Source of the DNA: a phage
Length of the DNA stretch: 64,000 nucleotides
Sequence record: PZ347661.1
Direction: 5' to 3' (one strand)
Shown here: piece by piece, positions 1 through 64,000 of the stretch
How positions within the stretch are numbered: position 1 is the first letter of the stretch
Layout: every line of letters starts with the position of its first letter
Made by a program: the position numbers and the translations under genes
The notes under the pieces: generated by a model
Seen by the model: only the letters and a program-made list of their open reading frames with translations
Told to the model about the DNA's origin: nothing
The model's database searches: none

Positions 1-86
1 GGCTGAGGCTACACCCTTACACTCAACTAGCCCCCCCGGTATGTTGACGGTGTAGCCACCACCCTACCCCACCTTACACGTTACAC

Positions 87-99
87 GTTGCTCCGCAAC
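87..99 (+). promoter_or_regulatory. Hairpin promoter candidate of the N4 virion-RNAP type (stem GTTGC/GCAAC, loop TCC, then CTATGG)
   Basis: Inverted repeat with 3-nt loop read directly; same architecture and CTCCGC core as the hairpins at 756, 1016 and 5877; lies ~45 nt upstream of the first ORF. Confidence 0.5.
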
Positions 100-142
100 C
101 TATGGACATGTCGTCCTATCATCAACTATTGGAGCTATCATC

Positions 143-466
143 ATGACTACTCAAGCTACTGTACGTATGACCGCAGGAACTTTACTTGGTACTGTTAACT
201 CAGCTGCTACTACTGTTGCAGATACATTCAGCACAGCAACTAAAGCAGTAGGTATGCTTAATTCATATGTTAGTACGATGGCAGAGAAACAAGCCATTCG
301 TACTAAATTAGAAATGCATACCTTTGTTAATAAACTGGCAGAGGAAACAGCTATGACTGAGACTCTGCGTAAGAAAAGTATCGAGGAATTCTGCAAGGAT
401 TCAGAGAACGCTCGAATCTATAACGCAGAATATTCCAAAGTAATCGACATCCTGACTAAAGACTAA
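143..466 (+). CDS. hypothetical early protein (107 aa)
   Basis: ORF with GGAG RBS about 8 nt upstream; between hairpin promoter and terminator. Confidence 0.6.
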   Translation: MTTQATVRMTAGTLLGTVNSAATTVADTFSTATKAVGMLNSYVSTMAEKQAIRTKLEMHTFVNKLAEETAMTETLRKKSIEEFCKDSENARIYNAEYSKVIDILTKD

Positions 467-473
467 GTCATCA

Positions 474-499
474 AGGAGACTCTTCGGAGTCTCCTTTTA
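474..499 (+). terminator. intrinsic terminator (9-bp GC-rich stem, TTCG loop, T tract)
   Basis: AGGAGACTC-TTCG-GAGTCTCCT followed by TTTTAT. Confidence 0.7.
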
Positions 500-554
500 T
501 AAACATTAGATAGATAATCAAAAGTAGATAACTATCTACTTTAGGAGAAGTAAA

Positions 555-749
555 ATGTCCGTGACAGAATGCAAATCTGAAAGTCCAGGAGAAGCTTTGG
601 AAAGATTCGAAAAAGCTTTGATGGATTACCAACACGCTTTAACAATTCATCGCTTAGACTTCGATACAGAAGACGATTTGCCTGATTTAAAGGCAAAGAT
701 GGAAACTGCTAAGGAAGAACTTCTAACCTGGTTGTCTTACATTCCTTAA
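555..749 (+). CDS. hypothetical early protein (64 aa)
   Basis: ORF with AGGAG RBS. Confidence 0.55.
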   Translation: MSVTECKSESPGEALERFEKALMDYQHALTIHRLDFDTEDDLPDLKAKMETAKEELLTWLSYIP

Positions 750-755
750 AACCCG

Positions 756-770
756 AGAAGCTCCGCTTCT
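756..770 (+). promoter_or_regulatory. Hairpin promoter candidate of the N4 virion-RNAP type (stem AGAAGC/GCTTCT, loop TCC, then GTTGG)
   Basis: Perfect 6-bp inverted repeat with 3-nt loop; complementary strand reads GAAGCGGAGCTTC; conserved with 1016 and 5877. Confidence 0.6.
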
Positions 771-794
771 GTTGGATACAATTAGGAGACAACC

Positions 795-1010
795 ATGAAC
801 GTAGAAAATATCCGTATAATTGAGAATTGCTTTAGTAATAAACCTGTAGACCTCAGCAACGCAAGAAGGTCTACAGATAAAGAGTATGGAAAGTTTCTAT
901 CCTTACTCGATGAGTATCGTATGCAAGGGCATGTTGAATTACATGCTTATCTGCATAACTCAGGCTACTTCATGGACAAACTGGAAGCTAATACAGGCTG
1001 TCCATTCTGA
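795..1010 (+). CDS. hypothetical early protein (71 aa)
   Basis: ORF with AGGAGA RBS. Confidence 0.55.
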   Translation: MNVENIRIIENCFSNKPVDLSNARRSTDKEYGKFLSLLDEYRMQGHVELHAYLHNSGYFMDKLEANTGCPF

Positions 1011-1015
1011 AAACC

Positions 1016-1030
1016 AGACGCTCCGCGTCT
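1016..1030 (+). promoter_or_regulatory. Hairpin promoter candidate of the N4 virion-RNAP type (stem AGACGC/GCGTCT, loop TCC, then TATGG)
   Basis: Perfect 6-bp inverted repeat with 3-nt loop; same pattern as 756 and 5877. Confidence 0.6.
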
Positions 1031-1166
1031 TATGGAGTGCGTAGCACAACCTTCGAAGAAGGTTATGATGTAAATGCATCCACTAATCATTGAACTTTTA
1101 TCCTTTTGTTTGGGTGTTCTCACCGACGAGTTCACCCGTAAATCACATAAATCTGGAGAGTACAAA

Positions 1167-1547
1167 ATGTCTATTCAAAAATTCACTTTCGGTCAATCTA
1201 ACGCTGCTGCTACCACTGCTAAAGCTGATAAACCAAAAGCTCAGTTATGGCTGAACATTGGTTATGTAGCTAATGAAGGCTCTGATGATGAGAAATTCAT
1301 CTCTCTGCCTACTGGTATTCCACTGGATACTCAGGAACCACTGCCTACTAACAGTAGCAATGCTGACTTCCGTGCTATGCGTTGTGCACAGAACGATTTG
1401 CTGGAACAGTTAATCGCATATGCTCAGAACCTGGAACCAGGTGAAGAAGGTATCATTAACCTGCAAGTTCAACTTCGTCGTGTGAAAGCAGAGGCTGCTG
1501 ACATCCCAGCAGACGAGAATAAATATGCTCGTAAACTGACTTTCTAA
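1167..1547 (+). CDS. hypothetical early protein (126 aa); track ORF 1074 trimmed to the ATG with GGAG RBS
   Basis: ATG at 1167 preceded by CTGGAGAG; position would fit N4 early transcription factors but no motif supports that. Confidence 0.55.
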
Positions 1548-1557
1548 TCAACTACTA

Positions 1558-1586
1558 GACTCCCTTCGGGGAGTCTTTTATTTTTA
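1558..1586 (+). terminator. intrinsic terminator (GACTCCC-TTCG-GGGAGTC plus T tract)
   Basis: 7-bp stem, tetraloop, TTTTATTTTT tail. Confidence 0.7.
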
Positions 1587-1690
1587 ACTATGCGAAAGGC
1601 TATTTCTACTTTTTGAGTATCTTTAGACGAAGGGTACTGAAACAGTAACCAGATAGATATAGATTTATATTAGATGAAGGAGTAACCATT

Positions 1691-1876
1691 ATGCGTACAA
1701 TTTGTAACCGTTATAATTCACAGAAGATGATTGTTATGTTGCAACCATGGGGCAGTAAGATGACACTAAATGCACGTTGGCAGGTATCTGTAAAAGATGA
1801 GAATGGTCACTGCTATGACCACTTCTTTGTAACTAAACCTACTCGTAAACAAATTCGTAAACTTCATAAGGCATAA
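1691..1876 (+). CDS. hypothetical protein (61 aa)
   Basis: ORF with GAAGGAG RBS. Confidence 0.5.
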   Translation: MRTICNRYNSQKMIVMLQPWGSKMTLNARWQVSVKDENGHCYDHFFVTKPTRKQIRKLHKA

Positions 1877-1880
1877 GACT

Positions 1881-2099
1881 ATGTTGGACTTCATTGCGTT
1901 TGTAATACTCTGTTATGTGCTATATCGCCTACGTGGTTACATCCTCAATGGAGCCAAGTGGGTAAGAACTAAGCTGGTACTTATCTGTAAGTTACCTGTT
2001 GTATTCGTTAAGTGTCTGTTTGCTTCCATCATAGCCAAAGAAGTTCGTAAGCAACTCTGGGCTAAGGAAGCAGAAGAGTTTGCAAAGAGGAACCAGTGA
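1881..2099 (+). CDS. hypothetical small hydrophobic protein (72 aa)
   Basis: ORF tightly packed after previous gene; weak RBS. Confidence 0.4.
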   Translation: MLDFIAFVILCYVLYRLRGYILNGAKWVRTKLVLICKLPVVFVKCLFASIIAKEVRKQLWAKEAEEFAKRNQ

Positions 2100-2278
2100 T
2101 ATTCACTAACATAGAAGATGCCATTGAAGAATGTATCTTTCGTAGGTATCACACTGGTATACAGAAACGACACTATGGTGTTGTACAACTCAATGGCTAT
2201 CAAATGGTTGTAAGAATTGTACGTAAGAGTAAACCTTTTAACTTTATGTGGAGTACTAAATCATGCGTAAGTCATTAA
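2096..2278 (+). CDS. hypothetical protein (60 aa, GTG start)
   Basis: ORF with non-ATG start overlapping previous stop. Confidence 0.3.
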   Translation: MIFTNIEDAIEECIFRRYHTGIQKRHYGVVQLNGYQMVVRIVRKSKPFNFMWSTKSCVSH

Positions 2279-2391
2279 TCATGGGAACCAAAGAAGACGT
2301 ACAAAAGATGAAAGAGCGTCTGGCTGCTAAGAAACAGACATCTGAACCAGTACGTAAGATTGTTACCTTCAATCATCCGTGTATCAAATAA
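2263..2391 (+). CDS. hypothetical small basic protein (42 aa, below the ORF-track cutoff)
   Basis: ATG with GGAG about 9 nt upstream; ends right before a terminator. Confidence 0.3.
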   Translation: MRKSLIMGTKEDVQKMKERLAAKKQTSEPVRKIVTFNHPCIK

Positions 2392-2396
2392 CAAGG

Positions 2397-2427
2397 AGTC
2401 CTCCATTAGGGGGACTTCTATTTTTTA
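2397..2427 (+). terminator. intrinsic terminator (8-bp stem, ATTA loop, T tract)
   Basis: AGTCCTCC-ATTA-GGGGGACT followed by TCTATTTTTT. Confidence 0.6.
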
Positions 2428-2502
2428 TTCCTGAATAGTTAGACCCGAAGGGTCAACCGTACGAAGTACGGTTAGATATGTATTTAAATAGGAGAAATAA
2501 CC

Positions 2503-2820
2503 TTGAATGAAATTGTTTGTATACTTCCTCAATCAGCTAAGATAGCTGACCGGAATATACGTATCCACTTACCATTCCCATTAAGCAATCCATTCACTCG
2601 TAATGAAAGAACCACAGTAGAAGACGTGGAGGTAGCTTATGAGGCTTACCTTCGTAATCGTCTTATTAGTGGTGACAAGTTAATTACAGCAGAGATGGAA
2701 AGGATTGCATCCTTTGTAACAGATAGTACAGGTAAGCCTGTTGGCTTAATTGGTACTGAATCTGATGTGAATGTTATTCGTAAAATATTAATGGAGGCAC
2801 TAAGTGAACAACCTCAGTGA
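2503..2820 (+). CDS. hypothetical protein (105 aa, TTG start)
   Basis: ORF with AGGAG 8 nt upstream of TTG. Confidence 0.45.
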   Translation: MNEIVCILPQSAKIADRNIRIHLPFPLSNPFTRNERTTVEDVEVAYEAYLRNRLISGDKLITAEMERIASFVTDSTGKPVGLIGTESDVNVIRKILMEALSEQPQ

Positions 2821-3037
2821 TGTAATTGTAGGTAATGAGATATTCGTTGACCGAAAAGGTTATGCCCGAATTAAACTAAAGGGTACTAACAGAACTATTG
2901 TTCGTAAGGTGTACTCTAAACCTTTTAGCAATTTCTCTATTGATGAAGTACGTATTAATAACAGGATGTACTTCATAGATAGTAAAGTATCTGTATGTCA
3001 TACAGATGGTAAAACCTCTCTTGAATATACTTACTAA
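2804..3037 (+). CDS. hypothetical protein (77 aa, GTG start)
   Basis: ORF overlapping previous gene end. Confidence 0.35.
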   Translation: MNNLSDVIVGNEIFVDRKGYARIKLKGTNRTIVRKVYSKPFSNFSIDEVRINNRMYFIDSKVSVCHTDGKTSLEYTY

Positions 3038-3049
3038 GGAATAAACAAA

Positions 3050-3271
3050 ATGTTGTTCAGCACTAATTATGGTATTTGCCCGATTTGCAATAAAGGAAGA
3101 GGAGTTGCTAATCATAAGAAGTGTAGTCGTATTCTACAGAAACAACGGAACCAGAAAGAATGGGATAAGATATTGGAAAACCAACACAAAGATGAGTTCA
3201 AGAAGACAGCTGTTAAGGCATCTACTCAGCTCATTCGTCGTACTAACTTCATAGAAGGTTATCAGAAATGA
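3050..3271 (+). CDS. hypothetical protein with N-terminal CPICNK motif (73 aa)
   Basis: ORF with AAGGA RBS; Cys pair may indicate a zinc ribbon. Confidence 0.5.
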   Translation: MLFSTNYGICPICNKGRGVANHKKCSRILQKQRNQKEWDKILENQHKDEFKKTAVKASTQLIRRTNFIEGYQK

Positions 3272-3624
3272 AACTAATCGTAGCTGGTGGAAGAGACTTC
3301 GTAGATACCAATCGTATGATTGAGGAATTACAGAAGTTAGTAAATTCAGGGAATATACCTGAATGCCCAGAATTAGTATGTGGCATGGCTCGTGGAGCAG
3401 ATATATTAGCTTTCCGTCTATGGAAATCTGCAAATATGCAGATACATGTATTCCCTGCTGAATGGGATACCTATGGCAAGTCTGCTGGATTCCGTAGGAA
3501 TAAAGAAATGGGTGAATTTGCAGATGCTGCTGTATGTTTCTGGGATGGTAAATCCAAAGGAACCAAGCACATGATTGATATCATGAATAGGCTTAATAAA
3601 CCTGTATACGTTGTGAGGTACTAA
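3268..3624 (+). CDS. Rossmann-like SLOG/DUF2493-like protein (118 aa)
   Basis: LIVAGGRDF ... CGMARGADILA pattern resembles LOG/DprA-type nucleotide-binding folds; family assignment is an inference. Confidence 0.5.
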   Translation: MKLIVAGGRDFVDTNRMIEELQKLVNSGNIPECPELVCGMARGADILAFRLWKSANMQIHVFPAEWDTYGKSAGFRRNKEMGEFADAAVCFWDGKSKGTKHMIDIMNRLNKPVYVVRY

Positions 3625-3882
3625 ATGATTATTACATATCCTACAGGCAAGAACGTAGATTATATGGGACATACTATCCAAGTACCACATTGGGTTAAGT
3701 ATATAGCTTTATATACTCGGCAATATAAAAGTGCTAATACCTCATTAATAGGATTCTCTAAGAAACCTAAGCTAACAGAAAACAATATCTGGGTATCCTC
3801 TGGGAGACAAGAAGAGATTGGTTTTTGTGATTTGAGTATTATCGATAATAACGTTTACCTAACGCTGGAGAAAGTAGCATGA
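3625..3882 (+). CDS. hypothetical protein (85 aa)
   Basis: ORF in tight operon. Confidence 0.45.
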   Translation: MIITYPTGKNVDYMGHTIQVPHWVKYIALYTRQYKSANTSLIGFSKKPKLTENNIWVSSGRQEEIGFCDLSIIDNNVYLTLEKVA

Positions 3883-4070
3883 ATATTGAAAATTATGAAA
3901 TCACTTTAGTAACAGCAGATAGTAAAACTGTGATTAAAAAACAATTAAATAATGACCCCGAGATGCTTAACTGGGTTGCAGAGCAATTTGCTGATGTTAA
4001 CTCAGCACAGGTAACCATACGGAATATGTCAGGAAAAGTAGTAGCATTTACAGGCAAGGAGCCAGTATGA
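3879..4070 (+). CDS. hypothetical protein (63 aa)
   Basis: ORF, start overlaps previous stop. Confidence 0.45.
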   Translation: MNIENYEITLVTADSKTVIKKQLNNDPEMLNWVAEQFADVNSAQVTIRNMSGKVVAFTGKEPV

Positions 4071-4381
4071 AAACTATTTTAGTAGTCCATGATTCTACAT
4101 TTACTGATGTAGATAAGATGATGCGTAATATTGATTATGTATCTCAGACAAGCCAAGCATTCAATGAAGAGTTTACTCTGTACTGTAATGCTGAATCACC
4201 ACTGGTTCCTATCCTTAAGGAATCAGGTCTACCATTCTCTACAGAGAACTTCCCGGAAGAACCGGACTATGTAATCTCATTTATCTATGACTTACATGAT
4301 GGTTCTGAAACCAGTGAATTAGCTATGAACCAGTGGCGTAGTAAACGTCCTGTGTTCGCATTTCAGGTACTTAAGCCATGA
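4067..4381 (+). CDS. hypothetical acidic protein (104 aa)
   Basis: ORF, ATGA overlap coupling. Confidence 0.5.
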   Translation: MKTILVVHDSTFTDVDKMMRNIDYVSQTSQAFNEEFTLYCNAESPLVPILKESGLPFSTENFPEEPDYVISFIYDLHDGSETSELAMNQWRSKRPVFAFQVLKP

Positions 4382-4620
4382 TATATGAAGAATATTACGT
4401 ATTTAAAAAAGGAGATGAGTTTATAGCCATGCCTGATGATTACATTGATTGGCATACAACTCCAGTATTAAGCGAAGCATTTTCCGTACCTAACCTAGAA
4501 GAGGTTAATAAAGTAATGAACGGGGTAATGTTAACTAGAGGACTAGCTTATAAAATAGACGCATTAGAAGGAACTACTGTATGTAAAGTAGTTACATCTA
4601 TTGAGGTACTTAAACCATGA
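4378..4620 (+). CDS. hypothetical protein (80 aa)
   Basis: ORF, overlap coupling. Confidence 0.5.
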   Translation: MIYEEYYVFKKGDEFIAMPDDYIDWHTTPVLSEAFSVPNLEEVNKVMNGVMLTRGLAYKIDALEGTTVCKVVTSIEVLKP

Positions 4621-4997
4621 AGATTATGTCATTAGGTGACGACACCAATGCTTTACTAGGTGTATCTGCACGCCCAATCATCATTGTTAATAAACATCAC
4701 GGTAAATCCGGTGAGTATATTGGACGTGGCTCACCATTAGGCAATCCATTCGTTATTGGTAAAGACGGTTCGAGAGAACAGGTTATAGCCAAGTATCGAG
4801 TATGGCTTAATGAACAAATTATGAGAAAGAATCCAGTTGTACTGGATGAACTTAATCGTCTTGGTAATAAAGCCATTGACGAGAAAGGATTAGCCTTACA
4901 GTGCTTCTGCTATCCAAAACCATGTCATGGTGAGGTTATTAAAGAGAAGCTAGTAAAGGCTATGTATAACTACTTTGTAGAAAACCCAAAAGGATAA
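4617..4997 (+). CDS. DUF4326-like protein (126 aa)
   Basis: GRGSPLGNPF motif; family assignment from memory, needs HMM confirmation. Confidence 0.5.
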   Translation: MKIMSLGDDTNALLGVSARPIIIVNKHHGKSGEYIGRGSPLGNPFVIGKDGSREQVIAKYRVWLNEQIMRKNPVVLDELNRLGNKAIDEKGLALQCFCYPKPCHGEVIKEKLVKAMYNYFVENPKG

Positions 4998-5000
4998 TTT

Positions 5001-5360
5001 ATGAAAGAAATCCTAGTATTCACTACTAATACACTAGGGCAGCATACCAATGCTGCTGCCAAGCTAGCTTATAAGAAGCATGGTGCTCGCTGGGGTATGG
5101 CCTATGGTCATTACGGTAATAGCTTTGCCATTCCAGTAAGGGATGGCAGTGGTAACCGAATTAAAGAAGGTGCTATCTATGGCTTCGTTGAAGGCTTTAT
5201 TTCCTATGCATCTACTAATCCTCAGTGGGATTTCAAAGTAATGGGGGATGACTTTCTGGACCCATACCTGTTCAATAATGTCACTGGCAATGTGCTATTG
5301 CCAGAAGCATGGCGTAAATACTTAGGTGATGCTTACAACTACTGGGGAACCTCCTCATGA
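5001..5360 (+). CDS. hypothetical protein (119 aa)
   Basis: ORF with AAAGGA RBS. Confidence 0.55.
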   Translation: MKEILVFTTNTLGQHTNAAAKLAYKKHGARWGMAYGHYGNSFAIPVRDGSGNRIKEGAIYGFVEGFISYASTNPQWDFKVMGDDFLDPYLFNNVTGNVLLPEAWRKYLGDAYNYWGTSS

Positions 5361-5533
5361 CTAAAAAAGAGCGCAGTCAATTACAATCCTTAATACGTAA
5401 ACATGTAGCAGCTCAAGTTGCTCTATCATGGTCTGGTTCTCAAGATCCAGAAGACAGAGAAATAATTGAAGCCAATGCAGAGTATGCAAAGCGTAAATTA
5501 TACAATTGGATTTCAATGAGAGTAGACCAATAA
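5357..5533 (+). CDS. hypothetical small protein (58 aa)
   Basis: ATGA overlap with previous stop fills a gap without ORF-track entries. Confidence 0.35.
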   Translation: MTKKERSQLQSLIRKHVAAQVALSWSGSQDPEDREIIEANAEYAKRKLYNWISMRVDQ

Positions 5534-5607
5534 ATGGAGTTACTAACTTATTTAATAGTCCTATGGTCCATAGGTGGAACCACTGTATGGCTTATACCGG
5601 AGATACT

Positions 5608-5871
5608 ACCATGACATATGAAGAACTGTGGTCTGCTCAAGTCAGAGCCAGAGCACTCACACGGCATGACATCTATTGTGCATTACAAAATGAATTAAAG
5701 AGTCGTACTAAACTAGGCCACATATCTGGCTTCATCAAAATACCTATGACTAGCCTAGTCTGGCCTTATCAGAAGAAAAGTAATGAGTTTAATGGTAATG
5801 GTCTGCATGTACGCATCGACTACATTGGTAATGAAAATAGTATTCGTATTACCTTTTGGACCAAACGTTAG
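5608..5871 (+). CDS. hypothetical protein (87 aa; track ORF 5506 trimmed to ATG with GGAG RBS)
   Basis: ATG at 5608 preceded by CCGGAGATACTACC; start uncertain. Confidence 0.35.
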   Translation, partial: TMTYEELWSAQVRARALTRHDIYCALQNELKSRTKLGHISGFIKIPMTSLVWPYQKKSNEFNGNGLHVRIDYIGNENSIRITFWTKR

Positions 5872-5876
5872 GTAAT

Positions 5877-5891
5877 AGCTGCTCCGCAGCT
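5877..5891 (+). promoter_or_regulatory. Hairpin promoter candidate of the N4 virion-RNAP type (stem AGCTGC/GCAGCT, loop TCC, then TTTGG)
   Basis: Perfect 6-bp inverted repeat with TCC loop, immediately upstream of the RNAP II genes. Confidence 0.55.
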
Positions 5892-5924
5892 TTTGGTTAT
5901 TAATCATATTTAGGAGAATAAGCG

Positions 5925-6743
5925 ATGTACTCATCTATTGAACATCAGAAGCAACTTGAAATCCTTTTCAACAAGAATCAATTACTCCCTCGCATGAGGA
6001 AGGAATTCGAGGACTCCGAAGAAATTGACTTTAAGGCATTTGCTGCCTATTTAGAAATTGATTATAAGCTGCTCATTGATGCAATGGTGCAGATTGCCCT
6101 ACATAAACGTGCTGACATTCAGACTATGATTGGCTCTCTCATGAGTCACTCAGATGATGCTCAGTACATCGCTGACTGTCTGTATAAGATGGCAGAGAAT
6201 GACTGCTTCAACTATGACCCTACCATCGACAAGTTCGGTGTTATCTATGAGATTAGTGAAGATGTTCAGATGGAACTGGAAGCATTCCAGTATCCTTTGC
6301 CTATCGTAAGTGCTCCTAAGCCTGTTAAGTGTAACCGTGATACTGGTTACTACGAAAGCAGAGGTAGCATCATCCTCAAGAAGAACCATCATGAGATGGA
6401 TGTCTGTCTTGATCACATCAACCGCATGAATAACCAACGTCTCTGCATTAACTGGGACGTTGCTAACTATGTAAAAGACTCTCGTCCTAATATGGATAAA
6501 CCTAAAGAGGGTGAAACCCGTCAGGACTATGAGAAACGTGTCAAAGCCTTTGAGAAGTACAGCCGTACAGCTAAGGAAGTAATGGAGTTAGTGACCAAGG
6601 AAGGTAATAACTTCTCTCTGGCTCACAAATATGACAAACGTGGGCGTACATATGCCTGTGGCTACCACATCAACTATCAGGGAACCAGTTACAACAAAGC
6701 TGTTCTGGAGTTCGCTGATAAGGAGCTAGTAAACAATGATTAA
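5925..6743 (+). CDS. phage RNA polymerase II small subunit (N4 gp15-like, 272 aa)
   Basis: Size and position match the N4 two-subunit RNAP II (recalled sizes 269 and 404 aa); adjacent to the large subunit, which carries polymerase motifs. Confidence 0.65.
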   Translation: MYSSIEHQKQLEILFNKNQLLPRMRKEFEDSEEIDFKAFAAYLEIDYKLLIDAMVQIALHKRADIQTMIGSLMSHSDDAQYIADCLYKMAENDCFNYDPTIDKFGVIYEISEDVQMELEAFQYPLPIVSAPKPVKCNRDTGYYESRGSIILKKNHHEMDVCLDHINRMNNQRLCINWDVANYVKDSRPNMDKPKEGETRQDYEKRVKAFEKYSRTAKEVMELVTKEGNNFSLAHKYDKRGRTYACGYHINYQGTSYNKAVLEFADKELVNND

Positions 6744-6846
6744 TCATCGTGCAGTAGCTGACTTCTACGCTCACAGAGAACTAGTGTTAAAACGTATTAA
6801 CGAAGCTCTCAAACGTGAGGCAGAGGCCAAACGTAAACGTAAATAA
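6736..6846 (+). CDS. hypothetical small basic protein (36 aa) between the RNAP II subunit genes
   Basis: ATG with AGGAGC RBS; very short, speculative. Confidence 0.25.
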   Translation: MINHRAVADFYAHRELVLKRINEALKREAEAKRKRK

Positions 6847-6900
6847 ATCCAATAAGCAGGCTCTCCATAGTGGGGAGCCAAGAAGCAAAAGGAACATAAA

Positions 6901-8118
6901 ATGCAACTGTTAACCGCTAAAGAATACCTGAAAGTAGATATCGCCAATAACTATGGCTTAGATAAGAAGACATGGGATGAACGTATTGCCTGGTTCGATG
7001 AGAACGAAGCTAACCTGCTTAATCTGGTAGATGAAGCTGAAGATTCTGCTCTGTTCTTTGCAGGTGTAAATGCATGGAAAGACATGAAAGCTGGTAAACC
7101 TATCGGTTATGCCGTAGCTCTGGATGCTACATCATCTGGCTTACAGTTACTGGCTTGCCTGACTGGTGACCGTTCTGCTGCTGAACTGTGTAACGTAGTT
7201 AACTATATGGGTGAGAATGGTAAACCCTTACGTCGTGATGCTTATACAGTTATCTATCACAAGATGCTGGACATCCTTGGTGAAGCATCACGTATTAAAC
7301 GTAGTGACACTAAGCAGGCAGTTATGACTGCATTCTACGGTTCAGAAGCCAAGCCTAAAGAAGTATTCGGTGAAGGTATTCGTCTCAAGACTTTTGAGAA
7401 TGTAATGGAAACTGTTGCTAGTGGTCCTTGGGCACTTAACAAGTTCTTACTGCAATGTGGTAATCCTGATGCTAACCGTTACGTATGGGTACTTCCTGAC
7501 AACTTCCATGCTGTCATTAAGGTCATGGTTCCAGAAGTACAGACTGTTAACTTCTTAGGTAAACCATTCGACATCACTCGTATGGTTCAGGGTACTGAAG
7601 AGAAGACTCGTATGCTCTCTGCTAACATTACCCACTCTATTGATGGGATGGTAGTACGTGAGATGCTGCGTCGTTGTAACTTCGACCCTAAACTGGTTGC
7701 CTATGTACGTGAACTATGTGATATCGGGCCAAGCAATTATCCTGCTATCGAAGGGAACCTGGAAATGACTATGGAAATTTGGAATCATTATGAGAAGTCT
7801 GGGTTCCTGTCACTATCTATTCTGGACTACCTTGACCCGAATACCATTGCATTGGTAGACCGTCAGGTAATAGCAGATATGATTGACACTCTGCCTAAGA
7901 AACCATTCCCTGTAATGACTGTACATGACTGCTTCCGTTGTCATCCTAACTACGGTAATGACCTGCGTCGTCAGTACAATCAGATTCTGTCTGATATTGC
8001 TAAGAGTGACCTACTGGGCTTCATCTTGTCTCAGGTACTAGGACAAGAGTTCTCCGCTGGTAAGCTGGATGACAGCCTCTGGCAGGACATTCTTGAAACA
8101 GACTATGCATTAAGTTAA
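6901..8118 (+). CDS. phage RNA polymerase II large subunit (N4 gp16-like, 405 aa)
   Basis: KQAVMTAFYGS resembles motif B and TVHDCF motif C of T7-like single-subunit RNAPs; size matches N4. Confidence 0.8.
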   Translation: MQLLTAKEYLKVDIANNYGLDKKTWDERIAWFDENEANLLNLVDEAEDSALFFAGVNAWKDMKAGKPIGYAVALDATSSGLQLLACLTGDRSAAELCNVVNYMGENGKPLRRDAYTVIYHKMLDILGEASRIKRSDTKQAVMTAFYGSEAKPKEVFGEGIRLKTFENVMETVASGPWALNKFLLQCGNPDANRYVWVLPDNFHAVIKVMVPEVQTVNFLGKPFDITRMVQGTEEKTRMLSANITHSIDGMVVREMLRRCNFDPKLVAYVRELCDIGPSNYPAIEGNLEMTMEIWNHYEKSGFLSLSILDYLDPNTIALVDRQVIADMIDTLPKKPFPVMTVHDCFRCHPNYGNDLRRQYNQILSDIAKSDLLGFILSQVLGQEFSAGKLDDSLWQDILETDYALS

Positions 8119-8125
8119 TAAACTA

Positions 8126-8159
8126 GCCTCATTCCTTCGGGAGTGAGGCATATTTTTTG
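8126..8159 (+). terminator. intrinsic terminator (10-bp stem with TTCG loop, T tract)
   Basis: GCCTCATTCC-TTCG-GGAGTGAGGC followed by ATATTTTTT. Confidence 0.65.
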
Positions 8160-8175
8160 CTTGGAGGTAATAACT

Positions 8176-8358
8176 ATGCTAATCCCTTTTGAAGTAATCT
8201 CTCAGCTAATACTGATAGTTTTATCTGTACTGGTTCTGTCTACAATAGTTCATGCCCACAAATCTAAGTTTGCTTGCTACTGTTATGGAGCATACTCGCT
8301 AGGCTGCTTTGTAATGGCAGGATGGATAGCTTTTGCTGTCTACTGTGTAAACAACTAA
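8176..8358 (+). CDS. small membrane protein (60 aa)
   Basis: ATG with GGAGG RBS; two hydrophobic segments. Confidence 0.4.
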   Translation: MLIPFEVISQLILIVLSVLVLSTIVHAHKSKFACYCYGAYSLGCFVMAGWIAFAVYCVNN

Positions 8359-8386
8359 CCCTCTTAACGGAGGGTTTTTATTTTTA
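8357..8386 (+). terminator. intrinsic terminator
   Basis: AACCCTC stem, GAGGGTT partner, TTTTATTTTT tail. Confidence 0.6.
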
Positions 8387-8432
8387 TTCATCATGTATAC
8401 TAATCCTGCTATTTACTTATGAGGAAATTGAT

Positions 8433-9266
8433 ATGCCAACTTTGAAAGTAGGTTTTAACAAAACCACTAATGTTGCAACTGTACTGGATGCCAGTGGTTC
8501 TATCCCAGGTGGTTCCGTAGAAGTAGGAACCTTTGTACACCCAGATGCTACCTACCCAGATAGCTTAGTTATCTATCATGGTGTTCGTGACCTGCTGTAT
8601 AAACGTTCTGCTAAAGACCCTAGTAAAGAAGGCTCCTGGCCTAACAACATCGTAGATATGCAGTCTATCTCTATTGATATGAAAGCTACTCCACGACTGA
8701 TTATTGCTACTAAACTGCCTCGTGTAATCTCTGCTATCGAAGGTGAAGACATTAACTGGCACGTTGATGTAGCAGGTGGTAAAGCACCATTTACTTATAA
8801 ATGGCAATTCAAAGCTAATACCGCTGGTGCAGCATTCGCTGATATTAGCTCCAGTACTAACCCATCTGCTGCTACTGCAACATTGACTCTTAATGATGTA
8901 ACAGCTTCTTCTGCTGGTACTTATAAAGTGATTGTTACTGATGCTAATGGAACCACGGTAGAAGATGAGTCGCTGCTGGCTGTAGGTTATTATGAAGCAA
9001 GCTCTCTGGTAGCTACTCCTGCTTCACTGGCTCTGTCTGTTGCTGCTGATACTACTGATGGCAAAACCGTAACTATTGTTGCTATGCCTGTTGGTTCTTC
9101 TTCCGGTGCTTTGTCTATCAAGACTGCTCCAGATTCTGGTCGTGCTACGGCTACCATTGCTGGTAACGTACTGACAGTTAAACCAGTGGCTGCTGGTGAT
9201 GCTACTTCTGTAGTAGTTACCAATGGTACGGTAGATGTAACAATCCCTGTTACTGTTGCAGAGTAA
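8433..9266 (+). CDS. Ig-like domain protein, possible capsid decoration protein (N4 gp17-like, 277 aa)
   Basis: Thr/Ala/Val-rich beta-sandwich-like repeats (YKWQFKANTAG..., SAGTYKVIVTD); start trimmed to ATG with GAGG RBS; N4 encodes its decoration protein in this region. Confidence 0.55.
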   Translation: MPTLKVGFNKTTNVATVLDASGSIPGGSVEVGTFVHPDATYPDSLVIYHGVRDLLYKRSAKDPSKEGSWPNNIVDMQSISIDMKATPRLIIATKLPRVISAIEGEDINWHVDVAGGKAPFTYKWQFKANTAGAAFADISSSTNPSAATATLTLNDVTASSAGTYKVIVTDANGTTVEDESLLAVGYYEASSLVATPASLALSVAADTTDGKTVTIVAMPVGSSSGALSIKTAPDSGRATATIAGNVLTVKPVAAGDATSVVVTNGTVDVTIPVTVAE

Positions 9267-9288
9267 GAGTATTTCTTTTTGTGATTAT

Positions 9289-9313
9289 AGCCCTCCTTAG
9301 TGAGGGCTTTCTT
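9289..9313 (+). terminator. intrinsic terminator
   Basis: AGCCCTC-CTTAGT-GAGGGCT then TTCTT. Confidence 0.5.
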
Positions 9314-9333
9314 GTATATATAGGAGAGTAAAA

Positions 9334-9648
9334 ATGACCCAGAAATTACGTGTATGGCACATCCCCCAAGTGCCAATGAAGGCATTTCATGTAGAGACTG
9401 ATAGTCTTCAGGAAGCTGTTAAGATTAAGAATGCGCTAGCAGACTACGATCTATTCCAATATGAGAACAACGTCAAAGGCGATTATGCTAATGCTAACGG
9501 TATTGAGATGTGGGATGAGTCCCTCACTGACCAAGACCTTATTGATATGGAATTGGATGACCGTTGGGTAGATTGGTATATTGAAACTGAAGAATATTTC
9601 TTTGATGACCCAGAAGAGTATCTGAATTATCTAGCCAAGCAAGTATGA
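9334..9648 (+). CDS. hypothetical acidic protein (104 aa)
   Basis: ORF with GGAGAG RBS. Confidence 0.55.
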   Translation: MTQKLRVWHIPQVPMKAFHVETDSLQEAVKIKNALADYDLFQYENNVKGDYANANGIEMWDESLTDQDLIDMELDDRWVDWYIETEEYFFDDPEEYLNYLAKQV

Positions 9649-9694
9649 TTGCTTTATTTGGGGCTATAAACCCTGAAATAAAACCCTCAAGTTT

Positions 9695-9725
9695 GACCTC
9701 CCTATTGAAGGGAGGTCTTTTTTTG
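9695..9725 (+). terminator. intrinsic terminator
   Basis: GACCTCCC-loop-GGGAGGTC followed by TTTTTTT. Confidence 0.7.
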
Positions 9726-9749
9726 ACTTAAACATCCTGGAGCCAGGAA

Positions 9750-9938
9750 ATGTATAAAGAGATTGCATTTTTCTCATTCTTACTTGGTGGTTTAATAGGT
9801 GCAGGAATTGTAGCTATTTCTAATACCTACTTTGGTTCTACTCCAAACTCTCTAACACAAACCCTCAAGCATGAATGTGAATTGAATATCCCTCGTAATC
9901 AAAACTGTGTAATGCAGTTCGTACCGGAGAAAAAATGA
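9750..9938 (+). CDS. small membrane protein (62 aa)
   Basis: ORF with hydrophobic N-terminal helix. Confidence 0.45.
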   Translation: MYKEIAFFSFLLGGLIGAGIVAISNTYFGSTPNSLTQTLKHECELNIPRNQNCVMQFVPEKK

Positions 9939-10195
9939 ATATTCATAACCTACGTTTGGTTGAAAAACTGTATGAAGAATACAACGACAACCGGCAGCAA
10001 TTAGCTAGTTTGAAGAAGTCACCACATATGGTGAAAGTATCATTCAATGATACGGATTTAGGACTACAAGCCCGTACAAGAATACTTCCTGAACTACTGT
10101 CCTTTTATCAAAAGAGGATTGCTGTTTTAGAAAAACGCTTTGAGCATTTAGGCGTAGATTTATCACCACTCCCAGATGAAGGAGAAGAAGAGTGA
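9935..10195 (+). CDS. hypothetical protein (86 aa)
   Basis: ORF, overlap coupling. Confidence 0.5.
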   Translation: MNIHNLRLVEKLYEEYNDNRQQLASLKKSPHMVKVSFNDTDLGLQARTRILPELLSFYQKRIAVLEKRFEHLGVDLSPLPDEGEEE

Positions 10196-10401
10196 AAGTA
10201 ACAAATCGTTCTGAGAACAATGAGGTAACTTTCGGTGATGTAGAGCCTGCTAATGGTTTTATTTATAACCAGACAGTGTGTCTAAAGATTCACTTACCTG
10301 AAGGTAAACCTGCTGCTGTTGCTGTAGAAACTGGCAAATCATTCTATCTATCAGCAAATACATATGTAACACCAATAAACCTGGAAGGATATTACCTTTG
10401 A
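10192..10401 (+). CDS. hypothetical protein (69 aa, GTG start)
   Basis: ORF overlapping previous stop. Confidence 0.4.
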   Translation: MKVTNRSENNEVTFGDVEPANGFIYNQTVCLKIHLPEGKPAAVAVETGKSFYLSANTYVTPINLEGYYL

Positions 10402-10583
10402 AACTTACCCAGTCCCAAGCAATCTTCCTTCGTATGGTTCAAGGTGGTTCTGCCACCAGCAACCGTAATAACAAAACCGCACAGTCTCTTAAGAAGCTGG
10501 GCTTAGTACAGTTCAATACTGGTCTTGGGTGGTCATTAACCCCTATCGGTGTACTTCAACTTAACGAAATGAAAGGTAACTAA
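10398..10583 (+). CDS. hypothetical protein (61 aa, TTG start)
   Basis: ORF with GGAAGGA upstream. Confidence 0.35.
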   Translation: MKLTQSQAIFLRMVQGGSATSNRNNKTAQSLKKLGLVQFNTGLGWSLTPIGVLQLNEMKGN

Positions 10584-10913
10584 ATGAAAACTTTACTTAA
10601 AGGTATTGCAGTAGCCGCACTGATAGCTTTGGCCCCAAGTGCACAAGCAATTGAACCAGAACCAATTCTGGAAGGTGCTCAGGCTTATCTGGATGACACC
10701 CGTGATGCGTTCGGGCAAGGATTCTTCATGGGCAGTATGATCTCTTATATCGAGAGTACAAATAATTGCGTTCCTGAAGGTGTTAAGTATTCAGTCATTC
10801 TGCCTAAGATTGTCAAAGTAGTTATTTATGACTCTGCAATTCTCAAATTGAAGAATACATCTCAAATTGTTGTGTACTCAGTACACAAGGCATATCCCTG
10901 CACTAAATCTTAA
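10584..10913 (+). CDS. secreted/periplasmic protein with signal peptide (109 aa)
   Basis: N-terminus MKTLLKGIAVAALIALAPSAQA is a typical Sec signal with AQA cleavage site. Confidence 0.55.
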   Translation: MKTLLKGIAVAALIALAPSAQAIEPEPILEGAQAYLDDTRDAFGQGFFMGSMISYIESTNNCVPEGVKYSVILPKIVKVVIYDSAILKLKNTSQIVVYSVHKAYPCTKS

Positions 10914-10947
10914 TCAGTAATTCCATTAGCTTTAGGAGAGTAAGTAA

Positions 10948-12000
10948 ATGGCAAGCATTGACTCCTTGACTGTATGTAATTCACGTCAAGCTCGTAACTT
11001 TATTATCCGTGCCCTGAAAGCAGGTAACGTACCATTCCTGACTTCATCACCGGGCATGGGTAAATCTGCAATCATTCGTTCTATTGCAGAAGAATTTGGT
11101 ATGAAGCTGATAGACCATCGTCTGTCTACTTCTGCTCCAGAAGACCTTTCTGGCTTACCATTCCGCAATGGTGACCGTGCAGAGTTTATCCCATTCGCTG
11201 ACTTATTTCCTATTGAAGGGGATGCTGTACCGAAGGGTTATAATGGCTGGCTCCTGTTCCTCGATGAGTTCAACTCAGCTAAGAAAGAAGTAGTAGCTGC
11301 TGCATACAAACTGATTCTCGACCGTATGACTGGTCAGAAAAAACTACATCCTAATGTGATGATTGTCTGTGCAGGTAACAAAGCTACTGACCGTGCCATT
11401 GTTAACCCACTGGGTACTGCAATGCAGTCCCGTGTGGTTCACTTCGAAATGGAACTTAACTTCGACATCTTTGTTGAAGACGTAATGATTCCTCAGCAAT
11501 GGGATGAACGTCTGGTTGCATTCTTACATGCTAACCCCGGTTACCTGCATGACTTCGACCCGGCACATAAGAACAAAACATTCTGTTGTCCTCGTACCTG
11601 GGACTTTGTTAACAAAGACCTCAAGAACTTGCCAGAAGGTGCTCTGCCTGATGAAGATTCTATCTACTATGCAGGTCACGTTACTGCTGGTAAGGCTACA
11701 GAATTTGTTCAGTTTACCCAGGTGTACAATCGTATCATTACGATTGAGAAGGTAGTCAAAGACCCACTGGGCTGTGCACTACCGGATGATAACAACCTGT
11801 GTTGGGCTACTGTTAACCATCTGGCTAACAAAACTACTGAAGAGAACTTTGTTGATGTTCTTCGGTATATTGAACGCTTTAAAACGTTCACCCATAGGAT
11901 TCTATACTTCCGTACAGTAGGCAATGCATTACCAGATCTTCAGGCTACCCCTGAATGGCGTAAGGCTGCTGCTAATATCTCTCGCTACATTCACGGATAA
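10948..12000 (+). CDS. AAA+ ATPase, MoxR-like (350 aa)
   Basis: Walker A SPGMGKS and Walker B LLFLDEFN. Confidence 0.75.
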   Translation: MASIDSLTVCNSRQARNFIIRALKAGNVPFLTSSPGMGKSAIIRSIAEEFGMKLIDHRLSTSAPEDLSGLPFRNGDRAEFIPFADLFPIEGDAVPKGYNGWLLFLDEFNSAKKEVVAAAYKLILDRMTGQKKLHPNVMIVCAGNKATDRAIVNPLGTAMQSRVVHFEMELNFDIFVEDVMIPQQWDERLVAFLHANPGYLHDFDPAHKNKTFCCPRTWDFVNKDLKNLPEGALPDEDSIYYAGHVTAGKATEFVQFTQVYNRIITIEKVVKDPLGCALPDDNNLCWATVNHLANKTTEENFVDVLRYIERFKTFTHRILYFRTVGNALPDLQATPEWRKAAANISRYIHG

Positions 12001-12007
12001 TCACAAC

Positions 12008-13183
12008 ATGAACCAATTTCCTCAGCACACACTTAGTGATGAACAACTCATGCGTGAGTATGACCGTATTCAGGCCCAAGCCTTCCTGGGCAAGTCTGCT
12101 GCGTTCTTTGGTTCATTACTGTGTAGTCTTAAATTCTCATGGAAACGTGAGGATTGTCCCACTGCATGTACTGATGGGATAGAACTTCATTTCAACCCAG
12201 ACTTCTTTATCTGGATGTGTCCAGATGTAAGAGAAACAGTATTAATGCACGAACTATGGCATGTAGCATATCTACATGACATCCGTCGTGGAAGCCGTGA
12301 CCCGGAAGTCTGGAACCAGGCATGTGACCACTTCATTAACCTTCAGTTAGAAGAGGATGGTTACAAGTTCACTGGTATCGACAAGGGCATTTGCAAAGAC
12401 CCTAAATATAAAGATTGGGTCGAAGAAGACATCTACGATGACCTGATGAAGAACCCTCAGAAAAGGCAGAAGCCGTCAGGGGGTGCTGGAGCAGGTCTTG
12501 CTGGCGACATGAAATCCCCTACTTCGGGGCAGTCCCAGGGTGCTGTCGTCAACAACGTAGTACGTGCAATGCAGAGCCAGAAGATGGCTGGTGGACAGAT
12601 GCCCGGTAAGGGTGCTGGTCGTATGGAAGAGGTTATTACCCAATTCCTTAAACCAGTAGTTCCCTGGCAGGAAGTTCTGATAAACTTCTTTACCGACATT
12701 GATGACACCCATTATACGTGGGCCAGACCTAATCGTCGTTACACTGACATCTATCTACCTTCCATGGAAGATGATGAAGGACGCTTACGACACTTAGCCT
12801 ACTTTGAGGATGTATCTGGTTCCATTAGTAGTGATGACTCTCTGCGTTTTAACTCAGAGGTTGCTTACGTTAAGAGCCAATTCAATCCTAAGAAGATGTC
12901 CTTAATTACCTTCGACGATGTTATCCAGGAAGAAATAGACATCACTGAAGAAGATACTTTCGAAGAGATTAAGATTACTGGTCGTGGTGGTACAAACCTG
13001 GAACCAGTACGCGAATGGATTATTAAGAATAAGCCAACCGCTGCAATCATATTCTCCGATATGTATGTTCGCCCAATGGAAGAATTACCATTTGATATCC
13101 CCATCATCTGGTGTGTTCTGAATAATCCCAATGCTACCGTACCTTTTGGGGAGGTAGTTCATATCCCTAAAGGAATGAAATAA
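12008..13183 (+). CDS. zincin-like (HExxH) plus VWA-domain protein (392 aa)
   Basis: MHELWHVAYLH motif, Gly/Gln-rich linker, C-terminal DxSGS MIDAS-like motif (FEDVSGSISS); start trimmed to ATG at 12008. Confidence 0.6.
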   Translation: MNQFPQHTLSDEQLMREYDRIQAQAFLGKSAAFFGSLLCSLKFSWKREDCPTACTDGIELHFNPDFFIWMCPDVRETVLMHELWHVAYLHDIRRGSRDPEVWNQACDHFINLQLEEDGYKFTGIDKGICKDPKYKDWVEEDIYDDLMKNPQKRQKPSGGAGAGLAGDMKSPTSGQSQGAVVNNVVRAMQSQKMAGGQMPGKGAGRMEEVITQFLKPVVPWQEVLINFFTDIDDTHYTWARPNRRYTDIYLPSMEDDEGRLRHLAYFEDVSGSISSDDSLRFNSEVAYVKSQFNPKKMSLITFDDVIQEEIDITEEDTFEEIKITGRGGTNLEPVREWIIKNKPTAAIIFSDMYVRPMEELPFDIPIIWCVLNNPNATVPFGEVVHIPKGMK

Positions 13184-13689
13184 TGGTTGTTAACGGTAAT
13201 TCTCTATATCGTTCCTCTCAGTTGCTGGATGTTCCAGACCATAAGGTATCTGAACACGGTGTAAGCTATGGATTAGGTGAAGCTGGTTATGATATTCGTA
13301 TCAAACAAGATATTACCTTCTATCGCTTATTTGGGTTGATTCCAATGGTGAAGGTCGTTGATGGAAATCAAGTATCACGCCATCTCGGTAAGTTCACATT
13401 GGCTTCAGCAATTGAGAAGTTCAACATGTCCCCATCCTGTGTAGCTATCGTTCACGATAAGTCTACCTGGGCAAGACGTGCATTATCTGTGTTCAATACC
13501 GTAATAGAACCAGGATGGAAAGGGTATCTTACCCTCGAACTGGTCTATCATGGTCGCAAGAAATTGCATATCCCAGCTGGTTCTGGGATAGCTCAAGTAT
13601 TATTTCATCTGGTTCAGGAACCTGCTAATTACAATGGCAAGTATATGAACCAGGAAAACAAACCAGTAGCTGCAAGAAGCAGCAAATAA
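13183..13689 (+). CDS. dCTP deaminase / dUTPase-fold protein (168 aa)
   Basis: IEPGWKGYLTLEL motif typical of the Dcd/dUTPase superfamily. Confidence 0.6.
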   Translation: MVVNGNSLYRSSQLLDVPDHKVSEHGVSYGLGEAGYDIRIKQDITFYRLFGLIPMVKVVDGNQVSRHLGKFTLASAIEKFNMSPSCVAIVHDKSTWARRALSVFNTVIEPGWKGYLTLELVYHGRKKLHIPAGSGIAQVLFHLVQEPANYNGKYMNQENKPVAARSSK

Positions 13690-13698
13690 GGAAACAAC

Positions 13699-13908
13699 AT
13701 GTCAGTATTTCAAGTAACTCATGCAACCTCAGATGTACGTTTAACCATTAATGCTGCAAATGTAATTGCAGTAGAACAGATTCCACAGTCTGACCATGCA
13801 CGCGTCATATTTGTAGATAATAACTATATAGAAACCAAAGAAACCTATCGTTCAGTACGCAATTACCTGAAGAAAGCTCTTGCTCCTGCAAGCAAAGACG
13901 CTGAGTAA
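13699..13908 (+). CDS. hypothetical protein (69 aa)
   Basis: ORF with AGGAAAC RBS. Confidence 0.5.
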   Translation: MSVFQVTHATSDVRLTINAANVIAVEQIPQSDHARVIFVDNNYIETKETYRSVRNYLKKALAPASKDAE

Positions 13909-13920
13909 GTAGCTGCCTAA

Positions 13921-13946
13921 ATAGCCCAACATAGTTGGGCTATTTG
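13921..13946 (+). terminator. terminator-like hairpin
   Basis: TAGCCCAA-CATAG-TTGGGCTA then TTTG; short T tract. Confidence 0.45.
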
Positions 13947-13981
13947 TGAAGAAACTAACTCAACCTCACATAGGAACCATC

Positions 13982-14224
13982 ATGGAATCTTTAGCAGCAA
14001 TCCTTGTTTTCTTATTCATATTGGCTGTATACCTTATCCCTACTATCATTGCTTTTTCACGAGGCCATGTCTCTAAGTGGGGCATTGGTGTACTCAATAT
14101 CGTATTAGGCTGGTCACTGGTATTCTGGGTAGTAGCACTGATTTGGTCACTGTCCAACAAAGGGCAGAACCAGGTTACAAATGTAACCGTTGTTCAAACC
14201 AATGGTGGCAGTAAAACAGAGTAA
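13982..14224 (+). CDS. membrane protein with two TM helices (80 aa)
   Basis: ATG with AGGA RBS; hydrophobic segments. Confidence 0.5.
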   Translation: MESLAAILVFLFILAVYLIPTIIAFSRGHVSKWGIGVLNIVLGWSLVFWVVALIWSLSNKGQNQVTNVTVVQTNGGSKTE

Positions 14225-14296
14225 CTAATCGTAATAGTCTCATGAGGCTATTACTGGAAGTTACTTCCAGCTCATTGCTTATCCATCTCCTAATCC

Positions 14297-14323
14297 AAGC
14301 CCACCTAACCCGTGGGCTTTTTT
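14297..14323 (+). terminator. intrinsic terminator
   Basis: AAGCCCAC-loop-GTGGGCTT followed by TTTTT. Confidence 0.65.
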
Positions 14324-14339
14324 AATTACAGGTACTCTT

Positions 14340-14720
14340 ATGTCAAACAGACGAAATGGTAAGTCTATCCTGCAAGGACTGGACTTCAGTAAGCTGGAAC
14401 AAACTGCAATGCTTGCTTTAGGTAAAACTATCCATGACCAAGTGGAGAGTAAAATTGAATTAGATCTTTATGCAACAATGCAGACTCTTATTCAGAAAAA
14501 ATGGATTACTAGCAGACTTTTTCCTTCATACATTCCCCCAGAACCTCATCTGAAATCTAAGGTAGACCGAATCATAGATAAGTTCTGGCTTAACCCATAC
14601 GGGGATGATATGCAACTTTATCTGACTCAAATACAAAAGAATCCTCATACTAAGGATGTGTTCAAGGGTAAAAGTACTACCCATCACTACCCCTGGTATA
14701 GAAGAGGTAGTAAATACTAA
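14340..14720 (+). CDS. hypothetical protein (126 aa)
   Basis: ORF. Confidence 0.5.
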   Translation: MSNRRNGKSILQGLDFSKLEQTAMLALGKTIHDQVESKIELDLYATMQTLIQKKWITSRLFPSYIPPEPHLKSKVDRIIDKFWLNPYGDDMQLYLTQIQKNPHTKDVFKGKSTTHHYPWYRRGSKY

Positions 14721-15163
14721 TGCGTATCCCATTCCTAAGAAAAAGGGAACGAAATCCTGTTCTTTATAATAAAGGCATAGAGGATGAGTATGCACTCAAC
14801 AGTAAAGCTCGTTCCTACACAACAAAATTATTTATGGGGACTAAAAACCCTGATAGATTACTGGACTTTGTTTTTGAACAAGTCTTTATCATATACAGCT
14901 TAGCTATGACTGCTGGTTCACAAGAAGTAAGTGATAAGGCAAGAGATGCTCTCTGTATGCTCCGTAAAGAGTATGAAGCCCTCATGTATGAAGACTTGTA
15001 CTCCTTTAAAAAAGAAACCGCTGTAGCGTGTTCTGTGGCTCTTACTGAAGGTGTAGCAGTATTACAAGAACTACCTCGTAGTGAGTTTAAGCTGGTATAT
15101 GTTCAGGTTAAGAGAATCACAGAGACTAGAAGTGGTATCACCAACTATCTAAGGTCATTCTAA
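14720..15163 (+). CDS. hypothetical protein (147 aa)
   Basis: ORF, coupled to neighbours. Confidence 0.5.
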   Translation: MRIPFLRKRERNPVLYNKGIEDEYALNSKARSYTTKLFMGTKNPDRLLDFVFEQVFIIYSLAMTAGSQEVSDKARDALCMLRKEYEALMYEDLYSFKKETAVACSVALTEGVAVLQELPRSEFKLVYVQVKRITETRSGITNYLRSF

Positions 15164-16107
15164 TGATTAAGGCATCAGTAATTGCAGATTCTGTTCATCC
15201 AGAAACAGGAACTCGTATAACAACCTTTGAATTGGTTTATCCCCGATTCATTCACAGTGAGTTTATGACTCACCGTGTATTCAACCGTAATGCTTCGAGC
15301 AGTCGTGCTATTCCTACCTCTAAGCTTATCGAACAGGTTCGTAATGAACCAGTGATGCCAAGTCACTGGGGCAAGAACCAGAAAGGTATGCAAGCAGAGG
15401 AAGAACTCACTCCTATGGAGATTGGGGATGCCAAGTTTATCTGGGATAACGCTGCATCTGCTGCTGCTGTGTACGCTGAACAACTACGCCGTGGTCAGGT
15501 ACATAAGCAGATTGTTAACCGTATTCTGGAACCCTTCACGCATATTCGTGTAGTGGTAACTTCAACTAGCTGGGCTAATTTCTATGGACTGCGTGACCAC
15601 AAAGATGCACAACCAGAGATTCGTGAACTGGCTCAAGCAATGCGTAAGGCACATGAAGAAAGCACACCAAGAGCACTATCATATGGGCAATGGCATATGC
15701 CGTACATTACTCATATTGATCGTGTTGGGGCTTACAATTTCTGCAAACGCAATCGAGTTACACGCGATGAACCAAGTGATGCAGAAGTACATGGACTACT
15801 TCTTAAAGTAAGTGCTGCACGCTGTGCTCGTGCTTCCTATAACAACTTTGAAGGGCGACCTTCTACTATCGAAGAAGACCTTGGCTTATTTGCTAAGTTA
15901 GTGGAAAACCAACCTATTCATGCTTCTCCAACGGAACATCAAGCTACGCCTATGAACCTTAGTGAGAAGTACGTGAATAACATGAACCCAGTTACATGGG
16001 AACAAGGTGTTACATCCATGGATAAAGAAGGGAATCTGTACTCAGGTAACCTGCTTCACTTTATCCAATTCCGTAAATTAATTCCTGGTGAGACTATTAC
16101 TGAATGA
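15163..16107 (+). CDS. thyX: flavin-dependent thymidylate synthase ThyX-like (314 aa)
   Basis: EFMTHRVFNRNASSSRAIP resembles the ThyX RHR-x7-S signature (THR variant); inference from motif only. Confidence 0.55.
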   Translation: MIKASVIADSVHPETGTRITTFELVYPRFIHSEFMTHRVFNRNASSSRAIPTSKLIEQVRNEPVMPSHWGKNQKGMQAEEELTPMEIGDAKFIWDNAASAAAVYAEQLRRGQVHKQIVNRILEPFTHIRVVVTSTSWANFYGLRDHKDAQPEIRELAQAMRKAHEESTPRALSYGQWHMPYITHIDRVGAYNFCKRNRVTRDEPSDAEVHGLLLKVSAARCARASYNNFEGRPSTIEEDLGLFAKLVENQPIHASPTEHQATPMNLSEKYVNNMNPVTWEQGVTSMDKEGNLYSGNLLHFIQFRKLIPGETITE

Positions 16108-16343
16108 AAAAACTAGCTCTATACGCAATGCTAATTAGTACCTTACTTACACTAACCTACGCATACAAAGTTGCCTTTGTCGTAGAAACAGATATGCAGT
16201 TCATTCGAGCTAGTATTCTGTTCTTTGTAAGTGAAATTGGTTTATGGTGTGTCTACTACTTTGCTCGTGATTATGAAGCGATTCGTGAGCATGATGAAGC
16301 AAAGGAACGAATGAGACGCTTCATTGAAGAAAATAGTAAGTAA
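16104..16343 (+). CDS. small membrane protein (79 aa)
   Basis: Two hydrophobic helices; ATGA coupling. Confidence 0.5.
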   Translation: MKKLALYAMLISTLLTLTYAYKVAFVVETDMQFIRASILFFVSEIGLWCVYYFARDYEAIREHDEAKERMRRFIEENSK

Positions 16344-16348
16344 ACTTA

Positions 16349-16376
16349 AGACCTCCTCCGGGAGGTCTTTTTTTTG
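16349..16376 (+). terminator. intrinsic terminator
   Basis: GACCTCC-TCCG-GGAGGTC followed by TTTTTTTT. Confidence 0.7.
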
Positions 16377-16403
16377 GTTTCAATAACTGTCCCAGGAGGA
16401 CTT

Positions 16404-16628
16404 ATGGCAAGTTGGTATGCAACTATGTTGGAGAAAGACTCCAATGGAATATACAGAGAATCCGCAGGCAGTTTTAAAAACATCTGTATAGATGGGCGTT
16501 TATGCAAAATTAATGCAATAGACACTGCGGAAGAAATCCTGTCTAAAGAATCAGGGTATGCAGGATTCAAGTTAGAAAAACTTAGTAAAGCCTGGGATTA
16601 CAGAAATCCCATTGTTATTAAAAAATAA
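16404..16628 (+). CDS. hypothetical protein (74 aa)
   Basis: ATG with AGGAGG RBS. Confidence 0.45.
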   Translation: MASWYATMLEKDSNGIYRESAGSFKNICIDGRLCKINAIDTAEEILSKESGYAGFKLEKLSKAWDYRNPIVIKK

Positions 16629-16637
16629 GGAAACAAT

Positions 16638-16850
16638 ATGCCTGCTAAATATCGTATTAAAGACACTCCCGTAATGTGTGAGGGAGAAAAGGGTGACATT
16701 GTATATGCCTGTATCCAGGATGATTTCAATGCTGCTCTAATGTTAACCCAAATGACAAATACACTGCATGTATCAGTAACACTGGACCCTACCGGTGACT
16801 ATCCATGCTTCCCTATTCCTGCCCATAACCTGGAGCAAATTCATGATTAA
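16638..16850 (+). CDS. hypothetical protein (70 aa)
   Basis: ORF with AAGGAAAC RBS. Confidence 0.45.
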   Translation: MPAKYRIKDTPVMCEGEKGDIVYACIQDDFNAALMLTQMTNTLHVSVTLDPTGDYPCFPIPAHNLEQIHD

Positions 16851-17157
16851 CCCTGAAGTAATTCATAGTAAAACCGGTAAGGCTGTCCCGCTTAGTGAGA
16901 TTGCAGTAACTGGTGATATTGCTGCTTGTCCAGCTAACATCGCTTCTCTATGTATGTGCATTGCTGCATTAGCAGAAGAACGTAAATTATGGCTGGAACC
17001 AAGCAAGGAGATGGTACTGGCTGGTATGTCTGAACTGAATGCTCTTCTGAAAGAAATGTATGACGAGAATGGGCAATTAGTTGAACCTACTGATGACCAA
17101 ATTTCAGACACTGTAGTATTTGTACTACAAGCAATGGCGGAGAAACGAAATGGCTAA
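16843..17157 (+). CDS. hypothetical protein (104 aa)
   Basis: ATG with GGAGC RBS; overlaps previous stop. Confidence 0.45.
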   Translation: MINPEVIHSKTGKAVPLSEIAVTGDIAACPANIASLCMCIAALAEERKLWLEPSKEMVLAGMSELNALLKEMYDENGQLVEPTDDQISDTVVFVLQAMAEKRNG

Positions 17158-17344
17158 CGCTACAGTAAAAAACAAAAAACAATTCTCCATCACTATTGAT
17201 GGTTTATCTGAAGAAGATTTACTAATTCTGGCTAGTTTTATGCAAAACAGTCCTTTTGGTTACAGTCCTCATGAGGAACCGGAAAAAGAACGGGAATTAC
17301 GTAAAGTAATCTTTGAAGCCTGTAAATCGGCATTAGATTCTTAA
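17150..17344 (+). CDS. hypothetical protein (64 aa)
   Basis: ATG overlapping previous stop. Confidence 0.4.
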   Translation: MANATVKNKKQFSITIDGLSEEDLLILASFMQNSPFGYSPHEEPEKERELRKVIFEACKSALDS

Positions 17345-17387
17345 TAGTCATAACCAAGAAGCAACATTTAATCTGGAGAGTAAATAA

Positions 17388-19952
17388 ATGTTAGTTGCAG
17401 ATACTAATGAAGTAGCTACCTCAGCGACACTGGGTGGCAAAGAAACAATTGCCTTTGGCATCTCTGATGACCCGGCATTCTTCCATGTATTAAGTACTTC
17501 TCTGTATAACAATCCTACTCTGGCAGTAGTCCGTGAGACTATCTGTAACAGTTGGGATGCTCATATTGAAGCAGGTAAGACTAATACTCCTATTCGTATC
17601 ACCATTGATACAGACAACTTTATTACCTTCCGTGACTACGGTAACGGTATCCCAGATGAACTCATTGGTTCCATTTATGGTGTCTATGGTGCATCTACTA
17701 AGAAAGCCAACAGTAGTGTTACTGGTGGCTTTGGTCTGGGATGTAAATCCCCATTCGCTTATACGGATAGCTTCCAGGTTACTTCATGGAACCAGGGAAA
17801 GATGTCGGTATACAACGTAGCTAAGGCTGCGATTGAGAATGATGGTAAGCCAGGTATTGTTCCTATTGTTACTGGTATTCCTACTGAGGAATCTGGTCTG
17901 GAAGTTAAATTCCAGTTAGGCAAACATGATTTAAATACCTTTATTCATTACATCAAATCAATCGTGTTTAACGGTGAGATTAAAGCTGAGCTAAGTACCA
18001 CTAAACTCGTTAAAACAGAAGAGGGCATTAGTATTCAGCAAGGTGACTACACTCTACTGAATACATTGGGTATGTCATTTGAACCCGGTTCGTATGATAT
18101 GTCTGATAGCTGGTATCAGGGTTATATGGGTAACAGTAACATTTTCGTTCGTTACGGCAACGTAATGTACCCAATTGTATCCAGTCCTGCTAGTGAAGAA
18201 GCTGTAGGTCTTATTCTCAACTTTATGAATATCATTGGTGCTTCTAATTTAGTAGTTCAAGCTGCACCAGATACTCTGGCTATTGCTCCTAGTCGAGAAA
18301 CTCTGTCTAACCAGAAGTTAACCGACGATGGTATTACTACTCTATGTGTAGATTTAGTAGACCGTATGGAGAAAGAGATTAAGGCTAAAATTCCTGAAGC
18401 TATTAAGCAGGTTGAAGAATTCGCCTCTAAATCCTCTACTCGCTTTTGGGAATATCCTTCTTTCCTGTCTGCTGTTACAAACCCAATTGTTCAACGTTAT
18501 ATGTCTTCTAGTTTGTGGGCTAAGCAACGTAAGCATCACATCAAGCACTGGCGTAACCTATCCAATAAAGCATTACTAGCTCGTCCTGAATATGCAGGTC
18601 TTAAGAAGCTGTATGGTAAAGCTATACGTGCTCTTAAGCATACGCGTACAGACAGCACCTATTTATTCCAGGATTTAGTATACCGTCACCTACACTTACC
18701 CCAACTTGCTGCTCTAAAGGCTACTGGTATTAAGTGGTCTGGTTACATAGTGAACCAGGGTAGCTGTGTTGACTTAGTAAAAGGTAAGCTTACTGATTAC
18801 TTTAAGATGACTCATCTTAGTCATTTAGGTATCGGCATATTCACTACCAAGAACGTTGTAGTTACCCGACGTTTATCTGATTGTGCAGACTCTTTCTCAT
18901 ACTTCCCTGAGTACAACCGAGGTGACTTGGAGCGTACAGCTTTTGTTCATGTCGTTGGTCCTAAGAAGGGTGCAGCAGAGGAAGCTGTAGCTAAGTTTAC
19001 TGTTATGGGTTATCGGGTAATTGACCTTACTCAATATAATGAGTGGGACAAACCAACTAACTTCCGTAGAGAACAAGCTAAGATGGCTGCTGAAAAACGG
19101 GCTAAGACAATAGCTGCCAATAAAACCAAAGCAGGAGGTAAAACCAATGCTCTGATTTCATTGAATGCAGTTCTTGATACTACCCGGGTACGGAATAAAA
19201 ATGGTGATTGGGAACCCAAGCCCTATATCCAGAAGGAATTTGCTGACCCAAGTCGCCATGAGAAGTACGGTTTCGTTGAAGTGGAGCAACCTAAGTACTA
19301 CGTACTAGCCAATCAGGTTGGTTCAGGTAGCCCAGTAACAGCCAGTATTGGAACCATGTGGAAATGGTATGAGTTGTCCGATGAGATGAAAGCAGAGACT
19401 GTTGTCTGCCGTAATCAAATCGAAGCTAACAAGGCCAAGCGACGTGGTGCTATCCACATTGATGATGTTCGCTTTATGGAACTGATGCCCGTAATTACTA
19501 GTAAAGGCTTCAAGAAGTATGTTACTGAACATCGCATCGGTATTCTGGAATACGTAGGACTGGATGACAGGGAATACTGGGAAATTCTAGACATACTGGG
19601 TCTAACCTTCAAACCATTACAGAATCTGATTTTTAAACCAGAGTATGAGTGGGCATATGACTTTCTACGGAATCGACCACATGACAACAAAGAAAAACTT
19701 GTTGAAATGGGTTGTATTAAGTCAGTGAGTGACTTAGAACCATATACAAAACTGGTTAATCCCCGTAATCATAAGTACTTTAAAATACTTAATGATTACA
19801 AAGAATTATTCAGTTATAGCTGGGCTAAAAATGACATCCTACAGACGCTGGACTTAGGTAGTTTGGTCAAACACCTTAAGAAGAATCCAGAGGATATTCC
19901 TGGGTTTAAGTCCCTCTACCGTAATCGTCTAAATAAACTGAAAGGTAACTAA
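17388..19952 (+). CDS. rIIA: rIIA-like protein (854 aa)
   Basis: Large protein with N-terminal ATPase-like region (CNSWDAH), followed directly by a second large gene as in rIIA/rIIB pairs of N4 and T4; inference. Confidence 0.6.
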   Translation: MLVADTNEVATSATLGGKETIAFGISDDPAFFHVLSTSLYNNPTLAVVRETICNSWDAHIEAGKTNTPIRITIDTDNFITFRDYGNGIPDELIGSIYGVYGASTKKANSSVTGGFGLGCKSPFAYTDSFQVTSWNQGKMSVYNVAKAAIENDGKPGIVPIVTGIPTEESGLEVKFQLGKHDLNTFIHYIKSIVFNGEIKAELSTTKLVKTEEGISIQQGDYTLLNTLGMSFEPGSYDMSDSWYQGYMGNSNIFVRYGNVMYPIVSSPASEEAVGLILNFMNIIGASNLVVQAAPDTLAIAPSRETLSNQKLTDDGITTLCVDLVDRMEKEIKAKIPEAIKQVEEFASKSSTRFWEYPSFLSAVTNPIVQRYMSSSLWAKQRKHHIKHWRNLSNKALLARPEYAGLKKLYGKAIRALKHTRTDSTYLFQDLVYRHLHLPQLAALKATGIKWSGYIVNQGSCVDLVKGKLTDYFKMTHLSHLGIGIFTTKNVVVTRRLSDCADSFSYFPEYNRGDLERTAFVHVVGPKKGAAEEAVAKFTVMGYRVIDLTQYNEWDKPTNFRREQAKMAAEKRAKTIAANKTKAGGKTNALISLNAVLDTTRVRNKNGDWEPKPYIQKEFADPSRHEKYGFVEVEQPKYYVLANQVGSGSPVTASIGTMWKWYELSDEMKAETVVCRNQIEANKAKRRGAIHIDDVRFMELMPVITSKGFKKYVTEHRIGILEYVGLDDREYWEILDILGLTFKPLQNLIFKPEYEWAYDFLRNRPHDNKEKLVEMGCIKSVSDLEPYTKLVNPRNHKYFKILNDYKELFSYSWAKNDILQTLDLGSLVKHLKKNPEDIPGFKSLYRNRLNKLKGN

Positions 19953-19956
19953 TCTG

Positions 19957-21993
19957 ATGAAAATCGAACTGATTTCTATCATCGCACTGGCAGTTGACAG
20001 TCGTAACCTTACACTGTGGAAGCCCGATGGCTCCACGCTTATATATCCTCAGAGCGATCCACGGGTTGCTCGTATTGTATCTGAAGCACAAACCAAAGGT
20101 CTGGGAACTACCAAAGACCAAATAGAAGTGAATATTGCACCAGAAGTAAACCTGCGTACTGAATATCTGGAAGCAGAGAAGAACACTAATGGATTCGTCC
20201 GTTTCTTCAAGGTAGCTAAAGCTAAACTTATGGAGTTCTTTCAGGATGGTACAGGTGTTCCTCCTGCACGTATCGTCTCAGATATTAAGCTGGGTAACCC
20301 TACTAAGACGTTGGTATCTAAAGCCATGGATACCTTCCTGGCTGTACAAGCTAATGAACCAGAAGTAACTGTAACAGATGGTTTCTACGACAGACGAGAC
20401 AACCTGATGTGGGTTACTGGCTGGGATAAGGACCATAACCATCCTGCACTGGTTCGTTTTATCAATGACGTACTGCGTTGTGGTTATGACCATACCAACC
20501 GTACTCTTGCACAGGAATGGCCTATTGCAATTCGTGCAGTATCCGATGATGAAATGGGTGAGTTTGCTAAACAAGCTCAGCACATCAAAGGAGTACACAT
20601 TGTATTTACCAGTCGTGATGTAACGCCATTTCCTTACGTAGAAGTAGTTAAAACTACGAACCAGGATAAGCTGGCTGCCGCTTCTGAGAAGCTGGCTGCA
20701 TTGGGGGCTATTAGTACTGATGATGCTAACTTCCACACTGATGTGAAGGAAGATGAAGTGGTTGTTGCTGTTACCAACAATGGGGTTATCCCTGGAGTTG
20801 AGAACCTGCATCGTCACTTGCGTCAATCTGCTCAGCTGAAAGACTACAAGGGCTTTACTAAGTTCCTTGAGCGTCTGGCTCCGGTTATTAAAGACCGTCT
20901 GCACTCAGTAGAAGACCTGATGAAGTTCATGGAGACTGCTGAACTGCCTATTGCCGATGATGGTTCAATCCTGTTCCTCAAACGCCTTAAGTCTAGTGGT
21001 ATAGAAAACGGTAAACGTGTATTCGTTGACTGTCACTCAGGTAACATTCGTCAATGGGTAGGCTGTAAAGTGCAGGTACGTGAAGACCTGGTAGACCCTG
21101 ACCGTCGTCAGGATTGTTCTAACGGTCTGCACGTAGCATCCATGAGCTATCTACGTGGCTTCGGTGGTAACGTAACTATCCTTGGTAAAGTAGCACCGGA
21201 AGATGTATTTGCTGTTCCTGAGTACAGCACTAATAAGATGCGTGTATCTGCATATCATATTATTGCTGAGCTACCCGAAGAGGAACGTAATAACGTTAAC
21301 AACGGTATCTATCTTTCTAAAACTGAAGTAGGTAAAAAGCTACTTAATGATGCCATCGTTGGGAACCATAGTTCACCTACCACACTTATTATGGTTGGTG
21401 GTCATTATGGTACTAACCTCAAATACACCAATCTATCTTCTGGTTCCGTAGAACAATTCCGTACAGTTGCTAGTAAAGAAGCACTGAATATGGAAGAGTC
21501 ACTGAATGAAGCTGTAGCTGCTGAACCAGTGAAAGCTACTGACCTTAAACCTATTAGTAAGAAGGCTCCTACTGTGAAAGAACAAATCCAGGAACTGGTT
21601 AAAGAGTTCCTTAATGCAACAACCCCTGAAGATAAGTTAGCTGCTGCTGACCTTCTGGTAGAACTGCGTGGTAAAGCTCGTAAGCCCTGGGGTGCATTCG
21701 ACGTAGGTAGTGATGTAGTAGACGCTATTGCTACTATCCGTAGTACTCGCATTCCTGCACCAAAAGCTAAACCGGTGAAGGTAAGCAAACCTATTAAAAC
21801 TGCCCCTAAACCAATTAATGGAACACACGCTGATAATCTGCGTAGCATCCTGAACGATACGACGTACTCCGACTATCAGAAAGGCCATGCTCTGCAAGAC
21901 TATAAGCGTCATGCTAAGAAGTCATTCACTGCAATGGGTTTGACTGAAGAAGAAGCTAAATTAGCTACCAAACTGGTCAAAGCTGTTAAGTAA
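19957..21993 (+). CDS. rIIB: rIIB-like protein (678 aa)
   Basis: Position directly after the rIIA-like gene and size; no specific motif. Confidence 0.5.
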   Translation: MKIELISIIALAVDSRNLTLWKPDGSTLIYPQSDPRVARIVSEAQTKGLGTTKDQIEVNIAPEVNLRTEYLEAEKNTNGFVRFFKVAKAKLMEFFQDGTGVPPARIVSDIKLGNPTKTLVSKAMDTFLAVQANEPEVTVTDGFYDRRDNLMWVTGWDKDHNHPALVRFINDVLRCGYDHTNRTLAQEWPIAIRAVSDDEMGEFAKQAQHIKGVHIVFTSRDVTPFPYVEVVKTTNQDKLAAASEKLAALGAISTDDANFHTDVKEDEVVVAVTNNGVIPGVENLHRHLRQSAQLKDYKGFTKFLERLAPVIKDRLHSVEDLMKFMETAELPIADDGSILFLKRLKSSGIENGKRVFVDCHSGNIRQWVGCKVQVREDLVDPDRRQDCSNGLHVASMSYLRGFGGNVTILGKVAPEDVFAVPEYSTNKMRVSAYHIIAELPEEERNNVNNGIYLSKTEVGKKLLNDAIVGNHSSPTTLIMVGGHYGTNLKYTNLSSGSVEQFRTVASKEALNMEESLNEAVAAEPVKATDLKPISKKAPTVKEQIQELVKEFLNATTPEDKLAAADLLVELRGKARKPWGAFDVGSDVVDAIATIRSTRIPAPKAKPVKVSKPIKTAPKPINGTHADNLRSILNDTTYSDYQKGHALQDYKRHAKKSFTAMGLTEEEAKLATKLVKAVK

Positions 21994-22005
21994 TAGCCTG
22001 TTCAA

Positions 22006-22039
22006 ATAGCCTCACTTATAATAAAGTGAGGCTATCTTT
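22006..22039 (+). terminator. intrinsic terminator (12-bp stem)
   Basis: ATAGCCTCACTT-ATAATA-AAGTGAGGCTAT then CTTTG. Confidence 0.5.
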
Positions 22040-22055
22040 GAAGAGGAAATAAGCT

Positions 22056-22451
22056 ATGTCTAAAGTATTCAGAAGTAATCGCAAAGCAACTGATGAAGAC
22101 ATCATTCGTATGAATGCTGTTGGTCTATCCCTCGCAACTATCGCTAAGACGTTGGGGGTTCACCCCACTACGGTTACTTTGCGATTGCGTTCTCTAAACA
22201 TTGAACCAGCCGACACACGTCGGACGTTCATGGAAAACGTATTACGACCTTTACCAACCCATGTGGCTGATTGGCTATCGGAACAAGTTGGTCCTGCTTA
22301 TGAGATTCGCTCATATGTAAGAGACTTGATTCTGGAGGCATATAATAATCGCCACCTTAACCAAGAGAGTGAGCATGACAAGTTCATCCGTTTGTACGCT
22401 GGCAAATACGGAAGCCTGGTTCCGGAAAGCAGTACCAAATCCAACGAGTAA
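22056..22451 (+). CDS. hypothetical protein, possible helix-turn-helix DNA-binding (131 aa)
   Basis: ORF with GAGGAAA RBS; LSLATIAKTLGVHPTTV looks like an HTH. Confidence 0.5.
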   Translation: MSKVFRSNRKATDEDIIRMNAVGLSLATIAKTLGVHPTTVTLRLRSLNIEPADTRRTFMENVLRPLPTHVADWLSEQVGPAYEIRSYVRDLILEAYNNRHLNQESEHDKFIRLYAGKYGSLVPESSTKSNE

Positions 22452-22497
22452 GAACATTAGTACCCAGATTGGCTGCCATCTGGAAGAAGTATGTGAA

Positions 22498-22836
22498 ATG
22501 TTAGATGAGTTAACCCCATCCTGCGAGGATAGTATGCAAGTGTTAGCCGATGCACAGGCTGCTTTGGGTAAATTATCTCTGCTAATGAAATCAAACCACA
22601 TGGCTATCTTCCCAGCGAATAGCAATCGCTTAGCTTTGCTGGATTCACTGGCAGACCAGATTGTTACAGCAACTGGCGTCGGTACTTTCCTTGGGATGAA
22701 TGTCTCTGGAGCATTGGCTGAAGTCAATCGCTCAAACTATTCTAAGTTTGAAGATGGAGAACCTGTCTTCAATGAGAACATGAAAGTTATGAAAGGGAAA
22801 GACTACACTCCCCCAGATTTAACGCCATATATCTGA
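22498..22836 (+). CDS. MazG-like nucleotide pyrophosphohydrolase candidate (112 aa)
   Basis: EEVCEMLDE resembles the MazG EExxE-xxD metal-binding motif; start trimmed to internal ATG. Confidence 0.4.
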   Translation: MLDELTPSCEDSMQVLADAQAALGKLSLLMKSNHMAIFPANSNRLALLDSLADQIVTATGVGTFLGMNVSGALAEVNRSNYSKFEDGEPVFNENMKVMKGKDYTPPDLTPYI

Positions 22837-22843
22837 GGTACAT

Positions 22844-22975
22844 ATGACTGAAGATTTTCTGACATGGTTTGAAAAGACTTTTCCCGTGCATCTTTGGCCC
22901 TCTGAAGAGGAACGGGAGGAACTAAAAACCTACACCTGGCTTGCTTGGCGTGATGCCAAAAGAGTAACTACTTAA
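22844..22975 (+). CDS. hypothetical small protein (43 aa)
   Basis: ATG with GAGG RBS; ends before terminator; below ORF-track cutoff. Confidence 0.25.
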   Translation: MTEDFLTWFEKTFPVHLWPSEEEREELKTYTWLAWRDAKRVTT

Positions 22976-22980
22976 AAACA

Positions 22981-23000
22981 ACCCTCTACGGAGGGTTTTT
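22981..23000 (+). terminator. intrinsic terminator
   Basis: ACCCTC-TACG-GAGGGT followed by TTTTT. Confidence 0.6.
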
Positions 23001-23013
23001 ACTGGAGATTTTA

Positions 23014-24324
23014 ATGTTTTCCAAACCTACCAAAGCCCCGCTGAACAAGGGGCAAGAAGCGGTTGCGAAGGAGTTCTTCGACTTCCTGCTCAACCCTAAT
23101 GCTACCGAATTCAATATTAGTGGCCCAGGGGGAACTGGCAAGACATTCCTGATGTCGCACCTCATTGATGACACAATGCCTGCATATATGGAAACTTGCT
23201 CCCTTATGGGAACCAAGTCTCTGTATAACGAAGTTGTTATGACTGCGACCACGAACAAAGCTGCTGAAGTTCTGGCTCAGGCTACTGGACGTCCTACATC
23301 TACTTATCATTCCTTCCAGGGATTGATTGTTAAGAATGACTTTAAGACTGGTGAGGCTAATGTCGTACCATCTAAATCATTCAATATTAAGAAGAACAAA
23401 ATCATCTTCGTAGATGAAGCATCCATGATTGACCGTCAGTTACTTAAGTATGCCCGTGAAGGTACTCACCAGTGCAAACTGGTATTTGTAGGAGATGCTT
23501 CCCAGCTTCTGCCTGTTAAAGAGAATAAGTCTCCAGTGTATGCAGGTAATATCCCAACACACTATCTGACTGAACAGATGCGTACCGATGTACCGGAACT
23601 CAAAGCATTGAACCAGCAATTGCGTGATACGGTAGAAGGTAAGACAGGCTTCCTGCCTATTAAGTGTATTCCAGGCATCATTGATTGGGTACAGGGGGAA
23701 GAGATGGAGAAACTGGTTCTCAGTCACTTCACTCAACCTACTAATAGCCGTATTGTTGCTTACACAAATGACCAGGTTATTAATTACAATAACTACATTC
23801 GTGAAGCTAATGGCTACGTGGGTGAGTACTCCATTGGTGAACAGCTAGTCTCTAACTCTGCTATTCGCTTAGGTGTGGATAATCGTCTGTCTATCGAACA
23901 AGACGTAAAACTCATCGACCAGGATAGCAGTACTCGCATGATTAAGGTTACAGGTGACCTGGAACTGGAAGTTCGTGATAGTACTCTGGACCTTGGTTAT
24001 GGTGGTATTGTAAGTGAAGTTCCTGTTCCTACTGACCCAGACTACTTCAACCGTTTGGTTAAGTGGTTAGGTAAAGAGAAGAACTGGGAACCTTACTTCC
24101 GTCTTAAAGAAACCATTCCAGACCTGCGTGCTACTCATGCATGTACTGTCCATAAATCACAAGGCTCTACTTACGACACAATCTTCATTGATGCAGATGA
24201 CCTCTCAAGCTGTCGCCAACCTGATATGGTTGCTCGTCTGCTTTACGTCGCTGTGTCCCGTGCGCGTAAGCGAGTAGTGTTCTATGGCAATCTTGCCAGT
24301 AAGTATGGTGGTCTAACTTTCTAA
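23014..24324 (+). CDS. SF1 DNA helicase, Dda/RecD-like (436 aa)
   Basis: Walker A GPGGTGKTF, Walker B FVDEASMI, C-terminal TVHKSQGSTYD motif. Confidence 0.8.
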   Translation: MFSKPTKAPLNKGQEAVAKEFFDFLLNPNATEFNISGPGGTGKTFLMSHLIDDTMPAYMETCSLMGTKSLYNEVVMTATTNKAAEVLAQATGRPTSTYHSFQGLIVKNDFKTGEANVVPSKSFNIKKNKIIFVDEASMIDRQLLKYAREGTHQCKLVFVGDASQLLPVKENKSPVYAGNIPTHYLTEQMRTDVPELKALNQQLRDTVEGKTGFLPIKCIPGIIDWVQGEEMEKLVLSHFTQPTNSRIVAYTNDQVINYNNYIREANGYVGEYSIGEQLVSNSAIRLGVDNRLSIEQDVKLIDQDSSTRMIKVTGDLELEVRDSTLDLGYGGIVSEVPVPTDPDYFNRLVKWLGKEKNWEPYFRLKETIPDLRATHACTVHKSQGSTYDTIFIDADDLSSCRQPDMVARLLYVAVSRARKRVVFYGNLASKYGGLTF

Positions 24325-24334
24325 GGGAGGGTAT

Positions 24335-24865
24335 ATGCCTCAGATTGGTTCAGCGACTATTGGTCAAGTTGCCAATAGCAGTGATATAGTCAAACACCTG
24401 TTCTTAGCAGAACTGGTTCGTCTTGATAGTGTGTTAAACGGTATCATTGATAAGAACGACCGTATCAATGGTATTGATGTATCGGCTGGATTCCTTTATC
24501 AAGGGGAATTCTATCAGCGTTCTAATGCTGCCAGACCCCCAACCTACGGTGAGCGATTAACACTTAATCCAGAACTATGGCCTGCAATGGACAAGTATCT
24601 GAAAGCCTCCAGTCGCTTGATTATGGAAGTACACCTTGTGAACCAGACAGTATATCGTCTGGTTCGTGGTTGTATGTCTTATCAGGATGTACGTGATGCT
24701 TTACCTGAGTGCCTGGTAGCCCAGGACCAGACTGGTAAGTACAAGGAACTGCCACGTACTCGTGAAGCAGCCTGGACACTTGCTGGTGATCCTATGGCAA
24801 TAAAACAGTATGAGAAGATTCTTCCCTCTATTGAGTATTATGCAGCTTCCCATCTGATTTTCTAA
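24335..24865 (+). CDS. hypothetical protein (176 aa)
   Basis: ORF with GGGAGGG RBS. Confidence 0.55.
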   Translation: MPQIGSATIGQVANSSDIVKHLFLAELVRLDSVLNGIIDKNDRINGIDVSAGFLYQGEFYQRSNAARPPTYGERLTLNPELWPAMDKYLKASSRLIMEVHLVNQTVYRLVRGCMSYQDVRDALPECLVAQDQTGKYKELPRTREAAWTLAGDPMAIKQYEKILPSIEYYAASHLIF

Positions 24866-24874
24866 GGTAAAGCT

Positions 24875-27454
24875 ATGCGTTACATCACCTCTCAAGATAC
24901 GGGTAAGTATCCCATTGCTATCCTCGGTCATCAAATCCGAAGGGAGGAGATGATTAAAACCTACCTGCTGCCTAATGACTTAAGCATGGAAGATTTCATC
25001 TTCATTGAGCTTCATTCTGCCCCAGGCAAGAAGAAGACTCCTGCAAGGGAAATTAAAGAGTTCATACAGCAGGAACTTCAACAAGTACTGGATGATGCAG
25101 AAACTCAATACATAATCTGTACCGATTCTGATTACTTCAAAATACTGACTAAAGAAGCTAAAGCAGAGGCTAACCTCGGCTATGTTTGTGACTCAATATG
25201 GGGTAAGCAGAAGGTTATCTATGCACCTAGCTACAGGCAGGTCTTTTATGATCCTCCTGTAGTGAAATCCAAGATTGCTCAGGGTATGGATGCATTACTT
25301 AACCACATCCGTGGGCAGTATGCCGAACCAGGTCAGGGAATCATTGAGTTTGAAGCCTATCCAGATACACCAGAGAAGATTAAAGCCTGGTTAGACCAGT
25401 TGCTTGAGATGAATAAGCCACTGGCTATAGACATTGAAACATTCGGTTTAAAGCACTATAACGCCGAGGTAGGAACAATTACATTCTGTTGGAGTAAGAC
25501 ACAAGGCATAGCCTTTAATGTGGACTACGAGCCGATTCCTGGGGCTACTGAAGCACCTTACGGGCGTATCAACAGAAATGATATTGTTCGAAATCTTCTC
25601 CGTGAGTTCTTCATTAAGTACACCCAACGGCAGATGTATCACAACATTAGCTATGACGTGTATGTGCTTATCTATCAGTTATTCATGGATAACCTGATTG
25701 ATACAGAAGGCTTACTACATGGCATGGAAATCATGCTACGTAACTGGGATTGCACTAAGTTAATTACCTACCTGGCTACTAACAGTTGTGCCGGTAATCA
25801 CCTTAGTCTGAAAGATCAGGCTCAGGAGTATGCTGGTAACTATGCTCAGGATGATATTAAAGACATCTGTCTTATTCCTAATGAGCAGCTGTTACGCTAC
25901 AACCTCATTGACGGTTTGTGTACGTGGTACACCTATGAGAAGCACTGGGATACTCTCATTGCTGATAACCAATTGGATGTTTACAACAACATCTTTAAGC
26001 CAGCTTGTGAAGATATTATCCAGATGCAGTTAACCGGTATGCCCATGAATATGGATACCGTTAACCAAGTAGCTAAGGAGATGGAAACTGACAGGAACCA
26101 GGCTCTGAAAACTATTCGTGAGTCTAAGCTCATGAAGAACTTCACACTGATGCTTCGTCAGGAATGGGTAGACGATAAGAATGCTAAGCTGAAGAAGAAG
26201 CAAGTAACACTTGCTGACTGTGACATCGAGTTTAATCCAAACTCCGGTCCACAGCTACAGAAGCTGTTATTTGACTATATTGGCTTACCGGTTCTTGGTC
26301 TTACTAAGAGCAAGCAACCTGCTACTGATGGTGACACTATTAAAGCACTGCGTACCCATACGCAGAGTGAAGATGTTAAGGAACTGCTCAATGCACTTAT
26401 CGACTATAAGCTCGTGGATAAGATTATCACTAGCTTTATACCAGCTTTCAGGAATGCCCAACCGGGACCGGATGGCTGGCACTACCTATTCGGTAACCTC
26501 AATCTGGGAGGCACAGTCTCCGGTAGGCTATCGGCTTCAGAGCCAAATCTACAAACAATTCCATCCGGCTCTAAATATGCCAAGAAGATTAAGAAATGCT
26601 TCGAAGCTCCTCCAGGCTGGATATTTTGCGGCTTGGATTTCGCCTCGCTGGAAGACAGAATCTCTGCACTGACTACTAAAGACCCACAAAAGCTCAAGGT
26701 ATATACCGACGGCTATGATGGTCACAGTCTACGTGCATATGCTTACTTCGGCGAGCAGATGCCAGACATAGAAGACACAGTAGAATCCATTAACTCCATT
26801 CAGCATAAGTACAAATCATTACGTAGTGATTCGAAGGCTCCAACCTTCCTGCTTACCTATGGTGGTACTTATATGGGCTTAATGAAAAACTGTGGCTTCT
26901 CTGAAGAGAAGGCTAAAACTACAGAGAAACGTTATCACGATCTCTATGTAGTTAGTGACAGGTGGGTTCAGGCTAAGCTGGACGAAGCTGCCAAAACTGG
27001 CTATGTTACTGCCGCATTCGGTTTGAGAGTGCGTACTCCTTTACTGGCTCAGGTTTTACGTGGGACATGTAAGACTCCGTATGAAGCAGAAGCAGAAGGC
27101 AGAACTGCTGGTAATGCTTTAGGGCAAAGCTGGTGTCTACTGAATAACCGTGCTGGTTCAGAATTTATGCGTAAAGTCAGAGCCAGTGAGTTCAGATTAG
27201 ATATTCGTCCTAGTATTCATATTCATGATGCTCAGTACTTCATGATTCGTGACAACATGGATACCTTGCAGTTTACGAACAAGCACTTGGTTGAAGCTGT
27301 TAACTGGCAAGACCATCCTGATATTGCTCATCCAGAAGTTGGCTTGGGTGGGGAACTATCCTTGTTTTACCCAACGTGGGCTAACGAGATTGAAATTCCA
27401 AATCACGCTACCCCAGAAGAAGTTCATCAAATAATTCAAAAGGCATTCGCATGA
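24875..27454 (+). CDS. family A DNA polymerase with 3-prime-5-prime exonuclease domain (859 aa)
   Basis: Exo I LAIDIETFG; Pol A motif A LDFASLEDRI, motif B RSDSKAPTFLLTYGG, motif C HIHDAQYF. Confidence 0.85.
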   Translation: MRYITSQDTGKYPIAILGHQIRREEMIKTYLLPNDLSMEDFIFIELHSAPGKKKTPAREIKEFIQQELQQVLDDAETQYIICTDSDYFKILTKEAKAEANLGYVCDSIWGKQKVIYAPSYRQVFYDPPVVKSKIAQGMDALLNHIRGQYAEPGQGIIEFEAYPDTPEKIKAWLDQLLEMNKPLAIDIETFGLKHYNAEVGTITFCWSKTQGIAFNVDYEPIPGATEAPYGRINRNDIVRNLLREFFIKYTQRQMYHNISYDVYVLIYQLFMDNLIDTEGLLHGMEIMLRNWDCTKLITYLATNSCAGNHLSLKDQAQEYAGNYAQDDIKDICLIPNEQLLRYNLIDGLCTWYTYEKHWDTLIADNQLDVYNNIFKPACEDIIQMQLTGMPMNMDTVNQVAKEMETDRNQALKTIRESKLMKNFTLMLRQEWVDDKNAKLKKKQVTLADCDIEFNPNSGPQLQKLLFDYIGLPVLGLTKSKQPATDGDTIKALRTHTQSEDVKELLNALIDYKLVDKIITSFIPAFRNAQPGPDGWHYLFGNLNLGGTVSGRLSASEPNLQTIPSGSKYAKKIKKCFEAPPGWIFCGLDFASLEDRISALTTKDPQKLKVYTDGYDGHSLRAYAYFGEQMPDIEDTVESINSIQHKYKSLRSDSKAPTFLLTYGGTYMGLMKNCGFSEEKAKTTEKRYHDLYVVSDRWVQAKLDEAAKTGYVTAAFGLRVRTPLLAQVLRGTCKTPYEAEAEGRTAGNALGQSWCLLNNRAGSEFMRKVRASEFRLDIRPSIHIHDAQYFMIRDNMDTLQFTNKHLVEAVNWQDHPDIAHPEVGLGGELSLFYPTWANEIEIPNHATPEEVHQIIQKAFA

Positions 27455-27756
27455 CCAAAAGTACTAAAGAAACTGTAGTCAGAAAATATCATTGGATGGT
27501 GGCAGCACAAGTAGTCTTCCAGCTTCCTAAAGTGGATGATGGTTCCCTGCTTACCATGAACACAATGTTGCTCACTGATGAACCTTATGTGACCTATAAA
27601 GATTTGGCCCGTGCCAATCATTCCCTGAAGATTAGTCTGGACCAGCGTTTCGACACTTCGGTTGACCTGAAAGACATTGTTTATCTGTCTCTTAGTAACC
27701 TGGGTCTGATGTCTGAACCAGAGTTCCAGGCAAACATGATTCCAAAGGATAAATAA
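27451..27756 (+). CDS. hypothetical protein (101 aa)
   Basis: ORF, ATGA coupling. Confidence 0.5.
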   Translation: MTKSTKETVVRKYHWMVAAQVVFQLPKVDDGSLLTMNTMLLTDEPYVTYKDLARANHSLKISLDQRFDTSVDLKDIVYLSLSNLGLMSEPEFQANMIPKDK

Positions 27757-28040
27757 TGACTAAGCTCTCCGGTGGATTGAATAACTGGTATGTAGTACCA
27801 GTTAAGCACCCTCAACGGAAAGAGCAAGAGCCATACCAAGCAGAGTGTGAGGATATTATCCAAGCACTGGGCATGACCTTCGATGAAGGTTGTGCCTTTA
27901 AAGCTCTGTGGCGAAATGCTGCTGCCCGTATGGGTAATGGTAAACCTGGAAACTCTTCAGTGTACGACTCAGAGAAGATTGTGCACTATGCCAACCGTAT
28001 ATTAAAAAAGGCTTACAATGAAGATAACCAACAATCATGA
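27756..28040 (+). CDS. hypothetical protein (94 aa)
   Basis: ORF, overlap coupling. Confidence 0.5.
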   Translation: MTKLSGGLNNWYVVPVKHPQRKEQEPYQAECEDIIQALGMTFDEGCAFKALWRNAAARMGNGKPGNSSVYDSEKIVHYANRILKKAYNEDNQQS

Positions 28041-28998
28041 TGTCTCACTGGCTCTGGCTGTATGGCTACTACATGATGAGTATGATTACGTAGACAATCC
28101 TAAGTATCTGTCTGTTACTACATTGCTTAAGCCTATTAAGCAAATCGTCATGAAACATCGTGTAGATCTCAGTGACCAGTCAATTGATGTTATGGATTTT
28201 GTCTCCACATCAATGGGTACTGGCTTACATGACTCTATCGAGAAAGCCTGGAAGCTGGGTCATAAGACTGCATTGAAGAAGCTAGGTTATCCTCAGCGCG
28301 TAATTGATGCAGTAGTCATTAATCCAACCGAAGCAGACTTTGATGCTAACCCTGACCTTATCCCAATCTACATTGAACAACGTGGAACCAGGGTAGTTAA
28401 GGGTTGGACTATCGGTGGTAAGTTCGACATCGTAACAGAAGGTCTGTTGCAGGACTTTAAGTCCACTTCAACCTATTCCTGGGTTGCTGGTTCCCGTGAT
28501 GATGAACACAAGATGCAAGGTAGCTTATATCGTTGGATTCACAACGACATCATTACCGAGGATGTAATCCGTATTAACTACATCTTCACTGACTTCATGA
28601 AGCATATGGCCAATAGCAATCCGAACTATCCTGCTAATCGTATTATGCACAAGGATATTCCGTTGCTATCTGTCGATAAGACTGAACGTTGGGTAGAAGA
28701 GAAGATTCACCTCATTGAGAAGTACTGGAATGCACCTGAAGAGGAAATTCCTGAATGTACTGACGAGGAGTTGTGGCGAACAGAGCCACAGTTCAAATAC
28801 TTCTCTGATGCTTCTAAGGTAGATGTACCTGGAGCCAGAAGTACCAAAAACTTTGACGATATGGCATCTGCTCGTATCTTCATGGCTGAAAAAGGTGGCA
28901 AGGGTGCTATCAAGGTCGTGGAGGGGCAGGTTAAGCGTTGTCTATACTGCCCTGTCGCGTCCATTTGCAAACAAAGAGAGAGATATTTTCCATCATGA
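28018..28998 (+). CDS. putative PD-(D/E)XK-type exonuclease with C-terminal CxxCx5C motif (326 aa)
   Basis: GKFDIV ... LQDFKST nuclease-like motifs and C-terminal CLYCPVASIC cysteine cluster; N4 encodes a 5-prime-3-prime exonuclease in this region; inference. Confidence 0.5.
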   Translation: MKITNNHDVSLALAVWLLHDEYDYVDNPKYLSVTTLLKPIKQIVMKHRVDLSDQSIDVMDFVSTSMGTGLHDSIEKAWKLGHKTALKKLGYPQRVIDAVVINPTEADFDANPDLIPIYIEQRGTRVVKGWTIGGKFDIVTEGLLQDFKSTSTYSWVAGSRDDEHKMQGSLYRWIHNDIITEDVIRINYIFTDFMKHMANSNPNYPANRIMHKDIPLLSVDKTERWVEEKIHLIEKYWNAPEEEIPECTDEELWRTEPQFKYFSDASKVDVPGARSTKNFDDMASARIFMAEKGGKGAIKVVEGQVKRCLYCPVASICKQRERYFPS

Positions 28999-29510
28999 GT
29001 AAGCTGACCCAGCAACGTCTGAAAGAATTACTGCATTATGATGCTCAAACTGGCATCTTCACTCGTCGTATATCTCTCAGTAATCGCACACCAGTAGGTA
29101 GCATTGCTGGGTCAGTTAACAAGAGTGACGGCTATATCTATATAACTGTTGATGCCAAACGGGAAGCTGCTCACAGATTAGCTTGGTTCTATGTATATGG
29201 GGTATGGCCAGAAGGTCTTTTAGACCATAAGGACACTATTAAAACCCATAACTGGATAGACAATCTGAGAGAAGCCGATAAAAGTACTAACGGAGCTAAC
29301 CGTGGACTGAATAAAAACAACACTACAGGTTTTATGGGTGTTACAAAATTCAGGAGTGGATACCGAGCAGCAATTAAGGTAAACCACAAATCACATTTTC
29401 TAGGTGTATTCCCAGATGTAGTAGAGGCAGCTAAGGTATACGACAAAGCTGCATTAGAACATTTTGGGGAATTTGCCGTTACTAACATGAGCTTAGGATT
29501 ATTTAAATGA
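28995..29510 (+). CDS. HNH homing endonuclease with AP2 DNA-binding domain (171 aa)
   Basis: HNH motif LDHKDTIKTHNWIDNLREA...N and AP2 motif GYRAAIKVNHKSHFLGVF...EAAKVYDKAALEHFGEFA. Confidence 0.8.
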   Translation: MSKLTQQRLKELLHYDAQTGIFTRRISLSNRTPVGSIAGSVNKSDGYIYITVDAKREAAHRLAWFYVYGVWPEGLLDHKDTIKTHNWIDNLREADKSTNGANRGLNKNNTTGFMGVTKFRSGYRAAIKVNHKSHFLGVFPDVVEAAKVYDKAALEHFGEFAVTNMSLGLFK

Positions 29511-31660
29511 GTATTGACCTTACTGGCATAAGTCACCACCCTGCAATTGAAGAAATTGTAGACGTGCTGTGTAACAAGACACAAAACAACGACAGAGGAT
29601 TCTTCCGTGTCGAAGTAGCCTACTTCCTGGCTAAAATGGCATCCTGTATGGGTGCAACCATTGTCACTAAAGACCGTGGTGACTTACCAGTCAACATTTA
29701 CGCTATGGCATTAGCAACGTCTGGCTTCGGTAAAGGTCACTCGGTAAATATTATTGAAGACGGATTTATGACTGGCTTCCGTAAACGCTTTATGGAAGAC
29801 ACCATGCCCGTCATTGCAAATGACCGTTTATGGAAGATTGCTAACGAACGTGCTGCTCGTCAGGGTACAGACCAGAATGATGAGTTTGATAAAGTTGAGG
29901 CAGAGTATAAGCGTGCTGGAGCATATCCGTTTACGTTTGACTCAGGTACTCCACCAGCAGTTAAACAATTACGTCACAAGCTGTTAATGGCTGGGTGTGG
30001 TTCAATCAACCTTCAGATTGATGAGATTGGTTCAAACCTGTTAGCTAACACAGATGTATTAACCCTGTTCCTGGAGCTATATGACCAGGGTAAGGTTAAG
30101 CAGAAGCTAACCAAAAACACTGCTGAAAGTGTTCGTGGAGAAGAACTGGATGGTAAGACTCCAGCTAACCTGTTGTTGTTTGGTACACCAAGTAAGCTAC
30201 TGGATGGTGGTCAGACCGAAGATCAGTTCTATGACTTCCTCGATACAGGGTATGCACGTCGCTGTCTGTTTGCCATTGGGCATTTAGACAAACGAGCACA
30301 TGCAACAATGTCTCCGGAAGAAATCTACCGTAACCTGATTAAACAGGATAACGTGCAGTCTCTTGGCAAGTGGGCTAATCATTTCCATAGTCTGGCTGAC
30401 CCAAACCTGTTTGGTTTTAAAATGGTTGTGGAAGATGCTGTGGGGATTGCTCTGATTACTTACAAGATTGATTGTGAGAAACAGGCAGAGGCTATGGCTG
30501 ACCACGAAGAGATTCGTAAGGCTGAAATTTCACACCGTTACTTCAAAGCTCTTAAGCTGGCAGGAGCACTGGCATTTGTTGACCAGAGTTCATTCATTGA
30601 GATGTCCCATCTTAAACAAGCAATCCTGCTTGTAGAGGAATCTGGAGCAGCATTCCAGGGTATTCTCAATCGTGAGAAAGCCTATGTGAAGCTGGCTAAG
30701 TACATTGCCTCTGTAGGTAAAGAAGTAACTCATGCTGACTTGCTGGAGTCATTGCCTTTCTATAAGAGCGGTAATGCAGCTCGTAATGAGATGATGACTC
30801 TTGCTACAGCATGGGGTTACAAACAGCACATCATCATTAAGAAAACCTTCAATGAAGGTATTGAGTTCTTCCGTGGTGAGACTCTGAAAGAAACTGACAT
30901 CAATGAGATGATAGTGGCATATAGTGATAGCTTTGCTTATGACTACATTGGTGAACGTGTACCGTTCGACCAGTTGCATGTATTAACCCAAGCTCCCGGT
31001 ATGCACTGGGTAAACCATCATATGAAGAATGGGCATCGTTCTGAAGAGAACGTTATTCCAGGATTTAACATGATTGTTATTGACTGTGATGGTGGAGTAC
31101 CACTGCATATGTGCCATGAACTGATGAAGGAATATAAGTTCATGACCTATACCACTAAACGTCATTCTGATGAAGAGAACCGATTCCGACTGATTATTCC
31201 AATGAACTATGAGTTACACCTCGACACTGAGGAATACAAAGAGTTCATGAATAACGTTATGTCTTGGCTACCGTTCGAAACGGATGAGTCTGCTAATCAG
31301 CGAGCCAAGAAGTGGATGTCCTGCGAGATTGGTTCCTATCATTACAATCTTGAAGCAAATCTGTTGGATGTGCGTGACTTTATTCCTCGTACTAGTAAGA
31401 ACGAGCAGTTCCGGAACCAGATGAAGGAAGTACAGTCGTTGGATAATCTGGAGCGTTGGTTCGCTAGTCGTATTGCTACCGGTAATCGTAATAATCAAAT
31501 GATTAAGTACGCACTGGCATTGGTTGACAGTGGTTGGGATTTTGCCCAAGTACAGCAAGCCGTCCACTCATTCAATAAGAAACTGGTTAATCCATTGCCA
31601 GATGATGAATTGAATGCAACCGTAATGGTCACCGTGGCTAAACGCTTCGCTGGCAAGTAA
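29507..31660 (+). CDS. primase-like replication protein (N4 gp43-like, 717 aa)
   Basis: Large replication-module protein with P-loop-like SGFGKGHS; primase role inferred from synteny, not from a clear motif. Confidence 0.5.
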   Translation: MSIDLTGISHHPAIEEIVDVLCNKTQNNDRGFFRVEVAYFLAKMASCMGATIVTKDRGDLPVNIYAMALATSGFGKGHSVNIIEDGFMTGFRKRFMEDTMPVIANDRLWKIANERAARQGTDQNDEFDKVEAEYKRAGAYPFTFDSGTPPAVKQLRHKLLMAGCGSINLQIDEIGSNLLANTDVLTLFLELYDQGKVKQKLTKNTAESVRGEELDGKTPANLLLFGTPSKLLDGGQTEDQFYDFLDTGYARRCLFAIGHLDKRAHATMSPEEIYRNLIKQDNVQSLGKWANHFHSLADPNLFGFKMVVEDAVGIALITYKIDCEKQAEAMADHEEIRKAEISHRYFKALKLAGALAFVDQSSFIEMSHLKQAILLVEESGAAFQGILNREKAYVKLAKYIASVGKEVTHADLLESLPFYKSGNAARNEMMTLATAWGYKQHIIIKKTFNEGIEFFRGETLKETDINEMIVAYSDSFAYDYIGERVPFDQLHVLTQAPGMHWVNHHMKNGHRSEENVIPGFNMIVIDCDGGVPLHMCHELMKEYKFMTYTTKRHSDEENRFRLIIPMNYELHLDTEEYKEFMNNVMSWLPFETDESANQRAKKWMSCEIGSYHYNLEANLLDVRDFIPRTSKNEQFRNQMKEVQSLDNLERWFASRIATGNRNNQMIKYALALVDSGWDFAQVQQAVHSFNKKLVNPLPDDELNATVMVTVAKRFAGK

Positions 31661-31716
31661 GCAAACAGGAGTCTTTCTTTGGTTTGAAGGACTCCTAAAT
31701 TAAATGAGGAAAAATA

Positions 31717-32469
31717 ATGTCCGAAGTAATTCCCAATGATATGAACACTCAGCTAATCCTGATTGCAGGATTCTCAGCGAGCGGTAAATCAGCATCACTG
31801 CGTAACATCCGGAACCAGGAACGCTGGCTCTATCTGAACACTGAAGCAGGTAAACGTCTGCCTTTCCGTAACAAATTCAATACCTACAACATCGAAGACC
31901 CATATCAGATTTGGGAAGCATTTGATGTTGCATCTCCTGGTGGAGAAATGGCAGATGATGTTGATGGTATCATCATTGACTCAGCAACCTTTATGATGGA
32001 TATGCTGGAATCCCAGTATGTATTGCCCTCTGCAAACACACAAAAGGCATGGGGTGATTTTGCACAGTTCTTTAAGATACTGCTGCAACAGAAAGTTGTT
32101 AAGTTTGGTAAGCCAGTAATCATTACTGCTCATGCTAAAGACGAACTGGATGAAGCTGCTGGTGTGATGAAAACATTCATCCCAGTGAAAGGTTCTCTTA
32201 AGAATAACGGGCTTGAAGCCTACTTCTCTACAGTGGTTTACGCAGAACGTGTAGACATTAAAGAACTGGAGAAGTATGGGAACAAGATGCTTGAAATTAC
32301 GGAAGAAGAACGTGACTTAGGGTATAAGCACGTATTCCAGACCCGTCCAACCAAGAAGTCAGTAGGTAAACGACTTCGTTCCCCAATGGGTATGTTTGAT
32401 AAGTCCGAGACTTATATCGACAATGATGCCCAGAAACTCTTAGACCACCTGGCTGAATACTACGCTTAA
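31717..32469 (+). CDS. P-loop ATPase (250 aa)
   Basis: Walker A GFSASGKSAS and Walker B-like IIIDSAT. Confidence 0.55.
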   Translation: MSEVIPNDMNTQLILIAGFSASGKSASLRNIRNQERWLYLNTEAGKRLPFRNKFNTYNIEDPYQIWEAFDVASPGGEMADDVDGIIIDSATFMMDMLESQYVLPSANTQKAWGDFAQFFKILLQQKVVKFGKPVIITAHAKDELDEAAGVMKTFIPVKGSLKNNGLEAYFSTVVYAERVDIKELEKYGNKMLEITEEERDLGYKHVFQTRPTKKSVGKRLRSPMGMFDKSETYIDNDAQKLLDHLAEYYA

Positions 32470-32508
32470 GCGTTTGTCTGGTTGTTAATCACTTATTAGG
32501 AAAATCAT

Positions 32509-33312
32509 ATGTCATTGTTCAGTAATCTGAAAGAAAAAACCAAAAACGTTGAAGCTGCTAAAGACTCCCTGGGTGGGGGTGGCTTCGGTGCAAAAGAAAC
32601 CGATATCTACACCGGTACTGTAAAAGTAGCTTACGTAGGCAAAGCTGACTCTGGTGCAGACTGGATGCAGTTAATCATTGAAGACCTGAAGAACTCTGAT
32701 GGCGTACCTGCTGGTGAGTTCCGTGCTCAGGTGTACTTCACTTCTGGTAATGCTAAAGGTAACAAGCCAACTTACGAGAAGAATGGCAAAGAATACTTCT
32801 TGCCTGGCTACACTGTCATTAACGACATGATGCTGATGGCTACCGGTACTGAACTGCCTGAAGCAGACTTCGAAGAGAAGATTGTTAAGGTCTATGACTT
32901 CGATGCTAAAGCAGAGGTTAATAAATCCGTCATGGTTCCAGTTGACCTGGTTGGTCAGACTGTTACCTTCGCTCTGGAAAAAGTTCTGGAATCTAAGCAG
33001 GTTAAAGGTGACAACGGCTACGTTGACTCCGGTGAAACTCGTGAAGTAAACGAGATCCAGAAAGTGTTTCATCCGGAACTGCTGGTCACAGTCGTCGAGG
33101 CTCAGGAAGCAGAGAAGGCTGAGAAAGAACTGACCCCAGAACTGGCTGTATTCTATGCAGCATGGCTGGAAAAGAACAAAGGCAAGACTCGTGATAAGAC
33201 CAAGGGTTCTGCTGGTGGTAATGGTAAAGGTGGCTTGCCTCCTAAACCAGGTGCAGGTGCTGGCACGGGTACTACTCCTGCTGGTGGTAAATCACTGTTC
33301 GGTAAACGTTAA
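32509..33312 (+). CDS. single-stranded DNA-binding protein candidate (N4 gp45-like, 267 aa)
   Basis: Size and position match the N4 SSB (recalled as ~265 aa); Gly/Pro-rich flexible C-terminal tail; inference. Confidence 0.5.
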   Translation: MSLFSNLKEKTKNVEAAKDSLGGGGFGAKETDIYTGTVKVAYVGKADSGADWMQLIIEDLKNSDGVPAGEFRAQVYFTSGNAKGNKPTYEKNGKEYFLPGYTVINDMMLMATGTELPEADFEEKIVKVYDFDAKAEVNKSVMVPVDLVGQTVTFALEKVLESKQVKGDNGYVDSGETREVNEIQKVFHPELLVTVVEAQEAEKAEKELTPELAVFYAAWLEKNKGKTRDKTKGSAGGNGKGGLPPKPGAGAGTGTTPAGGKSLFGKR

Positions 33313-33866
33313 TGAAAATCCCAATTGTTGGTGCAGACATTAGTCTCCGCAATTGGGGTTTAGCTCGTGGGATGCTGGACATTGAGTCCGGCGTCTTCGA
33401 GCAGGTCGAACTTAAACTGGTTCAAACTGAAGTTGACCACAACAAACAAGTTCGAACCAACTCCAAAGATATACAAGCCGCTCACGATTTGTTTCTTGGT
33501 TGTGAGGAATGGTTACGGTCTGCTAAAGCAGTATTCGTAGAAGTACCAGTAGGCTCTCAGTCTGCTAACGGTATGAAATCCTATGGAGTATGCGTAGGAT
33601 TAATCGGTGCATTTCGTGCATTGGGTTGTCCAATCTTTGAAGTATCCCCAATTGAAAACAAACTTGCACTGGTCGGTGATAAAACTGCATCTAAGGACAC
33701 GATGATTCGTGCTGCTCATGCCATTTATCCTGAAGCCAACTGGCTCACAGATAAGAAGGGCAAACTTCTGAATAAGAATGAGCACTTAGCAGATGCAATC
33801 GGTGCAATCCATGCTGGTGTAAATCTCCCAGCTTTCCAGAACCTCATTAAGTTATTAAAGGCGTAA
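33312..33866 (+). CDS. RuvC-like Holliday junction resolvase (184 aa)
   Basis: N-terminal VGADISL (catalytic Asp), FVEVP (Glu), C-terminal HLADAIGAIHAG resembling the RuvC HxxDAxxxA motif. Confidence 0.55.
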   Translation: MKIPIVGADISLRNWGLARGMLDIESGVFEQVELKLVQTEVDHNKQVRTNSKDIQAAHDLFLGCEEWLRSAKAVFVEVPVGSQSANGMKSYGVCVGLIGAFRALGCPIFEVSPIENKLALVGDKTASKDTMIRAAHAIYPEANWLTDKKGKLLNKNEHLADAIGAIHAGVNLPAFQNLIKLLKA

Positions 33867-33867
33867 T

Positions 33868-34320
33868 ATGCAAATCATTTTGAACCAGTCCGAAGTAGAA
33901 GCTGCTGTACAGGCTTATGTTGATGATCAAATCAATCTTGCTGGTGACATTAATATTGTCATCAATGCAGATGGTACAGCCTCCGTTGGTATCAACGAAG
34001 AGGTTCACGAAGATACTCCACCCGTGGGAGTAGAGAAGAAAACTCGTCGTTCTCGCAAAAATCCACAGGAAGCTAAACATCGTCCGGTAGAACCAGAGCC
34101 GGAAGAAGCTGTTGAAGAGGTAAAGGTAGAAGAAACCCAGACCTCTACTGGTGGTCCGAACGGGAATTCTACGCCGGAACCTGAAGAAGAAGCAGTAACT
34201 GAACCAGTAGCACAAGAAGAAGTTGTGCAGGAAGAGGCCAAGAAAGAAGATCGTGAGCTTCCTCCGGAAGAACGACCGGTAACGAAGCCTTCACTGTTCG
34301 CTGGCCTTAAACGTAGTTAA
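33868..34320 (+). CDS. hypothetical acidic protein (150 aa)
   Basis: ORF; Glu/Pro-rich C-terminal half. Confidence 0.5.
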   Translation: MQIILNQSEVEAAVQAYVDDQINLAGDINIVINADGTASVGINEEVHEDTPPVGVEKKTRRSRKNPQEAKHRPVEPEPEEAVEEVKVEETQTSTGGPNGNSTPEPEEEAVTEPVAQEEVVQEEAKKEDRELPPEERPVTKPSLFAGLKRS

Positions 34321-34551
34321 TCTGGTAGGTGGCTCAGAAGCTGCTGCTATTTGTGGTAGTGTTCATAATTCTGATGCTATTGCTTATCAGGATTCTGGAC
34401 GTGTCGGCTCCATACATAGCATTTATCATCACTGTGCTTATACTTTGGAAACTCAGTGATAAAAACGGTGGTGACAAGCCGCCAGACTAACAACAACCGA
34501 ACCAGTGTGCAGGAATACTCTCCCCTGTGCATTGGTTCAACTGAGACTAAT

Positions 34552-34722
34552 ATGAACAAATTTACTATTCACTGGCTCAATGGAAAGGTTAGTTCTTTCA
34601 TGGGTGGAGAACCTGTTGAAGGAAAGAAAGCATTTCACATTGAATCAGAAGGCTGCAAAATCTTAATACCATACGCTTGGTATAAAGATGGTGAAGTAGA
34701 AGCATTAAAAAAGAGTAGTTAA
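34552..34722 (+). CDS. hypothetical small protein (56 aa)
   Basis: Internal ATG of track ORF 34456; weak RBS. Confidence 0.25.
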   Translation: MNKFTIHWLNGKVSSFMGGEPVEGKKAFHIESEGCKILIPYAWYKDGEVEALKKSS

Positions 34723-35144
34723 TATCGTGAAGGGTTCTGTTAGAATCCTTTGAGATAGGAACTCCTATCATAACCTTTCTTAACTTAATCTTTGCCGTAT
34801 GGCACTGACGCTAGGGGTGGCCCCCCATCCGTCAGGTAGACTATTTTAAGAATGGGTTATCACAGCAAATGTAAAGCAACATTCGGGTTAATCAATGGCC
34901 TCTCCCTATAGGGGCCATTTCTGAATCTTAGGCTATATCCCAAAGGTTAATATCTTTGGGATAAGGCTTCAGATCCCTTATCAACTAACCGCTCAATGTT
35001 GAGCATTTTAATCACATAAGCCCCTATATGGGCTGGGTTAAATGTCGGATAGCATAGCTACCTACAGCATCGAATTGTTAGGTCTTACATGCAAACTAAA
35101 TCATAGGGTAAAGAGGGACTCGTCCTCCCTCCCCTATTATAATG

Positions 35145-35214
35145 GTCGGGGTAGCGCGTAGGCATGTGCAGAAGGTCGCTACTTCTCTCGCTGGTTCGAA
35201 TCCAGCCCCCGACC
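35145..35214 (+). tRNA. tRNA-like element A (about 70 nt, isotype undetermined)
   Basis: 7-bp acceptor pairing GTCGGGG/CCCCGAC, U8-A9, T-arm GCTGG-TTCGAAT-CCAGC, possible anticodon stem AGAAG/CTTCT; hand fold leaves a short variable loop; no encoded CCA. Confidence 0.4.
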
Positions 35215-35765
35215 TACTGACATCCTATCAATGAGTACATTAGGCTAACGTGCGGAGGTTTACACTGTAGCCGGTGTAGGTGGAGAAGACGGCAGGATAG
35301 CTACCTGTGCTTAGTGTACTCTTTGATAGTTTTCGTAAGCGATTATGCGGTTTTTTAGAAACGAACCAATAACATAAATGCAAACGATGATGTTGTTCTG
35401 ATGGCGGCGTAATAGCCTATAAGTCAGCAAGGTCTTCCGATTCCTTGTAAACAAATTCGGCGCAGTGGCCCGCTGTGATTAATAATGGGCACACAACAGG
35501 TAAGAGCATTTAGGCTACTGAGAAATCATCCGAGGCAATCAGACCTATCTTCTGTTAAGTGCTCTTTCCGTTGTGGTGAATGTGCAGGCTGATGCGCAGT
35601 GGGACGTGGCTGACTCACGAGGATGGCTCAAGCGAATAAGCAAGCTCGACGCCGCCGAATAAGCGCCTTATGCCGGAGATCAGTACCGGCCACCACAACA
35701 AGTCCAGACGATATCTGAGTGACTATAAAAACAGATGGAGCCAGGTGGAATCCCTGGCAACTAAT

Positions 35766-35831
35766 TCCGGTGTAGGTACTAGTGTCGTGCACGGCATGAG
35801 TGTTCTGGTTCGAGTCCAGACGCCGGAACCA
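35766..35831 (+). tRNA. tRNA-like element B (only about 63 nt plus encoded CCA; non-canonical)
   Basis: Acceptor pairing TCCGGTG/CGCCGGA (one G-U), T-arm TCTGG-TTCGAGT-CCAGA, discriminator A and CCA encoded; too short for a standard D plus anticodon arm. Confidence 0.3.
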
Positions 35832-35833
35832 AT

Positions 35834-35957
35834 TACCAGTTGCACGAGATGGCTTGATATGTTCAAGTTTGGACTAAGTGTGACACCGCTAGATTGGAGA
35901 GCTGCTGCGGTAAGCTATAGACTCCAACCGGGGGTTCGAATCCCTCACTGGTAACCA
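35834..35957 (+). tRNA. tRNA-like element C (perfect 7-bp acceptor pairing spanning about 121 nt; possible insertion)
   Basis: TACCAGT at 35834 pairs with ACTGGTA at 35947; T-arm GGGGG-TTCGAAT-CCCTC; discriminator A and CCA encoded; internal length exceeds any standard tRNA. Confidence 0.3.
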
Positions 35958-36401
35958 ATTCAAAGTAGCATTGCACTAATCCATCCCGGAGTTCAAAGGC
36001 CAAACATGGAGCAGTGCTACTTTGAATTAGAAAGATTATGGGGGTAAGTCGTAACCATACGACGGCGTAAGTACCAGATGAGACTTCTGGACGCCCCTAC
36101 CAGATTTGGGGTGTAACAGTTAGATCCAGTTGCCGGAAGTGCTATTCTAGATACGCTGCCAATGTGTGAACGGTAAGGCTGTACAGGACTCGGACTCCCA
36201 CCTCAAACCAAAGTCGCCAGGTACTTATGGCAAACGGGTAGTAACGAACTAGTCATTCGTCAAACGCCCAACCTATTATGAGTCAGCAAGAACGCCTTCA
36301 CTTAAACTTAAACAAAAAAGCTTAACGCAATAATTATGTAGGGGTATGTAAGGATTGCGAAGAAGGAGCCAGTTAAAGTCTGGCATGGCTCAACCTATTA
36401 T

Positions 36402-36475
36402 GCCCACTTAGCTTAGACAGGGAAAGCAACCGACTAATAATCGGAAGGTCACTGGTTCAAATCCAGTAGTGGGTA
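36402..36475 (+). tRNA. tRNA candidate D (74 nt cloverleaf, anticodon uncertain)
   Basis: Acceptor GCCCACT/AGTGGGT (G-U first pair), D stem GCTT/AAGC, anticodon stem CCGA/TCGG with loop CTAATAA, T-arm ACTGG-TTCAAAT-CCAGT; the hand fold gives an unusual AAU anticodon. Confidence 0.45.
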
Positions 36476-36791
36476 CTTATTTGCTGCAATATTCCCATAG
36501 GGAATGGTGCCGTATACGCCACCTAGTTTCTGGTGAAACTCCAGATGCAGCAATCCATTCAGCAGTAACATAGTCCTGATTGCATTGCACTCTAAAGACA
36601 ACACTGGTAAGACAGTCCAGTGACTGCTAATGTACTGTTATTCCCCTCGACGGGAATTTCGCTAGTGAAGGTAACACTTAAAAATCCAAACCTACGTCTT
36701 ACTACTATCGGGCTATCAACCCACAGTCGCTTAACACACTAGTGGTAGTAGTTTGACGGCCTAGCCTCGTTAGCTGCGTTAAAGCTACTAA

Positions 36792-36817
36792 GTCCCTCTT
36801 CGGAGGGACTTTTTTAT
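36792..36817 (+). terminator. intrinsic terminator
   Basis: AGTCCCTC-TTCG-GAGGGACT followed by TTTTTT. Confidence 0.7.
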
Positions 36818-36986
36818 TTGAGTATTAATAAATGGATATTCAGGATGATTGACCTAATTTCTACTCCGTATGCCTATGAGGTAACGGATAACCGAGGACA
36901 TAAGTACTTGGTATTTGCAGGTAGCGTAGCCTATAACAACGCAGTAATGTTTAAGTACAAACTCAAACCACTCTATGAGGCTAATA

Positions 36987-37367
36987 ATGGCAACAGTAAG
37001 TAAAGAAGCAATCGAAGCTAAGATTAAGAGCATTTACTTTTTCAATGGTGCTGACGCAGTGAAGTCTGCATTCGTTGATCCATCTGCACTTCCAGCAGAT
37101 GATTTGGCTAACCTGGGTCTGACAACTCATTGCATTATCATCCTGGAAAATGGATTCAAAGTTGAAGGCGTATCCGCCTGCGTAGACCCGGCTATCTATG
37201 ATGAGCAAAAAGGTCGTCAGTATGCATATGAAAATGCATTCAATAAGATTTGGGAATTAGAAGGTTATCTGCTACGTCAGGCACTGCATGAGAAAGAAGA
37301 GACTGCTAAAGCTCTGGCTTCCTTTGCAGAAAACAATACCTGTGATGGTGGTGGTTGTACAATCTGA
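36987..37367 (+). CDS. hypothetical protein (126 aa)
   Basis: ATG with GAGG RBS. Confidence 0.5.
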   Translation: MATVSKEAIEAKIKSIYFFNGADAVKSAFVDPSALPADDLANLGLTTHCIIILENGFKVEGVSACVDPAIYDEQKGRQYAYENAFNKIWELEGYLLRQALHEKEETAKALASFAENNTCDGGGCTI

Positions 37368-37449
37368 TTCAAAGGTGTATGGTAGTTTTTACCGAAAGGT
37401 ACTGAACTACCCGACAAAGTAGTAAGGCTCAAGAAGCCAAAACAAAACA

Positions 37450-37472
37450 AGCCCTCCTAGCGAGGGCTTTAT
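37450..37472 (+). terminator. terminator-like hairpin
   Basis: AGCCCTC-CTAGC-GAGGGCT then TTATCATTT. Confidence 0.5.
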
Positions 37473-37486
37473 CATTTGAGGTAGTT

Positions 37487-37978
37487 ATGTCAGAAGAAAT
37501 TAAAGTCCATTTCACCAATTATATCGGAACCAAGTGTGTAAATGGTTTCCCGATGAACAAAGAAACATACTGCAAACTTCGTGGCTGGAATGTACCTGCT
37601 AAAGAAGACCCACTAGAAGAAGGTTATTTAGTCGAGTACCCAGACTCTAAGTCCAACCATCCTCAGTTCCGTGGCTATATTAGCTGGTCACCTAAAGCTG
37701 CATTCGAAGCTGCATACCATGACGTAGAAAAAGGTTGTACCTTTGGTCATACAGTAGAGCTTCTCAAATCAGGCTTCAGAATGACCCGTAAAGGTTGGAA
37801 CGGAAAAGGAATGTATATCACCTTAGTATCTGGTGAAAATTGGGCCATGGATAAACATGAAAATACCGTTTGTGAGAAACGGGATTGGCTGGGTATTAAA
37901 ACCGTTGATAACCAGTTTATGCCATGGGTTCCATCTCAATCAGATGTATTAGCAGAAGATTGGGTGTTAGCTCAGTAA
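37487..37978 (+). CDS. hypothetical protein (163 aa)
   Basis: ORF with GAGG RBS; last + strand gene before the strand switch. Confidence 0.55.
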   Translation: MSEEIKVHFTNYIGTKCVNGFPMNKETYCKLRGWNVPAKEDPLEEGYLVEYPDSKSNHPQFRGYISWSPKAAFEAAYHDVEKGCTFGHTVELLKSGFRMTRKGWNGKGMYITLVSGENWAMDKHENTVCEKRDWLGIKTVDNQFMPWVPSQSDVLAEDWVLAQ

Positions 37979-37984
37979 AAAGAT

Positions 37985-38009
37985 AAGCCCCTCATTAGAG
38001 GGGCTTTTT
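37985..38009. terminator. terminator hairpin between convergent + and - strand gene blocks
   Basis: AAGCCCCTC-ATTA-GAGGGGCTT with TTTTC on the + strand; sits between the stop at 37978 (+) and the stop at 38013 (-). Confidence 0.6.
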
Positions 38010-38012
38010 CAT

Positions 38013-41000
38013 TTAGTTAGTGAGGTTGAGCCAAGGGTTCAGGTTATGAGCACGTAAGCCTTGACCGAAACCGAAGGAGTAACCAAGGTTGCCTTGTGCA
38101 GCAATGCTAAAGATGTTGTCCTGAATAGGCAGGCCAACGTTACCAAACATAGTAGGAGTTGGAGCCAGCATAGCCATAGCAGCATGTACAGGGTTGTTAC
38201 GAATCATGGACACTGCAACTTTTGCGGAACGAATCTTAAAGTTGTAGAACCACATAAGACCAACGCTTTCCATATAACCACGGAAGCGTCCTGGCAAACG
38301 GTCATAGTTAATGAACTCTTCCGTCACACGTCCAAGTGCTTCTTCACGGGTTTTACCTTTACGCTTAGTCAGTTCATCATAGATGATCGCTTTAGCAATA
38401 AAGTCAGAGTACTCAACCGTCTTCTGGATACCCTGGAAGAGAGCAGTATCCTTAGTGATAAGTGCATAACGACCTGCATTGCGTACAGACTTAGGCAGCT
38501 TATCAGCCAGCTTATCCATGTATTCGTGGAGTTTGCCCTCAGTAATCAGGATGTCATCACGTCCAATACCAGCATCTGCAATTGAGGAGAACTCACCTGC
38601 TTCTAGCAGAGGCCAGATACTCAAACGCTTATGACTATCCGTGATGGACTGAATCTCAGCTTTCAACTTACGAATCTGGTTCGGGTTAGTAGCTGCACGT
38701 AATTCTGCTTCTGCATCTACCTGACGTAAACGAGATTTCAGATACTGGTTAATCTCAGCAGTCTTCTGTGGAATGCTCTTAGCAATGTTCTTAACGGGTA
38801 CACCACGAGCAACCATCTGATAAAGGTTAGCCAGGAAGTTAACAGCAGGTACGACTACTGACTTAACTACAATCAGAGTCTTAGCTTCTTTAACTAAGTT
38901 TTGAACCAGGTTCTCACCACCCATTACATACTTGTAGGCACGGTTGCCGAATACACCCAACATAGCCTTCTTGAAGGTATCCAGCGTTTCTGGGGACCAA
39001 CGAGAATTACCAGACCAGGCATCACCAACGGAAGCTGCACGATAACCAAGAGCATCATTAAGCATGTCACGACGTACCCACAGCTCACCTGGGCCAAACA
39101 GACTTTCTGCTTTCTGACGTGTTTCACTGTTCATCAGTTTAAGAGCATCGGCAGTTACTGGGTCCAGTTTAGAACCAAGAAGGTTAACGTACTGAGACTT
39201 ATTAGAAGCAGACATCTTAATGTCGTTCTCATACATGCTATACAGATTCTCAATTAGCATATCGTTGAAACGCTGGGCCTTGGCCTCTTCTACCTGACGA
39301 CCACGCCATACACCAATTGCACGAGCAAGATGGTTCTCACCCTCAATGTGCTTCAGCATGTTAGGGTCAATGGATTGCTCATAAGCAACCACATTACCAT
39401 TGGCATCATATACAGGCAGAAGTGGTTCATTACCTCGTTCACCACGAGCCAGTGCTTTGGTGATACGGTCCACGGAAGGCTTGTCAGTAATACGACCTGC
39501 TACCATGGTTCCCATCGTAAAGCCTGTACCAAGGTCTACACCACCAGCAGTATTACGAACGTTCTGTAAGATACCCTGTGAGAATGGAGCCTGTGACTGT
39601 ACTGGTGCAAAGTAGTAGCTACGTGCTGGACCACGATTAGCAGAGCTACCCTGATAAGTACCCAGACGTACATAAGACTTCTCAATCAAATCAGCAAATT
39701 GATTATCTTCAGCAACAATCAGGTTAACACCTTGTTTGTTCTCACCAGGGATATACCCTTTGTACTGGTTCAAGGTTGCACGCGAATCAGACTTGGCTTT
39801 AGCCATTTCATCCTTACGTTGACCAACCAGGTAAGAAGTAGCAAAGTCCATACCTTCAATTTCTGTCTGAGCCAGTAAAGATAACATCTCACGGTCAGAT
39901 TTATTCATTGCTTCCAGTGCATACAGGGTAATGAGTTTATCCAGTTGAGCTACATCAACAACAGAGCGTGTAGTCTTACGCTCACCCAGCAAGCGTGAAA
40001 TTGCAGTAGCATTACGCAACAAGTTATTTCCGACTGTACCATTAATCATGTACTGAGCCAGTTGCTTAGATTTACGGCTAATCAGATGCCAGTTACGTCC
40101 TGCTTGTTTCTGCAAATCTGCTTCCAGTTTATTAACCTCACGGTCAACAATCTTCTGGTCAGACAACAGGTCACGAATTTCAGCCAGAGACATAGTGTCA
40201 CGCAGGACAGCTAAGTCAGTTTTACCCATACCGGTATGCATTGCTTTCCACTCAACATTAGTCAGCTTACGGCTGAACTTAGATGCGATAGTGGTAGGCA
40301 GGTGTTCACGGAACTGTTGACGGTCAGCCTGTACCTGTGCACGTACTGCTTTAATCAAATCATATACAGAAGCATTACTCTTAGTACGACCGATTATGTC
40401 ATTAACCAGGTCATGGAACGGTTGCCATACTTTACCCTGGTTCATTGCAGCCATAACACCTTCAGCTACGATTGAACCATTCTTCTCTGTAGCAATAGCA
40501 GCTACCAGTTGTGCAGCATGAGCAGCACCTTTAACCAATGGGTTCTTGGTATTAGCTGCAACTTCACGAGCACCTTCCAAAGCACGGGTAGACAGTACAT
40601 CAATAGAATCCACCAGATACTGGTTAGCACGGTCAATAGCATTACCGGTAGGAGTAGCAACGGAATCATAGAAGGACTCTGCATTAAGACTGGTCTGCAT
40701 AATTGTCTGAGCTAGTGCATCCATACCTTCTTGTACGTTAGTGGCTTTAGTATCGCCTGCTACACGGGCATTCAGACTAGCCATTGCAGCAGTACCGATG
40801 TTAGTCAGCATTGCATCAACAGTATTGCCTGACTTCTTATCTGCTTTCATAACAGGAATATCAGCCAGTACTTTACGTACCTCTTCACTTACCATTGCCA
40901 GACCAACAAAGGTAGGCAGCAAGGAAGAACGACCCTGTGCATCAAACTCAATGTTGTTAGCACCCATGATGGTATCGAACTTCTGCTGTGCATAGTAACG

Positions 41001-44000
41001 GTCAGCAGGGTTAGTACTATCTGGGTCAGCCATGAACGATTCAACAGTTAGGTTCTTAGTAACGTGTGTGTAGTATTCCTGTGCACGAGCCATGGCAGCT
41101 GGGTTAATAGCAGCCTCGGTAGCCAGTGCAGCAACAATGTTAGTGAAGAGACGCTGTTCCTGCATATTCATGGTGAAGCCATGAGCCTGAACATCACGAG
41201 TTACTTTAGTTGCATTCACTACTGCATCAGAGAACTTACCTTTACGAATTACTTGCTGTACTGGTTCTGAACCAATGTAGTCAGTAATCAGTTTATCGAA
41301 GGTTTTTCCTAACTCTTCCAGACGAGTATTGTTACCGTATGCTTTGTTATGGAACAGGGTAGTGTCCTTAGCTACAGCAGCAGTAGGAGCCTGTCCACGC
41401 ATAACTACAGCAGAGTTAAACAGTAAGCCAGAGAACATATCATCTGCATTAGACGGAGCTTTCTTACGTCCAAATACCAGGCGTTTGATTGCTTCATATA
41501 CAGCCTGAGCCATAGCTTTAAGTGCAGTGGTTTTCTTCTGCTTACCAATCAGTTCACGGTTAGTTAAGCCCCAAGCCATGTACTCATTCAATGCAGCAGC
41601 TTTAGCCATTGCTGGTTCAATGAAGCCATTGGACAAGTGACCATTAATGGTATTCAGTGCATCAGCATATGCTTCACGTACTACCGGAGATTCATCCTTA
41701 ACATCCAGAGTACGGAATTGGTTCATCAGGTCTTCAATATTCTGGACAGCTTCATTAGGAGTACCCTCATAGTGAGCCAGTACAGATTCAAAAGTAGAGG
41801 CATGTACTAATTCATGAACCAGAGTCTCTAAGGAAGGGGTAACTAAGTAGATGGTCTTATCTTCAAAGTTAGTCCAGCCATATGCATTACCAGCTTCAGC
41901 AGCTTCAATATCTTCCGGTGCAGGGCGAGTAATATTCTTCTCAATAGCGTAGGCATCCAGTTGAGAAGGTGTACCGTAAACAACCTTATAGTCTTTAGCA
42001 GCAAGAGATTTCTGTATTTCTTTCAATACTGCTTGCTGTTCAGGAGACATCTCTTTAGCCAGCTTAGTGATAGCAGTATTAGACAGCAGACGTACACCAG
42101 ACTTCAGTACACGACCTACCTTCTCCATAGCTGGTACAACTTTCACCGGCACTTCCTTCACTGGTTCTGCCTTCGTTGGTTCCGCTTTAGCAGCACGTAC
42201 TGCTTCACGACGCTTGTTTAGTTCAGCATCAAACAGCTCGTTCAGCTTAGCTACTTGCTGGTCTACAGTCAGACCTTCCAGAGAGATTTTACCGTTGTTC
42301 ACATAAGGAGCACCTACAGCAGCCATCTGGTCAACAGTGACCTGTACCTGGTCCATTACCTTGTGACGAATATCTACACCCAAAGCAATGTTACGCAGGT
42401 TACGCTCAATCAGTGCAATACCAGAATCTCTAATCATAGAAATTTTATAATCTCTATCACCATCTACTCTGGCAATATGAGCACGTTGCTCAAAGTCTAA
42501 AGCAGACTTTGCAATAGCATCTATTGCTGAATCGGACAGCTTATTTAAATCAACATTCTTAACAAACTTAGAGAAAGACTCATATACATTCTTGATAGGG
42601 TTACCCTGCCAGGAAGTATATACAGCCTCATTAGCTTTACGGCTTGCATCAGTAATGTCATTAATACCAATGTTCATACCATCAAAGATTTTCAGGGTAT
42701 TCTTCGGAGCACCTTTCATAGTAGAAAGAGTCTGCATCATCATGCCATCACCAGTACCGATGGTCATAAATGGAATACCTGCAACACCTGCTTGCGAAGG
42801 AGCATAGATGCTCATTGGCACACGCATACGGTCATCTAAGTTGGTGGCCAGTACTTGGTTAGCAACATCAGTGTTTTCACTACCAGCAATGTAGAAAGTC
42901 TGTGAGCCAGTCTTAATCATTGGAGCCAGTGGTGCTAAGCTATTCTGGATTTCATTCAGTTCTTTCTGTGTTAAGAAATCGCCTTTTTTCCATGTTGGGT
43001 CTTTTTCTTTTTCTGCCAGCTTAGCCTGTACTGCCTGTTGGAACATATCCTGCAATACCAGAGATTGTATCTGAGTAGCCTTCTGCAAGTTCTCAGTAGA
43101 GTGCATCAACCCTTCACCAACAGTAAATCGGATACCTTGTCTCATTGGCTCAACAAAGAAATGCAGCATATTCTCTTGTAAGTTCTTCAGAGCATCCCCG
43201 GATACGGTAAACTCCTGAGGATTTAACTCACCAGTCAGAACACCATCTACTTCCTTAATAAATAACCTACCTTTGCGTTTGGCTGGAATCTTGCCAGTCA
43301 ATGCTTCCATAGAAGTAAGGAAGGTATCCAGCATAGCCTGAGCATCAGCTTCAGAAGCAGCCTCCTTACCAAACATCGCCATAGCTGGGGAAATGCTAGG
43401 GTCAGCAGCACGGGCTTTTAGAACGTCGCTTAAGCGTTCATAGATGGCGTCAGTAATTGCACTTACCATCTTGCCTGCAATACCGCGAGCACCAGAACCA
43501 TAAATGGTAATAGTCAGTGGGTTTTTAGCGATACCACGCTTCAGGTCCAGAGTACCATCTTCATTAAGATTGAAGTCTTTGATGAACAGGTCCATTAACT
43601 TCTGGAGATGGTCCATCTGATTTATAATAGGAATATTTTTGCTGTAAGTATTGCGTAGTTCATTCAGATGGAATTGCAGACTATTGGTAGATGCTTCATA
43701 CAGGTCAACATTATCATCCTGAGTATGATGCTCATTCATAGTCTTACCGGCTTTACCGAAGAACAAACCACCTTTAGCAGTATTCTTAATCCAGTTTGGG
43801 GTGAACTTACCACCAGTCATTAATACCATTGCGTTGATTGGCCCGTTGGTTACACCATCGGCTTCAACGTACAGTGGGGTATTAAAGTTGGCTCGGTCAT
43901 CACTGTTAAGGTAACGGGCATATTCCATAAGAGCCATGAGAGCTACAAATGATTTATCATTACCCAGAGATGTTCTCAGGATATCCACTGCGTCAGCAGG

Positions 44001-47000
44001 CAAGTATCCAGACTTATCAAACTCAACCATCATATCTACAGCAGGCTTCAGTTTACCTTCCAGAGCCTTGGTAAGTTCTTCTGACATAGTTTCACGAGTC
44101 ATTTTATGAACTTTGATACCCAATGCCTGAGCCAGACCTAACTGGAAGCCAGAGAAGTCTTCATTGTTTTGGTTCGATAAATCCAGAGTAGCTTTAGTAG
44201 GTAAGATAGCCTCACGAACCAGCTTAGCTGATTGAGGATTGTATTTGCCCAACATCTGCATACGACCAACACGGGTCATATTGTAAGCATAGTGAATAGG
44301 TACAGAAGAAATGTCTTCACTCTGTGCTCTCACCTGTTCAATAACAGAGAACAGTTGGTTGTAAGAATCTTCTACAGAACGATTCTTACCTTCCAGAGAT
44401 TTAGCATGGTTCTTATTAAGTAAATCCTTATCCAGAGTACCTGCACCCATCAGTTCAAGGATACGGTCTTTACCTAATGCTTCATAGAACTGAACCATTG
44501 GAGTATGTACAAAGAACTCAGTAGCCTGTTCTGCTTTAAGAGCAGCTTTCTGTTCTGGAGTATTACGGACAGCAGGGTTACGTAACTGAGTAGGAGCCAC
44601 TGAAGGAATATCATCACCCAGGTACAATTTCTCTTCTGGTTCTACGAGGACAGCTTCCTCGATAGCAGTAGGGAATTTGTTAATGGCATCGTTATCATCC
44701 AGTTTCTCAATGGTATACAGACCAATAGTCTTATTAGATTCTGGGTCAATTTCAGACACATCAAGCATAGACTCTTTAACTTCACCCATCTCAATGAGAG
44801 AAGACAGAATCTCTGTAGCCATTGCCATTGGAATACCTTTGGTATAACCCAATGGTGCATCAGCATTACGATTAAGTCCCCAATAAGATTCAATCTTTTG
44901 AGCCAGTGAGTTAGTAGCTTCTACTAAGGTTTGTGCATTCTCAAATTCTGCGAGGATGCCCTCTGGTAACAAGGAAGCATTTACACCAGTAATTGCAGCC
45001 ACATCCTGCATGTCTTTAATAGCAGCATTCTGTGTAGCAGTAAGTCGCCATTGCAGACCAGCAAGTACAGCAGTCTCTAATAACTGGTCATTGAACTTAA
45101 AGGTATCACCATCTTTCTCTACGATGTTAAGCAGTTTGCCACCTACCCAACGGTTAGCCTCAGTACCCTCTGCAAAACGTTTACCAACATTCTTGTTAGC
45201 AAGGAACTTAGCCAGACGATCAGACAGAGTAGTCTTCAGAGTTTCACCAAAATCAAATAAGTCCTGGTAACGCTTAATCACATCACTTGTGAGAGCGTTA
45301 TTTTCTCTTTGAGTGAATGCTTCAAAACGAGCAGCAGAAGACAATGCTTTCTTAACATCAGTCAAAGGAGATTCAGAACCAATGGTACGAGACTTAGGTT
45401 CTTCTGGAAGAGAAAATGCTTTAAGGAACTGGTTCGGTGTCTTGTCGTTGTTATAGACAGGGAACACTGTTTCTATTCCCGATAGAGGTTTACCGCCAAC
45501 GGTATAGTCTGCTTTCAGTTGAGCCAGTGATACTTCTTCCTTCTCGACGTTATTGGTATTAAGCCCAGATGTATCTACACCAATCTGAATCAGTGCATTG
45601 TTTGCTTCTACGAATGATTGAACAGTATTAAATTGTTCCGGGGTCAGCTTCTGGTTATCAAACAGTTGCAAAGATACAAATGGTTGTTCACTACCTTTGT
45701 AGAAGGTAGAGCGAATAGCACCAGTATCTAAAGACATATCACGATAACCATCATGACCAAATACATCAGACAGACTGATATGGTCACCATTAGAACCAAC
45801 AACAGTACCATCAGCAAAGAGCCATGGACTTTCCCTACGGTCACCATACTTATTAAGAGTATCTTGTGAAATAGTATTCTCTTTCACATAAGAATCTCTT
45901 TCAGATTCAGTAGGCTGTTCAACGGTATCCTGTTTTTCAGACTGGTTCTCAGGTTCTTTTACAGTCTGTGGTTTAGACTCTTTATTAGTAGGTTCTGTTT
46001 TAACAGCTTCACTAACAGAGGGTTTAGTCTGTACAGTAGGGGTAACTGGTTCCTGTTTCGTAACAGGAGTTTCATCAACCTGATTCACTGGTTCATTGGT
46101 CTGTTGGGATTGAGCAGCATCAAGATTGCCCTGACGGAACTCTTTAACTACCTGGGCAGCAGGCTTGTCCAGACGTGAATCCAATGGGGTAACTTTCACA
46201 TGAGAAACATTAAGCTCCGGGTAAGCCGTAGCAAGTGCGTTAGCAATATCAGCTACGGTCTTGGCTTCCAGTCCTACTTGCTGGGCAAACTTAACAGACT
46301 TGGTATCATACGGATTGACACCGAGGCCAGTACGACTACGTACCCATTCACGCGAGGGAGTAAGAGCCTGATAATGGACAGACTTATTCTTATCCGCATT
46401 CCCAGAAATCAGATGCTCATTCAACGCTCCGACCTTATTCTGCATGTGCTGGGCGAACTTCATAAAGTCGTCGAGATAAGCGGAAGCCAAATCGAAGTTA
46501 CCAGAGTTGTACGCAGAACGAATGCGTTTAGCATGTTGCAACGCAGAGTACTGGCCTTCATTAGAACGAGATTCGTCGGTTTTAATTTGTTTACTAACAA
46601 TGTCTTGAGGACGTAAGCCTAGTTCTTCTGCTTTAGCGTCAAATTCTCGTGCTCCTTGCAATAGAGCAGCAGCAGATTGCAGGGCAGCACGCTGACGATT
46701 CCCCAGTGTAATCTTACCTTCACTCGCATGTTTCAGAACCATGTTCACTGAATCTGCATCCAGTACTTCTGGAGACACATCAGCAGCCATAGCAATATTG
46801 TTTGCCTGGGCTTGGTTAGCTTCTTCAGTAGCTTTCAGTTTACCTGCTTCAGCCTGTTCCTGAATCATGGAATGAATGGCACGGAATGCACGGAGTACTT
46901 TCGGTGTATTCTGAACATTAGCCATCAGGCCGGAGAACTGGTCAACGATATTAGCAGCAGGAGAACCCTGTTCCAGATTAGCTAATGCACCTGGGTCACG

Positions 47001-48848
47001 GTTAATGAAGCTATCCATAGACATGATGTTGTCATACATCTGGATTGCAGCTTCCATTTGAACGTTAGGGTCTTCAGCAGTATTAACCAGGTCAGCCATC
47101 TTCTGAATAGCTTCAACACGGTTAGTGGAACCAGAAACAGCTTCACGGATTGCAGGACTAGCTTGTTCCAGTTCTACTGGGTCAAACTTCATTGCCTGAG
47201 TTAAGTCAGCAGCATACTGAGTAGCAGCAGCTTTCTCTTCAGGAGAAATATCCATTGCATCTACTGCTTCCTGAACAGTTGCTTGTGCTTGTTCTGCCTG
47301 AGCAGTAGCTTCCTGTGCAGCAGCGTTAACTGTAGCATCTGATACAGGGGATGCTTGTTCATTACGCTTAGCAACTTCTTCTCCACGTTGAACCAGAATG
47401 TTAGTAATAGGTGAAGCTACTTTTGCTAATGCCTTACCAGCCAGAGAAGCACCAGCCAAGGTAGTACGTACAGCAGGACCAACGGCAGCACCAGCAGCCT
47501 TAACAGTTGCACCAGGAGCTTGAGCAACTCCAGCAGAACCGAAGCCGTACAGTGCACCCAGACCTGCTTGCTCACCAACACCTTTGAGGATGTCACGAGA
47601 TGCATCAACATTACCTTGGATTGCCTTGTTCTGTGCAAACTGACTTGTACCAGACTGGATACCTTCTTCTACAGTCTCACGCAGCATGTTGGAACCAGCA
47701 CCAGCCAGTGAACCTACCTTAAGTGGATTAAGTTCAAACTTGGATACCAATGGAGCAGTAAGAGCAGCAACTGGAGCAGTTAAACCAGCAGCAGTGATAC
47801 CTGTTTCAGATGCAGTCTGACGTCGTGCCTCTTCAGGAGTTAAGCCGTCTTTAATGTGTTGTTGGTATACAGGAGATTTAGCAGCCAGTTCACTGAATGG
47901 CATTTCCATAATTTCATTGGCAGTCTGTTGATATGCACCACCAGCTTCCATACCACCAATTGCTATAGCAGGTGCAGCAATACGACCAGCAGTCTGTGCA
48001 ATCCGTGCAGGACGTGAACCTAACTCAGCAGCTAAGGTAATACCCTTAACAGCTTTGTCCCCACCTACCATTACTTTACCAAGTGCGGATACACCACGGA
48101 TAAGTGGACCACCAGTGAAGAGAGAACCAACGCCTTCAGCCAGACCATCTGTAGCAGCCATGCCATTGGACAAGGTATTAGCAACAGAATCATAAGCATC
48201 CCGACCAATTCGAGACAGAGAAGCAACGAGTTCACTTTCTCCTTTAGCAATATCCTGCTTATAGAGTTTCTCATTTTCCTGTGCAGATATTACGTTCTGG
48301 TTCTGTACTACATTACGACGAGCATTCAGTGCATCAGACTGTAGGTTGTGTACACCTTTATTCAACCAGTCAAGACCGGAAGCAATGGATGCCCCGGCAT
48401 TATCATTGACCAAGCCTGTGCCAAGAGCAGCAATGCCCCCAAGGGTATTAGCAACACCAAGACCAACACCAGAAAGGGTATCACCAAGTGCTTCACCATA
48501 TGTGCGACTCTTAGTTAAATCACGACGAACAGCATTAGCTGCATTGACACGAGCATTGAGAATGTCCATTCCTTGCTCATTGCCATACTTGTTTACGATT
48601 TCAAGAGGGGAGGCATTAGTAAAATCTGCCTGAATAGAACCTGGGTCAAATGCACCAGCACCTAAGTCACCGGCACGTCCTGCCTGTAATTGGTAAGCGT
48701 TCTGAGAAGTTAATTGGAAAGGGTTTTGCCCTTGTTCAGCTTGTTTCCGAGAGGTTGCAGTAGAGACATCGACTTGCTTAGCAGTAGTGATGCTGTCTGC
48801 GAAACCTGCCAGACGGTCAAATGTTGACATAGCATGATTCCTGTTCAA
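38013..48848 (-). CDS. virion-encapsidated RNA polymerase (N4 gp50-like vRNAP, 3611 aa)
   Basis: Single giant ORF at the late-region position where N4 encodes its ~3500-aa vRNAP; internal KNPLTITIYGSGARG resembles motif B of T7-like single-subunit RNAPs. Confidence 0.85.
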   Translation of the reverse strand: MNRNHAMSTFDRLAGFADSITTAKQVDVSTATSRKQAEQGQNPFQLTSQNAYQLQAGRAGDLGAGAFDPGSIQADFTNASPLEIVNKYGNEQGMDILNARVNAANAVRRDLTKSRTYGEALGDTLSGVGLGVANTLGGIAALGTGLVNDNAGASIASGLDWLNKGVHNLQSDALNARRNVVQNQNVISAQENEKLYKQDIAKGESELVASLSRIGRDAYDSVANTLSNGMAATDGLAEGVGSLFTGGPLIRGVSALGKVMVGGDKAVKGITLAAELGSRPARIAQTAGRIAAPAIAIGGMEAGGAYQQTANEIMEMPFSELAAKSPVYQQHIKDGLTPEEARRQTASETGITAAGLTAPVAALTAPLVSKFELNPLKVGSLAGAGSNMLRETVEEGIQSGTSQFAQNKAIQGNVDASRDILKGVGEQAGLGALYGFGSAGVAQAPGATVKAAGAAVGPAVRTTLAGASLAGKALAKVASPITNILVQRGEEVAKRNEQASPVSDATVNAAAQEATAQAEQAQATVQEAVDAMDISPEEKAAATQYAADLTQAMKFDPVELEQASPAIREAVSGSTNRVEAIQKMADLVNTAEDPNVQMEAAIQMYDNIMSMDSFINRDPGALANLEQGSPAANIVDQFSGLMANVQNTPKVLRAFRAIHSMIQEQAEAGKLKATEEANQAQANNIAMAADVSPEVLDADSVNMVLKHASEGKITLGNRQRAALQSAAALLQGAREFDAKAEELGLRPQDIVSKQIKTDESRSNEGQYSALQHAKRIRSAYNSGNFDLASAYLDDFMKFAQHMQNKVGALNEHLISGNADKNKSVHYQALTPSREWVRSRTGLGVNPYDTKSVKFAQQVGLEAKTVADIANALATAYPELNVSHVKVTPLDSRLDKPAAQVVKEFRQGNLDAAQSQQTNEPVNQVDETPVTKQEPVTPTVQTKPSVSEAVKTEPTNKESKPQTVKEPENQSEKQDTVEQPTESERDSYVKENTISQDTLNKYGDRRESPWLFADGTVVGSNGDHISLSDVFGHDGYRDMSLDTGAIRSTFYKGSEQPFVSLQLFDNQKLTPEQFNTVQSFVEANNALIQIGVDTSGLNTNNVEKEEVSLAQLKADYTVGGKPLSGIETVFPVYNNDKTPNQFLKAFSLPEEPKSRTIGSESPLTDVKKALSSAARFEAFTQRENNALTSDVIKRYQDLFDFGETLKTTLSDRLAKFLANKNVGKRFAEGTEANRWVGGKLLNIVEKDGDTFKFNDQLLETAVLAGLQWRLTATQNAAIKDMQDVAAITGVNASLLPEGILAEFENAQTLVEATNSLAQKIESYWGLNRNADAPLGYTKGIPMAMATEILSSLIEMGEVKESMLDVSEIDPESNKTIGLYTIEKLDDNDAINKFPTAIEEAVLVEPEEKLYLGDDIPSVAPTQLRNPAVRNTPEQKAALKAEQATEFFVHTPMVQFYEALGKDRILELMGAGTLDKDLLNKNHAKSLEGKNRSVEDSYNQLFSVIEQVRAQSEDISSVPIHYAYNMTRVGRMQMLGKYNPQSAKLVREAILPTKATLDLSNQNNEDFSGFQLGLAQALGIKVHKMTRETMSEELTKALEGKLKPAVDMMVEFDKSGYLPADAVDILRTSLGNDKSFVALMALMEYARYLNSDDRANFNTPLYVEADGVTNGPINAMVLMTGGKFTPNWIKNTAKGGLFFGKAGKTMNEHHTQDDNVDLYEASTNSLQFHLNELRNTYSKNIPIINQMDHLQKLMDLFIKDFNLNEDGTLDLKRGIAKNPLTITIYGSGARGIAGKMVSAITDAIYERLSDVLKARAADPSISPAMAMFGKEAASEADAQAMLDTFLTSMEALTGKIPAKRKGRLFIKEVDGVLTGELNPQEFTVSGDALKNLQENMLHFFVEPMRQGIRFTVGEGLMHSTENLQKATQIQSLVLQDMFQQAVQAKLAEKEKDPTWKKGDFLTQKELNEIQNSLAPLAPMIKTGSQTFYIAGSENTDVANQVLATNLDDRMRVPMSIYAPSQAGVAGIPFMTIGTGDGMMMQTLSTMKGAPKNTLKIFDGMNIGINDITDASRKANEAVYTSWQGNPIKNVYESFSKFVKNVDLNKLSDSAIDAIAKSALDFEQRAHIARVDGDRDYKISMIRDSGIALIERNLRNIALGVDIRHKVMDQVQVTVDQMAAVGAPYVNNGKISLEGLTVDQQVAKLNELFDAELNKRREAVRAAKAEPTKAEPVKEVPVKVVPAMEKVGRVLKSGVRLLSNTAITKLAKEMSPEQQAVLKEIQKSLAAKDYKVVYGTPSQLDAYAIEKNITRPAPEDIEAAEAGNAYGWTNFEDKTIYLVTPSLETLVHELVHASTFESVLAHYEGTPNEAVQNIEDLMNQFRTLDVKDESPVVREAYADALNTINGHLSNGFIEPAMAKAAALNEYMAWGLTNRELIGKQKKTTALKAMAQAVYEAIKRLVFGRKKAPSNADDMFSGLLFNSAVVMRGQAPTAAVAKDTTLFHNKAYGNNTRLEELGKTFDKLITDYIGSEPVQQVIRKGKFSDAVVNATKVTRDVQAHGFTMNMQEQRLFTNIVAALATEAAINPAAMARAQEYYTHVTKNLTVESFMADPDSTNPADRYYAQQKFDTIMGANNIEFDAQGRSSLLPTFVGLAMVSEEVRKVLADIPVMKADKKSGNTVDAMLTNIGTAAMASLNARVAGDTKATNVQEGMDALAQTIMQTSLNAESFYDSVATPTGNAIDRANQYLVDSIDVLSTRALEGAREVAANTKNPLVKGAAHAAQLVAAIATEKNGSIVAEGVMAAMNQGKVWQPFHDLVNDIIGRTKSNASVYDLIKAVRAQVQADRQQFREHLPTTIASKFSRKLTNVEWKAMHTGMGKTDLAVLRDTMSLAEIRDLLSDQKIVDREVNKLEADLQKQAGRNWHLISRKSKQLAQYMINGTVGNNLLRNATAISRLLGERKTTRSVVDVAQLDKLITLYALEAMNKSDREMLSLLAQTEIEGMDFATSYLVGQRKDEMAKAKSDSRATLNQYKGYIPGENKQGVNLIVAEDNQFADLIEKSYVRLGTYQGSSANRGPARSYYFAPVQSQAPFSQGILQNVRNTAGGVDLGTGFTMGTMVAGRITDKPSVDRITKALARGERGNEPLLPVYDANGNVVAYEQSIDPNMLKHIEGENHLARAIGVWRGRQVEEAKAQRFNDMLIENLYSMYENDIKMSASNKSQYVNLLGSKLDPVTADALKLMNSETRQKAESLFGPGELWVRRDMLNDALGYRAASVGDAWSGNSRWSPETLDTFKKAMLGVFGNRAYKYVMGGENLVQNLVKEAKTLIVVKSVVVPAVNFLANLYQMVARGVPVKNIAKSIPQKTAEINQYLKSRLRQVDAEAELRAATNPNQIRKLKAEIQSITDSHKRLSIWPLLEAGEFSSIADAGIGRDDILITEGKLHEYMDKLADKLPKSVRNAGRYALITKDTALFQGIQKTVEYSDFIAKAIIYDELTKRKGKTREEALGRVTEEFINYDRLPGRFRGYMESVGLMWFYNFKIRSAKVAVSMIRNNPVHAAMAMLAPTPTMFGNVGLPIQDNIFSIAAQGNLGYSFGFGQGLRAHNLNPWLNLTN

Positions 48849-48892
48849 ACTTATATCGTATAAGAAGATTCACTGTACAGTAAGTGAATGTA

Positions 48893-48918
48893 AGAGAAAA
48901 GCCCCGGATGGGGCTTTA
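48893..48918 (-). terminator. intrinsic terminator between the 648-aa gene and the vRNAP gene
   Basis: On the - strand AAAGCCCC-ATCC-GGGGCTTT followed by TCTCTT. Confidence 0.5.
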
Positions 48919-48933
48919 TTAGTATGTAAGATT

Positions 48934-50880
48934 TTATCGAGGTTGCATATAGGGAGGTAAACCCTCTGCTAATTTTAGGTAACGTTTAGCACGTTCTTCA
49001 TCTTCACGACTACGTTCACGCTCTACTGAAGCATTAGAACGGAAGTTCTGTGGAACCAGGTTTCCTTGGTCAGCCACTACAGTATTGACAGCAGCATCTA
49101 GTGCAGCCCGTGCTCTTGCTAACTCAGCTTCACGAGCAGGGATAGTAGCAGCAAGCCCACTTTGCCCAGCAGCTACACGACGACGAGTATCAGCAAGTAA
49201 GGCTTCTGCTTGTGTTACCTGGTTCTGGGCATTAGCAATATTACCCTGTACCTGGGTAAGAACATTATCACGAGCAGTAGCTTCAATACCTTCCCCACGT
49301 CGTACCGAACGTGCCAGTTCTCTGGCAACGGTATCGTCAATACGAATTCCATTACCACCTTCCGGTGATTTCCCTGGTGTAAGCGCATCCCAGGTACGAC
49401 CGAGGATACCTTCCGGTACGTTGGTAATAGACTGCTTAAGAATCTCAGCAGCTACAGCAGGAGACTGTCCGGATTCCTGCATAACTTTATTCAGTCGAGC
49501 TATCATCCATCCTTTCTCAGAACCTTTGAAAGCATCCTTAAGAAGACGGTCTGCCACTTCACCAATGGTAGAATTATCACGCAATGCACGAGCATAGTTA
49601 GCAGTAATGGTTCCAGTATTATCTTCCGACTGACGTGCAGCAACTGTATTGCCTGCCATGTTTGAAACTACTTGCTGGGTCTGTAGCTGGTCAATAGGTG
49701 CACCTACTTCTGCCTGTGCAATTAACTGACGTGCTTCACTCCATGGCATGTCCTTATAACCACCCACACCCAAGTCAGGCAATGCTGCCCAAGTCTTGGA
49801 AAGGTTACCATTCTTACGGTCATTGAAGATTGCTTCAGCTATTTTGTCCTGTACTTCAGGAGTCATTTGCTGATTACGCCAACCTGAACCAAGTACTTTG
49901 GGGGCATAGTCTTCCAGAGTAGCTTTATTAATCTGGAATGCACCTACAGGAGAATGACCTTGTGATGGGTTATTAATCATAGTTTGCTGATGATTAGTAA
50001 CCTCTCCCAGTGTCATCTCGGTAATAGGCTTATCAGTAGCAGCAAAGGTATATGTTGCATCATAAGGGGAACCAGAACGAGTACCAGCAGTTCCTGGAGC
50101 AGAGCCAGAAGAAGACGTAGCATAAGTACCAGGGAATCTCTGGTTCACACCTCGCATGATTGCAGCACGTACACCAGGAGAAGCATTCTGCATAGCAGAC
50201 TCTGCCAGTGTAAGAGCATCCATAGGTGTGGAAGCACTACGGAAAATATCAGTCAGTATACCGGATGCAGCTTGCGAATCAGCATCATTACGCTGAGCCA
50301 CACCCAAATCAAAGCGGTTCTGTGCTTGGTTAATAGCCTGACCACCCTGACCTTGAAGACGACTCAGCATATCCAGTTGTTGGTCAGCAGGAAGTGCAGA
50401 CAGTGCCTCACGAGTCTGATTCAATGCAGCATTAACACGGTTCTGGTCACCAGACTGATAAGCCTCAGATAATAAACGGATAGCTGGGGATGCATTATCT
50501 AATGCAGAATCAGTATTCTGTAAACGATCAAAACGATATGCATTGTAATCATTAATTCCCTGCTGACCTTGTTGAGTCAGAAGAGTACCTGCTCGCTCAT
50601 CCAGATTCTGGAGGGTATGTTGGTTTACCAGTGATGGGTCAACTCCCTGGAACAATGCACCAGATGCCAAAGCATTGCGATACTCAGTAGGGTCTTGATA
50701 CTGCATAGCATTCATCATGACGGCATTGCCAGCCTCCTGCTTGGCAGCGTTCTGGAAGTTACCCAGTGCATCACTTAAGCCGGAGGTGGCGTTACCAATC
50801 ATGCTTCCAAATGTGCGAATGCTGTCACCAACTCCAGAAAAGTTAGGTGCATCAACATTACGCCATGTAATCTGAGCCAT
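48934..50880 (-). CDS. virion protein (N4 gp51 position, 648 aa)
   Basis: Large ORF in the late operon; role inferred from synteny only. Confidence 0.55.
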   Translation of the reverse strand: MAQITWRNVDAPNFSGVGDSIRTFGSMIGNATSGLSDALGNFQNAAKQEAGNAVMMNAMQYQDPTEYRNALASGALFQGVDPSLVNQHTLQNLDERAGTLLTQQGQQGINDYNAYRFDRLQNTDSALDNASPAIRLLSEAYQSGDQNRVNAALNQTREALSALPADQQLDMLSRLQGQGGQAINQAQNRFDLGVAQRNDADSQAASGILTDIFRSASTPMDALTLAESAMQNASPGVRAAIMRGVNQRFPGTYATSSSGSAPGTAGTRSGSPYDATYTFAATDKPITEMTLGEVTNHQQTMINNPSQGHSPVGAFQINKATLEDYAPKVLGSGWRNQQMTPEVQDKIAEAIFNDRKNGNLSKTWAALPDLGVGGYKDMPWSEARQLIAQAEVGAPIDQLQTQQVVSNMAGNTVAARQSEDNTGTITANYARALRDNSTIGEVADRLLKDAFKGSEKGWMIARLNKVMQESGQSPAVAAEILKQSITNVPEGILGRTWDALTPGKSPEGGNGIRIDDTVARELARSVRRGEGIEATARDNVLTQVQGNIANAQNQVTQAEALLADTRRRVAAGQSGLAATIPAREAELARARAALDAAVNTVVADQGNLVPQNFRSNASVERERSREDEERAKRYLKLAEGLPPYMQPR

Positions 50881-50892
50881 GATGGTTTCCTA

Positions 50893-51336
50893 TTAACGGG
50901 TTAATTTATTAGCTGCAATATAAGCATCAGCAGTAGACTGGTCACGGTTCTCTGCAACAGCACGACTACGAGCACGGTCTTCCAGTGCAGTGTTATAAGA
51001 CTTAATCTGGTTATTCAGGTTAGTGTTAGTAACACTCTTAGCAAAGTTCAACTGGTCTTTGGCTAACTTATTGGCCTGGAAACCACTATAGATATTAGCT
51101 AATGAACCAAGTGCACCCAGTCCTAACTGAAATGTGGGTACGTTCATACCCAACTGATTGGCCGAACCAGACATGAACGAAGTAGGGGCAGATGCACCCA
51201 AATTCGTACCCATACCAATAGCTGCACCTGGGTTATAGTTCATAGCCGGGGTATTAAAGTTCTGATTGTTATTAGACATCCAAGACATAGCTGCTGGCTG
51301 TGGGGTTTGGTTGCCTGTTAAGAATGACAAATCCAT
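50893..51336 (-). CDS. virion protein (N4 gp52 position, 147 aa)
   Basis: ORF in late operon; Asn/Gly/Ala-rich. Confidence 0.5.
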   Translation of the reverse strand: MDLSFLTGNQTPQPAAMSWMSNNNQNFNTPAMNYNPGAAIGMGTNLGASAPTSFMSGSANQLGMNVPTFQLGLGALGSLANIYSGFQANKLAKDQLNFAKSVTNTNLNNQIKSYNTALEDRARSRAVAENRDQSTADAYIAANKLTR

Positions 51337-51349
51337 GGGGATTCTCCTG

Positions 51350-53992
51350 TTAAACTAAGTCAGTATTAAGGGTCATGTCAGAGTAGTTACCTATCATGTC
51401 TAAAGACAGGTCGGCTATATCTGAACCAGTCATGAGAGTACGTGATAAGAATGAATCCAGTGACTCCATTGACACGAATTGCATTGGGTCAATTACACCC
51501 TGTCCAGCAGTACCAAACATTTCTTCATACTGCTTATTGATTTCCATCATATCAGTATTGTACTGCTGCATTACTTTCTCTGCTTTCTGAATAGTAGCAG
51601 CCGTAGATGCATTAATATACTGGCTAATACCATTACCTACTGAACTGGTAAGCTGCATGATGTTTTGGGCATTCATCATTTCACTTGCCAGAGCAGACAG
51701 AGATGTACCAGTAGACATAGCAGTACCAACATTCATAGCTACCATCGAAGCAACGGCTGCAATGATAAAGCCCAGTTTGTCTCCGAACAGTGCAGCAGAT
51801 ACTTTAGTGATAATGGATACCAGAATCATTCCAGCAATAGCGTTTGCTACAGCACCGACTATCACAGCAGCTAATCCAACAAAACCCAGAGATGCACCAA
51901 CTGCACCATATGCACCAAGTATACCTGCACCACCAGCACCAGCTGTAAATACAGAGATAACCACAGCGACCACTACAACAACAATCTTAAATGCCCCAGT
52001 CTGATACCACTTCTGCTTAACCTTCTTATATGAGTTCATCACTAAGTAGGAGCAGGCAGTAGATAACTGAGTACTTCGAACTAGTGACATGGAACGATAG
52101 ATGTTGGTGTGCAGTGGGATAATGAACCCACTCTCTTCTGCATCACCCATTGCTTCGGCTACATCAATGTGCACTGACTTATTTTTGTATACCCTGTTAT
52201 TGTGGTTTAGGCCCAGTACCCTGAGTTTACGGTAAGTGTCATTACCATCCTGCCAGAGTAACTCATACTCCTGCATAGAGTAGAATGTAGTGGTAACTTC
52301 CAGTTTGTTGTTAGTACCAGTGCGTATGTTCTTACGAGTAAGAGTTATATCCCCTGCATATCTGGATCGAAGTTGCCCTTGCTTAGCACCAGACCATGCT
52401 TGCCCCGAATGAGTAGTTTCAGATACATAGTTCCAGCCAATAGTCATGTCGTACTTGTACTGCTTATTGCTATGTACCCTAAACTCTCGCTTAGGTATAA
52501 CTGGGTATTCCGGCAGTGGAGGAGGTGTTCCAACAATCTGACCTTCCTGCCTGTTCCACCATTCTACATATGCATCAACTGCATCATTAGCTGCCTGATA
52601 ACCTGCAATTACTGCTTCCAAAGTCGGGTAGGTTGGGTCAGGTGGGAATGCTTCAGTAGCCATCTGAAAGAAACGATAGATATATTCCTTAGCAGTGTCT
52701 TCTGGAGTATTAAGAGATACACCGAATGTGCCGTAAATGTACTGAATATCTCCTATGTCATCATTCTTCTTAAGCTCTGTCACCACCTTATCAATTTTCC
52801 CACCAGTAGCTTTATAAAGAGCTTTCTTACAGTGTGGGTAGATTGAGTCATTCTCTACCCATTGCTTGTCATTCCTGATTGGAATGAATGGATAGAATCG
52901 GTTATCAGTAGCTTCGGTATTAAACAGTGAATCTAGTGCAACATTACCAGAGTTTTGCTTATAGATAAGCAATTTAGGTGTACCAACAGCAGTCATCTCA
53001 GTATCTGTACGGGTAGTCTGGGATGAGTACTTACGAACCAGTGTCTCTGTGGTTGTAGTAATTGTGTCAGTACGTGTAACACCACCACCTATATCAACTA
53101 CATTGGTAGTTACAGTAGTACTGGATTGAACCTCACCAAACTTTTTGTGGGTCATTACTCTGTCAGATACAACTACAGTCACATCATCAGGTTTCTCTGT
53201 AAATCCTCTACGATAAACCTTAACGTAAGAATTCCAGTTATCCACACTTGGTTCAGTGACAGTACTATCTTCATCCGGTCTGCCATCAGAGTAGACAGAA
53301 TGAGTATGTGTAGTCTTAGTAAGATTAGTTGTATTAGCTGTTGTATCACTTGATACAGTAGTCCATAACAAAGTGGAGGGTAAGTCACCCTCATTGTCAT
53401 AGACAGTAGTCGGCCCTACTACCGGAGGATTAGTATTAGGGGACTTGTAAAATGAGTAATAAGCATAGAGATATAAAGCACCTGGTTCAAAGTTAGTAGG
53501 TGTGAATTTAATAGTGGAACCTCCATCTAAGGAGGTCATAGTAATTTCATTGGTATCTTCATCAATATCTATGTCGAATCGTTCCATGATTCGACTTGGA
53601 GCATTCTCATAAAGATACTGGTCACACCATTGTTCAAAGTCAGCAAAGCCAATCTCTGCTGCCTGAACATAGACAGACTCTCCAGTAGGAGGTGTAATTT
53701 GACCCTCTATAACAGTAGGGTCAATCTTAGCCAACACACCTAATGAAGAACCAGCCATACCAACTTTTGAATCATAGTGATTCTTACTCCAGCTGGAGAA
53801 CAGTCGCATACGAATACCCGGCCCATTCAGATAACTATCAGAGATAGTGTCTGCCATAGTGAATCCTGTATTGGAAACAATGTTACCAATGACCACAGTT
53901 TTCATATAGTTAGGACGTTTATGTATATCCCCTGCCATGTTATAGACAGAGGATGCTACGTATACTTTGGTCTTCCCACTGAATAAGCCCAT
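51350..53992 (-). CDS. virion protein with C-terminal multi-helix hydrophobic region, possible ejection/channel protein (880 aa)
   Basis: C-terminal ~200 aa contains several Gly/Ala/Val-rich hydrophobic segments (e.g. FKIVVVVVAVVISVFTAGAGGAGILGAYGAVG). Confidence 0.55.
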   Translation of the reverse strand: MGLFSGKTKVYVASSVYNMAGDIHKRPNYMKTVVIGNIVSNTGFTMADTISDSYLNGPGIRMRLFSSWSKNHYDSKVGMAGSSLGVLAKIDPTVIEGQITPPTGESVYVQAAEIGFADFEQWCDQYLYENAPSRIMERFDIDIDEDTNEITMTSLDGGSTIKFTPTNFEPGALYLYAYYSFYKSPNTNPPVVGPTTVYDNEGDLPSTLLWTTVSSDTTANTTNLTKTTHTHSVYSDGRPDEDSTVTEPSVDNWNSYVKVYRRGFTEKPDDVTVVVSDRVMTHKKFGEVQSSTTVTTNVVDIGGGVTRTDTITTTTETLVRKYSSQTTRTDTEMTAVGTPKLLIYKQNSGNVALDSLFNTEATDNRFYPFIPIRNDKQWVENDSIYPHCKKALYKATGGKIDKVVTELKKNDDIGDIQYIYGTFGVSLNTPEDTAKEYIYRFFQMATEAFPPDPTYPTLEAVIAGYQAANDAVDAYVEWWNRQEGQIVGTPPPLPEYPVIPKREFRVHSNKQYKYDMTIGWNYVSETTHSGQAWSGAKQGQLRSRYAGDITLTRKNIRTGTNNKLEVTTTFYSMQEYELLWQDGNDTYRKLRVLGLNHNNRVYKNKSVHIDVAEAMGDAEESGFIIPLHTNIYRSMSLVRSTQLSTACSYLVMNSYKKVKQKWYQTGAFKIVVVVVAVVISVFTAGAGGAGILGAYGAVGASLGFVGLAAVIVGAVANAIAGMILVSIITKVSAALFGDKLGFIIAAVASMVAMNVGTAMSTGTSLSALASEMMNAQNIMQLTSSVGNGISQYINASTAATIQKAEKVMQQYNTDMMEINKQYEEMFGTAGQGVIDPMQFVSMESLDSFLSRTLMTGSDIADLSLDMIGNYSDMTLNTDLV

Positions 53993-53993
53993 A

Positions 53994-54836
53994 TTAGTTC
54001 AGCCCGTTGTTAGACTTCAGCTTGGTCAGAATGGTGTCAATACTTGCGTTAGTGAAGCCATTCGGTGGGTTCAAGCCTTCATCAATAGTCTTCTGTGTAA
54101 TCCATGCATCAGTAAACAGCTTAGATGCTTTAACTTCTGCATCACGTTGATAAGAAGTAATCTGTTGGGAGTACAACTCTTTCTGTTTACCTACAGAACC
54201 AGTAACAGTAGCACCATCACTACGGGTATCCAGTGTCTGTGCACGTTGTGCTTCGGTCTGCTCAGTAACCAGCTTAAGCTGTTGAGGTAACATCTGACTA
54301 GCATTAAACAATGCAGCACAGTATGTCTCAGACTCAGTAGCAATTTTCATCTTAGTAAGAGCATATTCACTCTTAGCAGATATTGCCTGAATCTTAGCCA
54401 GTACAAACTGAGCTTTAGAAGTAGCTAATGTAACGCGTGCAGTAACTGCCTGAATCTGTGCCAGTGCAGCAGCCCAGTATGCCTGGTCACGACCAAGTAA
54501 GAACTGAACAGCATTACTCATGCATGATTCCATCATAGCAATGTATGCTTTGGTATATTCACCACCTGTAATACGGTTAGCCTTAAACTCAGCTTTAAGG
54601 TGATTATGTGCAGACTCCATTAATGCATCAAACGTACCACTACCACCTACTTCACGGGTAGTAAGGGATTCATTGGTTACTTTAGAAATAGCACCAAAGA
54701 TTGGAGAACCATCTCCACCTGGGATATCCCATTCAGGGCCGGACATATCAATATCAGGAAGGGTAAAGTCATCACCCTTAGTTAACTCTTCTAGAAGTCG
54801 GTTAGCTTCTACCTCAGCAGAACAAGACATAATCAT
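53994..54836 (-). CDS. virion structural protein (280 aa)
   Basis: ORF in late operon. Confidence 0.5.
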
Positions 54837-54847
54837 TCCTCTTGGTT

Positions 54848-54886
54848 CAAAAAGAAACGGCCCACGGAGTTACCCCAGTGAGCCGT
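54848..54886 (-). terminator. terminator-like hairpin
   Basis: On the - strand ACGGCTCAC-loop-GTGGGCCGT (one mismatch) followed by TTCTTTTTG. Confidence 0.45.
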
Positions 54887-54906
54887 GTTGAACTGTAGCT
54901 TATACG

Positions 54907-55545
54907 TTAATCGTTAAGGCTACCAGCAGCAATCTGTGCTTGAGCCAGTTGAGCTAATTCAGCTTCAGTCAACGGAGGCAGTACTTCAATGGAGAACTCA
55001 CGTGCTTCTGTTGCACGGATGTCCGGTAAGCCATTCTTACCTTTACGAGTAGTAATGTTAATGAACTTACGTTCTTTAAGAAACTCGTAGATACAGTACG
55101 GAATATGATAACCATTGTCGGTCACTTCACCGAATGGAACAAACTTACGTACAGTACCCATATATTCGTTAGCTACGGTGATAATCTCACCTGGCAGGTC
55201 TTTCTTCTTCGGATCAAGGTTCTGGATACGTACACGAATCAGTCGAGTCTGTTCTGCACGAATCTTCTGACCCAGGGTCATCTTCTTAACACCAGATTCT
55301 TGGTTAGCACCCAGTGGGTTAACAGCAGCTTCTACTACTGGTTCATCTTTTACTTGTGCAGCTTCAATCTTCTCGCGAAGCTTCTCAACGGAAATGTTGT
55401 TAGAGAACTTGATATTCATCAACGTTGCACGTTGCTTAAGAACTTCAAGTTCGCTAGGCATTGCAATATCGTTAACGGTATCTTCGTTGCCCTGTACGTT
55501 CACTTCTACGTCAGTGGTCGGTTTATCGTTAATGCTCATGTTCAT
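54907..55545 (-). CDS. virion structural protein (212 aa)
   Basis: ORF in late operon. Confidence 0.5.
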   Translation of the reverse strand: MNMSINDKPTTDVEVNVQGNEDTVNDIAMPSELEVLKQRATLMNIKFSNNISVEKLREKIEAAQVKDEPVVEAAVNPLGANQESGVKKMTLGQKIRAEQTRLIRVRIQNLDPKKKDLPGEIITVANEYMGTVRKFVPFGEVTDNGYHIPYCIYEFLKERKFINITTRKGKNGLPDIRATEAREFSIEVLPPLTEAELAQLAQAQIAAGSLND

Positions 55546-55575
55546 ATTTCCTGTGGTTCATTTAGTTTTATTAAG

Positions 55576-55595
55576 AGGGGGACTTATGTCCCCCT
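55576..55595. terminator. GC-rich hairpin downstream of the major capsid gene
   Basis: GGGGGAC-TTAT-GTCCCCC; T tract is on the + strand side, so - strand terminator function is uncertain. Confidence 0.4.
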
Positions 55596-55612
55596 TGTTT
55601 TATTTCGGACTA

Positions 55613-56815
55613 TTACAGAGGAGCAACAGTCTTAATCAGAGCCAGACGTTCTGGGCGTTTAACCAGGATACCATAGTACCACTTGATAGAACTGAAGCCA
55701 GTTTCACCATACGGGTCATTACGGTCAGCAGTTTCTTTACCAGGCATCTTAGTCATGATGGTGAACTTAACAGACTTACCATCAGTCTGGAAGCCAATGG
55801 TAGAGAAGGAGTCATCACCAACTACCAGCATTGGGAATACGTCGTAGTGCTCCTGACCAGATACCATAGAAGTACGGTAACCCGGGTTAGTAGTAACCTG
55901 AGCACCAGCACCTGCCCAATGCAGCATCTCAGGAACCTGAATGATACGGAACTTATCAATACAACCGATTTCACCATTCATCAGAGTACCAGCATCAGCA
56001 TAGTGCTGAACTTCGATGAATGCTTTATTACCGAACAGGTCTTTCATCGCTTTCAGTTCTGGAACCAGTTCAGAACCAACGTACATTACACGAGTACCAC
56101 CAAGTACTTTGGTATCTGTCAGTTTAGAACCAGTGATGATAGTAGTCTGGGTCGGAGTACGGTTCTCAGTAAGAATCTGGTCAAGACGCATCAGGTTCTT
56201 ATAAGAAACTACAGACGGGGTAGCACCTTCACCTGTGATGGTAGCATCAGAGACAGCAGCACCTGCATACAGTACAGTACCAGCAGCAGCCAGCAGGTCT
56301 TTCTGGAGAACAGCTTCAGTCAACTGCACAGCACCGTTCATCAGTTCACGAGACAGGTGTTCTTTCAGTTGGTCATCAGAATCAAAGTCCAGAGACTCTT
56401 GGGTAAATTCATAGAAGAAACCGAACTTATGAATAGAGCCTTCACGAGCAATACGAGTAAAGCCTACACGGTTAACACGACCACCGTTCTCTGACAGCAG
56501 AGGCAGTTTAGAAGTGATGTTACCTACGTCTTTGGAAGAACCGTACAGGTTACCATTAACGATGGTAGCACCATTAGCATCAATACCCTGGTCGTTAATG
56601 TTCTTATCGTCGAGCAGAGGAACGTACTCATACACCTTAACAGTCTTACCGTAGTTCTTCGGCATGTTAACGGTGTTAGCCAGAGGCATAAAATACTGGT
56701 CTTTACGGGACTGAATAATAGCCTTCTTCAGCCAGTAATAGGTATTCATCTGGTCGGAACCAGCACCATCAATGCTAGATTTCTGACCGTCAATTGGAGC
56801 GTTATAGTTTAACAT
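55613..56815 (-). CDS. major capsid protein (N4 gp56-like, 400 aa)
   Basis: Size and position match N4 gp56 (recalled as ~401 aa); upstream of portal in the late operon; followed by a strong hairpin; no motif-level proof. Confidence 0.6.
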
Positions 56816-56831
56816 ATCATCTCATTCCTGT

Positions 56832-58052
56832 TTAAAGACTACCCGGTACTGGGAGTTTAGCGAAATCTTCATCACTCATAGCGAGTGGGTTTACAATAGG
56901 CGTTGCTTTACGTGTAGCAGCCCGATTAAGGGAAGCTGCTTTAGCTTGCTCACTGTTAGCCAGAGTCTGCTTAGGTCGTGCTACACGCACTACCGGCTGA
57001 ACTGCTGGTTTAACTGCTTGTACCGGTTCAGGCTTAGCCACTTGGTTAAATGCACCCTGCTGTGCAAGGAGATTACCAACGTAGTTATAAGCCTGAATGA
57101 ACGGAGTACCTACCGGAATCTGACCTAACACCTGAAGACGATTCACTTCGTTAGCAATGGTGTCATAAATACCATTCTCACGCTGTTCGTGAATGGTGTG
57201 GAGTAAGCCACGATTCTGATAAAGAGCATCTTTACTGGCAGCATCCCATGTCGAGCTAATAACACCTAATGTAGCTTGTCCTTCTTGAGTAGACTTTAAG
57301 TCGTCAATTTCGGTTGCAAAATCTGCTTCGGTGTCTGTAACACGGTGTTTGCCACCCTGGTAGTTAATTTCCTCATCAGGATTAAAGTCCAGAGGATCTG
57401 TACCAGAGTCTTTTAACAACTTTTTAATGGCTTCAGGATTCTTTTTATCCAGGTCAATCAGGAAAGAAAGTTTTTCCTCATCCATTAAACCGTTGTTCTG
57501 TAGCATCAGCATTACCTTACGGTACGGCTGAAGTTCTTGCATCTTACGAGTATAGTTAGCACCCATCTGCATCAGGCTAATGGCCTCCTCCGGTGAACGG
57601 GGAGTAATCATTTTGCCGTTAGCTTTAAAAGGAGCCATCAACTTCTCGTAACCTTCCTTATAGTTGAAGTCAGCAGGCAGACCTTCAGACTGTTTGCCTT
57701 CTTCTTTCTGTTCCTGGCCTGGTTCAGTAGTAGAAGGTTCAGCTTTAGTAATCGGCTCACCGTTACTATCAACTTCTGTGTCAACAACTTTATCATCAAC
57801 TTTATCAGAAGTTAAAGAATTTGCTGAATCATCTTCAACTGGCTCAGTTTCAGGGGAGGTTTCTTCGGTTGGTAGGTCTTCAACAGCAGAGGGGTCAACT
57901 TCTTCATCAGGAGTCTGTACGCCGTTGGTTTCTGGGTTGTTCTGAGTGGAAGTATCTTCCTCAGCAATAATTGCTGGGGCTTCCATATTCAGAATCTCAT
58001 CATCCGACATTGCGAGAATGTCGGAAGCTGTGGTTGCAGCTTCCGTAGTCAT
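56832..58052 (-). CDS. head assembly protein, possibly scaffolding (406 aa)
   Basis: Strongly acidic N-terminal third; lies between portal and capsid genes. Confidence 0.45.
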   Translation of the reverse strand: MTTEAATTASDILAMSDDEILNMEAPAIIAEEDTSTQNNPETNGVQTPDEEVDPSAVEDLPTEETSPETEPVEDDSANSLTSDKVDDKVVDTEVDSNGEPITKAEPSTTEPGQEQKEEGKQSEGLPADFNYKEGYEKLMAPFKANGKMITPRSPEEAISLMQMGANYTRKMQELQPYRKVMLMLQNNGLMDEEKLSFLIDLDKKNPEAIKKLLKDSGTDPLDFNPDEEINYQGGKHRVTDTEADFATEIDDLKSTQEGQATLGVISSTWDAASKDALYQNRGLLHTIHEQRENGIYDTIANEVNRLQVLGQIPVGTPFIQAYNYVGNLLAQQGAFNQVAKPEPVQAVKPAVQPVVRVARPKQTLANSEQAKAASLNRAATRKATPIVNPLAMSDEDFAKLPVPGSL

Positions 58053-58071
58053 AGGAAATATCTCCGGTTAA

Positions 58072-58416
58072 TTATTCGTCTTCAGGTTCAGCACGAACTG
58101 CATCGAGTTCTTCTTCTACCTGAAGAATAACGTCAGCTTCATTTTCACCCATACGAATGGCGAGGTCGAGCCAACGACGTAAGTGACCAGCAGCTTGAGC
58201 CATGTTGAGTGCATCTGCACGGTTATTCGGTTCAAGCAGTGGATCACCAGACTCTTGTACGTAACGTGCACAATCTTCCACACAGAACTGACGAAGGATT
58301 ACTTTACGGAACAGTGGATTCTCCAGAAGTTTACGTACATCTTCTGCATGTGCAACTGCACCTTTAGCAGCTTCCAGTCGATGTTCCAGTCCTGCGATTG
58401 TTGATTCTTTACTCAT
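58072..58416 (-). CDS. hypothetical protein (114 aa)
   Basis: ORF in late operon. Confidence 0.5.
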   Translation of the reverse strand: MSKESTIAGLEHRLEAAKGAVAHAEDVRKLLENPLFRKVILRQFCVEDCARYVQESGDPLLEPNNRADALNMAQAAGHLRRWLDLAIRMGENEADVILQVEEELDAVRAEPEDE

Positions 58417-58429
58417 GTGAAGGTCTGCC

Positions 58430-60700
58430 TTATAAGTTCATACCAAGAGCCGATGCTGGGTCTTGGCTAGGGTCATAAAACTGGGAACTAAGTGAATAAG
58501 TCGGATCTTGCTGTGCAGCTAAGTCACGTTCCTGTAAAGAGTTCCCGTTAGTCAAAGCGTTATATCCGACAGCAGCAGATATGTTGGGGGTAGTTTCACC
58601 TTCTTTAGTAGGTGTTGTCAACGCCTTAGTTATTTGAAGGTTCTGGTTTCCTTGAGATTGTGCTTTTTGTTTTTCCATATCACGGGCATGTTTAGTACCA
58701 GATTCTTGTTCCAGATAATCCAGGTCTTTAAGGTCACCGCTAGAAATAGCTTCTTTAGCCTTAGCATTATTGAGTGCAATCTTACTTTTCAACTCCTCAT
58801 TCTCAAGCTGTGCTTTCTGAATTGCTAATTGCTTAAGCTGTTCTTCCATAGGGTCTGGTTGTGGTTTCCAGGTACGTAACTCATGTGCAAGGTCTGGCAT
58901 ACGTTTAAGTTCTGCAATCTTAGCTACAAGAGATAACGTAATAGTCTGGTCAACTGTATTACCTAATGTTTGAACCATGAAGCTCAAATCCTGGGACTTC
59001 TGGTTATCAATTTCAGCAGTATTAATATCAACCTCAATGTCGAAGTTACCTTTAAGGTCTTCACGGTTAATTTCTACATACTGCTCATTAGTAATACGTA
59101 CCACTTCCTTTTCAGATAAGAACACAGCATTCATTGCACAAATCTTAGTACCAATGTCTGCCATACCCTTAGCTAATCGACGAAGGATTGCCATCTCACG
59201 TTTGGATGCTGCATCGAGTGCACCACGAATACCAGCAGCTACATCCCCATAAGCTGCACCAGTTACACCACCAGAAAATGCTTTAACACCAGTTAGTGCT
59301 TCTGCTTCCTGGTTCTGCATCTGAGTCATTACTATTGCCGACTGAGGTAATTCCGGGAACTTATGTTCCATAATGGCCTGACTAGGATTACCCTGCATTG
59401 GGTTATATTCATAGTCTTGCCCATCATCATATCGACGACGGTTAAGGGTATCTAACATCCCCTTGGGATATCCACGCTGCCCATTTGCACTTCGGCCTAA
59501 CAGGTCAATCATCCCACGCATAGTTGCACCAAGAATTGCTTGGTTATCCCCTAACAGTTCAGCATCAGCCTCACCATAGAGTTCACGTTTACGTGGCATA
59601 TAAGGAACAACTACCAAAGGTAGCTTACCATCCGGGAATGGGTTCTTTTCCATACGGATAAGAGTAGAACCAATCCAGGTAGCAACAATTGGTTCCAGTG
59701 AACCATCGTCGTTAATGTCGTAGAATCCCCAGTATTCATAGGCAATGACTTTCTTACGAAGTGCATCCTTAAACTGGAAATCGCCAGGGGTTTTACTTTC
59801 ATGGTCTGGGTCAGTCATAGGACTGGAACTTTCCCAGTCAATCTTATCCAGATTGTGGTAACGGTCCTTGTTCTTCATAAGGTCTGCTTTGCAAGTCTCA
59901 AATGAGATAACTGCATACAGAGCCTTATCCAAATCACCATTACAGCTTGGGTCAATAACTACGTTATTGGGGTTAAGCATTTCAACAGTAGGCCTGTTAA
60001 CCAGTGCCTTCTCTACCTCTACCTCAGTAACACCAGTCTGGATTGCATAGGTAGCTTCCCCAGTTTCATTGAAGTAGTTAACAGCTTCCTTAATATCTTC
60101 TGGCATTGTTTCGTCATATTCACGAGGATTTTCTGCCTGAAGCTGCAAAGCCTGCTGAAGAATATCTGCTTGCTCTTGGTTCTCAATTGGATACAACTGG
60201 AAGACTGGTGTTTCTGTTTTAATCTTAACAGTCTTACGTTCCCAACCAATACGAGCAATACCAGTACCGTCATCTACGACACTGTGTACGTAATCATCTA
60301 CCAGTTTTACTTTATTAAGCTGGGTACGGAATTGGTAGTTAAGAACTAATTCATTCTGACGTGCAGCTAACTCATCTTCAAAAGTAACAGGGGTTACTTT
60401 AAAGAGTTTGTTAGACGAGAGGAATGGTTCTGACAATGGTGCATAACGCCACTCTGCCTGACGGCGAACCAGTCTAGGTTGGACTTGTGATCGTCCCTTA
60501 ACCTTTGGGGGTTTAGCCTTACCCTTAACTTCCATTAAGTCATTCCACTCACGAATCTGAGCCATGATTGCATCGTGAGCAGGCTTAGCTGATTCCAAAT
60601 CACCCTTGAGTAATTGGATACTTGGTTCCTTCTTCCAGTCCGTTAACTTCTCTGATTGAGTCGGGTCTGGTAAAGGCTTAAAAGTGTCTTGGTGTTCCAT
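58430..60700 (-). CDS. portal protein (N4 gp59-like, 756 aa)
   Basis: Size and position match N4 gp59 (recalled as ~760 aa), three genes upstream of the capsid gene; synteny inference. Confidence 0.6.
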
Positions 60701-60702
60701 AG

Positions 60703-61209
60703 TTATTCCTGTTCAAAAAGTTTACGGTCAGCCTGAATCTGTTTACCCAACTCAATTAGTTGGCTGTCACGGAGTCTAACAGTTGCCCTGAGTTCTTCAA
60801 CCAAACGTCTGCCTTCTTCAAGACTGTTGTCGAGTCTGGCTGCATGGCTTGCAAGACTTCTGCACTCAAAGGTTCCGGCTTCGGCTTTACGTTTATATAC
60901 CGATGCTCGTCTTTCAGACTGTTGCATCCGGCTGTCGTAATCACTGCTAACGCGAGCAAGCTCGCTTGCGTAATTACTCTCAGCCGTCTGCAACCGGGAA
61001 GTGAGTAACCCGACTTCATAACTATGGTTTCTTTGGAGAGCATTGTATTTGTCCTGTAATTTTTGTGTTGCCTTTTGATCTTCAATCTTTTGGTCATCCC
61101 ACTTCTTTTGAACAGTAGACTGTCCATTGGAATTACCCCAAAAGTAAATGGTGGCCCCTAGGACCACCACCAGAAGATAAGGCCAACCTTTAGAGATTAG
61201 CATCTTCAT
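60703..61209 (-). CDS. Rz: i-spanin (Rz-like, 168 aa)
   Basis: N-terminal TM helix [22 protein letters not shown] then charged coiled-coil periplasmic domain; GGAGG RBS before the ATG at 61209; directly after the endolysin gene. Confidence 0.6.
60756..61019 (-). CDS. Rz1: o-spanin (Rz1-like lipoprotein, 88 aa precursor) embedded in the +1 frame of Rz
   Basis: Embedded ORF with lipoprotein-type signal ending ...[11 protein letters not shown] and a Pro-rich mature part (VKPKPEPL); start codon choice uncertain. Confidence 0.45.
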   Translation of the reverse strand: MKSGYSLPGCRRLRVITQASLLALAVITTAGCNSLKDEHRYINVKPKPEPLSAEVLQAMQPDSTTVLKKADVWLKNSGQLLDSVTAN

Positions 61210-61825
61210 TACATGCCTCCAGTGGCACATTGCCTATTCGGTTAGCTACCCAACCATACGTAAAGTCTGGCATGTTTAATGAGGTGTAGTGGTTCAGTTG
61301 TTTGGCATCAAGTAACTTAATCATTACCTGACATGCTGCAACTTTGCCTCGTTTTTTCTGCAATGCTTTATATGCATTAACAGTACTTGTACCGACTTTA
61401 CCATCAACCTGTATTTTAGGGTAGTCTTTGCCATTGCGAGACATTTCATTAAGAGATAACTGCAACCATTTAGCAGGACGAGTTACACCAGTGTTAACAC
61501 CAGCATCTACCAGCTTGTGTGTTACAGCAGGAGATATATCAGCGAAGGCTACGAAGTTAGGCTTAAGTACGTAGTCATCAATGTATATCTCAGCAGCCAT
61601 CTCTTTAGATAAACCTTTCATAGAACCATCCCAACCATACTCAGTAGCCAGAACTTCTTTATGAGATTTAGCTACAGATTGGGTAATACCATAATTAGTT
61701 TCCCCACCTGGGTCACGAGGATTGTTTACATATCCCCCTTCCATATAGAACACTGCCCCCAGGATAGCAGCGACAACTCCTCCCACTGCACCACCTTTCG
61801 CAGCAAGTTTCTGTTTAGCTTTCAT
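61190..61825 (-). CDS. endolysin, GH108-type N-acetylmuramidase with N-terminal SAR-like hydrophobic segment (N4 gp61-like, 211 aa)
   Basis: YMEGGYVNNPRDPGGETNYGIT matches the GH108 EGGY signature; N-terminus KGGAVGGVVAAILGAVF is Gly/Ala-rich like signal-anchor-release domains. Confidence 0.7.
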   Translation of the reverse strand: MKAKQKLAAKGGAVGGVVAAILGAVFYMEGGYVNNPRDPGGETNYGITQSVAKSHKEVLATEYGWDGSMKGLSKEMAAEIYIDDYVLKPNFVAFADISPAVTHKLVDAGVNTGVTRPAKWLQLSLNEMSRNGKDYPKIQVDGKVGTSTVNAYKALQKKRGKVAACQVMIKLLDAKQLNHYTSLNMPDFTYGWVANRIGNVPLEACNEDANL

Positions 61826-62075
61826 GTGAATCTTCCTTTGGTCGGAATCGTATTAATCTGCCTACGATGTTTAAGGCAAACAGTGCAATTGCAATATTGG
61901 AACCATGGGGAATATCTTCCAGGATGTGACGAGGTAATCCTGTCAGCATTGGTTGAATGATATCTATGGCAGAAAACATAATTAACCCAAAAGTACTAAT
62001 CTGAATGGATGCCCACTTCCAGCATCTTTTCCAATTAGGTACTAACTCAATCTTTCTTCTTAACCTGCGAACCAT
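61815..62075 (-). CDS. holin candidate with two TM helices (about 86 aa)
   Basis: Internal ATG with GGGAGA RBS; two hydrophobic helices; immediately upstream of the endolysin. Confidence 0.4.
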   Translation of the reverse strand: MVRRLRRKIELVPNWKRCWKWASIQISTFGLIMFSAIDIIQPMLTGLPRHILEDIPHGSNIAIALFALNIVGRLIRFRPKEDSHES

Positions 62076-62389
62076 GCGAATATCTCCCGTCTTGCAGCAG
62101 CCAATACACCAATGATTGCACCTGCCCCAGCCCACACCCACTTACCAAAAATCCCAGCACCAACAACTTTATGTTTAATGGTAATGAACTCTTCAATAGT
62201 AGGTTCATTCTTAGCTAAACTATCCTCCACGTTTTTCAGTCTATTACCTATGTCATTGATTGAATCCCGTAGCTCCACCAGAGTTTCCTCCAGTTTCTCA
62301 CGATCCTGTCTTTCTCTTGTCTGGTTCTCAAACAGAGTCTTCAATCGTTCCTCCAGCCTGACTAGGAGTAGTTCACCCGATTCATTCAT
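62060..62389 (-). CDS. membrane protein with N-terminal coiled coil and C-terminal TM segment, holin/antiholin candidate (109 aa)
   Basis: C-terminal VVGAGIFGKWVWAGAGAIIGVLAAA hydrophobic region; first gene of the lysis cluster. Confidence 0.45.
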   Translation of the reverse strand: MNESGELLLVRLEERLKTLFENQTRERQDREKLEETLVELRDSINDIGNRLKNVEDSLAKNEPTIEEFITIKHKVVGAGIFGKWVWAGAGAIIGVLAAARREIFAWFAG

Positions 62390-62629
62390 AATATTACCGT
62401 AGTTGTGTAGTTAGAATCCCCAATAGGGTCATATCATAAGATGACTCATAGATAATACTTAGTATGATGAGGTACATCCAGACATAGTGTCTGGTATCAA
62501 CACATGGTAGATAGCGTTCAGTTGGGTATGTTTAATATCTCAAGGCAAGTAATTACCTTAACAGCAGTATCAGTTAGGGTAATGCAAACAGTGAACTCTA
62601 TATAAAAAGTATCATTAGTAGGTAAAACT

Positions 62630-62652
62630 AACCCCGCCGAAGCGGGGTTTTT
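62630..62652. terminator. GC-rich terminator hairpin between tail gene and lysis cluster
   Basis: ACCCCGC-CGAA-GCGGGGT with T tracts on both sides (stronger on the + strand). Confidence 0.5.
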
Positions 62653-62653
62653 G

Positions 62654-64000
62654 TTATGGCATTCTTATGATTCCAGTTATGTTATTAGGGGTTGCTGGCA
62701 AGGCTGTACCGCTGAATGTCAACTTCAAGAGTCCACCATTATTTGACGGTGTTATAGTTAAATTAGGTGCCGTCCCGTCTAAGTAAACAGCATCGTTATA
62801 TACGCGACCCCGCACCCGAATACCTTCAACCGTCAAGTTGATTAGAACAATCATATGCGGTCTAAAAGTAATGGCGGTATAGATAGCCCGGGTCGCAACA
62901 CCCTCATTAATCTGAGAGCAGAACGGTATAGTTGTGGAAGCATCACCTTGGTCACCACTAAACGGCAAATCTACTTTACCGCCGGTGAAGTTCTGACGTG
63001 CAATGAAATTACCAGACCCATCAAGCGCCACAGCAGGAAATACTATTTTCTCGAAACCAGAGAATGTCCACCCAGACGGAACCCCCGGCAGAGTGTTAAC
63101 CGATACCGCAGCAGGAGGAATGTTGACCGTTAAGCCATTCAGGTTTCCAGCATCAGTATTGAATTTGGTGGTGCAGTTCAGGAAGTACGTATTCTCACCG
63201 AATACACCAGAGCTTAACTGGTTGCCGTAGAAACAAGTATTTACGTTGTTAAAGAATCCACCAATTTTAACGGCTCTATGCGCTTGCGCCGCACCCATGT
63301 CAATGGCTACATCGGTGATATCTTCGTAGTAACCGTAAATTTCCAACGGCATTACTTCCCCGGTGAATACTAGCCCTTTATCACAGCTTTCAGCGTTCAC
63401 GAATTCAAGGCGCTGCCCGTTTATAGCGCCGTCAAAACGATACGCAAGTTTGCGCTGTGTAACGTTAATGTTATGGATGTTCTGCGAGTTGATATAGGTA
63501 TCAAACAAGAACGCCGGTTGTGTATGCGTTTTTGGTGCCGTCAGGTTTCGGGAAGTCATAGTATGGAACGCACCATACCAGCTTGACTTAGCAATTAGGT
63601 TTTGAGCACAATCCACGAACGTAATAGAGTGTAATTCGCTTGCCTCTGCAAAGTTCCGTACGCTAAAACCAATCCCTGCATTTCTTACGATGAAATTTCT
63701 AATCTTGGTTCCAGTTACGCGATAAGTATTATCTGCGAGGGCCACATTGCTCTCTAACACCCCTGTTGATGGGTTAAACCCACCAGTAACAAACATAGTA
63801 TTTGTACCATTTCCGACTAGTTCAGCGCCGTTCAGGTCGATGTCTACCATGGCAGGAATGATGATGGGGGAGCTGCCGATTACGTTAAATCGACCACCCC
63901 TTGATGATACTTTGCGGATGCCTTGTTTCATAGCATCAGCGTAGACATCGCCACTTATTCCATTACCAGCAGCTTTAACTGCATCAGCAATAGCTTGTGT
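62654..64000 (-). CDS. tail protein, partial (N-terminus lies beyond the window end)
   Basis: Reading frame stays open from the first Met at 63931 to the window edge; Asn/Gly/Thr-rich repetitive sequence typical of fibre or beta-helix tail proteins. Confidence 0.55.
   Translation of the reverse strand, partial: TQAIADAVKAAGNGISGDVYADAMKQGIRKVSSRGGRFNVIGSSPIIIPAMVDIDLNGAELVGNGTNTMFVTGGFNPSTGVLESNVALADNTYRVTGTKIRNFIVRNAGIGFSVRNFAEASELHSITFVDCAQNLIAKSSWYGAFHTMTSRNLTAPKTHTQPAFLFDTYINSQNIHNINVTQRKLAYRFDGAINGQRLEFVNAESCDKGLVFTGEVMPLEIYGYYEDITDVAIDMGAAQAHRAVKIGGFFNNVNTCFYGNQLSSGVFGENTYFLNCTTKFNTDAGNLNGLTVNIPPAAVSVNTLPGVPSGWTFSGFEKIVFPAVALDGSGNFIARQNFTGGKVDLPFSGDQGDASTTIPFCSQINEGVATRAIYTAITFRPHMIVLINLTVEGIRVRGRVYNDAVYLDGTAPNLTITPSNNGGLLKLTFSGTALPATPNNITGIIRMP

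Follow-up and report, generated by a model that had tools for sequence, protein, structure and literature searches.

What does a long hairpin do that begins on the very last nucleotide of a tRNA-like RNA? The question is raised by a locus in a 64,000-nucleotide stretch of phage DNA (PZ347661.1, hereafter the window), in which the first-pass annotation had noticed an imperfect inverted repeat at 35957-36028. Both the repeat finder and RNAfold bear it out: on the + strand a 5′ arm, AATTCAAAGTAGCATTGC (35957-35974), pairs with a 3′ arm, GCAGTGCTACTTTGAATT (36011-36028), over 18 bp with 94% complementarity, the sole non-Watson-Crick position being a T·G that becomes G·U in + strand RNA. This is the element first seen, although its inner arm ends had been placed slightly off, at 35976 and 36013. 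It had also been described as lying directly after a CCA, which is correct to the point that the terminal A of the CCA (35955-35957) is itself the first base of the stem; counted with one CC/G pair the duplex reaches 19 bp. The arms are 36 nt apart (35975-36010, from the fold), and the ~70-nt stem-loop stands as proposed, but not its simple ~35-nt loop: the interior consists of a 5-nt internal loop, ACTAA (35975-35979), a 5-bp upper stem (35980-35984/36006-36010) and an apical loop of 21 nt (35985-36005) that holds CCCGGAGTTCAAAG at 35985-35998. We refer to the whole element as the stalk.

The stem is AU-rich. The predicted folding energy of 35950-36035 is -29.5 kcal/mol, against -14.4 +/- 2.7 in 200 dinucleotide shuffles (z = -5.6), none of which was as stable as the real sequence, and the stalk folds as an independent domain alongside its neighbours. 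A scan for inverted repeats with 18-nt arms, at most one mismatch and a spacer of 3-80 nt returned it as the only one of its quality in the 64-kb window, with none in 20 first-order Markov shuffles.

The window comes from a G7C/Bp4-type N4-like coliphage (Gamaleyavirus, Enquatrovirinae, Schitoviridae). Over 2.3 kb around the stalk it is 88-97% identical to N4-like coliphages of the G7C/Bp4/ECBP1 type, and the 301 nt centred on the stalk are 99% identical to Bp4, ECBP1 and PD38; a 3611-aa ORF on the minus strand (38013-48848) is annotated in relatives as the virion RNA polymerase. The stalk lies on the middle-gene strand inside a stretch of ~2.1 kb (~34730-36810) that has no credible ORFs, is flanked by gp47 and gp48 homologues and is ended by a strong intrinsic terminator at 36790-36811 (terminator scan). 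ARAGORN finds only two tRNAs there, tRNA-Ala(cgc) at 35144-35215 and tRNA-Ile(aat) at 36402-36476, and Rfam at gathering thresholds only the tRNA-Ile. Genome papers on relatives list a few tRNAs in this gap or state none; that on EC1-UPM, an N4-like relative, states that there are no tRNA genes (PMC3853248). The homologues of N4 gp48 and gp49 that follow the array (36975-37367 and 37487-37978, + strand) carry the label 'anti-CRISPR protein' in some automated annotations of relatives and are hypothetical or DUF2829 in others. The tRNA-Ala(cgc) is probably not a working alanine tRNA, to judge from its positions 3, 70 and 37: it has U3-A70 and not the alanine identity pair G3·U70, a pyrimidine at position 37 and no encoded CCA; it falls below the Rfam tRNA thresholds and scores 31 bits against tRNA-Sec.

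The gap as a whole (34730-36810) is a mosaic array of structured RNA modules, several of which (B, C and D) are minimal tRNA-like RNAs with an encoded CCA. Modules have been gained, lost and reordered among otherwise near-identical phages, and their junctions lie at RACCAAT(T/A). A (C)TATTAT leader stands immediately before the G that starts each module, including the tRNA-Ile (36402); the leader motif, CCTATTATG, is confined to the array, not a promoter motif found across the genome. Module B (66 nt, 35766-35831, + strand, ending GCCGGAACCA) has an N4 copy that gives a weak tRNA-Sec-like match, and module D (63 nt, 36040-36102, + strand, ending ACCA) was recognized by sequence reading and local hairpin folds; D has an acceptor GGGGGT/ACGCCCCT, one hairpin and a T-arm-like hairpin CCAGA-TGAGACT-TCTGG. 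Between the stalk and the +1 G of module D, sequence comparison delimits a linker, AGAAAGATTAT (36029-36039, + strand). Many tRNA-like genes near the stalk are degenerate.

The RNA on whose CCA the stalk begins is module C (124 nt, 35834-35957, + strand, from a consensus fold). It has an acceptor TACCAGT/ACTGGTA, two long arms, a T arm GGGGGTTCGAATCCCTC, a discriminator A and an encoded CCA. Its acceptor and T stems contain five compensatory pairs (RNAalifold, 10 distinct homologues), it is kept in Klebsiella phages of the KP8 type, and the acceptor TACCAGT/ACTGGTA of Escherichia phages corresponds to TACTGGT/ACCAGTA in Klebsiella phages. Neither ARAGORN nor Rfam calls module C a tRNA. It is nonetheless a genuine tRNA-shaped RNA, and the CCA end of a tRNA-like element that had been assumed upstream of the repeat is real.

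To place the stalk we compared 24 annotated relatives and four IMG/VR contigs that proved to be true homologues (4 of 22 matches to the 5′ arm). It is present in 29 loci with 23 distinct sequences (Gamaleyavirus, Kaypoctavirus), at the same position in every relative read, including the KP8-type phages and N4. An IMG/VR scan with the linker sequence AATTGGAAGAATTA gave random AT-rich matches, with the stalk in 0 of 120 loci among the matches listed. In all loci except pSb-1 the stalk starts at the A of a ...RACCA end; in pSb-1 the upstream modules are deleted and the stalk follows a T-arm module. Most loci have module C on the upstream side, but PE007, 24-32N and others have module B there, phi G17 a module X and Jgk1 another tRNA-like RNA; N4, the KP8-type phages and several Gamaleyaviruses have a stalk directly 3′ of module B. 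On the downstream side at least four alternative neighbours occur, module D being one of them, but the linker is kept (consensus GRAAGAATTAT, then the G of the next module; GAAGATTTAC in N4), so that stalk and linker behave as a unit between CCA-ended RNA genes.

The helix itself is longer in most relatives than in the window. There a GG after the 3′ arm pairs with the CC of the CCA, so that the helix extends to CCAATT/AATTGG and measures 20 bp including CC/GG; it reaches 24 bp in KP8 and 27 bp in N4. KP8-type phages have the whole ACCA within the helix (ACCAUU/GAUGGU) and possess two stalks, one after module C (AAAAGAGYACTG/CAGTGCTCTTTT) and a second after module B (CCAATTCGAGGTAGTGCTRTATGG/CCATGTAGTACTACCCCGAATTGG). 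The N4 stalk after module B (CCAATTCGTAAGAACTCTTATTTTGGTT/AACCAGAGTAAGAGTTCTTTCGAATTG; 27 bp, z = -8.3) has the helix base CCAATTC/GAATTG and the linker in common with the window; its upper stem is wholly different, yet paired. The comparison indicates that the element in the window is the local copy of a conserved helix of ~20 bp (27 bp in N4).

Two kinds of comparison bear on whether the pairing itself has been kept. The first is covariation, whose absence in relatives the first-pass annotation had named as the observation that would speak against the element; it is present and strong. In a set of 21 distinct sequences, 90.6% of the arm cells form standard pairs, with double changes at 7 of 20 pairs. 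With 22 sequences, a set that takes in the N4 and KP8 post-B copies, pairing stands at 91.1% and double changes at 11 of 20 pairs (31 such cells); none of 500 shuffles of this set reaches the observed value, and registers that were slid out of phase are 21-45% paired. The second is the distribution of change between the arms. The first 14 nt of the 5′ arm are invariant in all Gamaleyavirus copies but PhAPEC5, and the 3′ arm is more variable. In PhAPEC5 two changes in the 5′ arm (AATTAGAAG) restore two pairs with an altered 3′ arm (CCCCTAATT). The conservation should be read with some caution, since most Gamaleyaviruses are closely related and part of it reflects shared ancestry. At stem pair 9, 17 of 22 sequences lack a canonical pair (A·C in Gamaleya- and Kaypoctaviruses, U·U in N4), and the window, with A-U, is in the minority. 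These patterns show that the stalk helix exists and is selected for pairing, on RNA or on single-stranded DNA; of the roles first offered for the repeat, namely processing signal, structured RNA or protein-binding site, what covariation upholds is the conserved structure. As to the strand, there are 24 G·U cells on the + strand together with many A·C mismatches, which on the - strand become G·U, and RNA of the + strand folds better in 17 of 26 copies; this leans slightly to +, while the wobble statistics favour neither strand.

What the helix encloses is far less constant. At least six mutually unrelated interior classes occur among the relatives on the conserved stem: class A is the window's own, B and C are two small hairpins, D is a degenerate cloverleaf (T arm GTAAGGTTCGAATCCTTAC) with an extra hairpin, E is an unrelated insert and F is the KP8 type. 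Classes A-C have the motif YCCCGGNNTTYAAAG in common, and small hairpins that covary (TCC/GGA, AAATG/CATTT, ATAC/GTAT); in classes D-F and in N4 the class A interior is replaced by unrelated sequence. The N4 interior is a three-hairpin cloverleaf with the T arm TTAGGTTCGAATCCTAA, and both cloverleaf heads, of N4 and of class D, have a GGTTCGAATCC T arm on the + strand and sit on a stalk of 17-27 bp. Since the T arm of the N4 head directly abuts the 3′ strand of the stalk, the N4 stalk amounts to an extended acceptor stem. All interior heads, those of class D and N4 included, are below every Rfam and ARAGORN threshold. Taken together, the alignments show a stalk that is fixed in position relative to CCA ends around an interior that varies and can be dispensed with. 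In appearance this interior is a decayed tRNA once enclosed by a leader-trailer helix, and the simplest history would be that the enclosed tRNA body decayed or was replaced while the helix was kept under selection.

The stalk is not the only such stem in the array. A second one, with 21-nt arms around a 63-nt interior (35225-35329, + strand; repeat finder, z = -2.9), begins 10 nt after the tRNA-Ala(cgc)-like gene (35144-35215), and its copy in phi G17 is formed by a different paired sequence, GGGGAGTG.../...CACTCCCC. A third element, found by folding, has an 8-bp closing stem around three hairpins (36481-36553, + strand; z = -4.0) and lies 5 nt after the tRNA-Ile (36402-36476). In N4, tRNA-Thr and tRNA-Pro each have a long stem that begins immediately behind their CCA (18+5 bp with z = -6.1 and 13 bp with z = -3.4, respectively), and tRNA-Asn, -Ser and -Thr, which are 4-5 nt apart, have none in between. 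As the stems that follow tRNA genes are mutually unrelated in sequence, they are not copies of a mobile repeat. Long helices abutting CCA ends are thus seen to recur in the array as a feature under selection. The corresponding N4 gap (32112-33632 of NC_008720; 2113-3633 in our extract of that locus) spans 1.5 kb in which the reference record annotates nothing; it contains tRNA-Asn, -Ser, -Thr and -Pro, module B and three post-CCA stalks.

The same array holds, at 35312-35695, an unannotated tmRNA-like RNA with the 3′ end ...CCGGCCACCA and an ACCA at 35692-35695. An E-value scan with Rfam gave a permuted tmRNA match at 35309-35412 that is sub-threshold (31 bits, gathering threshold 47). A frame without a start codon (35380-35412; GCA AAC GAT GAT GTT GTT CTG ATG GCG GCG TAA) encodes ANDDVVLMAA*; the tag of E. 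coli tmRNA is ANDENYALAA. In 24 related loci the tag is kept with conservative replacements and reads ANDDVVLMAA, ANDDVILMAA, ANDDVVLMVA, ANEEAYLMVA or ANNETYLMVA, and its last codons change synonymously (GCGGCG/GCAGCC/GCTGCT). By blastn the tag module recurs, always unannotated, in 335 phage records from unrelated families, among them siphoviruses, Ackermannviridae, the lambdoid HK633 and a Moazamivirus; in the four records read, the tag is ANDDVVLMAA in a Salmonella siphovirus, ANDSEVLMAA in a Kuttervirus, ANDNAFRVAA in the Moazamivirus, and ANEEMYLAVA in HK633, where it lies between PR'/qut and the holin gene. Stalks occur after the tag RNA too: the CCA of its short form in phi G17 directly abuts the stalk described here, and that of its long form in the Salmonella siphovirus is followed by a different one. 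ARAGORN makes no tmRNA call for the tag RNA at default settings; a permuted call appears only at lowered thresholds, which yield many false calls, and no canonical tRNA-like domain was recognized in it. The frame and its distribution indicate that the tag RNA is tmRNA-like and widespread in enterobacterial phages.

Next to it lies a further conserved module (35700-35765; also at 1199-1260 of the phi G17 locus) with a T-arm-like hairpin CCAGG-TGGAATC-CCTGG. A module of this type is present in N4, which has no tag. Behind the phi G17 module comes CAGCTTCC-TAACAG-GGGAGTG, aligned by Rfam as a permuted tmRNA acceptor with G3·U70; this assignment is doubtful, as the putative 5′ strand also belongs to a much stronger local hairpin. 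We discarded the idea that a permuted tmRNA gene has the stalk as its intervening segment, since the 5′ strand of the module C acceptor lies upstream of the stalk.

Several familiar identities for the stalk were considered and set aside. ARAGORN and Rfam make no tRNA or tmRNA call at 35957-36028, and scans with Rfam at gathering and E-value thresholds (window, class D relative and N4) match no family to the stalk. YrlA (RF02553) gives no match at E <= 10 to the stalk element of the window, of class D or of N4; the one sub-threshold YrlA match in N4 is located on tRNA-Ser. Self-cleaving ribozymes (HDV-like, hatchet, hammerhead, twister, pistol) give none up to E = 10 across 34400-37200. An intrinsic terminator was rejected (AU-rich stem, 36-nt interior, tail AGAAAGATTATG, and no place in the scan that lists 36790-36811), as was a mobile palindromic repeat of the REP/MITE kind, the stalk being single-copy in the window. 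It has no match in 5,426 complete E. coli genomes, which were searched for a host origin. Two ORFs overlap the region, 35670-35954 (+) and 35863-36003 (-), and have no PHROG match; a protein-coding reading of the stalk was rejected, with module swaps and indels in relatives breaking the ORFs. The hairpin promoters that the N4 virion RNA polymerase uses have a 5-7-bp stem, a 3-nt loop and conserved bases and lie at the left genome end (PMC4496689), and a promoter of this type was rejected for the stalk with its 18-bp stem, 36-nt interior and location in the middle-gene region. The literature searched on N4-like tRNA-like RNAs, middle promoters, RNA-seq and Schitoviridae tmRNA yielded neither a description of these elements nor transcript or cleavage data for these phages, and the ONT-cappable-seq paper on LUZ7, a phage of a different genus, has nothing on them.

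The reading that we prefer, with a probability of roughly 0.4, is that the stalk serves as an RNA processing or insulator stem, probably as an RNase III substrate, in a polycistronic array of tRNA-like RNAs. It always abuts a CCA end, with the next tRNA-like gene ~11 nt further on, and this placement would fit such a role. We envisage that the array is transcribed on the + strand as a polycistronic precursor ending at the terminator (36790-36811). Closely spaced tRNAs would release each other by RNase P cuts; at the end of a run of CCA-ended RNAs the long duplex would most probably offer a double-strand cut of the RNase III type, or alternatively could act as a structural stop that positions a cut between CCA and AUU. 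After the cut, host 3′ exonucleases would trim to CCA, and RNase P would trim the downstream neighbour after the conserved ...TTAT leader, at the G. Stable duplexes block RNase II and PNPase. Since a duplex of 18-27 bp on the CCA would block the 3′ exonucleases by which tRNA ends are finished, maturation of the upstream RNA should need an endonucleolytic cut at or in the stalk. RNase III of E. coli cuts duplexes some two helical turns long and has T7 early RNA and the leader-trailer stems of rRNA among its substrates; given this substrate preference it is the obvious candidate, especially for the versions of 24-27 bp. Set against the two helical turns of an RNase III site, the window offers 18 bp and a 5-bp upper stem, and its duplex of 18-19 bp is at the lower end for this enzyme. 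The fixed mismatch could set the position of cleavage, like the internal loops in T7 sites.

Two features go beyond a pure duplex model. The near-invariant 5′ arm hints at a sequence-specific role, and the motif YCCCGGNNTTYAAAG common to classes A-C is not predicted if the interior is dispensable. In a bolder reading, which we consider rather unlikely, the stalk would be a dedicated, hitherto undescribed component of a phage 'translation-hijack' RNA array, made up of minimal tRNA-like RNAs with encoded CCA and a tmRNA-like tag template. Here the stalk would mask the CCA in a duplex and decide whether, or at what time, the CCA-ended RNAs beside it are set free, with a specific nuclease or phage protein recognizing the invariant 5′ arm together with the fixed mismatch. 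If true, it would represent a new class of RNA maturation switch and not a generic RNase III site.

The explanations that compete with a processing stem differ in what they take the helix to be for. It is possible, though unlikely, that stalk and interior form a stable small RNA, a long helix with a tRNA-like or other variable head that would act in the infected cell as decoy, sponge or protein tether, with an architecture comparable to YrlA or to tRNA-operon spacers such as 3'ETS-leuZ. The cloverleaf heads of N4 and class D, with a canonical T arm on a stalk of 17-27 bp, speak for it, as do the common loop motif and covarying small hairpins of classes A-C; RNase P cleavage at the next module would free the stalk with a short tail, and the rapid turnover of heads could mean diversifying selection. 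Yet six unrelated interior classes, some of them two tiny hairpins, imply no common functional head, neither YrlA nor another family matches even in small search spaces, and the YrlA stalk takes the place of the anticodon arm, unlike the present one, which prolongs the acceptor stem. The resemblance of the interiors to tRNA remnants at various stages of decay, the extreme mosaicism of the array and the degeneracy of many neighbouring tRNA-like genes would also suit a functionless relic, a decayed tRNA gene with inverted leader and trailer kept by phage relatedness alone. We regard this as less plausible still: double changes keep the stem in three genera with completely different upper stems, PhAPEC5 has compensated its 5′ arm change, and a neutral perfect duplex of 18-27 bp on a CCA should decay, or be disfavoured as a hindrance to 3′ maturation.

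The absence of a strand preference in the wobble statistics would also suit an element acting as DNA, whether as a cruciform or single-stranded hairpin for protein binding, as a replication or recombination signal, or as a junction for cassette exchange. The arm boundaries do coincide with alignment breakpoints between relatives (query positions 144-146, 199 and 209-215), the module ends RACCAAT(T/A) may provide microhomology for recombination, and the 5′ arm is conserved in sequence. However, G·T and A·C are mismatches in DNA and are tolerated or even fixed here, the heads bear tRNA features of the + strand, stems of unrelated sequence after other tRNA genes point to a logic at the transcript level, and the hairpin promoters of N4 are far smaller (5-7 bp stems, 3-nt loops; PMC4496689); a DNA-level role is in our view improbable. 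Least credible is a pause or terminator at which phage RNA polymerase II or the host RNA polymerase would form the 3′ end of the tRNA-like RNA. A stable hairpin right after a mature 3′ end does recall many tRNA and ssrA operon ends, but the stem is AU-rich and is followed by AGAAAGAUUAUG and no U tract, the terminator scan passes over it and reports the strong terminator at 36790-36811 instead, and more co-oriented RNA genes lie downstream, the nearest after 11 nt.

If the stalks are processing sites, as we prefer to think, they would explain how CCA-ended RNAs mature from transcripts of a T7-like polymerase, and they could be used as handles for engineering RNA expression from phages that are candidates for therapy. 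N4 is a classical model phage, and its gp47-gp48 gap of 1.5-2.2 kb, regarded as empty or as holding 'a few tRNAs', is now seen as a dense, modular array of structured RNA genes. The presence of a tag template in hundreds of unrelated enterobacterial phages in turn makes phage interference with ribosome rescue directly testable.

Processing or insulator helices between the genes of tRNA operons are already known as a kind, and the stalk would be a variant of it. With RNase III stems, such as T7 R1.1 and the 16S/23S leader-trailer stems, it has in common a long duplex between RNAs in a polycistronic transcript, a conserved stem around variable sequence and a fixed non-canonical position in the helix; moreover, the N4 and class D stalks surround a body resembling an RNA gene, as the rRNA leader-trailer stems do. 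The likeness is one of architecture, known here from sequence and predicted fold, and in contrast to known RNase III sites the stalk starts exactly on a CCA end, with a duplex in the window of only 18-19 bp. The E. coli spacers 3'ETS-leuZ and ITS-metZW are likewise non-tRNA precursor segments right after a CCA with a possible role of their own, but they use single-stranded seed pairing with sRNAs, whereas the conserved part of the stalk is a duplex. Phage T4 encodes unexplained structured RNAs in its tRNA cluster (species 1 and 2, or RNA C and D) that are co-transcribed and processed with the tRNAs; from their description as discrete CCA-ended molecules they are nearer to modules B, C and D than to the stalk. 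YrlA, which also occurs in enterobacteria and phages, resembles the N4 and class D stalks in its long terminal helix with a tRNA-like domain bearing a T arm, but no covariance-model match links the two, the stalk joins at the acceptor and not at the anticodon position, and the window's copy lacks a tRNA-like head. By analogy, the functionally closest systems would be the RNase III stems of T7 early RNA and of rRNA operons together with the functional spacers of tRNA operons, while architecturally the N4 and class D versions recall Y RNAs of the YrlA type.

Follow-up and report, generated by a model that had tools for sequence, protein, structure and literature searches.

In phage T4 the tRNA array is followed on the same strand by the genes of two small stable non-coding RNAs, species 1 (rnaC) and species 2 (rnaD), which lie before the next protein gene. 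The species 1 and 2 RNAs are processed from a tRNA precursor and their role has been unknown for decades. Bacterial tRNA operons can yield a 3′ external transcribed spacer RNA; in Escherichia coli the short 3′ETS-leuZ (~50 nt), which works through base pairing, reportedly acts as a sponge for the small RNAs RyhB and RybB (Lalaouna et al. 2015). Phage N4 has been a model phage for 60 years and is a classic system for the study of transcription; we found no description of the RNA reported here, or of an N4-like tmRNA, in the literature searched. The early promoters of the N4 virion RNA polymerase (vRNAP) are hairpins with a 5-7-bp stem and a 3-nt loop, located upstream of early genes at the left, first-injected end of the genome (PMC4496689). 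These promoters need a GC-rich heptamer centred on the loop, a template loop of 5′-GRA-3′ (-10G, -11R, -12A) and -8G (PMC4496689).

We analysed a 64,000-nucleotide stretch of phage DNA (PZ347661.1), referred to here as the window, which belongs to a G7C/N4-like coliphage of the Gamaleyavirus type (Schitoviridae, Enquatrovirinae). An island free of open reading frames separates its gp47-like and gp48-like genes, and phage N4 has an equivalent gp47-gp48 gap at 32112-33632 in NC_008720. In N4 and its relatives the annotation of the gap consists of scattered tRNAs only, although some records place spurious small ORFs there. Within the window the island contains an array of tRNAs and tRNA-like folds, with a single intrinsic terminator at its end, and several further tRNA-like folds emerge at relaxed ARAGORN thresholds. 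Copies of a T-arm-plus-acceptor repeat (family D1) start at 35805, 35931, 36452 and 36530. The island of N4-like coliphages also includes a reading frame like that of a tmRNA tag (ANDDVVLMAA, ANEEAYLMVA and other variants), to which no tRNA-like domain is attached. The main features are as follows.

~34723-36830: ORF-free island, flanked by gp47-like and gp48-like genes
34894-34919: conserved 10-bp hairpin, AAUGGCCUCU/AGGGGCCAUU, with its loop end at 34904-34913
35022-35032: small AGCCC/GGGCU hairpin, missing in G7C and St11Ph5
35144-35215: weak "tRNA-Ala(CGC)", from ARAGORN and Rfam
35766-35831, + strand: conserved ACCA-ended tRNA-like element
36402-36476, + strand: tRNA-Ile, anticodon AAU, called by ARAGORN; Rfam tRNA score 63.7 bits
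36481-36553, presumed + strand: tRNA-like cloverleaf, 73 nt, beginning 4 nt past tRNA-Ile
36491-36505, + strand: hairpin 1, ATTCCCATAGGGAAT (AUUCCC-AUA-GGGAAU), 6 bp with a 3-nt loop
36556-36817, + strand: conserved structured RNA of ~260 nt that closes the tRNA array on its 3′ side (the 3′ RNA), 5′ end approximate
36640-36657, + strand: hairpin 2, ATTCCCCTCGACGGGAAT (AUUCCC-CUCGAC-GGGAAU), with a 6-nt loop
36790-36817, + strand: intrinsic terminator, AAGUCCCUC-UUCG-GAGGGACUU with a U run, hairpin at 36790-36811
38013-48848, minus strand: vRNAP gene, an ORF of 3611 amino acids

The 2.1 kb surrounding the two hairpins match G7C-like N4-type coliphages at 90-97%, in pieces. In a comparison of 30-odd loci the island proved to be a mosaic, made of sharply bounded modules that are gained and lost between phages. 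Relatives carry different sets of tRNA and odd tRNA-like genes at the same site; those of N4 are Asn, Ser, Thr and Pro, and those of KP8 include Asn, Pro and Gln among others. Two families of structured RNA emerge from this island, an unannotated conserved family in N4-like phages that contains hairpin 2, and a tRNA-like family in which hairpin 1 belongs to a rare member.

Two hairpins with the same stem

A first-pass annotation made from the letters alone had drawn attention to two ATTCCC/GGGAAT hairpins with different loops. Both are present, the second lying at 36640-36657 and not, as given there, at 36641-36658, and when 36470-36830 is folded, both are retained in the minimum-energy structure and in the centroid. 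The same annotation had added two similar CCC-TATA-GGG palindromes, at 34904-34913 and 35022-35032, which we consider a misreading. Neither has the ATTCCC/GGGAAT stem and they are parts of different, unrelated hairpins; in the 34894-34919 hairpin the "CCC" lies in the loop and varies across relatives (-CC, UCC, CCA).

The pattern ATTCCC-N3-8-GGGAAT occurs twice in the 64 kb against an expectation of 0.02, and two occurrences were reached in none of 100 shuffles; the bare hexamer is not enriched, with 31 seen and 23 expected. As the pattern had been picked post hoc, we ran a fairer test, which counted any two perfect hairpins with identical 6-bp stems and loops of 3-8 nt that lie no more than 200 nt apart. 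One such pair was observed against 0.01 expected, and a pair was seen in 1% of the shuffles. The shared stem is unusual against random sequence. Random sequence is nevertheless the wrong null for this region, because the region is dense with structured RNA.

The resemblance of hairpin 1 to the N4 early promoters raised the question of whether it could serve, as a hairpin in DNA, as a vRNAP promoter. The genome is N4-like, and the hairpin has a short, 6-bp stem, a 3-nt loop and a C:G closing pair. It differs in loop, core and genome position, however. The core reads CCATAGG and the loop ATA/TAT, which supply neither the GRA loop nor the GC-rich heptamer, hairpin 2 has a loop of 6 nt, and the hairpins sit beside the vRNAP gene at 36.5 kb, where the rightward gene block ends, rather than at the left end. 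Hairpins with the promoter features do occur in this genome, at 87-99, 756-770 and 1016-1030; the promoter-type hairpins have the core GC-TCC-GC on the + strand, equivalent to GC-GGA-GC on the template strand. We find a promoter role for hairpin 1 barely credible. We also rejected both hairpins as intrinsic terminators. The bases after hairpin 1 are GGUGCC and those after hairpin 2 are UUCGCU, neither of which contains a U run, and the terminator scan lists neither hairpin.

Hairpin 2 within the 3′ RNA

Hairpin 2 is one helix, P4, of the ~260-nt RNA at the end of the island, the other helices of which are listed here.

36562-66/36623-27, + strand: P1
36573-75/36597-99, + strand: P1.1
36578-83/36587-92, + strand: P2
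36602-07/36617-22, + strand: P3, with loop UAAGACAGU
36665-68/36676-79, + strand: P5
36701-09/36744-52, + strand: P6, 9 bp, enclosing GGG-CUAUCAA-CCC at 36710-22
36771-75/36783-87, + strand: P7, UAGCU-GCGUUAA-AGCUA, followed by the terminator

From ~36556 to the terminator the sequence is conserved at ~95% in G7C, ~72% in the ECBP1/Bp4/St11Ph5 group and ~75% in N4, and it is also found in Klebsiella phages of the KP8 type. RNAalifold, applied to 16 sequences, returned a core of P1, P1.1, P2 and P3, with double changes in 11 of the 19 pairs. To this core we added P4 and P5, giving a 5′ covariance model of 147 positions (R1). The model finds exactly one match per locus in 39 loci, phage N4 included, with scores of 103-163 bits. 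It has no match in a set of more distant N4-like loci, in which tRNAs are present, and it finds no second copy in the window. A weak repeat between 35951-35977 and 36565-36591 had been a candidate for such a copy and was rejected on this result.

In the R1 alignment 95.6% of pair cells are paired, compared with 32-40% when the partners are slid, and a compensatory change is seen in 16 of the 29 pairs, counts that come from a model-fitted alignment and are biased towards the structure. The covariation score is 0.34 versus 0.16 in shuffles, on sequences that are closely related (36 distinct rows with an effective number of ~2). Compensatory and G·U changes stand above both the slid and the shuffled controls, which is the general mark of a conserved structured RNA. 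Structure extends into the 3′ half (36695-36817), where 10 of the 29 pairs covary.

The RNA does not correspond to an Rfam family. For 36477-36780 a search against Rfam 15 gave nothing at E ≤ 10; at 36782-36823 there were only sub-threshold, terminator-shaped matches, besides a weak one to Ysr49 (36726-36815, E = 1.4). Nothing similar was present in 5,426 E. coli genomes, and a host origin was rejected.

P4 itself is paired in 91% of cells (it is helix 5 of the alignment), with two pairs showing compensatory changes and four showing one-sided changes through G·U. Its commonest form, AUUCCC-CUCGAC-GGGAAU, is shared by the window, G7C and most Gamaleyavirus sequences. Elsewhere the helix is built from other sequences: CGUCCA-UUCCUCU-UGGAUG in N4, CAUACC-UAAC-GGUGUG in ECBP1, CAUACCCACU-GACG-AGUGGGUAUG in St11Ph5, CAUAUUCUUC-GACA-GAAGAGUGUG in phi G17 and CAUACCCC-CGACAA-GGUGUAUG in KP8 and Jgk1. 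Its length is variable across relatives and includes 10-bp versions. Since the pairing is kept while sequence and length vary, it is the pairing that is conserved and not the ATTCCC sequence. The helix is disrupted in Uz-1 and deleted in nithesis, and is therefore dispensable in at least these two phages. The loop contains a semi-conserved YGAC, for which a search by eye for a tertiary partner gave nothing consistent.

The P4 variants also point to the strand on which the RNA is made. Predicted folding energies for the sense and antisense versions were -10.1 versus -5.2, -13.4 versus -4.3 and -9.4 versus -5.5 kcal/mol. Because G·U pairs stabilise the sense over the antisense form in these variants, we assign the 3′ RNA to the + strand.

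Hairpin 1 within a tRNA-like cloverleaf

Hairpin 1 occupies the D-arm slot of the 73-nt cloverleaf that begins 4 nt after tRNA-Ile, as in a tandem tRNA array. A comparison of the junctions shows that here, and in only a few very close relatives, the cloverleaf lies between tRNA-Ile(AAU) and the 3′ RNA. In all other relatives the 3′ RNA is directly adjoined by tRNA-Ile, as in most of them, or by another element. The remaining parts of the cloverleaf are the following.

36482-88/36546-52: acceptor stem, 7 bp, UGCUGCA/UGCAGCA, then a 2-nt linker
36506-09/36520-23 and 36511-12/36517-18: central arm, GGUG.CG-UAUA-CG.CACC, 18 nt, with the 4-nt loop UAUA
36529-33/36541-45: T-like arm, UCUGG-UGAAACU-CCAGA, preceded by a 5-nt variable region

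The minimum-energy and centroid structures are the same, at -28.2 kcal/mol (z = -4.16), and none of 200 shuffles folds as well. Because all 24 of the base pairs are Watson-Crick, the antisense strand gives an equally good fold (-30.8 kcal/mol), and the strand was taken from the likeness of the T arm to those of the + strand tRNAs. The register of T arm and acceptor fits the neighbouring tRNAs, as members of the D1 family.

Compared with a canonical tRNA, the cloverleaf has the expected dimensions, with its 73 nt, 7-bp acceptor, 2-nt linker, three arms, 5-nt variable region and 5-bp T stem closed by a 7-nt loop. The nucleotides of the tRNA elbow, in contrast, are absent: the T loop reads UGAAACU rather than UUCRANY and has no UUC, and the D arm, with 6 bp and a 3-nt loop, lacks G18 and G19. 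The central arm, which ends in a loop of 4 nt, does not have the 5-bp stem and 7-nt loop of an anticodon arm. ARAGORN does not call the cloverleaf at its default setting, only at a 70% threshold (-ps70), and a 354-nt search against Rfam gave no tRNA match at E ≤ 10. The loss of the elbow nucleotides and the lack of a 7-nt anticodon loop point to a non-decoding tRNA mimic.

A better conserved relative of the cloverleaf is found upstream in the same island. The ACCA-ended element at 35766-35831 folds into a 7-bp acceptor and one long central hairpin (loop UGCA), with discriminator A and CCA, and its T arm, UCUGG-UUCGAGU-CCAGA, is canonical. It is 96% identical in N4, and among 18 distinct sequences compensatory changes occur in the central hairpin and the T stem. 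Its similarity to the cloverleaf gives a score of 22, equalled by 1 of 1000 shuffles, and on this sequence comparison the cloverleaf is a diverged paralogue of the element. Compared with the paralogue and with tRNA-Ile, the acceptor stem and the T stem of the cloverleaf have changed on both sides, yet they pair.

The cloverleaf, and hairpin 1 with it, is rare and recent. No match was obtained in 50,697 phage records, and copies were found only in the window and in three near-identical metagenomic contigs. These four copies differ from one another by one substitution, at a position that is already mismatched. An exact 17-mer scan of IMG/VR returned the known contig and one chance match, on a 94-kb contig in sequence that looks coding. 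The predicted structure is drawn from thermodynamics and paralogy, with no support from covariation, and the cloverleaf could be non-functional. This is also the starting point for a different reading of hairpin 1, as a remnant in a decaying tRNA pseudogene, with the cloverleaf functionless and the resemblance to hairpin 2 due to chance. Such decay would fit an element that tRNA models do not recognise, that has no T-loop UUC, D-loop GG or 7-nt anticodon loop, that is confined to four near-identical sequences and that sits in a mosaic where modules appear and vanish between phages. Drift would not, however, produce 24 perfect Watson-Crick pairs and a fold four standard deviations below shuffled sequences, nor does it sit well with stems that have changed on both strands relative to the paralogue and tRNA-Ile while keeping their pairing. 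We consider a pseudogene unlikely, although it is the alternative to which we give most weight.

It could also be argued that the hairpins act as DNA, as a cruciform or recombination site, as a replication origin or as junctions at which modules are shuffled. A mosaic island whose modules have sharp limits and whose junction motifs recur would be the setting for this, and the cloverleaf, being all Watson-Crick, folds equally well from either strand. The G·U pairs that relatives use at P4 and most other helices, on the other hand, become A-C mismatches on the opposite strand and would be meaningless in duplex DNA. The junctions between modules, moreover, fall at CCYATT motifs and not at either hairpin. 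A role at the DNA level therefore appears highly improbable, and we return to the reading of both hairpins as helices of RNA.

The shared stem and a proposed RNA operon

With each hairpin placed in its own RNA, the question becomes why the two stems are identical. One answer would be that they are copies of a single sequence-specific motif, (U)AUUCCC/GGGAAU, that is read by an RNase or by a protein of the phage or the host. The identity of the 6-bp stem extends to a UA before both copies (TATTCCC...GGGAAT), the count and the same-stem test both exceed random expectation (two copies against 0.02; 1% of shuffles within 200 nt), and ATTCCC/GGGAAT is the most frequent P4 stem among Gamaleyavirus sequences. 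Against this, the 64 kb hold no third copy, the loops are unlike in length (3 versus 6 nt) and in sequence, and P4 pairs with other sequences and lengths in relatives, N4 having none of the stem sequence. The absence of hairpin 1 from all 50,697 phage records means that there is no conserved two-site system. Local alignment of the cloverleaf with the 3′ RNA gives a score of 16, which 26% of shuffles reach. We regard a common recognition motif as improbable.

Two further origins for the stem were tried and rejected. Duplication finds no trace in the alignment of the cloverleaf and the 3′ RNA, which is not significant outside the stem itself. A dispersed hairpin family, such as REP or MITE-like elements or a repeated operator, does not agree with two copies in 64 kb and one, hairpin 2, in most relatives. 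The identical stems are probably a coincidence between helices in a region dense with RNA; since a same-stem pair arises in only 1% of shuffles, a cause other than chance keeps some probability.

The first-pass annotation had suggested that the recurrent stems are protein-binding or RNA-processing sites rather than random sequence. What holds of this is that both are selected structures of a non-coding island that produces RNA, in view of the covariation of P4 and the z-score of the cloverleaf (-4.2). The idea of a repeated site is not supported, as there are only two copies, with different loops, in two unrelated RNAs.

We think it likely that each hairpin is an intramolecular helix of its own RNA, that the two RNA genes are unrelated neighbours in a rightward tRNA/tRNA-like operon, and that the common stem is coincidental. 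The terminator at 36790-36817 closes this operon. It is the sole 9-bp-stem terminator-like site on the + strand within 34300-37100, it has already been annotated in G7C and PhAPEC7, and its stem covaries. We infer that the RNAs of the island are transcribed, cleaved by RNases and stable, and that the 3′ RNA has a function. The island would be transcribed rightward as one precursor up to the terminator, and host enzymes would cut this precursor, RNase P at 5′ ends and RNase E/Z behind 3′ ends. The units shaped like tRNAs, among them the cloverleaf, would act as punctuation, and a stack of acceptor and T arm would suit the cloverleaf to processing. The terminal RNA would then be released as a stable species, its 3′ end shielded by the terminator hairpin.

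A broader and more speculative hypothesis is that the gp47-gp48 island of N4-like coliphages, more than a simple supplement of tRNAs, is a toolkit that combines tRNA mimics without a decoding role and RNAs related to translation, which act jointly on host translation, on trans-translation or on tRNA-targeting defences. Its parts may be the ~260-nt terminal RNA, the ACCA-ended element with its cloverleaf paralogue, and the tmRNA-like tag frame. We hold this to be rather unlikely; were it true, the terminal RNA would be a new class of functional RNA in N4.

Taken alone, the two hairpins are unremarkable as RNA helices. Following them up shows that the gp47-gp48 gap of N4 and its relatives encodes at least one conserved, covarying RNA of ~260 nt that is outside Rfam and unannotated in the GenBank records inspected, as well as conserved tRNA-like RNAs. 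The covariance model and coordinates could replace false "hypothetical protein" annotations in the region.

The 3′ RNA has the position of 3′ETS-leuZ, between the last tRNA and an intrinsic terminator, and like it carries the hairpin and U tail of that terminator. By analogy, it would come free through processing of the tRNA 3′ end. Unlike 3′ETS-leuZ, it has at least eight helices. With T4 rnaC and rnaD it shares the layout of a tRNA array followed by small stable RNAs on the same strand ahead of the next protein gene, and rnaC bears a tRNA-like T-arm sequence, GGGUUCGAAUCCC, as do elements of the island. Model R1, run with filters off, does not match T4 rnaC/rnaD (70908-71171); its best score in 6 kb was 11.5 bits (E = 0.26). 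In contrast to the two T4 RNAs, the 3′ RNA is ~260 nt long and modular, and includes its own terminator. Together with the T4 species 1 and 2 RNAs, it would be one of the stable phage RNAs tied to tRNA clusters.

The tmRNA-like module and a second structured module

Within the RNA island, the ORF-free region that holds tRNAs and tRNA-like RNAs, we identified a tmRNA-like module carrying a tag frame, and a second conserved structured module.

35225-35414: tmRNA-like module, tag frame at 35379-35411
34860-35143: conserved structured module, a long-range helix with three enclosed hairpins

The tag frame reads GCA AAC GAT GAT GTT GTT CTG ATG GCG GCG TAA TAG, which encodes ANDDVVLMAA followed by two stops. 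Among 23 distinct sequences the reading frame, its length and the stop are all maintained, third codon positions vary (GCG GCG, GCA GCC, GCT GCT), and the peptide variants are ANDDVVLMAA, ANDDVILMAA, ANDDVVLMVA, ANEEAYLMVA and ANNETYLMVA. The frame lacks an AUG throughout this set, and inspection by eye revealed no obvious Shine-Dalgarno sequence. Upstream lies a covarying helix of ~20 bp with a variable apical insert. The module gave only sub-threshold matches in Rfam, to tmRNA_permuted (31-33 bits) and beta_tmRNA (17-20 bits). A tRNA-like domain consistently linked to the tag frame was looked for and not found; in the 'tRNA-Ala(CGC)' at 35144-35215, pair 3-70 is U3-A70, not G3·U70. The tag module is missing from the relatives N4 and G7C and is unannotated in the GenBank records we inspected.

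In the second module the long-range helix, of ~20 bp, is formed between ~34869-34890 and ~35060-35085. The hairpins inside include one of 10 bp, AAUGGCCUCU/AGGGGCCAUU, and one with 21-nt arms at 34925-34974. Only two pairs covary, sequence conservation in this module being too high for much covariation to be visible.

tRNA-like RNAs and unusual tRNAs

35766-35831 (region 35701-35834): tRNA-like RNA ending in ACCA; 7-bp acceptor, central hairpin and canonical T arm
35884-36030: tRNA-like piece, T arm GGGGG-UUCGAAU-CCCUC, then ACUGGUA-ACCA (35930-35957)
36105-36204: 'tRNA-Ser(GCT)'-like fold

The central part of the ACCA-ended RNA is a single long hairpin with the loop UGCA, and a further hairpin, GCCAGG-UGGAAUC-CCUGGC, sits upstream. 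In shape this RNA resembles the tRNA-like domain of a tmRNA, standing alone and capped with a tetraloop. The N4 copy is 96% identical, whereas the 3' RNA of the same island, the structured RNA ending the tRNA array, is only ~75% identical between the window and N4. In KP8-type phages the ACCA-ended RNA shows compensatory changes. The core of the 'tRNA-Ser(GCT)'-like fold is likewise conserved in N4, at 97% identity. Directly after the T arm and ACCA piece at 35930-35957 comes an 18-bp stem (35957-74/36011-28).

Several phage tRNAs have unusual anticodons or loops (window 36402-36476; related locus L003, 2301-2379; phage nithesis locus, 3159-3234), namely Ile(AAU), Cys(ACA), which has A34, and 'tRNA-???' genes that encode the ACCA end and have an anticodon loop of 6 nt. 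These features suggest that such RNAs may not be plain decoding tRNAs.

Module junctions and annotation of the island

35132-35143, 36266-36282, 36388-36402, 36472-36482, 36553-36561: junction motif sites, also in relatives' loci
Phage nithesis locus, 1593-3144; G7C locus, 850-1347: island with small-ORF annotation or an inserted gene

A recurrent motif, approximately CC(Y)ATTAT(G) or CCCATT, lies just 5' of each tRNA or tRNA-like module; for example, CACCCATT flanks tRNA-Ile on either side. The motif borders modules whose presence or absence differs among phages; its candidate roles are processing site, middle-promoter element or recombination seam for module shuffling. Some GenBank records annotate the island, on both strands, as 'hypothetical proteins' of 30-45 aa, which are likely false gene calls across structured RNA. 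The G7C island contains an inserted HNH endonuclease gene, an arrangement that recalls segB within the T4 tRNA cluster.

Hairpins across the window

Perfect hairpins with 6-bp stems and loops of 3-8 nt number 281 in the whole window, against 110 ± 13 in shuffles, with 24 same-stem pairs against 2.6. Terminator-like CCCTC...GAGGG stems with T runs after them account for many of these pairs. There are three copies of ACCTTC-NNN-GAAGGT, at 1049, 27876 and 30845. Four hairpins with 3-nt loops share the core GC-TCC-GC.

87-99: vRNAP-promoter-type hairpin, GTTGC-TCC-GCAAC
756-770: same type, AGAAGC-TCC-GCTTCT
1016-1030: same type, AGACGC-TCC-GCGTCT
5877-5891: same type, AGCTGC-TCC-GCAGCT

Three of the four have the expected left-end location; the remaining one, at 5.9 kb, was not expected there. 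On the template strand these hairpins fit the description of N4 virion-RNA-polymerase promoters.

Follow-up and report, generated by a model that had tools for sequence, protein, structure and literature searches.

An uninterrupted open reading frame occupies positions 38013..48848 of the minus strand of the window, by which we mean the whole 64,000-nucleotide stretch of phage DNA that was analyzed. Counted from the furthest in-frame TTG (48848), this frame has 3611 codons, the length given in the preliminary description of this DNA. That number holds for the mechanical reading frame but not for the likely protein, which almost certainly starts at the ATG at 48830 (MSTFDRLAGF...) and has 3605 aa. 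Judging from the sequence, this ATG is preferred because it is preceded by AGGA (48839-48842) 8 nt upstream and because the N termini of N4 gp50 and the ZQ2 CDS agree with it: MSTFDRLAGF aligns with MSVFDRLAGF of N4 gp50, and the annotated ZQ2 CDS has an identical start and an identical length of 3605 aa. The gene fills 16.9% of the window, in keeping with an early estimate of one sixth for a single 10.8-kb gene. The strand had been left out of that account.

The hairpin downstream of the stop codon separates the gene from converging plus-strand genes. The surroundings are syntenic with N4 gp48-gp52, with homologues of gp48 and gp49 on one side of the gene and homologues of gp51 and gp52 on the other. 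The coordinates of all features are collected in Table 1.

Table 1. Features of the virion RNA polymerase gene, its neighbors, and the candidate early promoters in the window.
Feature	Position (nt)	Strand	Remarks
vRNAP (gp50 orthologue) CDS	38013..48830	-	3605 aa + stop; 97.6% aa identity to ZQ2, 66% to N4 gp50
Bidirectional terminator-like hairpin	37985..38006	.	9-bp stem, 6 G-C pairs, T runs on both strands
N-terminal domain, aa 1-901	46128..48830	-	61% identity to N4 aa 1-906
Linker 1, low-complexity, P/T/E/K/Q-rich, aa 902-976	45903..46127	-	Aligns with N4 linker residues 907-1006
Inserted globular domain (predicted), aa 977-1119	45474..45902	-	Missing in N4, PhAPEC7, and AN24P2
T7-like single-subunit RNAP domain with N4-specific plug module, aa 1120-2213	42192..45473	-	73% identity to N4 aa 1008-2101
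T/DxxGR motif TRVGR, aa 1519-1523	44262..44276	-	Identical to N4 aa 1417-1421
Motif A catalytic Asp, D1658	43857..43859	-	Context TPLYVEADGVTNGPI same as N4
Motif B RGIAKNPLTITIYG, aa 1765-1778 (R1765, K1769, Y1777)	43497..43538	-	Identical to N4 aa 1663-1676
Motif C catalytic Asp, D2050 (N4 mini-vRNAP D951)	42681..42683	-	Context KNTLKIFDGMNIG conserved
Linker 2, aa 2214-2237	42120..42191	-	Aligned with N4 aa 2102-2123
C-terminal subdomain C1, zincin-like, aa 2238-2481	41388..42119	-	63% identity to N4
HExxH motif HELVH, aa 2339-2343	41802..41816	-	Conserved with N4 at 2228
C-terminal subdomain C2, aa 2482-3605	38016..41387	-	72% identity to N4 aa 2376-3500
gp51 homologue (ejection protein)	48934..50880	-	47% identity to N4 gp51 over 608 aa; directly upstream of vRNAP gene
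gp52 homologue (ejection protein)	50896..51336	-	61% identity to N4 gp52
Candidate vRNAP early promoter GTTGC-TCC-GCAAC	87..99	+	N4 equivalent at nt 90-102
Candidate vRNAP early promoter AGAAGC-TCC-GCTTCT	756..770	+	N4 equivalent at nt 557-573
Candidate vRNAP early promoter AGACGC-TCC-GCGTCT	1016..1030	+	No N4 counterpart found in first 5 kb
Candidate vRNAP early promoter AGCTGC-TCC-GCAGCT	5877..5891	+	N4 equivalent at nt 4546-4562

Identification of the virion RNA polymerase

On sequence evidence, the gene is the virion RNA polymerase (vRNAP, the gp50 orthologue) of a G7C-type Gamaleyavirus (Schitoviridae), because of its identity to the ZQ2 and N4 proteins, its conserved motifs, the gp48-gp52 synteny, its matches in Pfam, PHROG and PDB, and the promoter hairpins described below. 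The ZQ2 vRNAP is 94.5% identical in nucleotide sequence, and the proteins align over 3605 aa without a gap, frameshift, or stop. The closest nucleotide match in the phage collection searched was this value of 94.5%, and the exact sequence is absent from that collection. Four Pfam vRNAP models, each with a gathering cut-off of 27 bits, matched the protein: PF21894 (334.6 bits), PF21867 (186.5 bits), PF21769 (176.6 bits), and the plug model PF21624 (vRNAP_plug, 91.7 bits), the matched names also including N4_RNAP_helical (3.9e-100), vRNAP_dom_2, and vRNAP_dom. PHROG 2206, 'virion RNA polymerase', covers aa 25-3604, end to end, and in the PDB, full-length N4 gp50 chains and the mini-vRNAP structures (2PO4/3C2P/3Q0A) match with E=0. 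The gene is, furthermore, a single giant ORF of the late/virion gene block beside the gp51 and gp52 ejection-protein genes, as expected of an N4-like vRNAP (about 3,400-3,750 aa). The virion RNA polymerase call of the preliminary description is thus borne out by Pfam, PHROG 2206, the N4 structures, and the catalytic and promoter-binding residues, which all agree.

Domain organization and conserved residues

A T7-like polymerase domain embedded in a much larger polypeptide had been proposed, and such a central domain was found at aa 1120-2213, where PF21867, PF21624, PF21894, and PF21769 match. The element TITIYGSGARG on which that proposal rested lies at aa 1773-1783 (nt 43482-43514), within a perfect motif B, Rx3Kx7YG. 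D1658 corresponds to D559 of the N4 mini-vRNAP, the catalytic Asp of motif A. The promoter-contact residues W1228, K1213, R1218, D2000, and R2003, equivalent to W129, K114, R119, D901, and R904, are conserved as well.

Most of what is known about the flanking regions comes from N4. For the N4 N-terminal domain, membrane insertion and a part in genome injection have been proposed (PMC13434306, PMC4496689). The N4 linker residues 907-1006 were reported to be of low complexity and unresolved in cryo-EM, and linker 2 is also invisible by this method (PMC13434306). The C1 subdomain with its HExxH motif has been described for N4 (PMC13434306, PMC5512222), and the N4 helical C-terminal domain autoinhibits the polymerase, with the C-terminal region reported to be needed for encapsidation. 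An ejection role has been described for gp51 (PMC13434306).

Candidate early promoters

A cognate promoter of this enzyme was defined as a hairpin with a 5-7 bp stem and a 3-nt loop with a central purine, located upstream of early genes. Hairpins of the form GCTCCGC-N6-TGG occur 4 times in the first 6 kb of the window compared to 0.05 expected by chance, and all four candidates have a GGA loop on the template strand. The N4 hairpin at nt 4546-4562 lies upstream of the RNAP1 gene. The conserved contact residues and the four candidate hairpins are consistent with a polymerase that would recognize hairpin promoters.

The additional length relative to N4

The preliminary description had put the protein about 100 residues beyond N4, and the excess was found to be 105 aa (3605 aa compared to 3500 aa for N4 gp50). 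It had suggested lineage-specific insertions as the source of this excess and an alignment with N4 gp50 as a check. This alignment was run, and together with alignments to insert-less Gamaleyaviruses it located the insertion: the excess is essentially one block of ~143 aa at aa 977-1119 (nt 45474-45902), which replaces a short stretch of the linker that joins the N-terminal domain to the polymerase and lies at this linker's polymerase-proximal end. Therefore, the extra sequence is indeed lineage-specific, but the plural does not hold. Its scope is that of a sub-lineage and not of the genus, as the insert was found in only some Gamaleyaviruses and is missing even from close relatives such as AN24P2 and PhAPEC7.

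The vRNAP of PhAPEC7 (3450 aa) and that of AN24P2 have no insert, and those of IME11 and phi G17 are likewise insert-less, whereas the G7C vRNAP (3748 aa) has the insert plus a second insertion of ~150 aa just upstream, within one linker. Around the linker, the flanks of the insert-less Gamaleyaviruses and G7C are 87-93% identical to those of the present protein. Thus, within one genus, the same linker holds zero, one, or two additional domains that appear to be folded, and the absence of the domain from PhAPEC7 and AN24P2, taken with the second insertion in G7C, indicates that the linker is a variable slot. A preprint on G7C comparative genomics treats insertions in two other polymerase genes, those for RNAP2 and DNA polymerase, but none in vRNAP.

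Modeling of the insert by AF2 (pLDDT 88.2, pTM 0.80) predicted with high confidence a compact alpha/beta domain with five helices, the folded core of which would span aa 986-1110 (nt 45501-45875). The insert has a dN/dS of about 0.04 at dS 0.39-0.84, which indicates strong purifying selection. Its GC content (0.396, compared to 0.444 for the whole gene) is near that of the adjacent linker (0.414) and therefore gives no argument for a foreign origin.

Relatives of the inserted domain

Among 1.84 billion representative proteins, 23 homologues of the insert were found. These domains are located in many different host proteins, with linkers on both sides, and the proteins that bear them also carry SLT, SNF2-type helicase, methylase, ddrB-ParB, InPase, LPD22, LPD38, or LPD39 domains. 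On a contig of a P22/SU10-like phage, one carrier gene follows the tail genes, and another carrier is an LPD7 protein adjoining mobC on a Vibrio plasmid. The domain is also present at the equivalent relative position in a very distant vRNAP that is 23-25% identical elsewhere. In the closest carrier that is not a vRNAP (P0004), the domain is 65% identical; by megablast, this carrier matched neither E. coli genomes nor the phage collection.

The insert and 19 homologues gave only chance-level matches in Pfam, PHROGs, NCBIfam, and PADLOC, a search of PDB sequences with the insert profile gave no credible match, and word-indexed homology searches, first with the insert itself and later with its profile, yielded nothing useful. 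No LPD or PBECR model now in Pfam matches the insert. The family is uncatalogued in the databases searched, the LPD comparison covering only the LPD models in Pfam.

Polyvalent proteins (Iyer et al. 2017) are giant, multi-domain proteins of phages and conjugative elements that are delivered with DNA and are built around a zincin-like HExxH domain; the N4 vRNAP has already been classed as one of them, its aa 2130-2448 being assigned to the MPTase superfamily, and some N4-like RNAP lineages have added ART, lysozyme, or PBECR domains (PMC5512222). The protein encoded here appears to be of this class: it is a large multi-domain protein of the virion block, its HExxH region is homologous to N4 aa 2130-2448, and its accessory domain is combinatorially shared with proteins bearing LPD7, LPD22, LPD38, LPD39, ddrB-ParB, InPase, SLT, helicase, and methylase domains.

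Discussion

We consider it highly probable that the gene as a whole is explained as a gp50-type vRNAP that would act as in N4, with the addition of one inserted accessory domain of the polyvalent type. By analogy with N4, a few vRNAP copies would be packaged in the capsid by means of the C-terminal domain and ejected through a channel of gp51 and gp52, the N-terminal domain would anchor in the inner membrane, and the T7-like domain would transcribe early genes from promoters that extrude as hairpins from the template strand at the left end of the genome. The helical C-terminal domain would keep the polymerase autoinhibited. The gene itself adds nothing new and is already known: dozens of genomes of G7C-type phages have an annotated allele of this polymerase, and full-length structures of the N4 prototype now exist. 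What is of use is the account of where the additional length lies and what it consists of. The N4 linker has been described as a disordered tether of a "beads-on-a-string" enzyme, and here the same linker bears a domain predicted to be folded.

The insert is probably an injected accessory module, and the linker would then be a slot for such modules, carried into the cell on the vRNAP. Early in infection, the module may act in the cytoplasm, close to the site of entry through the membrane. It is more likely to be an enzyme or to bind a ligand than to be a pure spacer because Asp-His, Arg, Gln, and Ser residues are invariant in the family (D31, H32, R55, Q81, and S16, across about 30% identity). 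A more specific reading, which we offer tentatively as a possibility, is that the schitovirus linker is an exchangeable cargo slot and the insert an undescribed enzymatic or host-targeting effector that is horizontally shared and shapes strain range. Such an effector might serve in anti-defence or host takeover, being delivered on a tether to the point where the DNA enters, with two cargos in G7C and none in PhAPEC7; horizontal transfer would account for its sharing by the giant proteins that phages and plasmids inject.

It is doubtful that the insert is instead a passive structural bead or spacer with no activity of its own, which lengthens or stiffens the tether between the membrane-anchored N-terminal domain and the polymerase or aids ordered packing and passage through the tail. 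The corresponding linker is merely disordered in N4, related phages manage without the insert, and no catalytic fold was recognized for it, all of which would suit a spacer; however, the domain turns up again in phage and plasmid polyvalent proteins, in architectures and at positions that are unrelated, which is unexpected of a lineage-specific spacer, and both the invariant polar residues and the strong purifying selection argue against this reading.

We think it unlikely that the insert is, more narrowly, a metal-independent nuclease or RNase-like effector (of the tRNA-splicing endonuclease/Hjc type or BECR-like) directed, upon entry, against host or defence nucleic acids. The weak structural matches that recurred most were to tRNA-splicing endonuclease, Hjc, and RecU, the invariant Asp-His at a helix N terminus together with Arg and Gln/Thr may recall the sites of metal-independent RNases, and N4-like RNAPs are known to have PBECR RNases as partners. 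A BECR RNase, the fold of which would have an N-terminal helix and a 4-5-stranded sheet with His and a C-terminal Thr/Ser, was considered and rejected: none of 20 members had a Pfam match, and barnase, EndoU, colicin, and RelE were absent from the top structural matches.

A selfish element, such as a mini-intein removed from the mature protein, is very improbable. The size would be comparable (about 130-143 aa), only some members of the genus have the insert, and Gamaleyaviruses have intron/homing-endonuclease insertions in other polymerase genes, but no Hint or intein Pfam match was obtained, the predicted alpha/beta fold with its five helices differs from the all-beta Hint fold, and the linker-flanked homologues in many host proteins do not fit. 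The junctions have no Cys/Ser/Thr nucleophile or terminal His-Asn; that is, neither the Hint fold, nor an N-terminal Cys/Ser, nor a C-terminal His-Asn followed by Cys/Ser/Thr was found. Finally, there is next to no likelihood that the long ORF stems from faulty assembly or is a pseudogene, or that many small scattered insertions add up to the extra length, for although the orthologous gene appears as three ORFs in the pSb-1 record, the alignment with ZQ2 is gap-free, several independent genomes have an annotated gene of equal length, and the remaining indels relative to N4 are each at most 7 aa and mostly cancel.

If the insert is an effector, the natural presence/absence variants in near-identical phages would be a test system for vRNAP-borne cargo, and they would also help to test the passage of folded mass through the ~30-35 Å tail channel.

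Comparison with known systems

The nearest known counterpart is the ZQ2 vRNAP (QWY13177.1), which shares the gene, the 3605-aa length, the insert, and the neighboring genes and differs by point changes only. The gene, its length, and the insert are also shared by the other insert-bearing G7C-type Gamaleyaviruses St11Ph5, pSb-1, EC1-UPM, Bp4, and ECBP1. N4 gp50 (YP_950528.1; PDB 9PNQ/9PNR/9PNT, 11GP, 2PO4/3C2P) has the same order of N-terminal domain, linker, polymerase with plug, linker, HExxH subdomain C1, and helical C2, with 61-73% identity per domain, and the catalytic and promoter-contact residues are all identical. Hairpin promoters and neighboring gp51 and gp52 genes are common to both phages. 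The difference lies in the first linker, which in N4 gp50 (3500 aa) consists only of a disordered stretch of ~100 aa, whereas the 3605-aa vRNAP described here has at that place an extra domain of ~143 aa with a predicted fold.

A Gamaleyavirus virion RNA polymerase of 3605 residues

The virion RNA polymerase (vRNAP) gene was placed by megablast among the G7C-type coliphages of the genus Gamaleyavirus (Schitoviridae, Enquatrovirinae). The closest nucleotide match was vB_EcoP-ZQ2, annotated "virion RNA polymerase" (94.5% identity over 100% of the gene), and 59 phage records covered at least 80% of the gene. The protein is 97.6% identical to that of ZQ2, without gaps, and 66% identical to N4 gp50 (NTD 61%, polymerase domain 73%, C-terminal subdomains C1 63% and C2 72%). 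Four vRNAP-specific Pfam models, the N4 plug module among them, matched far above threshold, PHROG 2206 ("virion RNA polymerase") covered aa 25-3604, and full-length N4 gp50 cryo-EM chains and mini-vRNAP crystal structures were matched with E=0.

It was found that all of the functional residues checked were identical to those of N4. These include TRVGR (the T/DxxGR motif), the aspartates of motifs A (D1658) and C (D2050), and R1765, K1769, and Y1777 of motif B; from the mini-vRNAP literature, we take the aspartates and the motif B residues to have catalytic roles. The set also includes the counterparts of the hairpin-promoter contacts W129, K114, R119, D901, and R904, the roles of which have been described (PMC4496689), and HELVH of C1, described in N4 (PMC13434306, PMC5512222). 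The sequence TITIYGSGARG (aa 1773-1783), which the preliminary description had called motif-B-like, makes up the last part of a perfect motif B of the T7 family, RGIAKNPLTITIYG (Rx3Kx7YG). The Pfam, PHROG 2206, and PDB matches and the conserved motifs bear out a virion RNA polymerase with an embedded polymerase domain. Such a gene is already well known, and the preliminary observation and interpretation were both essentially correct.

The ORF is uninterrupted and lies on the minus strand, the strand being a small correction. An ATG at 48830 is six codons downstream of the furthest in-frame TTG, has AGGA 8 nt before it, and is the annotated start of the ZQ2 orthologue; the protein would open with MSTFDRLAGF, and N4 gp50 opens with MSVFDRLAGF. 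Therefore, the protein is 3605 aa in length rather than the 3611 aa first given. Because N4 gp50 has 3500 aa (RefSeq record and PDB chains), the excess is 105 aa, in keeping with the approximately 100 residues estimated earlier.

An unannotated family, PHROG 19273 (profile of 4846 positions), matched C2, and so part of the vRNAP CTD also occurs in a second family of phage proteins, which are larger still. In GenBank, vRNAP orthologues are misannotated as 'DNA polymerase' (HK2, PD205, U1G, and PBM-2), 'gram positive anchor domain protein' (ECBP1), and 'translation initiation factor 2' (phi G17), and that of pSb-1 is split into three ORFs, probably as a result of the low-complexity linker or sequencing frameshifts.

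Coordinates of features in the window
Feature	Position (nt)	Strand	Details
Fourth N4-type hairpin	1016-1030	+	AGACGC-TCC-GCGTCT, then TATGG
tRNA-Ala(CGC)	35144-35215	+	ARAGORN
tRNA-Ile(AAT)	36402-36476	+	ARAGORN
Hairpin	37449-37469		resembles that at 37985-38006
Bidirectional terminator-like hairpin	37985-38006		strong, with a 9-bp stem and T runs on either strand; convergence point of plus- and minus-strand transcription, 7 nt from vRNAP stop
vRNAP ORF	38013-48848	-	3611 codons from furthest in-frame TTG
PHROG 19273 match in C2	about 38175-40412	-	aa 2807-3552, E 1.4e-24
Insert in linker 1	45474-45902	-	aa 977-1119 (ERDSY...GKPLSG), from multiple alignment
G+C-rich hairpin, then T run	48895-48920	-	AAAGCCCCATCCGGGGCTTTTCT

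The extra length is a single domain in linker 1

Global alignment with N4 gp50 placed nearly all of the excess at one place (window aa ~991-1128 versus N4 aa ~1004-1024), the remaining indels being of at most 7 aa each and largely cancelling. When N4 gp50 was compared with the window by tblastn, exactly two segments were obtained, N4 aa 1-1004 to nt 45861 and N4 aa 1008-3500 from nt 45479. The insert directly precedes the conserved (I/M)ETVFPVY at the beginning of the polymerase region, and its absence from N4 is directly visible in the alignment. The lineage-specific insertions proposed earlier are thus one block in linker 1, the linker between the NTD and the polymerase.

The sequence of the insert is not of low complexity, and an AlphaFold2 model (20-sequence alignment as input; mean pLDDT 88.2, pTM 0.80) confidently predicted a compact alpha/beta fold of ~125 residues with a disordered tail after it. 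The dN/dS was 0.04 relative to both G7C (dS 0.84) and ZQ2 (dS 0.39), and the insert is under strong purifying selection. Invariant in the family alignment are Ser-Pro-x-Leu, Gly, Asp-His, Arg, and Gln (S1001, P1002, L1004, G1008, D1016, H1017, R1040, and Q1066). The extra length is, therefore, one autonomous, conserved, and selectively maintained domain. The insert can be excluded as an intein: it gave no Hint matches, and neither its fold nor the residues at its junctions are those of an intein.

Distribution of the domain among schitoviruses

With aa 701-1500 as the tblastn query, Gamaleyavirus fell into two classes, one insert-bearing (2400-nt span; including ZQ2, St11Ph5, pSb-1, Bp4, ECBP1, and PhAPEC5) and one insert-less (about 2000-nt span; including AN24P2, PhAPEC7, IME11, phi G17, PGN829.1, SP5M, and UE-M3). 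The insert-less AN24P2 has flanks 92.8% identical to the window, and the insert-less vRNAP of PhAPEC7 has 3450 aa. The domain, lineage-specific as proposed, is thus polymorphic within the genus. A search of 50,697 phage records found it in 29 G7C-type records only, always within the vRNAP, and the result was the same with the window copy and with a metagenomic copy of 33% identity as queries.

N4, Klebsiella phage KP8, Moo19, and the schitoviruses of Achromobacter and others gave only partial coverage of the aa 701-1500 query and no tblastn match to the insert itself. As no match to the domain came from N4 or from the further schitovirus genera covered, parsimony favours its gain within Gamaleyavirus; loss or re-acquisition may instead have occurred, given recombination among these phages and the presence of the same domain in a distant vRNAP.

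Relatives of the domain in polyvalent proteins

When 1.84 billion representative proteins were searched exhaustively with phmmer, 23 homologues of the insert were found, most of them inside giant proteins with the hallmark domains of polyvalent proteins (Iyer et al. 2017). One carrier combines SLT, SNF2-type helicase, methylase, and LPD39, and others have InPase, LPD22, or LPD38. At locus L004 (ENA ERZ22349082 NODE_43, 10001-19762), a 3253-aa polyvalent protein has methylase, ddrB-ParB, LPD39, and an insert-type domain of 65% identity; its gene lies just after the tail genes in a ~43-kb P22/SU10-like phage contig with Arc and antirepressor genes, and megablast against complete E. coli genomes and the phage collection gave no match. 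A further carrier, an "LPD7 domain-containing protein", is encoded beside mobC on a plasmid of Vibrio cholerae, and the plasmid has a gene for a T4SS coupling protein as well. Another carrier is a very distant vRNAP (polymerase and CTD 23-25% identical, motifs A and B recognisable), in which the domain again lies directly ahead of the polymerase, in the corresponding position. The relatives of the domain, therefore, reside in injected or transferred giant proteins, and the 65-66% identity of the nearest non-vRNAP copies suggests a fairly recent exchange.

Gene neighbourhood and early promoters

Gene order in the window is colinear with that of N4: the gp48 and gp49 homologues, on the plus strand, point toward the vRNAP gene and meet it at the terminator-like hairpin (37985-38006), and the vRNAP gene is directly preceded on the minus strand by homologues of the ejection proteins gp51 and gp52. 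Both tRNA genes fall in the region that separates the replication genes from the gp48/gp49 homologues. The hairpin at 48895-48920, inside the 100-nt gap between the gp51 homologue stop and the vRNAP start, suggests a partial termination or processing signal between gp51 and gp50; it was missing from the output of a consensus terminator scan.

At the left end are four hairpins with a 5-6-bp stem, each with a conserved TGG after it. The 3-nt loop reads TCC in the plus strand and GGA in the template strand, its central G corresponding in position to -11G of N4. GCTCCGC-N6-TGG occurs four times, always on the plus strand in the first 6 kb (0.05 expected by chance). For three of these, N4 has a hairpin at a comparable position; the search of N4, over its first 5 kb, gave no counterpart of the fourth, which may act as an additional early promoter. 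Therefore, the window has the polymerase together with the neighbouring genes and the likely cognate promoters.

Possible role of the domain and comparison with N4

Endonuclease-like hits recurred for the insert, and we regard them as no more than a lead. The insert family has no conserved PD-(D/E)xK-type acidic motif, and the insert did not match the PBECR RNase domains, which are fused to some N4-like RNAPs (PMC5512222). Conservation favours, rather than proves, an enzymatic or ligand-binding role. That the insert is a passive bead is a serious rival, to which we would give a minority share of the probability.

By analogy with N4 (2026 structural papers PMC13434306 and PMC13492108; 2015 review PMC4496689), a few copies of the vRNAP would be packaged and would exit through a channel built from gp52 and gp51, and the NTD would associate with the membrane. 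In N4, the polymerase domain is tethered by a ~100-aa low-complexity linker, aa 907-1006 (same sources). The polymerase would transcribe the early genes from extruded hairpin promoters, and the helical CTD would act on the plug module and the motif B loop to keep it autoinhibited. With the identities to N4 given above for each domain, nothing suggests a mechanism other than that of N4. The insert module would probably act early, near the entry site.

Linker 1 of N4 lacks the insert domain that the window vRNAP has, whereas the 3748-aa vRNAP of G7C has that domain and also a second, unrelated insertion of ~150 aa, placed a few residues before it in this linker (VPNGPEMKTAEFTGKQQATYMQIGQYFDYNGKEY..., in the G7C locus L009, HQ259105.1 42023-45869, reverse complement). 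This second insertion is absent from the window, ZQ2, and N4. The interest for specialists lies in an uncatalogued accessory domain (the comparison with LPDs being limited to those in Pfam) and in a variable linker slot. We infer that linker 1 may be a permissive slot for accessory modules that enter the cell on the vRNAP, which accords with the polyvalent-protein concept and the "beads-on-a-string" model.

Follow-up and report, generated by a model that had tools for sequence, protein, structure and literature searches.

What is the function of a large virion protein with a long series of hydrophobic segments whose gene lies among the tail and ejection genes of a phage? The question is raised by an 880-aa reading frame in a window of 64 kb (the whole stretch of phage DNA that was analysed), which belongs to a Gamaleyavirus (G7C-like), an N4-like coliphage, with about 94% identity to deposited phages. 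The first-pass annotation gave the exact borders of this frame, which starts with ATG and lies on the minus strand, and compared its product with ejection proteins that form a channel across the host envelope. The product is very probably something else, namely the Gamaleyavirus ortholog of N4 gp53, which as a single copy plugs the tail in the tail-gating complex of Schitoviridae.

In a phmmer search against the PDB, the 880-aa product matched chain FA of 9YFT ('Gp53') with E=0 across residues 1-879, and the plug of the Pseudomonas phage DEV (9ZE4 chain M) with an E of 1e-19, where the hydrophobic block is part of the alignment. BLASTP against N4 gp53 gave 55% identity and 70% positives over the full length. 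The product also matched PHROG 2220 (E=0), which carries no functional label, and a Pfam search with it matched no family. The plug family comprises 2,395 representative clusters. N4 gp53 is of similar size (885 aa), its gene likewise lies between those of the tail tube gp54 and of gp52, and both proteins share an N-terminal segment, a beta-feather region, a WYQ(T/S)G motif, a hydrophobic block of 100 aa and a C-terminal tail of about 120 aa. Most diverged from N4 gp53 are the surfaces of core and feather (41-42% identity). DEV gp74 has 740 aa, lacks the beta-feather and shows only 12-14% identity in the structural alignment; the core fold predicted for our protein by AF2 agrees with the solved DEV plug. 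The identification as a plug is thus based on the full-length homology to N4 gp53, the shared gene order, the predicted core fold matching the DEV plug and the conservation of block and tail throughout the family. Coordinates of all features are listed in the table.

Table. Genes around the gp53-like tail plug gene and segments of its product
Feature	Position in window	Strand	Basis
gp54-like tail tube gene (dodecameric tube that the plug would seal)	53994..54836	minus	PDB matches, gene junction
gp53-like gene for the tail plug (880 aa and stop codon)	51350..53992	minus	ATG ORF; homology
N-terminal helical segment, residues 29-56, counterpart of the first part of the hydrophobic knot in N4	53825..53908	minus	N4 numbering, AF2
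Thr-rich beta-feather, residues 205-340, four predicted antiparallel strands of 24-29 residues	52973..53380	minus	AF2
Gly/Ala/Val-rich hydrophobic block, residues 662-765, with WYQTG motif ahead	51698..52009	minus	hydropathy, composition, conservation
Residues 670-716, counterpart of the second part of the hydrophobic knot in N4, which corks the mouth of the tail tube	51845..51985	minus	N4 numbering
Met/Ser/Gln-rich non-hydrophobic C-terminal tail, residues 766-880	51353..51697	minus	composition
gp52-like ejection protein (outer-membrane complex in N4 and DEV)	50893..51336	minus	PDB matches
gp51-like ejection protein (periplasmic tunnel in N4)	48934..50880	minus	PDB, PHROG
vRNAP (gp50-like) ORF	38013..48848	minus	ORF list, synteny with N4 and St11Ph5 gp50

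The neighbouring genes could be assigned in the same way. Only 1 nt separates the plug ATG from the stop codon of the gp54-like gene, whose product matches 9D80_C (E 2.5e-149), the N4 Gp54 chains of 9LC0, 9YF4 and 9YFT (E 2.6e-124) and also the DEV tail tube gp75. The plug stop codon is followed by a strong AGGAG ribosome-binding site of the gp52-like gene, and the product of this gene matches the '16.5 kDa protein' of 9YF4 (E 2.4e-46) and DEV gp73 (8VXQ, E 6e-4). The gp51-like product matches the '66 kDa protein' of PDB 11MN (E 9.3e-116) and PHROG 6126. In the vRNAP frame the first methionine stands at ORF position 7, which makes 48830 the likely ATG start. The order tail tube, plug, gp52, gp51, vRNAP is that of N4 and St11Ph5. 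Contrary to the first-pass annotation the plug gene is therefore not adjacent to the vRNAP gene, as the gp51-like and gp52-like genes lie in between.

Both the plug and its cork of hydrophobic helices are already known from the 2026 cryo-EM of the N4 ortholog. N4 gp53 is a single-copy plug on the distal end of the 12-mer gp54 tube (PDB 9YFT; Bellis et al., Nat Commun 2026, PMC13434306), which results in a mismatch of 12:6:1 between tube, sheath and plug. Its first ~660 residues, the globular core and the beta-feather, lie outside the tube, whereas residues 29-56 and 670-716 interweave to a 'hydrophobic knot' of six short helices that corks the tube (PMC13434306). The model stops at residue 724, and the last ~160 residues are located in the tube lumen beside stored copies of gp52 (PMC13434306). 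That the 880-aa product is a virion protein, as previously proposed, is borne out by homology: N4 gp53 was detected in virions by LC-MS and as cryo-EM density (PMC13434306), its homolog LIT1 gp74 by ESI-MS/MS (PMC3715699) and the homolog Moo19 gp70 by MS together with a weak plug density (PMC11654681). Emptied N4 particles keep the plug with strong density; these particles were emptied in vitro, and the authors suggest rebinding through the knot.

Both knot segments can be placed on our protein in identical numbering to N4 gp53, with 71% identity for the N-terminal segment and 66% for the second one. AF2 predicts helices at residues 29-40 and 46-55, and the knot region of the monomer model is likewise helical at low confidence (pLDDT 35-63), so that the model does not confidently reproduce the knotted fold as such. 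The earlier reading of the hydrophobic segments as helices and not as buried beta strands thus agrees with the six short helices in N4 and with the low-confidence AF2 helices here. For the beta-feather, strands are predicted at 211-234, 241-269, 272-300 and 306-334 with pLDDT of ~80-92, and the corresponding profile positions are missing from shorter members of the family. Matches to ssRNA-phage maturation proteins in BFVD (E 3e-5 to 1e-2, probability <0.45) were taken as a generic resemblance of long beta-sheets and not as kinship. The C-terminal tail shows 60% identity to N4 and is predicted as helices with pLDDT of 35-62. Residues 717-765, which contain a fourth hydrophobic segment, together with this tail are the equivalent of the N4 gp53 stretch that has no resolved density in the tail lumen.

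The hydrophobic block itself is real and Gly/Ala/Val-rich (Ala 21%, Val 16%, Gly 14.5%), but it covers only ~100 aa instead of the C-terminal ~200 residues previously assigned to it, and it does not form the end of the protein, since the non-hydrophobic tail of 115 aa comes after it. Four windows of 19 residues (670-688, 691-709, 710-728 and 740-758) show a hydrophobicity like that of membrane helices, with summed Hessa insertion free energies of -0.1 to 2.6 compared to a protein median of 19.4. K669, K730, D738 and K739 are the only charged residues inside the block. Within the gp50-gp55 cluster the plug is the only protein with 19-residue Kyte-Doolittle windows of at least 1.5, and at this threshold no hydrophobic segments were found in the gp51-, gp52-, gp54- and gp55-like neighbours. 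The block has not arisen by chance, as it was present in all 260 fetched homologs of at least 600 aa, where its median length is 102 aa and the median distance from its end to the C-terminus 124 aa, and it was also found in Pollock gp62 and Vibrio phage 1.245.O gp41. Across an alignment of 63 sequences positions 681-720 and 741-760 contain no charged residue at all. A glycine zipper was considered for the block as well. GxxxG is not enriched (2 observed, 2.2±1.3 in shuffles) and small-xxx-small motifs show only a mild excess (23 compared to 17.7±2.5), which is weak evidence in both directions.

Taking these results together with the N4 structure, the hydrophobic helices of the plug most likely form a cork of the tail tube and not a membrane channel. 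A channel had been suggested by the first-pass annotation; such a protein would be stored in the virion, expelled and oligomerised into the trans-envelope conduit for DNA and vRNAP or a part of it. The ejection proteins of N4 (gp52/gp51/gp50), DEV (gp73/gp72/gp71) and T7 (gp14/gp15/gp16) are indeed likewise found in virions, where they are stored in or near the channel of the tail, and they have hydrophobic helices, share the gene block of the plug and are involved in genome delivery; the plug gene is transcribed in the direction of the ejection cassette. However, they are multi-copy proteins that are expelled and build pores or tunnels of 9-10 subunits, whereas the N4 plug is present once, lies mostly outside the tube, which its hydrophobic helices cork, and is retained on empty particles. 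The channels reported for these phages are ~22-35 A wide, too much for a single chain of some four helices to line, and comparison of the 880-aa product with PDB sequences, and with solved folds up to April 2026, returned plugs only and no solved ejection protein. In addition, the channel roles in N4 were assigned experimentally (pore activity, cryo-EM) to gp52, gp51 and the NTD of gp50, whose orthologs are separate genes in the window; judged by this homology, the channel-forming ejection proteins here are the gp52-like protein, the gp51-like protein and vRNAP, not the plug. The channel is therefore highly improbable, and the structures from N4 and DEV largely refute it. Hardly credible, too, is that the block serves as an inner-membrane anchor during a membrane-associated tail assembly and is buried in the tube later on. 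The hydrophobicity of the block would allow it, and N4 gp51 and gp52 expressed in E. coli behave as membrane proteins. But the block follows 660 soluble residues and carries no cue of a signal or anchor topology, its four charged residues show no evident positive-inside pattern, evidence of membrane-bound tail assembly in Schitoviridae was not found in the literature examined, and the resolved N4 structure accounts for the block without any membrane.

A dual role has more in its favour, yet we consider it unlikely: the plug would cork the tube, and on unplugging its block and C-terminal tail would be pulled or pushed out and enter the host outer membrane, where they would anchor the tail tip or seed the gp52 pore. 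The four membrane-helix-like segments and the fact that no other protein of the cluster reaches this hydropathy would fit, and about half of the block (717-765) plus the conserved tail lie outside the resolved knot, in the lumen beside gp52. The tail varies strikingly little in length (119-134 aa in 90% of the homologs), as if it did more than take up room, and the N4 authors proposed that the C-terminus of the plug works as a 'ripcord'. Against it stand the single plug copy per virion and the plug remaining on emptied N4 particles, although emptying took place in vitro. Moreover, the Gly+Ala+Ser content of 44% with Gly-rich breaks fits short packed helices better than four helices spanning a bilayer, and no membrane assay of gp53 was found in the literature. 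Membrane insertion on ejection occurs in other phages, with the knob loops of phi29 gp9 and the C-termini of siphophage tape-measure proteins. In its specific form, which we regard as doubtful, residues 717-765 and the ~120-aa tail of the dislodged plug would insert into or destabilise the outer membrane and nucleate the gp52 pore, triggered in the sheath-less Gamaleyaviruses by a fibre of the gp66/tailspike type and not by gp65. If true, this would be a third route from receptor binding to unplugging, next to those by the sheath in N4 and by the receptor-binding fibre in DEV.

For the tail plug as preferred here, a course of events can be proposed from the N4 and DEV cryo-EM. One copy would cap the distal end of the dodecameric gp54-like tube, with the two knot segments as the cork and the remainder running up the lumen beside gp52. 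Engagement of the receptor by the receptor-binding protein would then push the plug sideways and draw out cork and C-terminal tail, so that gp52, gp51, vRNAP and the DNA could leave the tail. The richness in Gly, Ala and Val would let short helices pack tightly inside a narrow greasy channel and would not serve to span a bilayer. The comparisons support that the gp53-like protein has a part in ejection control. A functional analogue, mentioned also in PMC12892993, is the tail needle of P22 (gp26) and Sf6, which shuts the distal tail channel, retains the DNA and comes free when the host is contacted. It differs as a trimeric coiled-coil along the axis, with symmetry in place of the 12:1 mismatch, and it has neither a hydrophobic knot nor homology to the plug.

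How the plug is held seems to differ between these phages. In N4 it is anchored by domains D9-D10 of gp65, which is both sheath and receptor-binding protein (PMC13434306), and in DEV the plug gp74 is held by the lateral gp56-gp55-gp54 receptor-binding fibre that recognises LptD (mBio 2026, PMC12892993). Among Gamaleyaviruses, gp64 and gp65 are missing from the closest relatives St11Ph5 and PD205, where genes for the gp63.1 tailspike and gp66 are present instead. A homolog of N4 gp64 in the window, which would imply a sheath, was ruled out for the 425-aa ORF at the gp64 position (62654-63931), as the two proteins are not similar; inside this module the window comes to its end at 64000. Since the gp64/gp65 sheath is missing in the relatives, another tail protein would have to hold and release the plug, probably the gp66/tailspike module.

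The finding is mainly of use for annotation. Dozens of deposited genomes of Gamaleyaviruses and other Schitoviridae label the plug gene as 'hypothetical protein', 'membrane protein' or 'TMhelix containing protein', and these genes can be named as tail plug. Furthermore, segments that look like membrane helices in a structural protein of a phage need not signal a membrane channel, as here they would make up a greasy cork for a tube of protein.

The first-pass annotation had placed an 880-aa gene at 51350-53992, which is confirmed by the ORF list and the translation: the frame starts with ATG, comprises 880 codons (51350..53992, minus strand) and lies within a long series of structural genes that are all encoded on the minus strand. 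Its ATG is separated by 1 nt from the stop codon of the preceding 280-aa gene, and its own stop codon is followed by a strong AGGAG, the ribosome-binding site of the 147-aa gene. Contrary to what had been stated, the gene is not adjacent to the vRNAP gene; two genes (about 2.5 kb) intervene.

Structural genes around the 880-aa target, in coding-strand order
Feature	Coordinates	Strand	Remarks
Portal	58430-60700	-	first in order
114-aa ORF		-	after portal
gp57-like gene	56832-58052	-	PHROG 2120 match
Major capsid protein	55613-56815	-	
212-aa ORF		-	between major capsid protein and 280-aa gene
gp54-like tail tube, 280 aa	53994-54836	-	ortholog by PDB 9D80, 9LC0, 9YF4
Target, 880 aa	51350..53992	-	
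gp52-like, 147 aa	50893-51336	-	PDB 9YF4 "16.5 kDa protein"; DEV gp73, 8VXQ
gp51-like, 648 aa	48934-50880	-	PDB 11MN "66 kDa protein"
vRNAP, ~3600 aa	38013-48848	-	last in order

For the gp57-like gene, GenBank annotations repeat the PHROG 2120 label 'tail length tape measure protein'. This name is odd, as the phage is short-tailed and one 12-mer ring makes up its tube; it is probably a propagated misnomer. The gp52-like protein has a Pfam Ntox22 match below threshold (E 0.0077). The gene-poor DNA upstream of the end of the vRNAP gene contains tRNA-Ala(cgc) (35144-35215, plus strand) and tRNA-Ile(aat) (36402-36476, plus strand); a tRNA-Ala is annotated at the equivalent place in St11Ph5.

The target has no match in Pfam, and PHROG 2220, which it does match, carries no assigned function. 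A PDB sequence search identified chain FA of 9YFT, "Gp53" (885 aa), over the full length (E=0) and chain M of 9ZE4, "N4 gp53-like protein" (740 aa, E 1e-19), the latter from the entry "Asymmetric Tail Gating Complex of Pseudomonas Phage DEV", which also contains the DEV tail tube gp75. BLASTP aligns the target with N4 gp53 (NC_008720) over 880 aa (55% identity, 70% positives), the residue numbers being the same over 1-102 and 610-837. The two segments whose short helices form the hydrophobic knot of N4 gp53 carry the same numbers and are 71% (29-56) and 66% (670-716) identical. The neighbours are orthologs of N4 gp54, gp52 and gp51, and the 8 kb at 48900-56900 show 93-94% DNA identity to Gamaleyavirus (G7C-like) coliphages, e.g., ShWW44, ZQ2, St11Ph5 and ECBP1, to whose gp53, a "hypothetical protein", the target is 91-96% identical. 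Bp4 (NC_024142.2) has its gp53-like gene in two pieces and pSb-1 in two ORFs of 653 and 246 aa (BFVD V5UQE7 and V5UR75), which is probably due to a frameshift or sequencing error.

Descriptions of the structure and role of this family appeared in 2026, and sequence databases already contain near-identical genes. For N4, a tail-tip map reconstructed in C1 at 3.6 Å allowed gp53 residues 9-724 to be modelled (Bellis et al., Nat Commun 2026, PMC13434306). A single copy plugs the 12-mer gp54 tube (12:6:1 tube:sheath:plug mismatch), with its bulk outside the tube, and is held by gp65, the sheath and receptor-binding protein, through domains D9-D10; LC-MS detected gp53 in virions (PMC13434306). An earlier N4 virion survey (Choi et al., 2008) did not identify gp53 as a particle component. 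The homologs of LIT1 (5 peptides; PMC3715699) and Moo19 (PMC11654681) were found by mass spectrometry. The homologous plug of DEV, gp74, was mapped in an mBio 2026 paper; it is held by a lateral gp56-gp55-gp54 fibre, and virions of a gp56 deletion lose DNA (PMC12892993).

The first-pass annotation had described the C-terminal ~200 residues as consecutive hydrophobic segments. Membrane-helix-like, Gly/Ala/Val-rich windows are indeed present, but their extent was overestimated: a 19-residue Kyte-Doolittle scan shows a single block at about residues 662-765 (Ala 21%, Val 16%, Gly 14.5%), and residues 766-880 are Met/Ser/Gln-rich and not hydrophobic, so that about 100 hydrophobic residues are followed by a polar tail of 115. 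Summed Hessa insertion free energies delimit four windows (670-688, 691-709, 710-728 and 740-758), and the only charged residues of the block are K669, K730, D738 and K739. In a 63-sequence alignment (identity down to about 35%) the block ranks with the most conserved regions of the protein, and none of the 63 sequences has a charged residue at positions 681-720 or 741-760. It is present in every one of the 260 fetched homologs of at least 600 aa; its span has a median of 102 aa, and in 90% of them 119-134 aa remain between its end and the C-terminus. Further lineages of the Schitoviridae have it as well (Pollock gp62; Vibrio phage 1.245.O gp41, annotated as "TMhelix containing protein"). The block is therefore clearly selected for and not accidental.

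An AF2 model built from the 63-sequence alignment predicts a mixed core with pLDDT of about 80-93 over most of residues 7-660, including a "beta-feather" of four antiparallel strands of 24-29 residues each at 211-334. Block and C-terminal tail are predicted as helices and not as beta strands, although the confidence there is low (pLDDT 35-63).

Very probably the target serves a G7C-like phage as tail plug; in the simplest reading its Gly/Ala/Val-rich helices are a greasy cork at the mouth of the tube, and residues 717-880 run up the lumen. Its homology, synteny, core fold and conservation were established here; copy number, position and knot are taken over from the structures solved for N4 and DEV. 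Unplugging would follow the proposal made for N4, in which the bound receptor causes the plug to move to the side and its C-terminus, as it is withdrawn, works as a "ripcord" for the luminal gp52 copies (PMC13434306). The previous interpretation is supported in part: the target is a virion protein by homology (N4, LIT1, Moo19) and tied to ejection, but the N4 and DEV structures point to a plug. A channel is very improbable, as the N4 ortholog is one copy mostly outside the tube and the channel roles belong to proteins whose orthologs are the next three genes of the window: gp52/DEV gp73 as outer-membrane complex, gp51/DEV gp72 as periplasmic tunnel, and vRNAP with its N-terminal domain. Pore activity was measured for gp52, gp51 and DEV gp73 (PMC13434306, PMC11445570). 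For gp51 and gp52 we follow the main text and Figures 6 and 8 of PMC13434306, as its abstract reverses the two roles; one sentence of the paper also pairs gp51 with DEV gp73 and gp52 with DEV gp72, contrary to their sizes. The gp52-like and gp51-like proteins of the window have no 19-residue Kyte-Doolittle window of at least 1.5, although the orthologous N4 proteins are pore-forming and show membrane-protein behaviour.

That the target is the only strongly hydrophobic protein of the gp50-gp55 cluster, and that the resolved N4 structure stops short of half of the block and of the tail, whose length is conserved, would suit a plug with a second task after release, the entry of its cork or tail into the outer membrane. 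This is unlikely, however, as the N4 plug is single-copy and remains on emptied particles. A morphogenetic inner-membrane anchor found no support and is very improbable.

In N4 the gp64/gp65 products anchor the plug and bind the receptor, whereas the Gamaleyavirus relatives St11Ph5 and PD205 conserve the plug without these sheath genes and carry a tailspike (gp63.1) and the gp66 tail protein between gp63 and gp67 (regions compared: St11Ph5 8410-10762, PD205 6257-11349, N4 28758-34192). An ORF of the window at the gp63.1 position (62654-63931, minus strand, 425 aa) was considered as gp64 and rejected, being tail-fibre-like and unrelated to it. It matches PHROG 17640 'tail fiber protein', and a search of 50,697 phage records gave no more than three matches, all distant: two at 32% identity with the tail fibre of Iodobacter phage PhiPLPE and one at 28% with a 'putative pectin lyase' of Aeromonas phage PS2. 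The phage seems to possess a host-recognition module absent from deposited Gamaleyavirus. Since the relatives lack gp64/gp65 and this ORF is unrelated to gp64, the N4-type plug anchor is missing here. External core and feather (Thr-rich, residues 205-340) are most diverged from N4 (41-42% identity), which would be compatible with a plug partner other than that of N4. By analogy to the DEV lateral fibre and the single gp66-like side appendage of Moo19 (PMC11654681), this partner may be the gp66 module.
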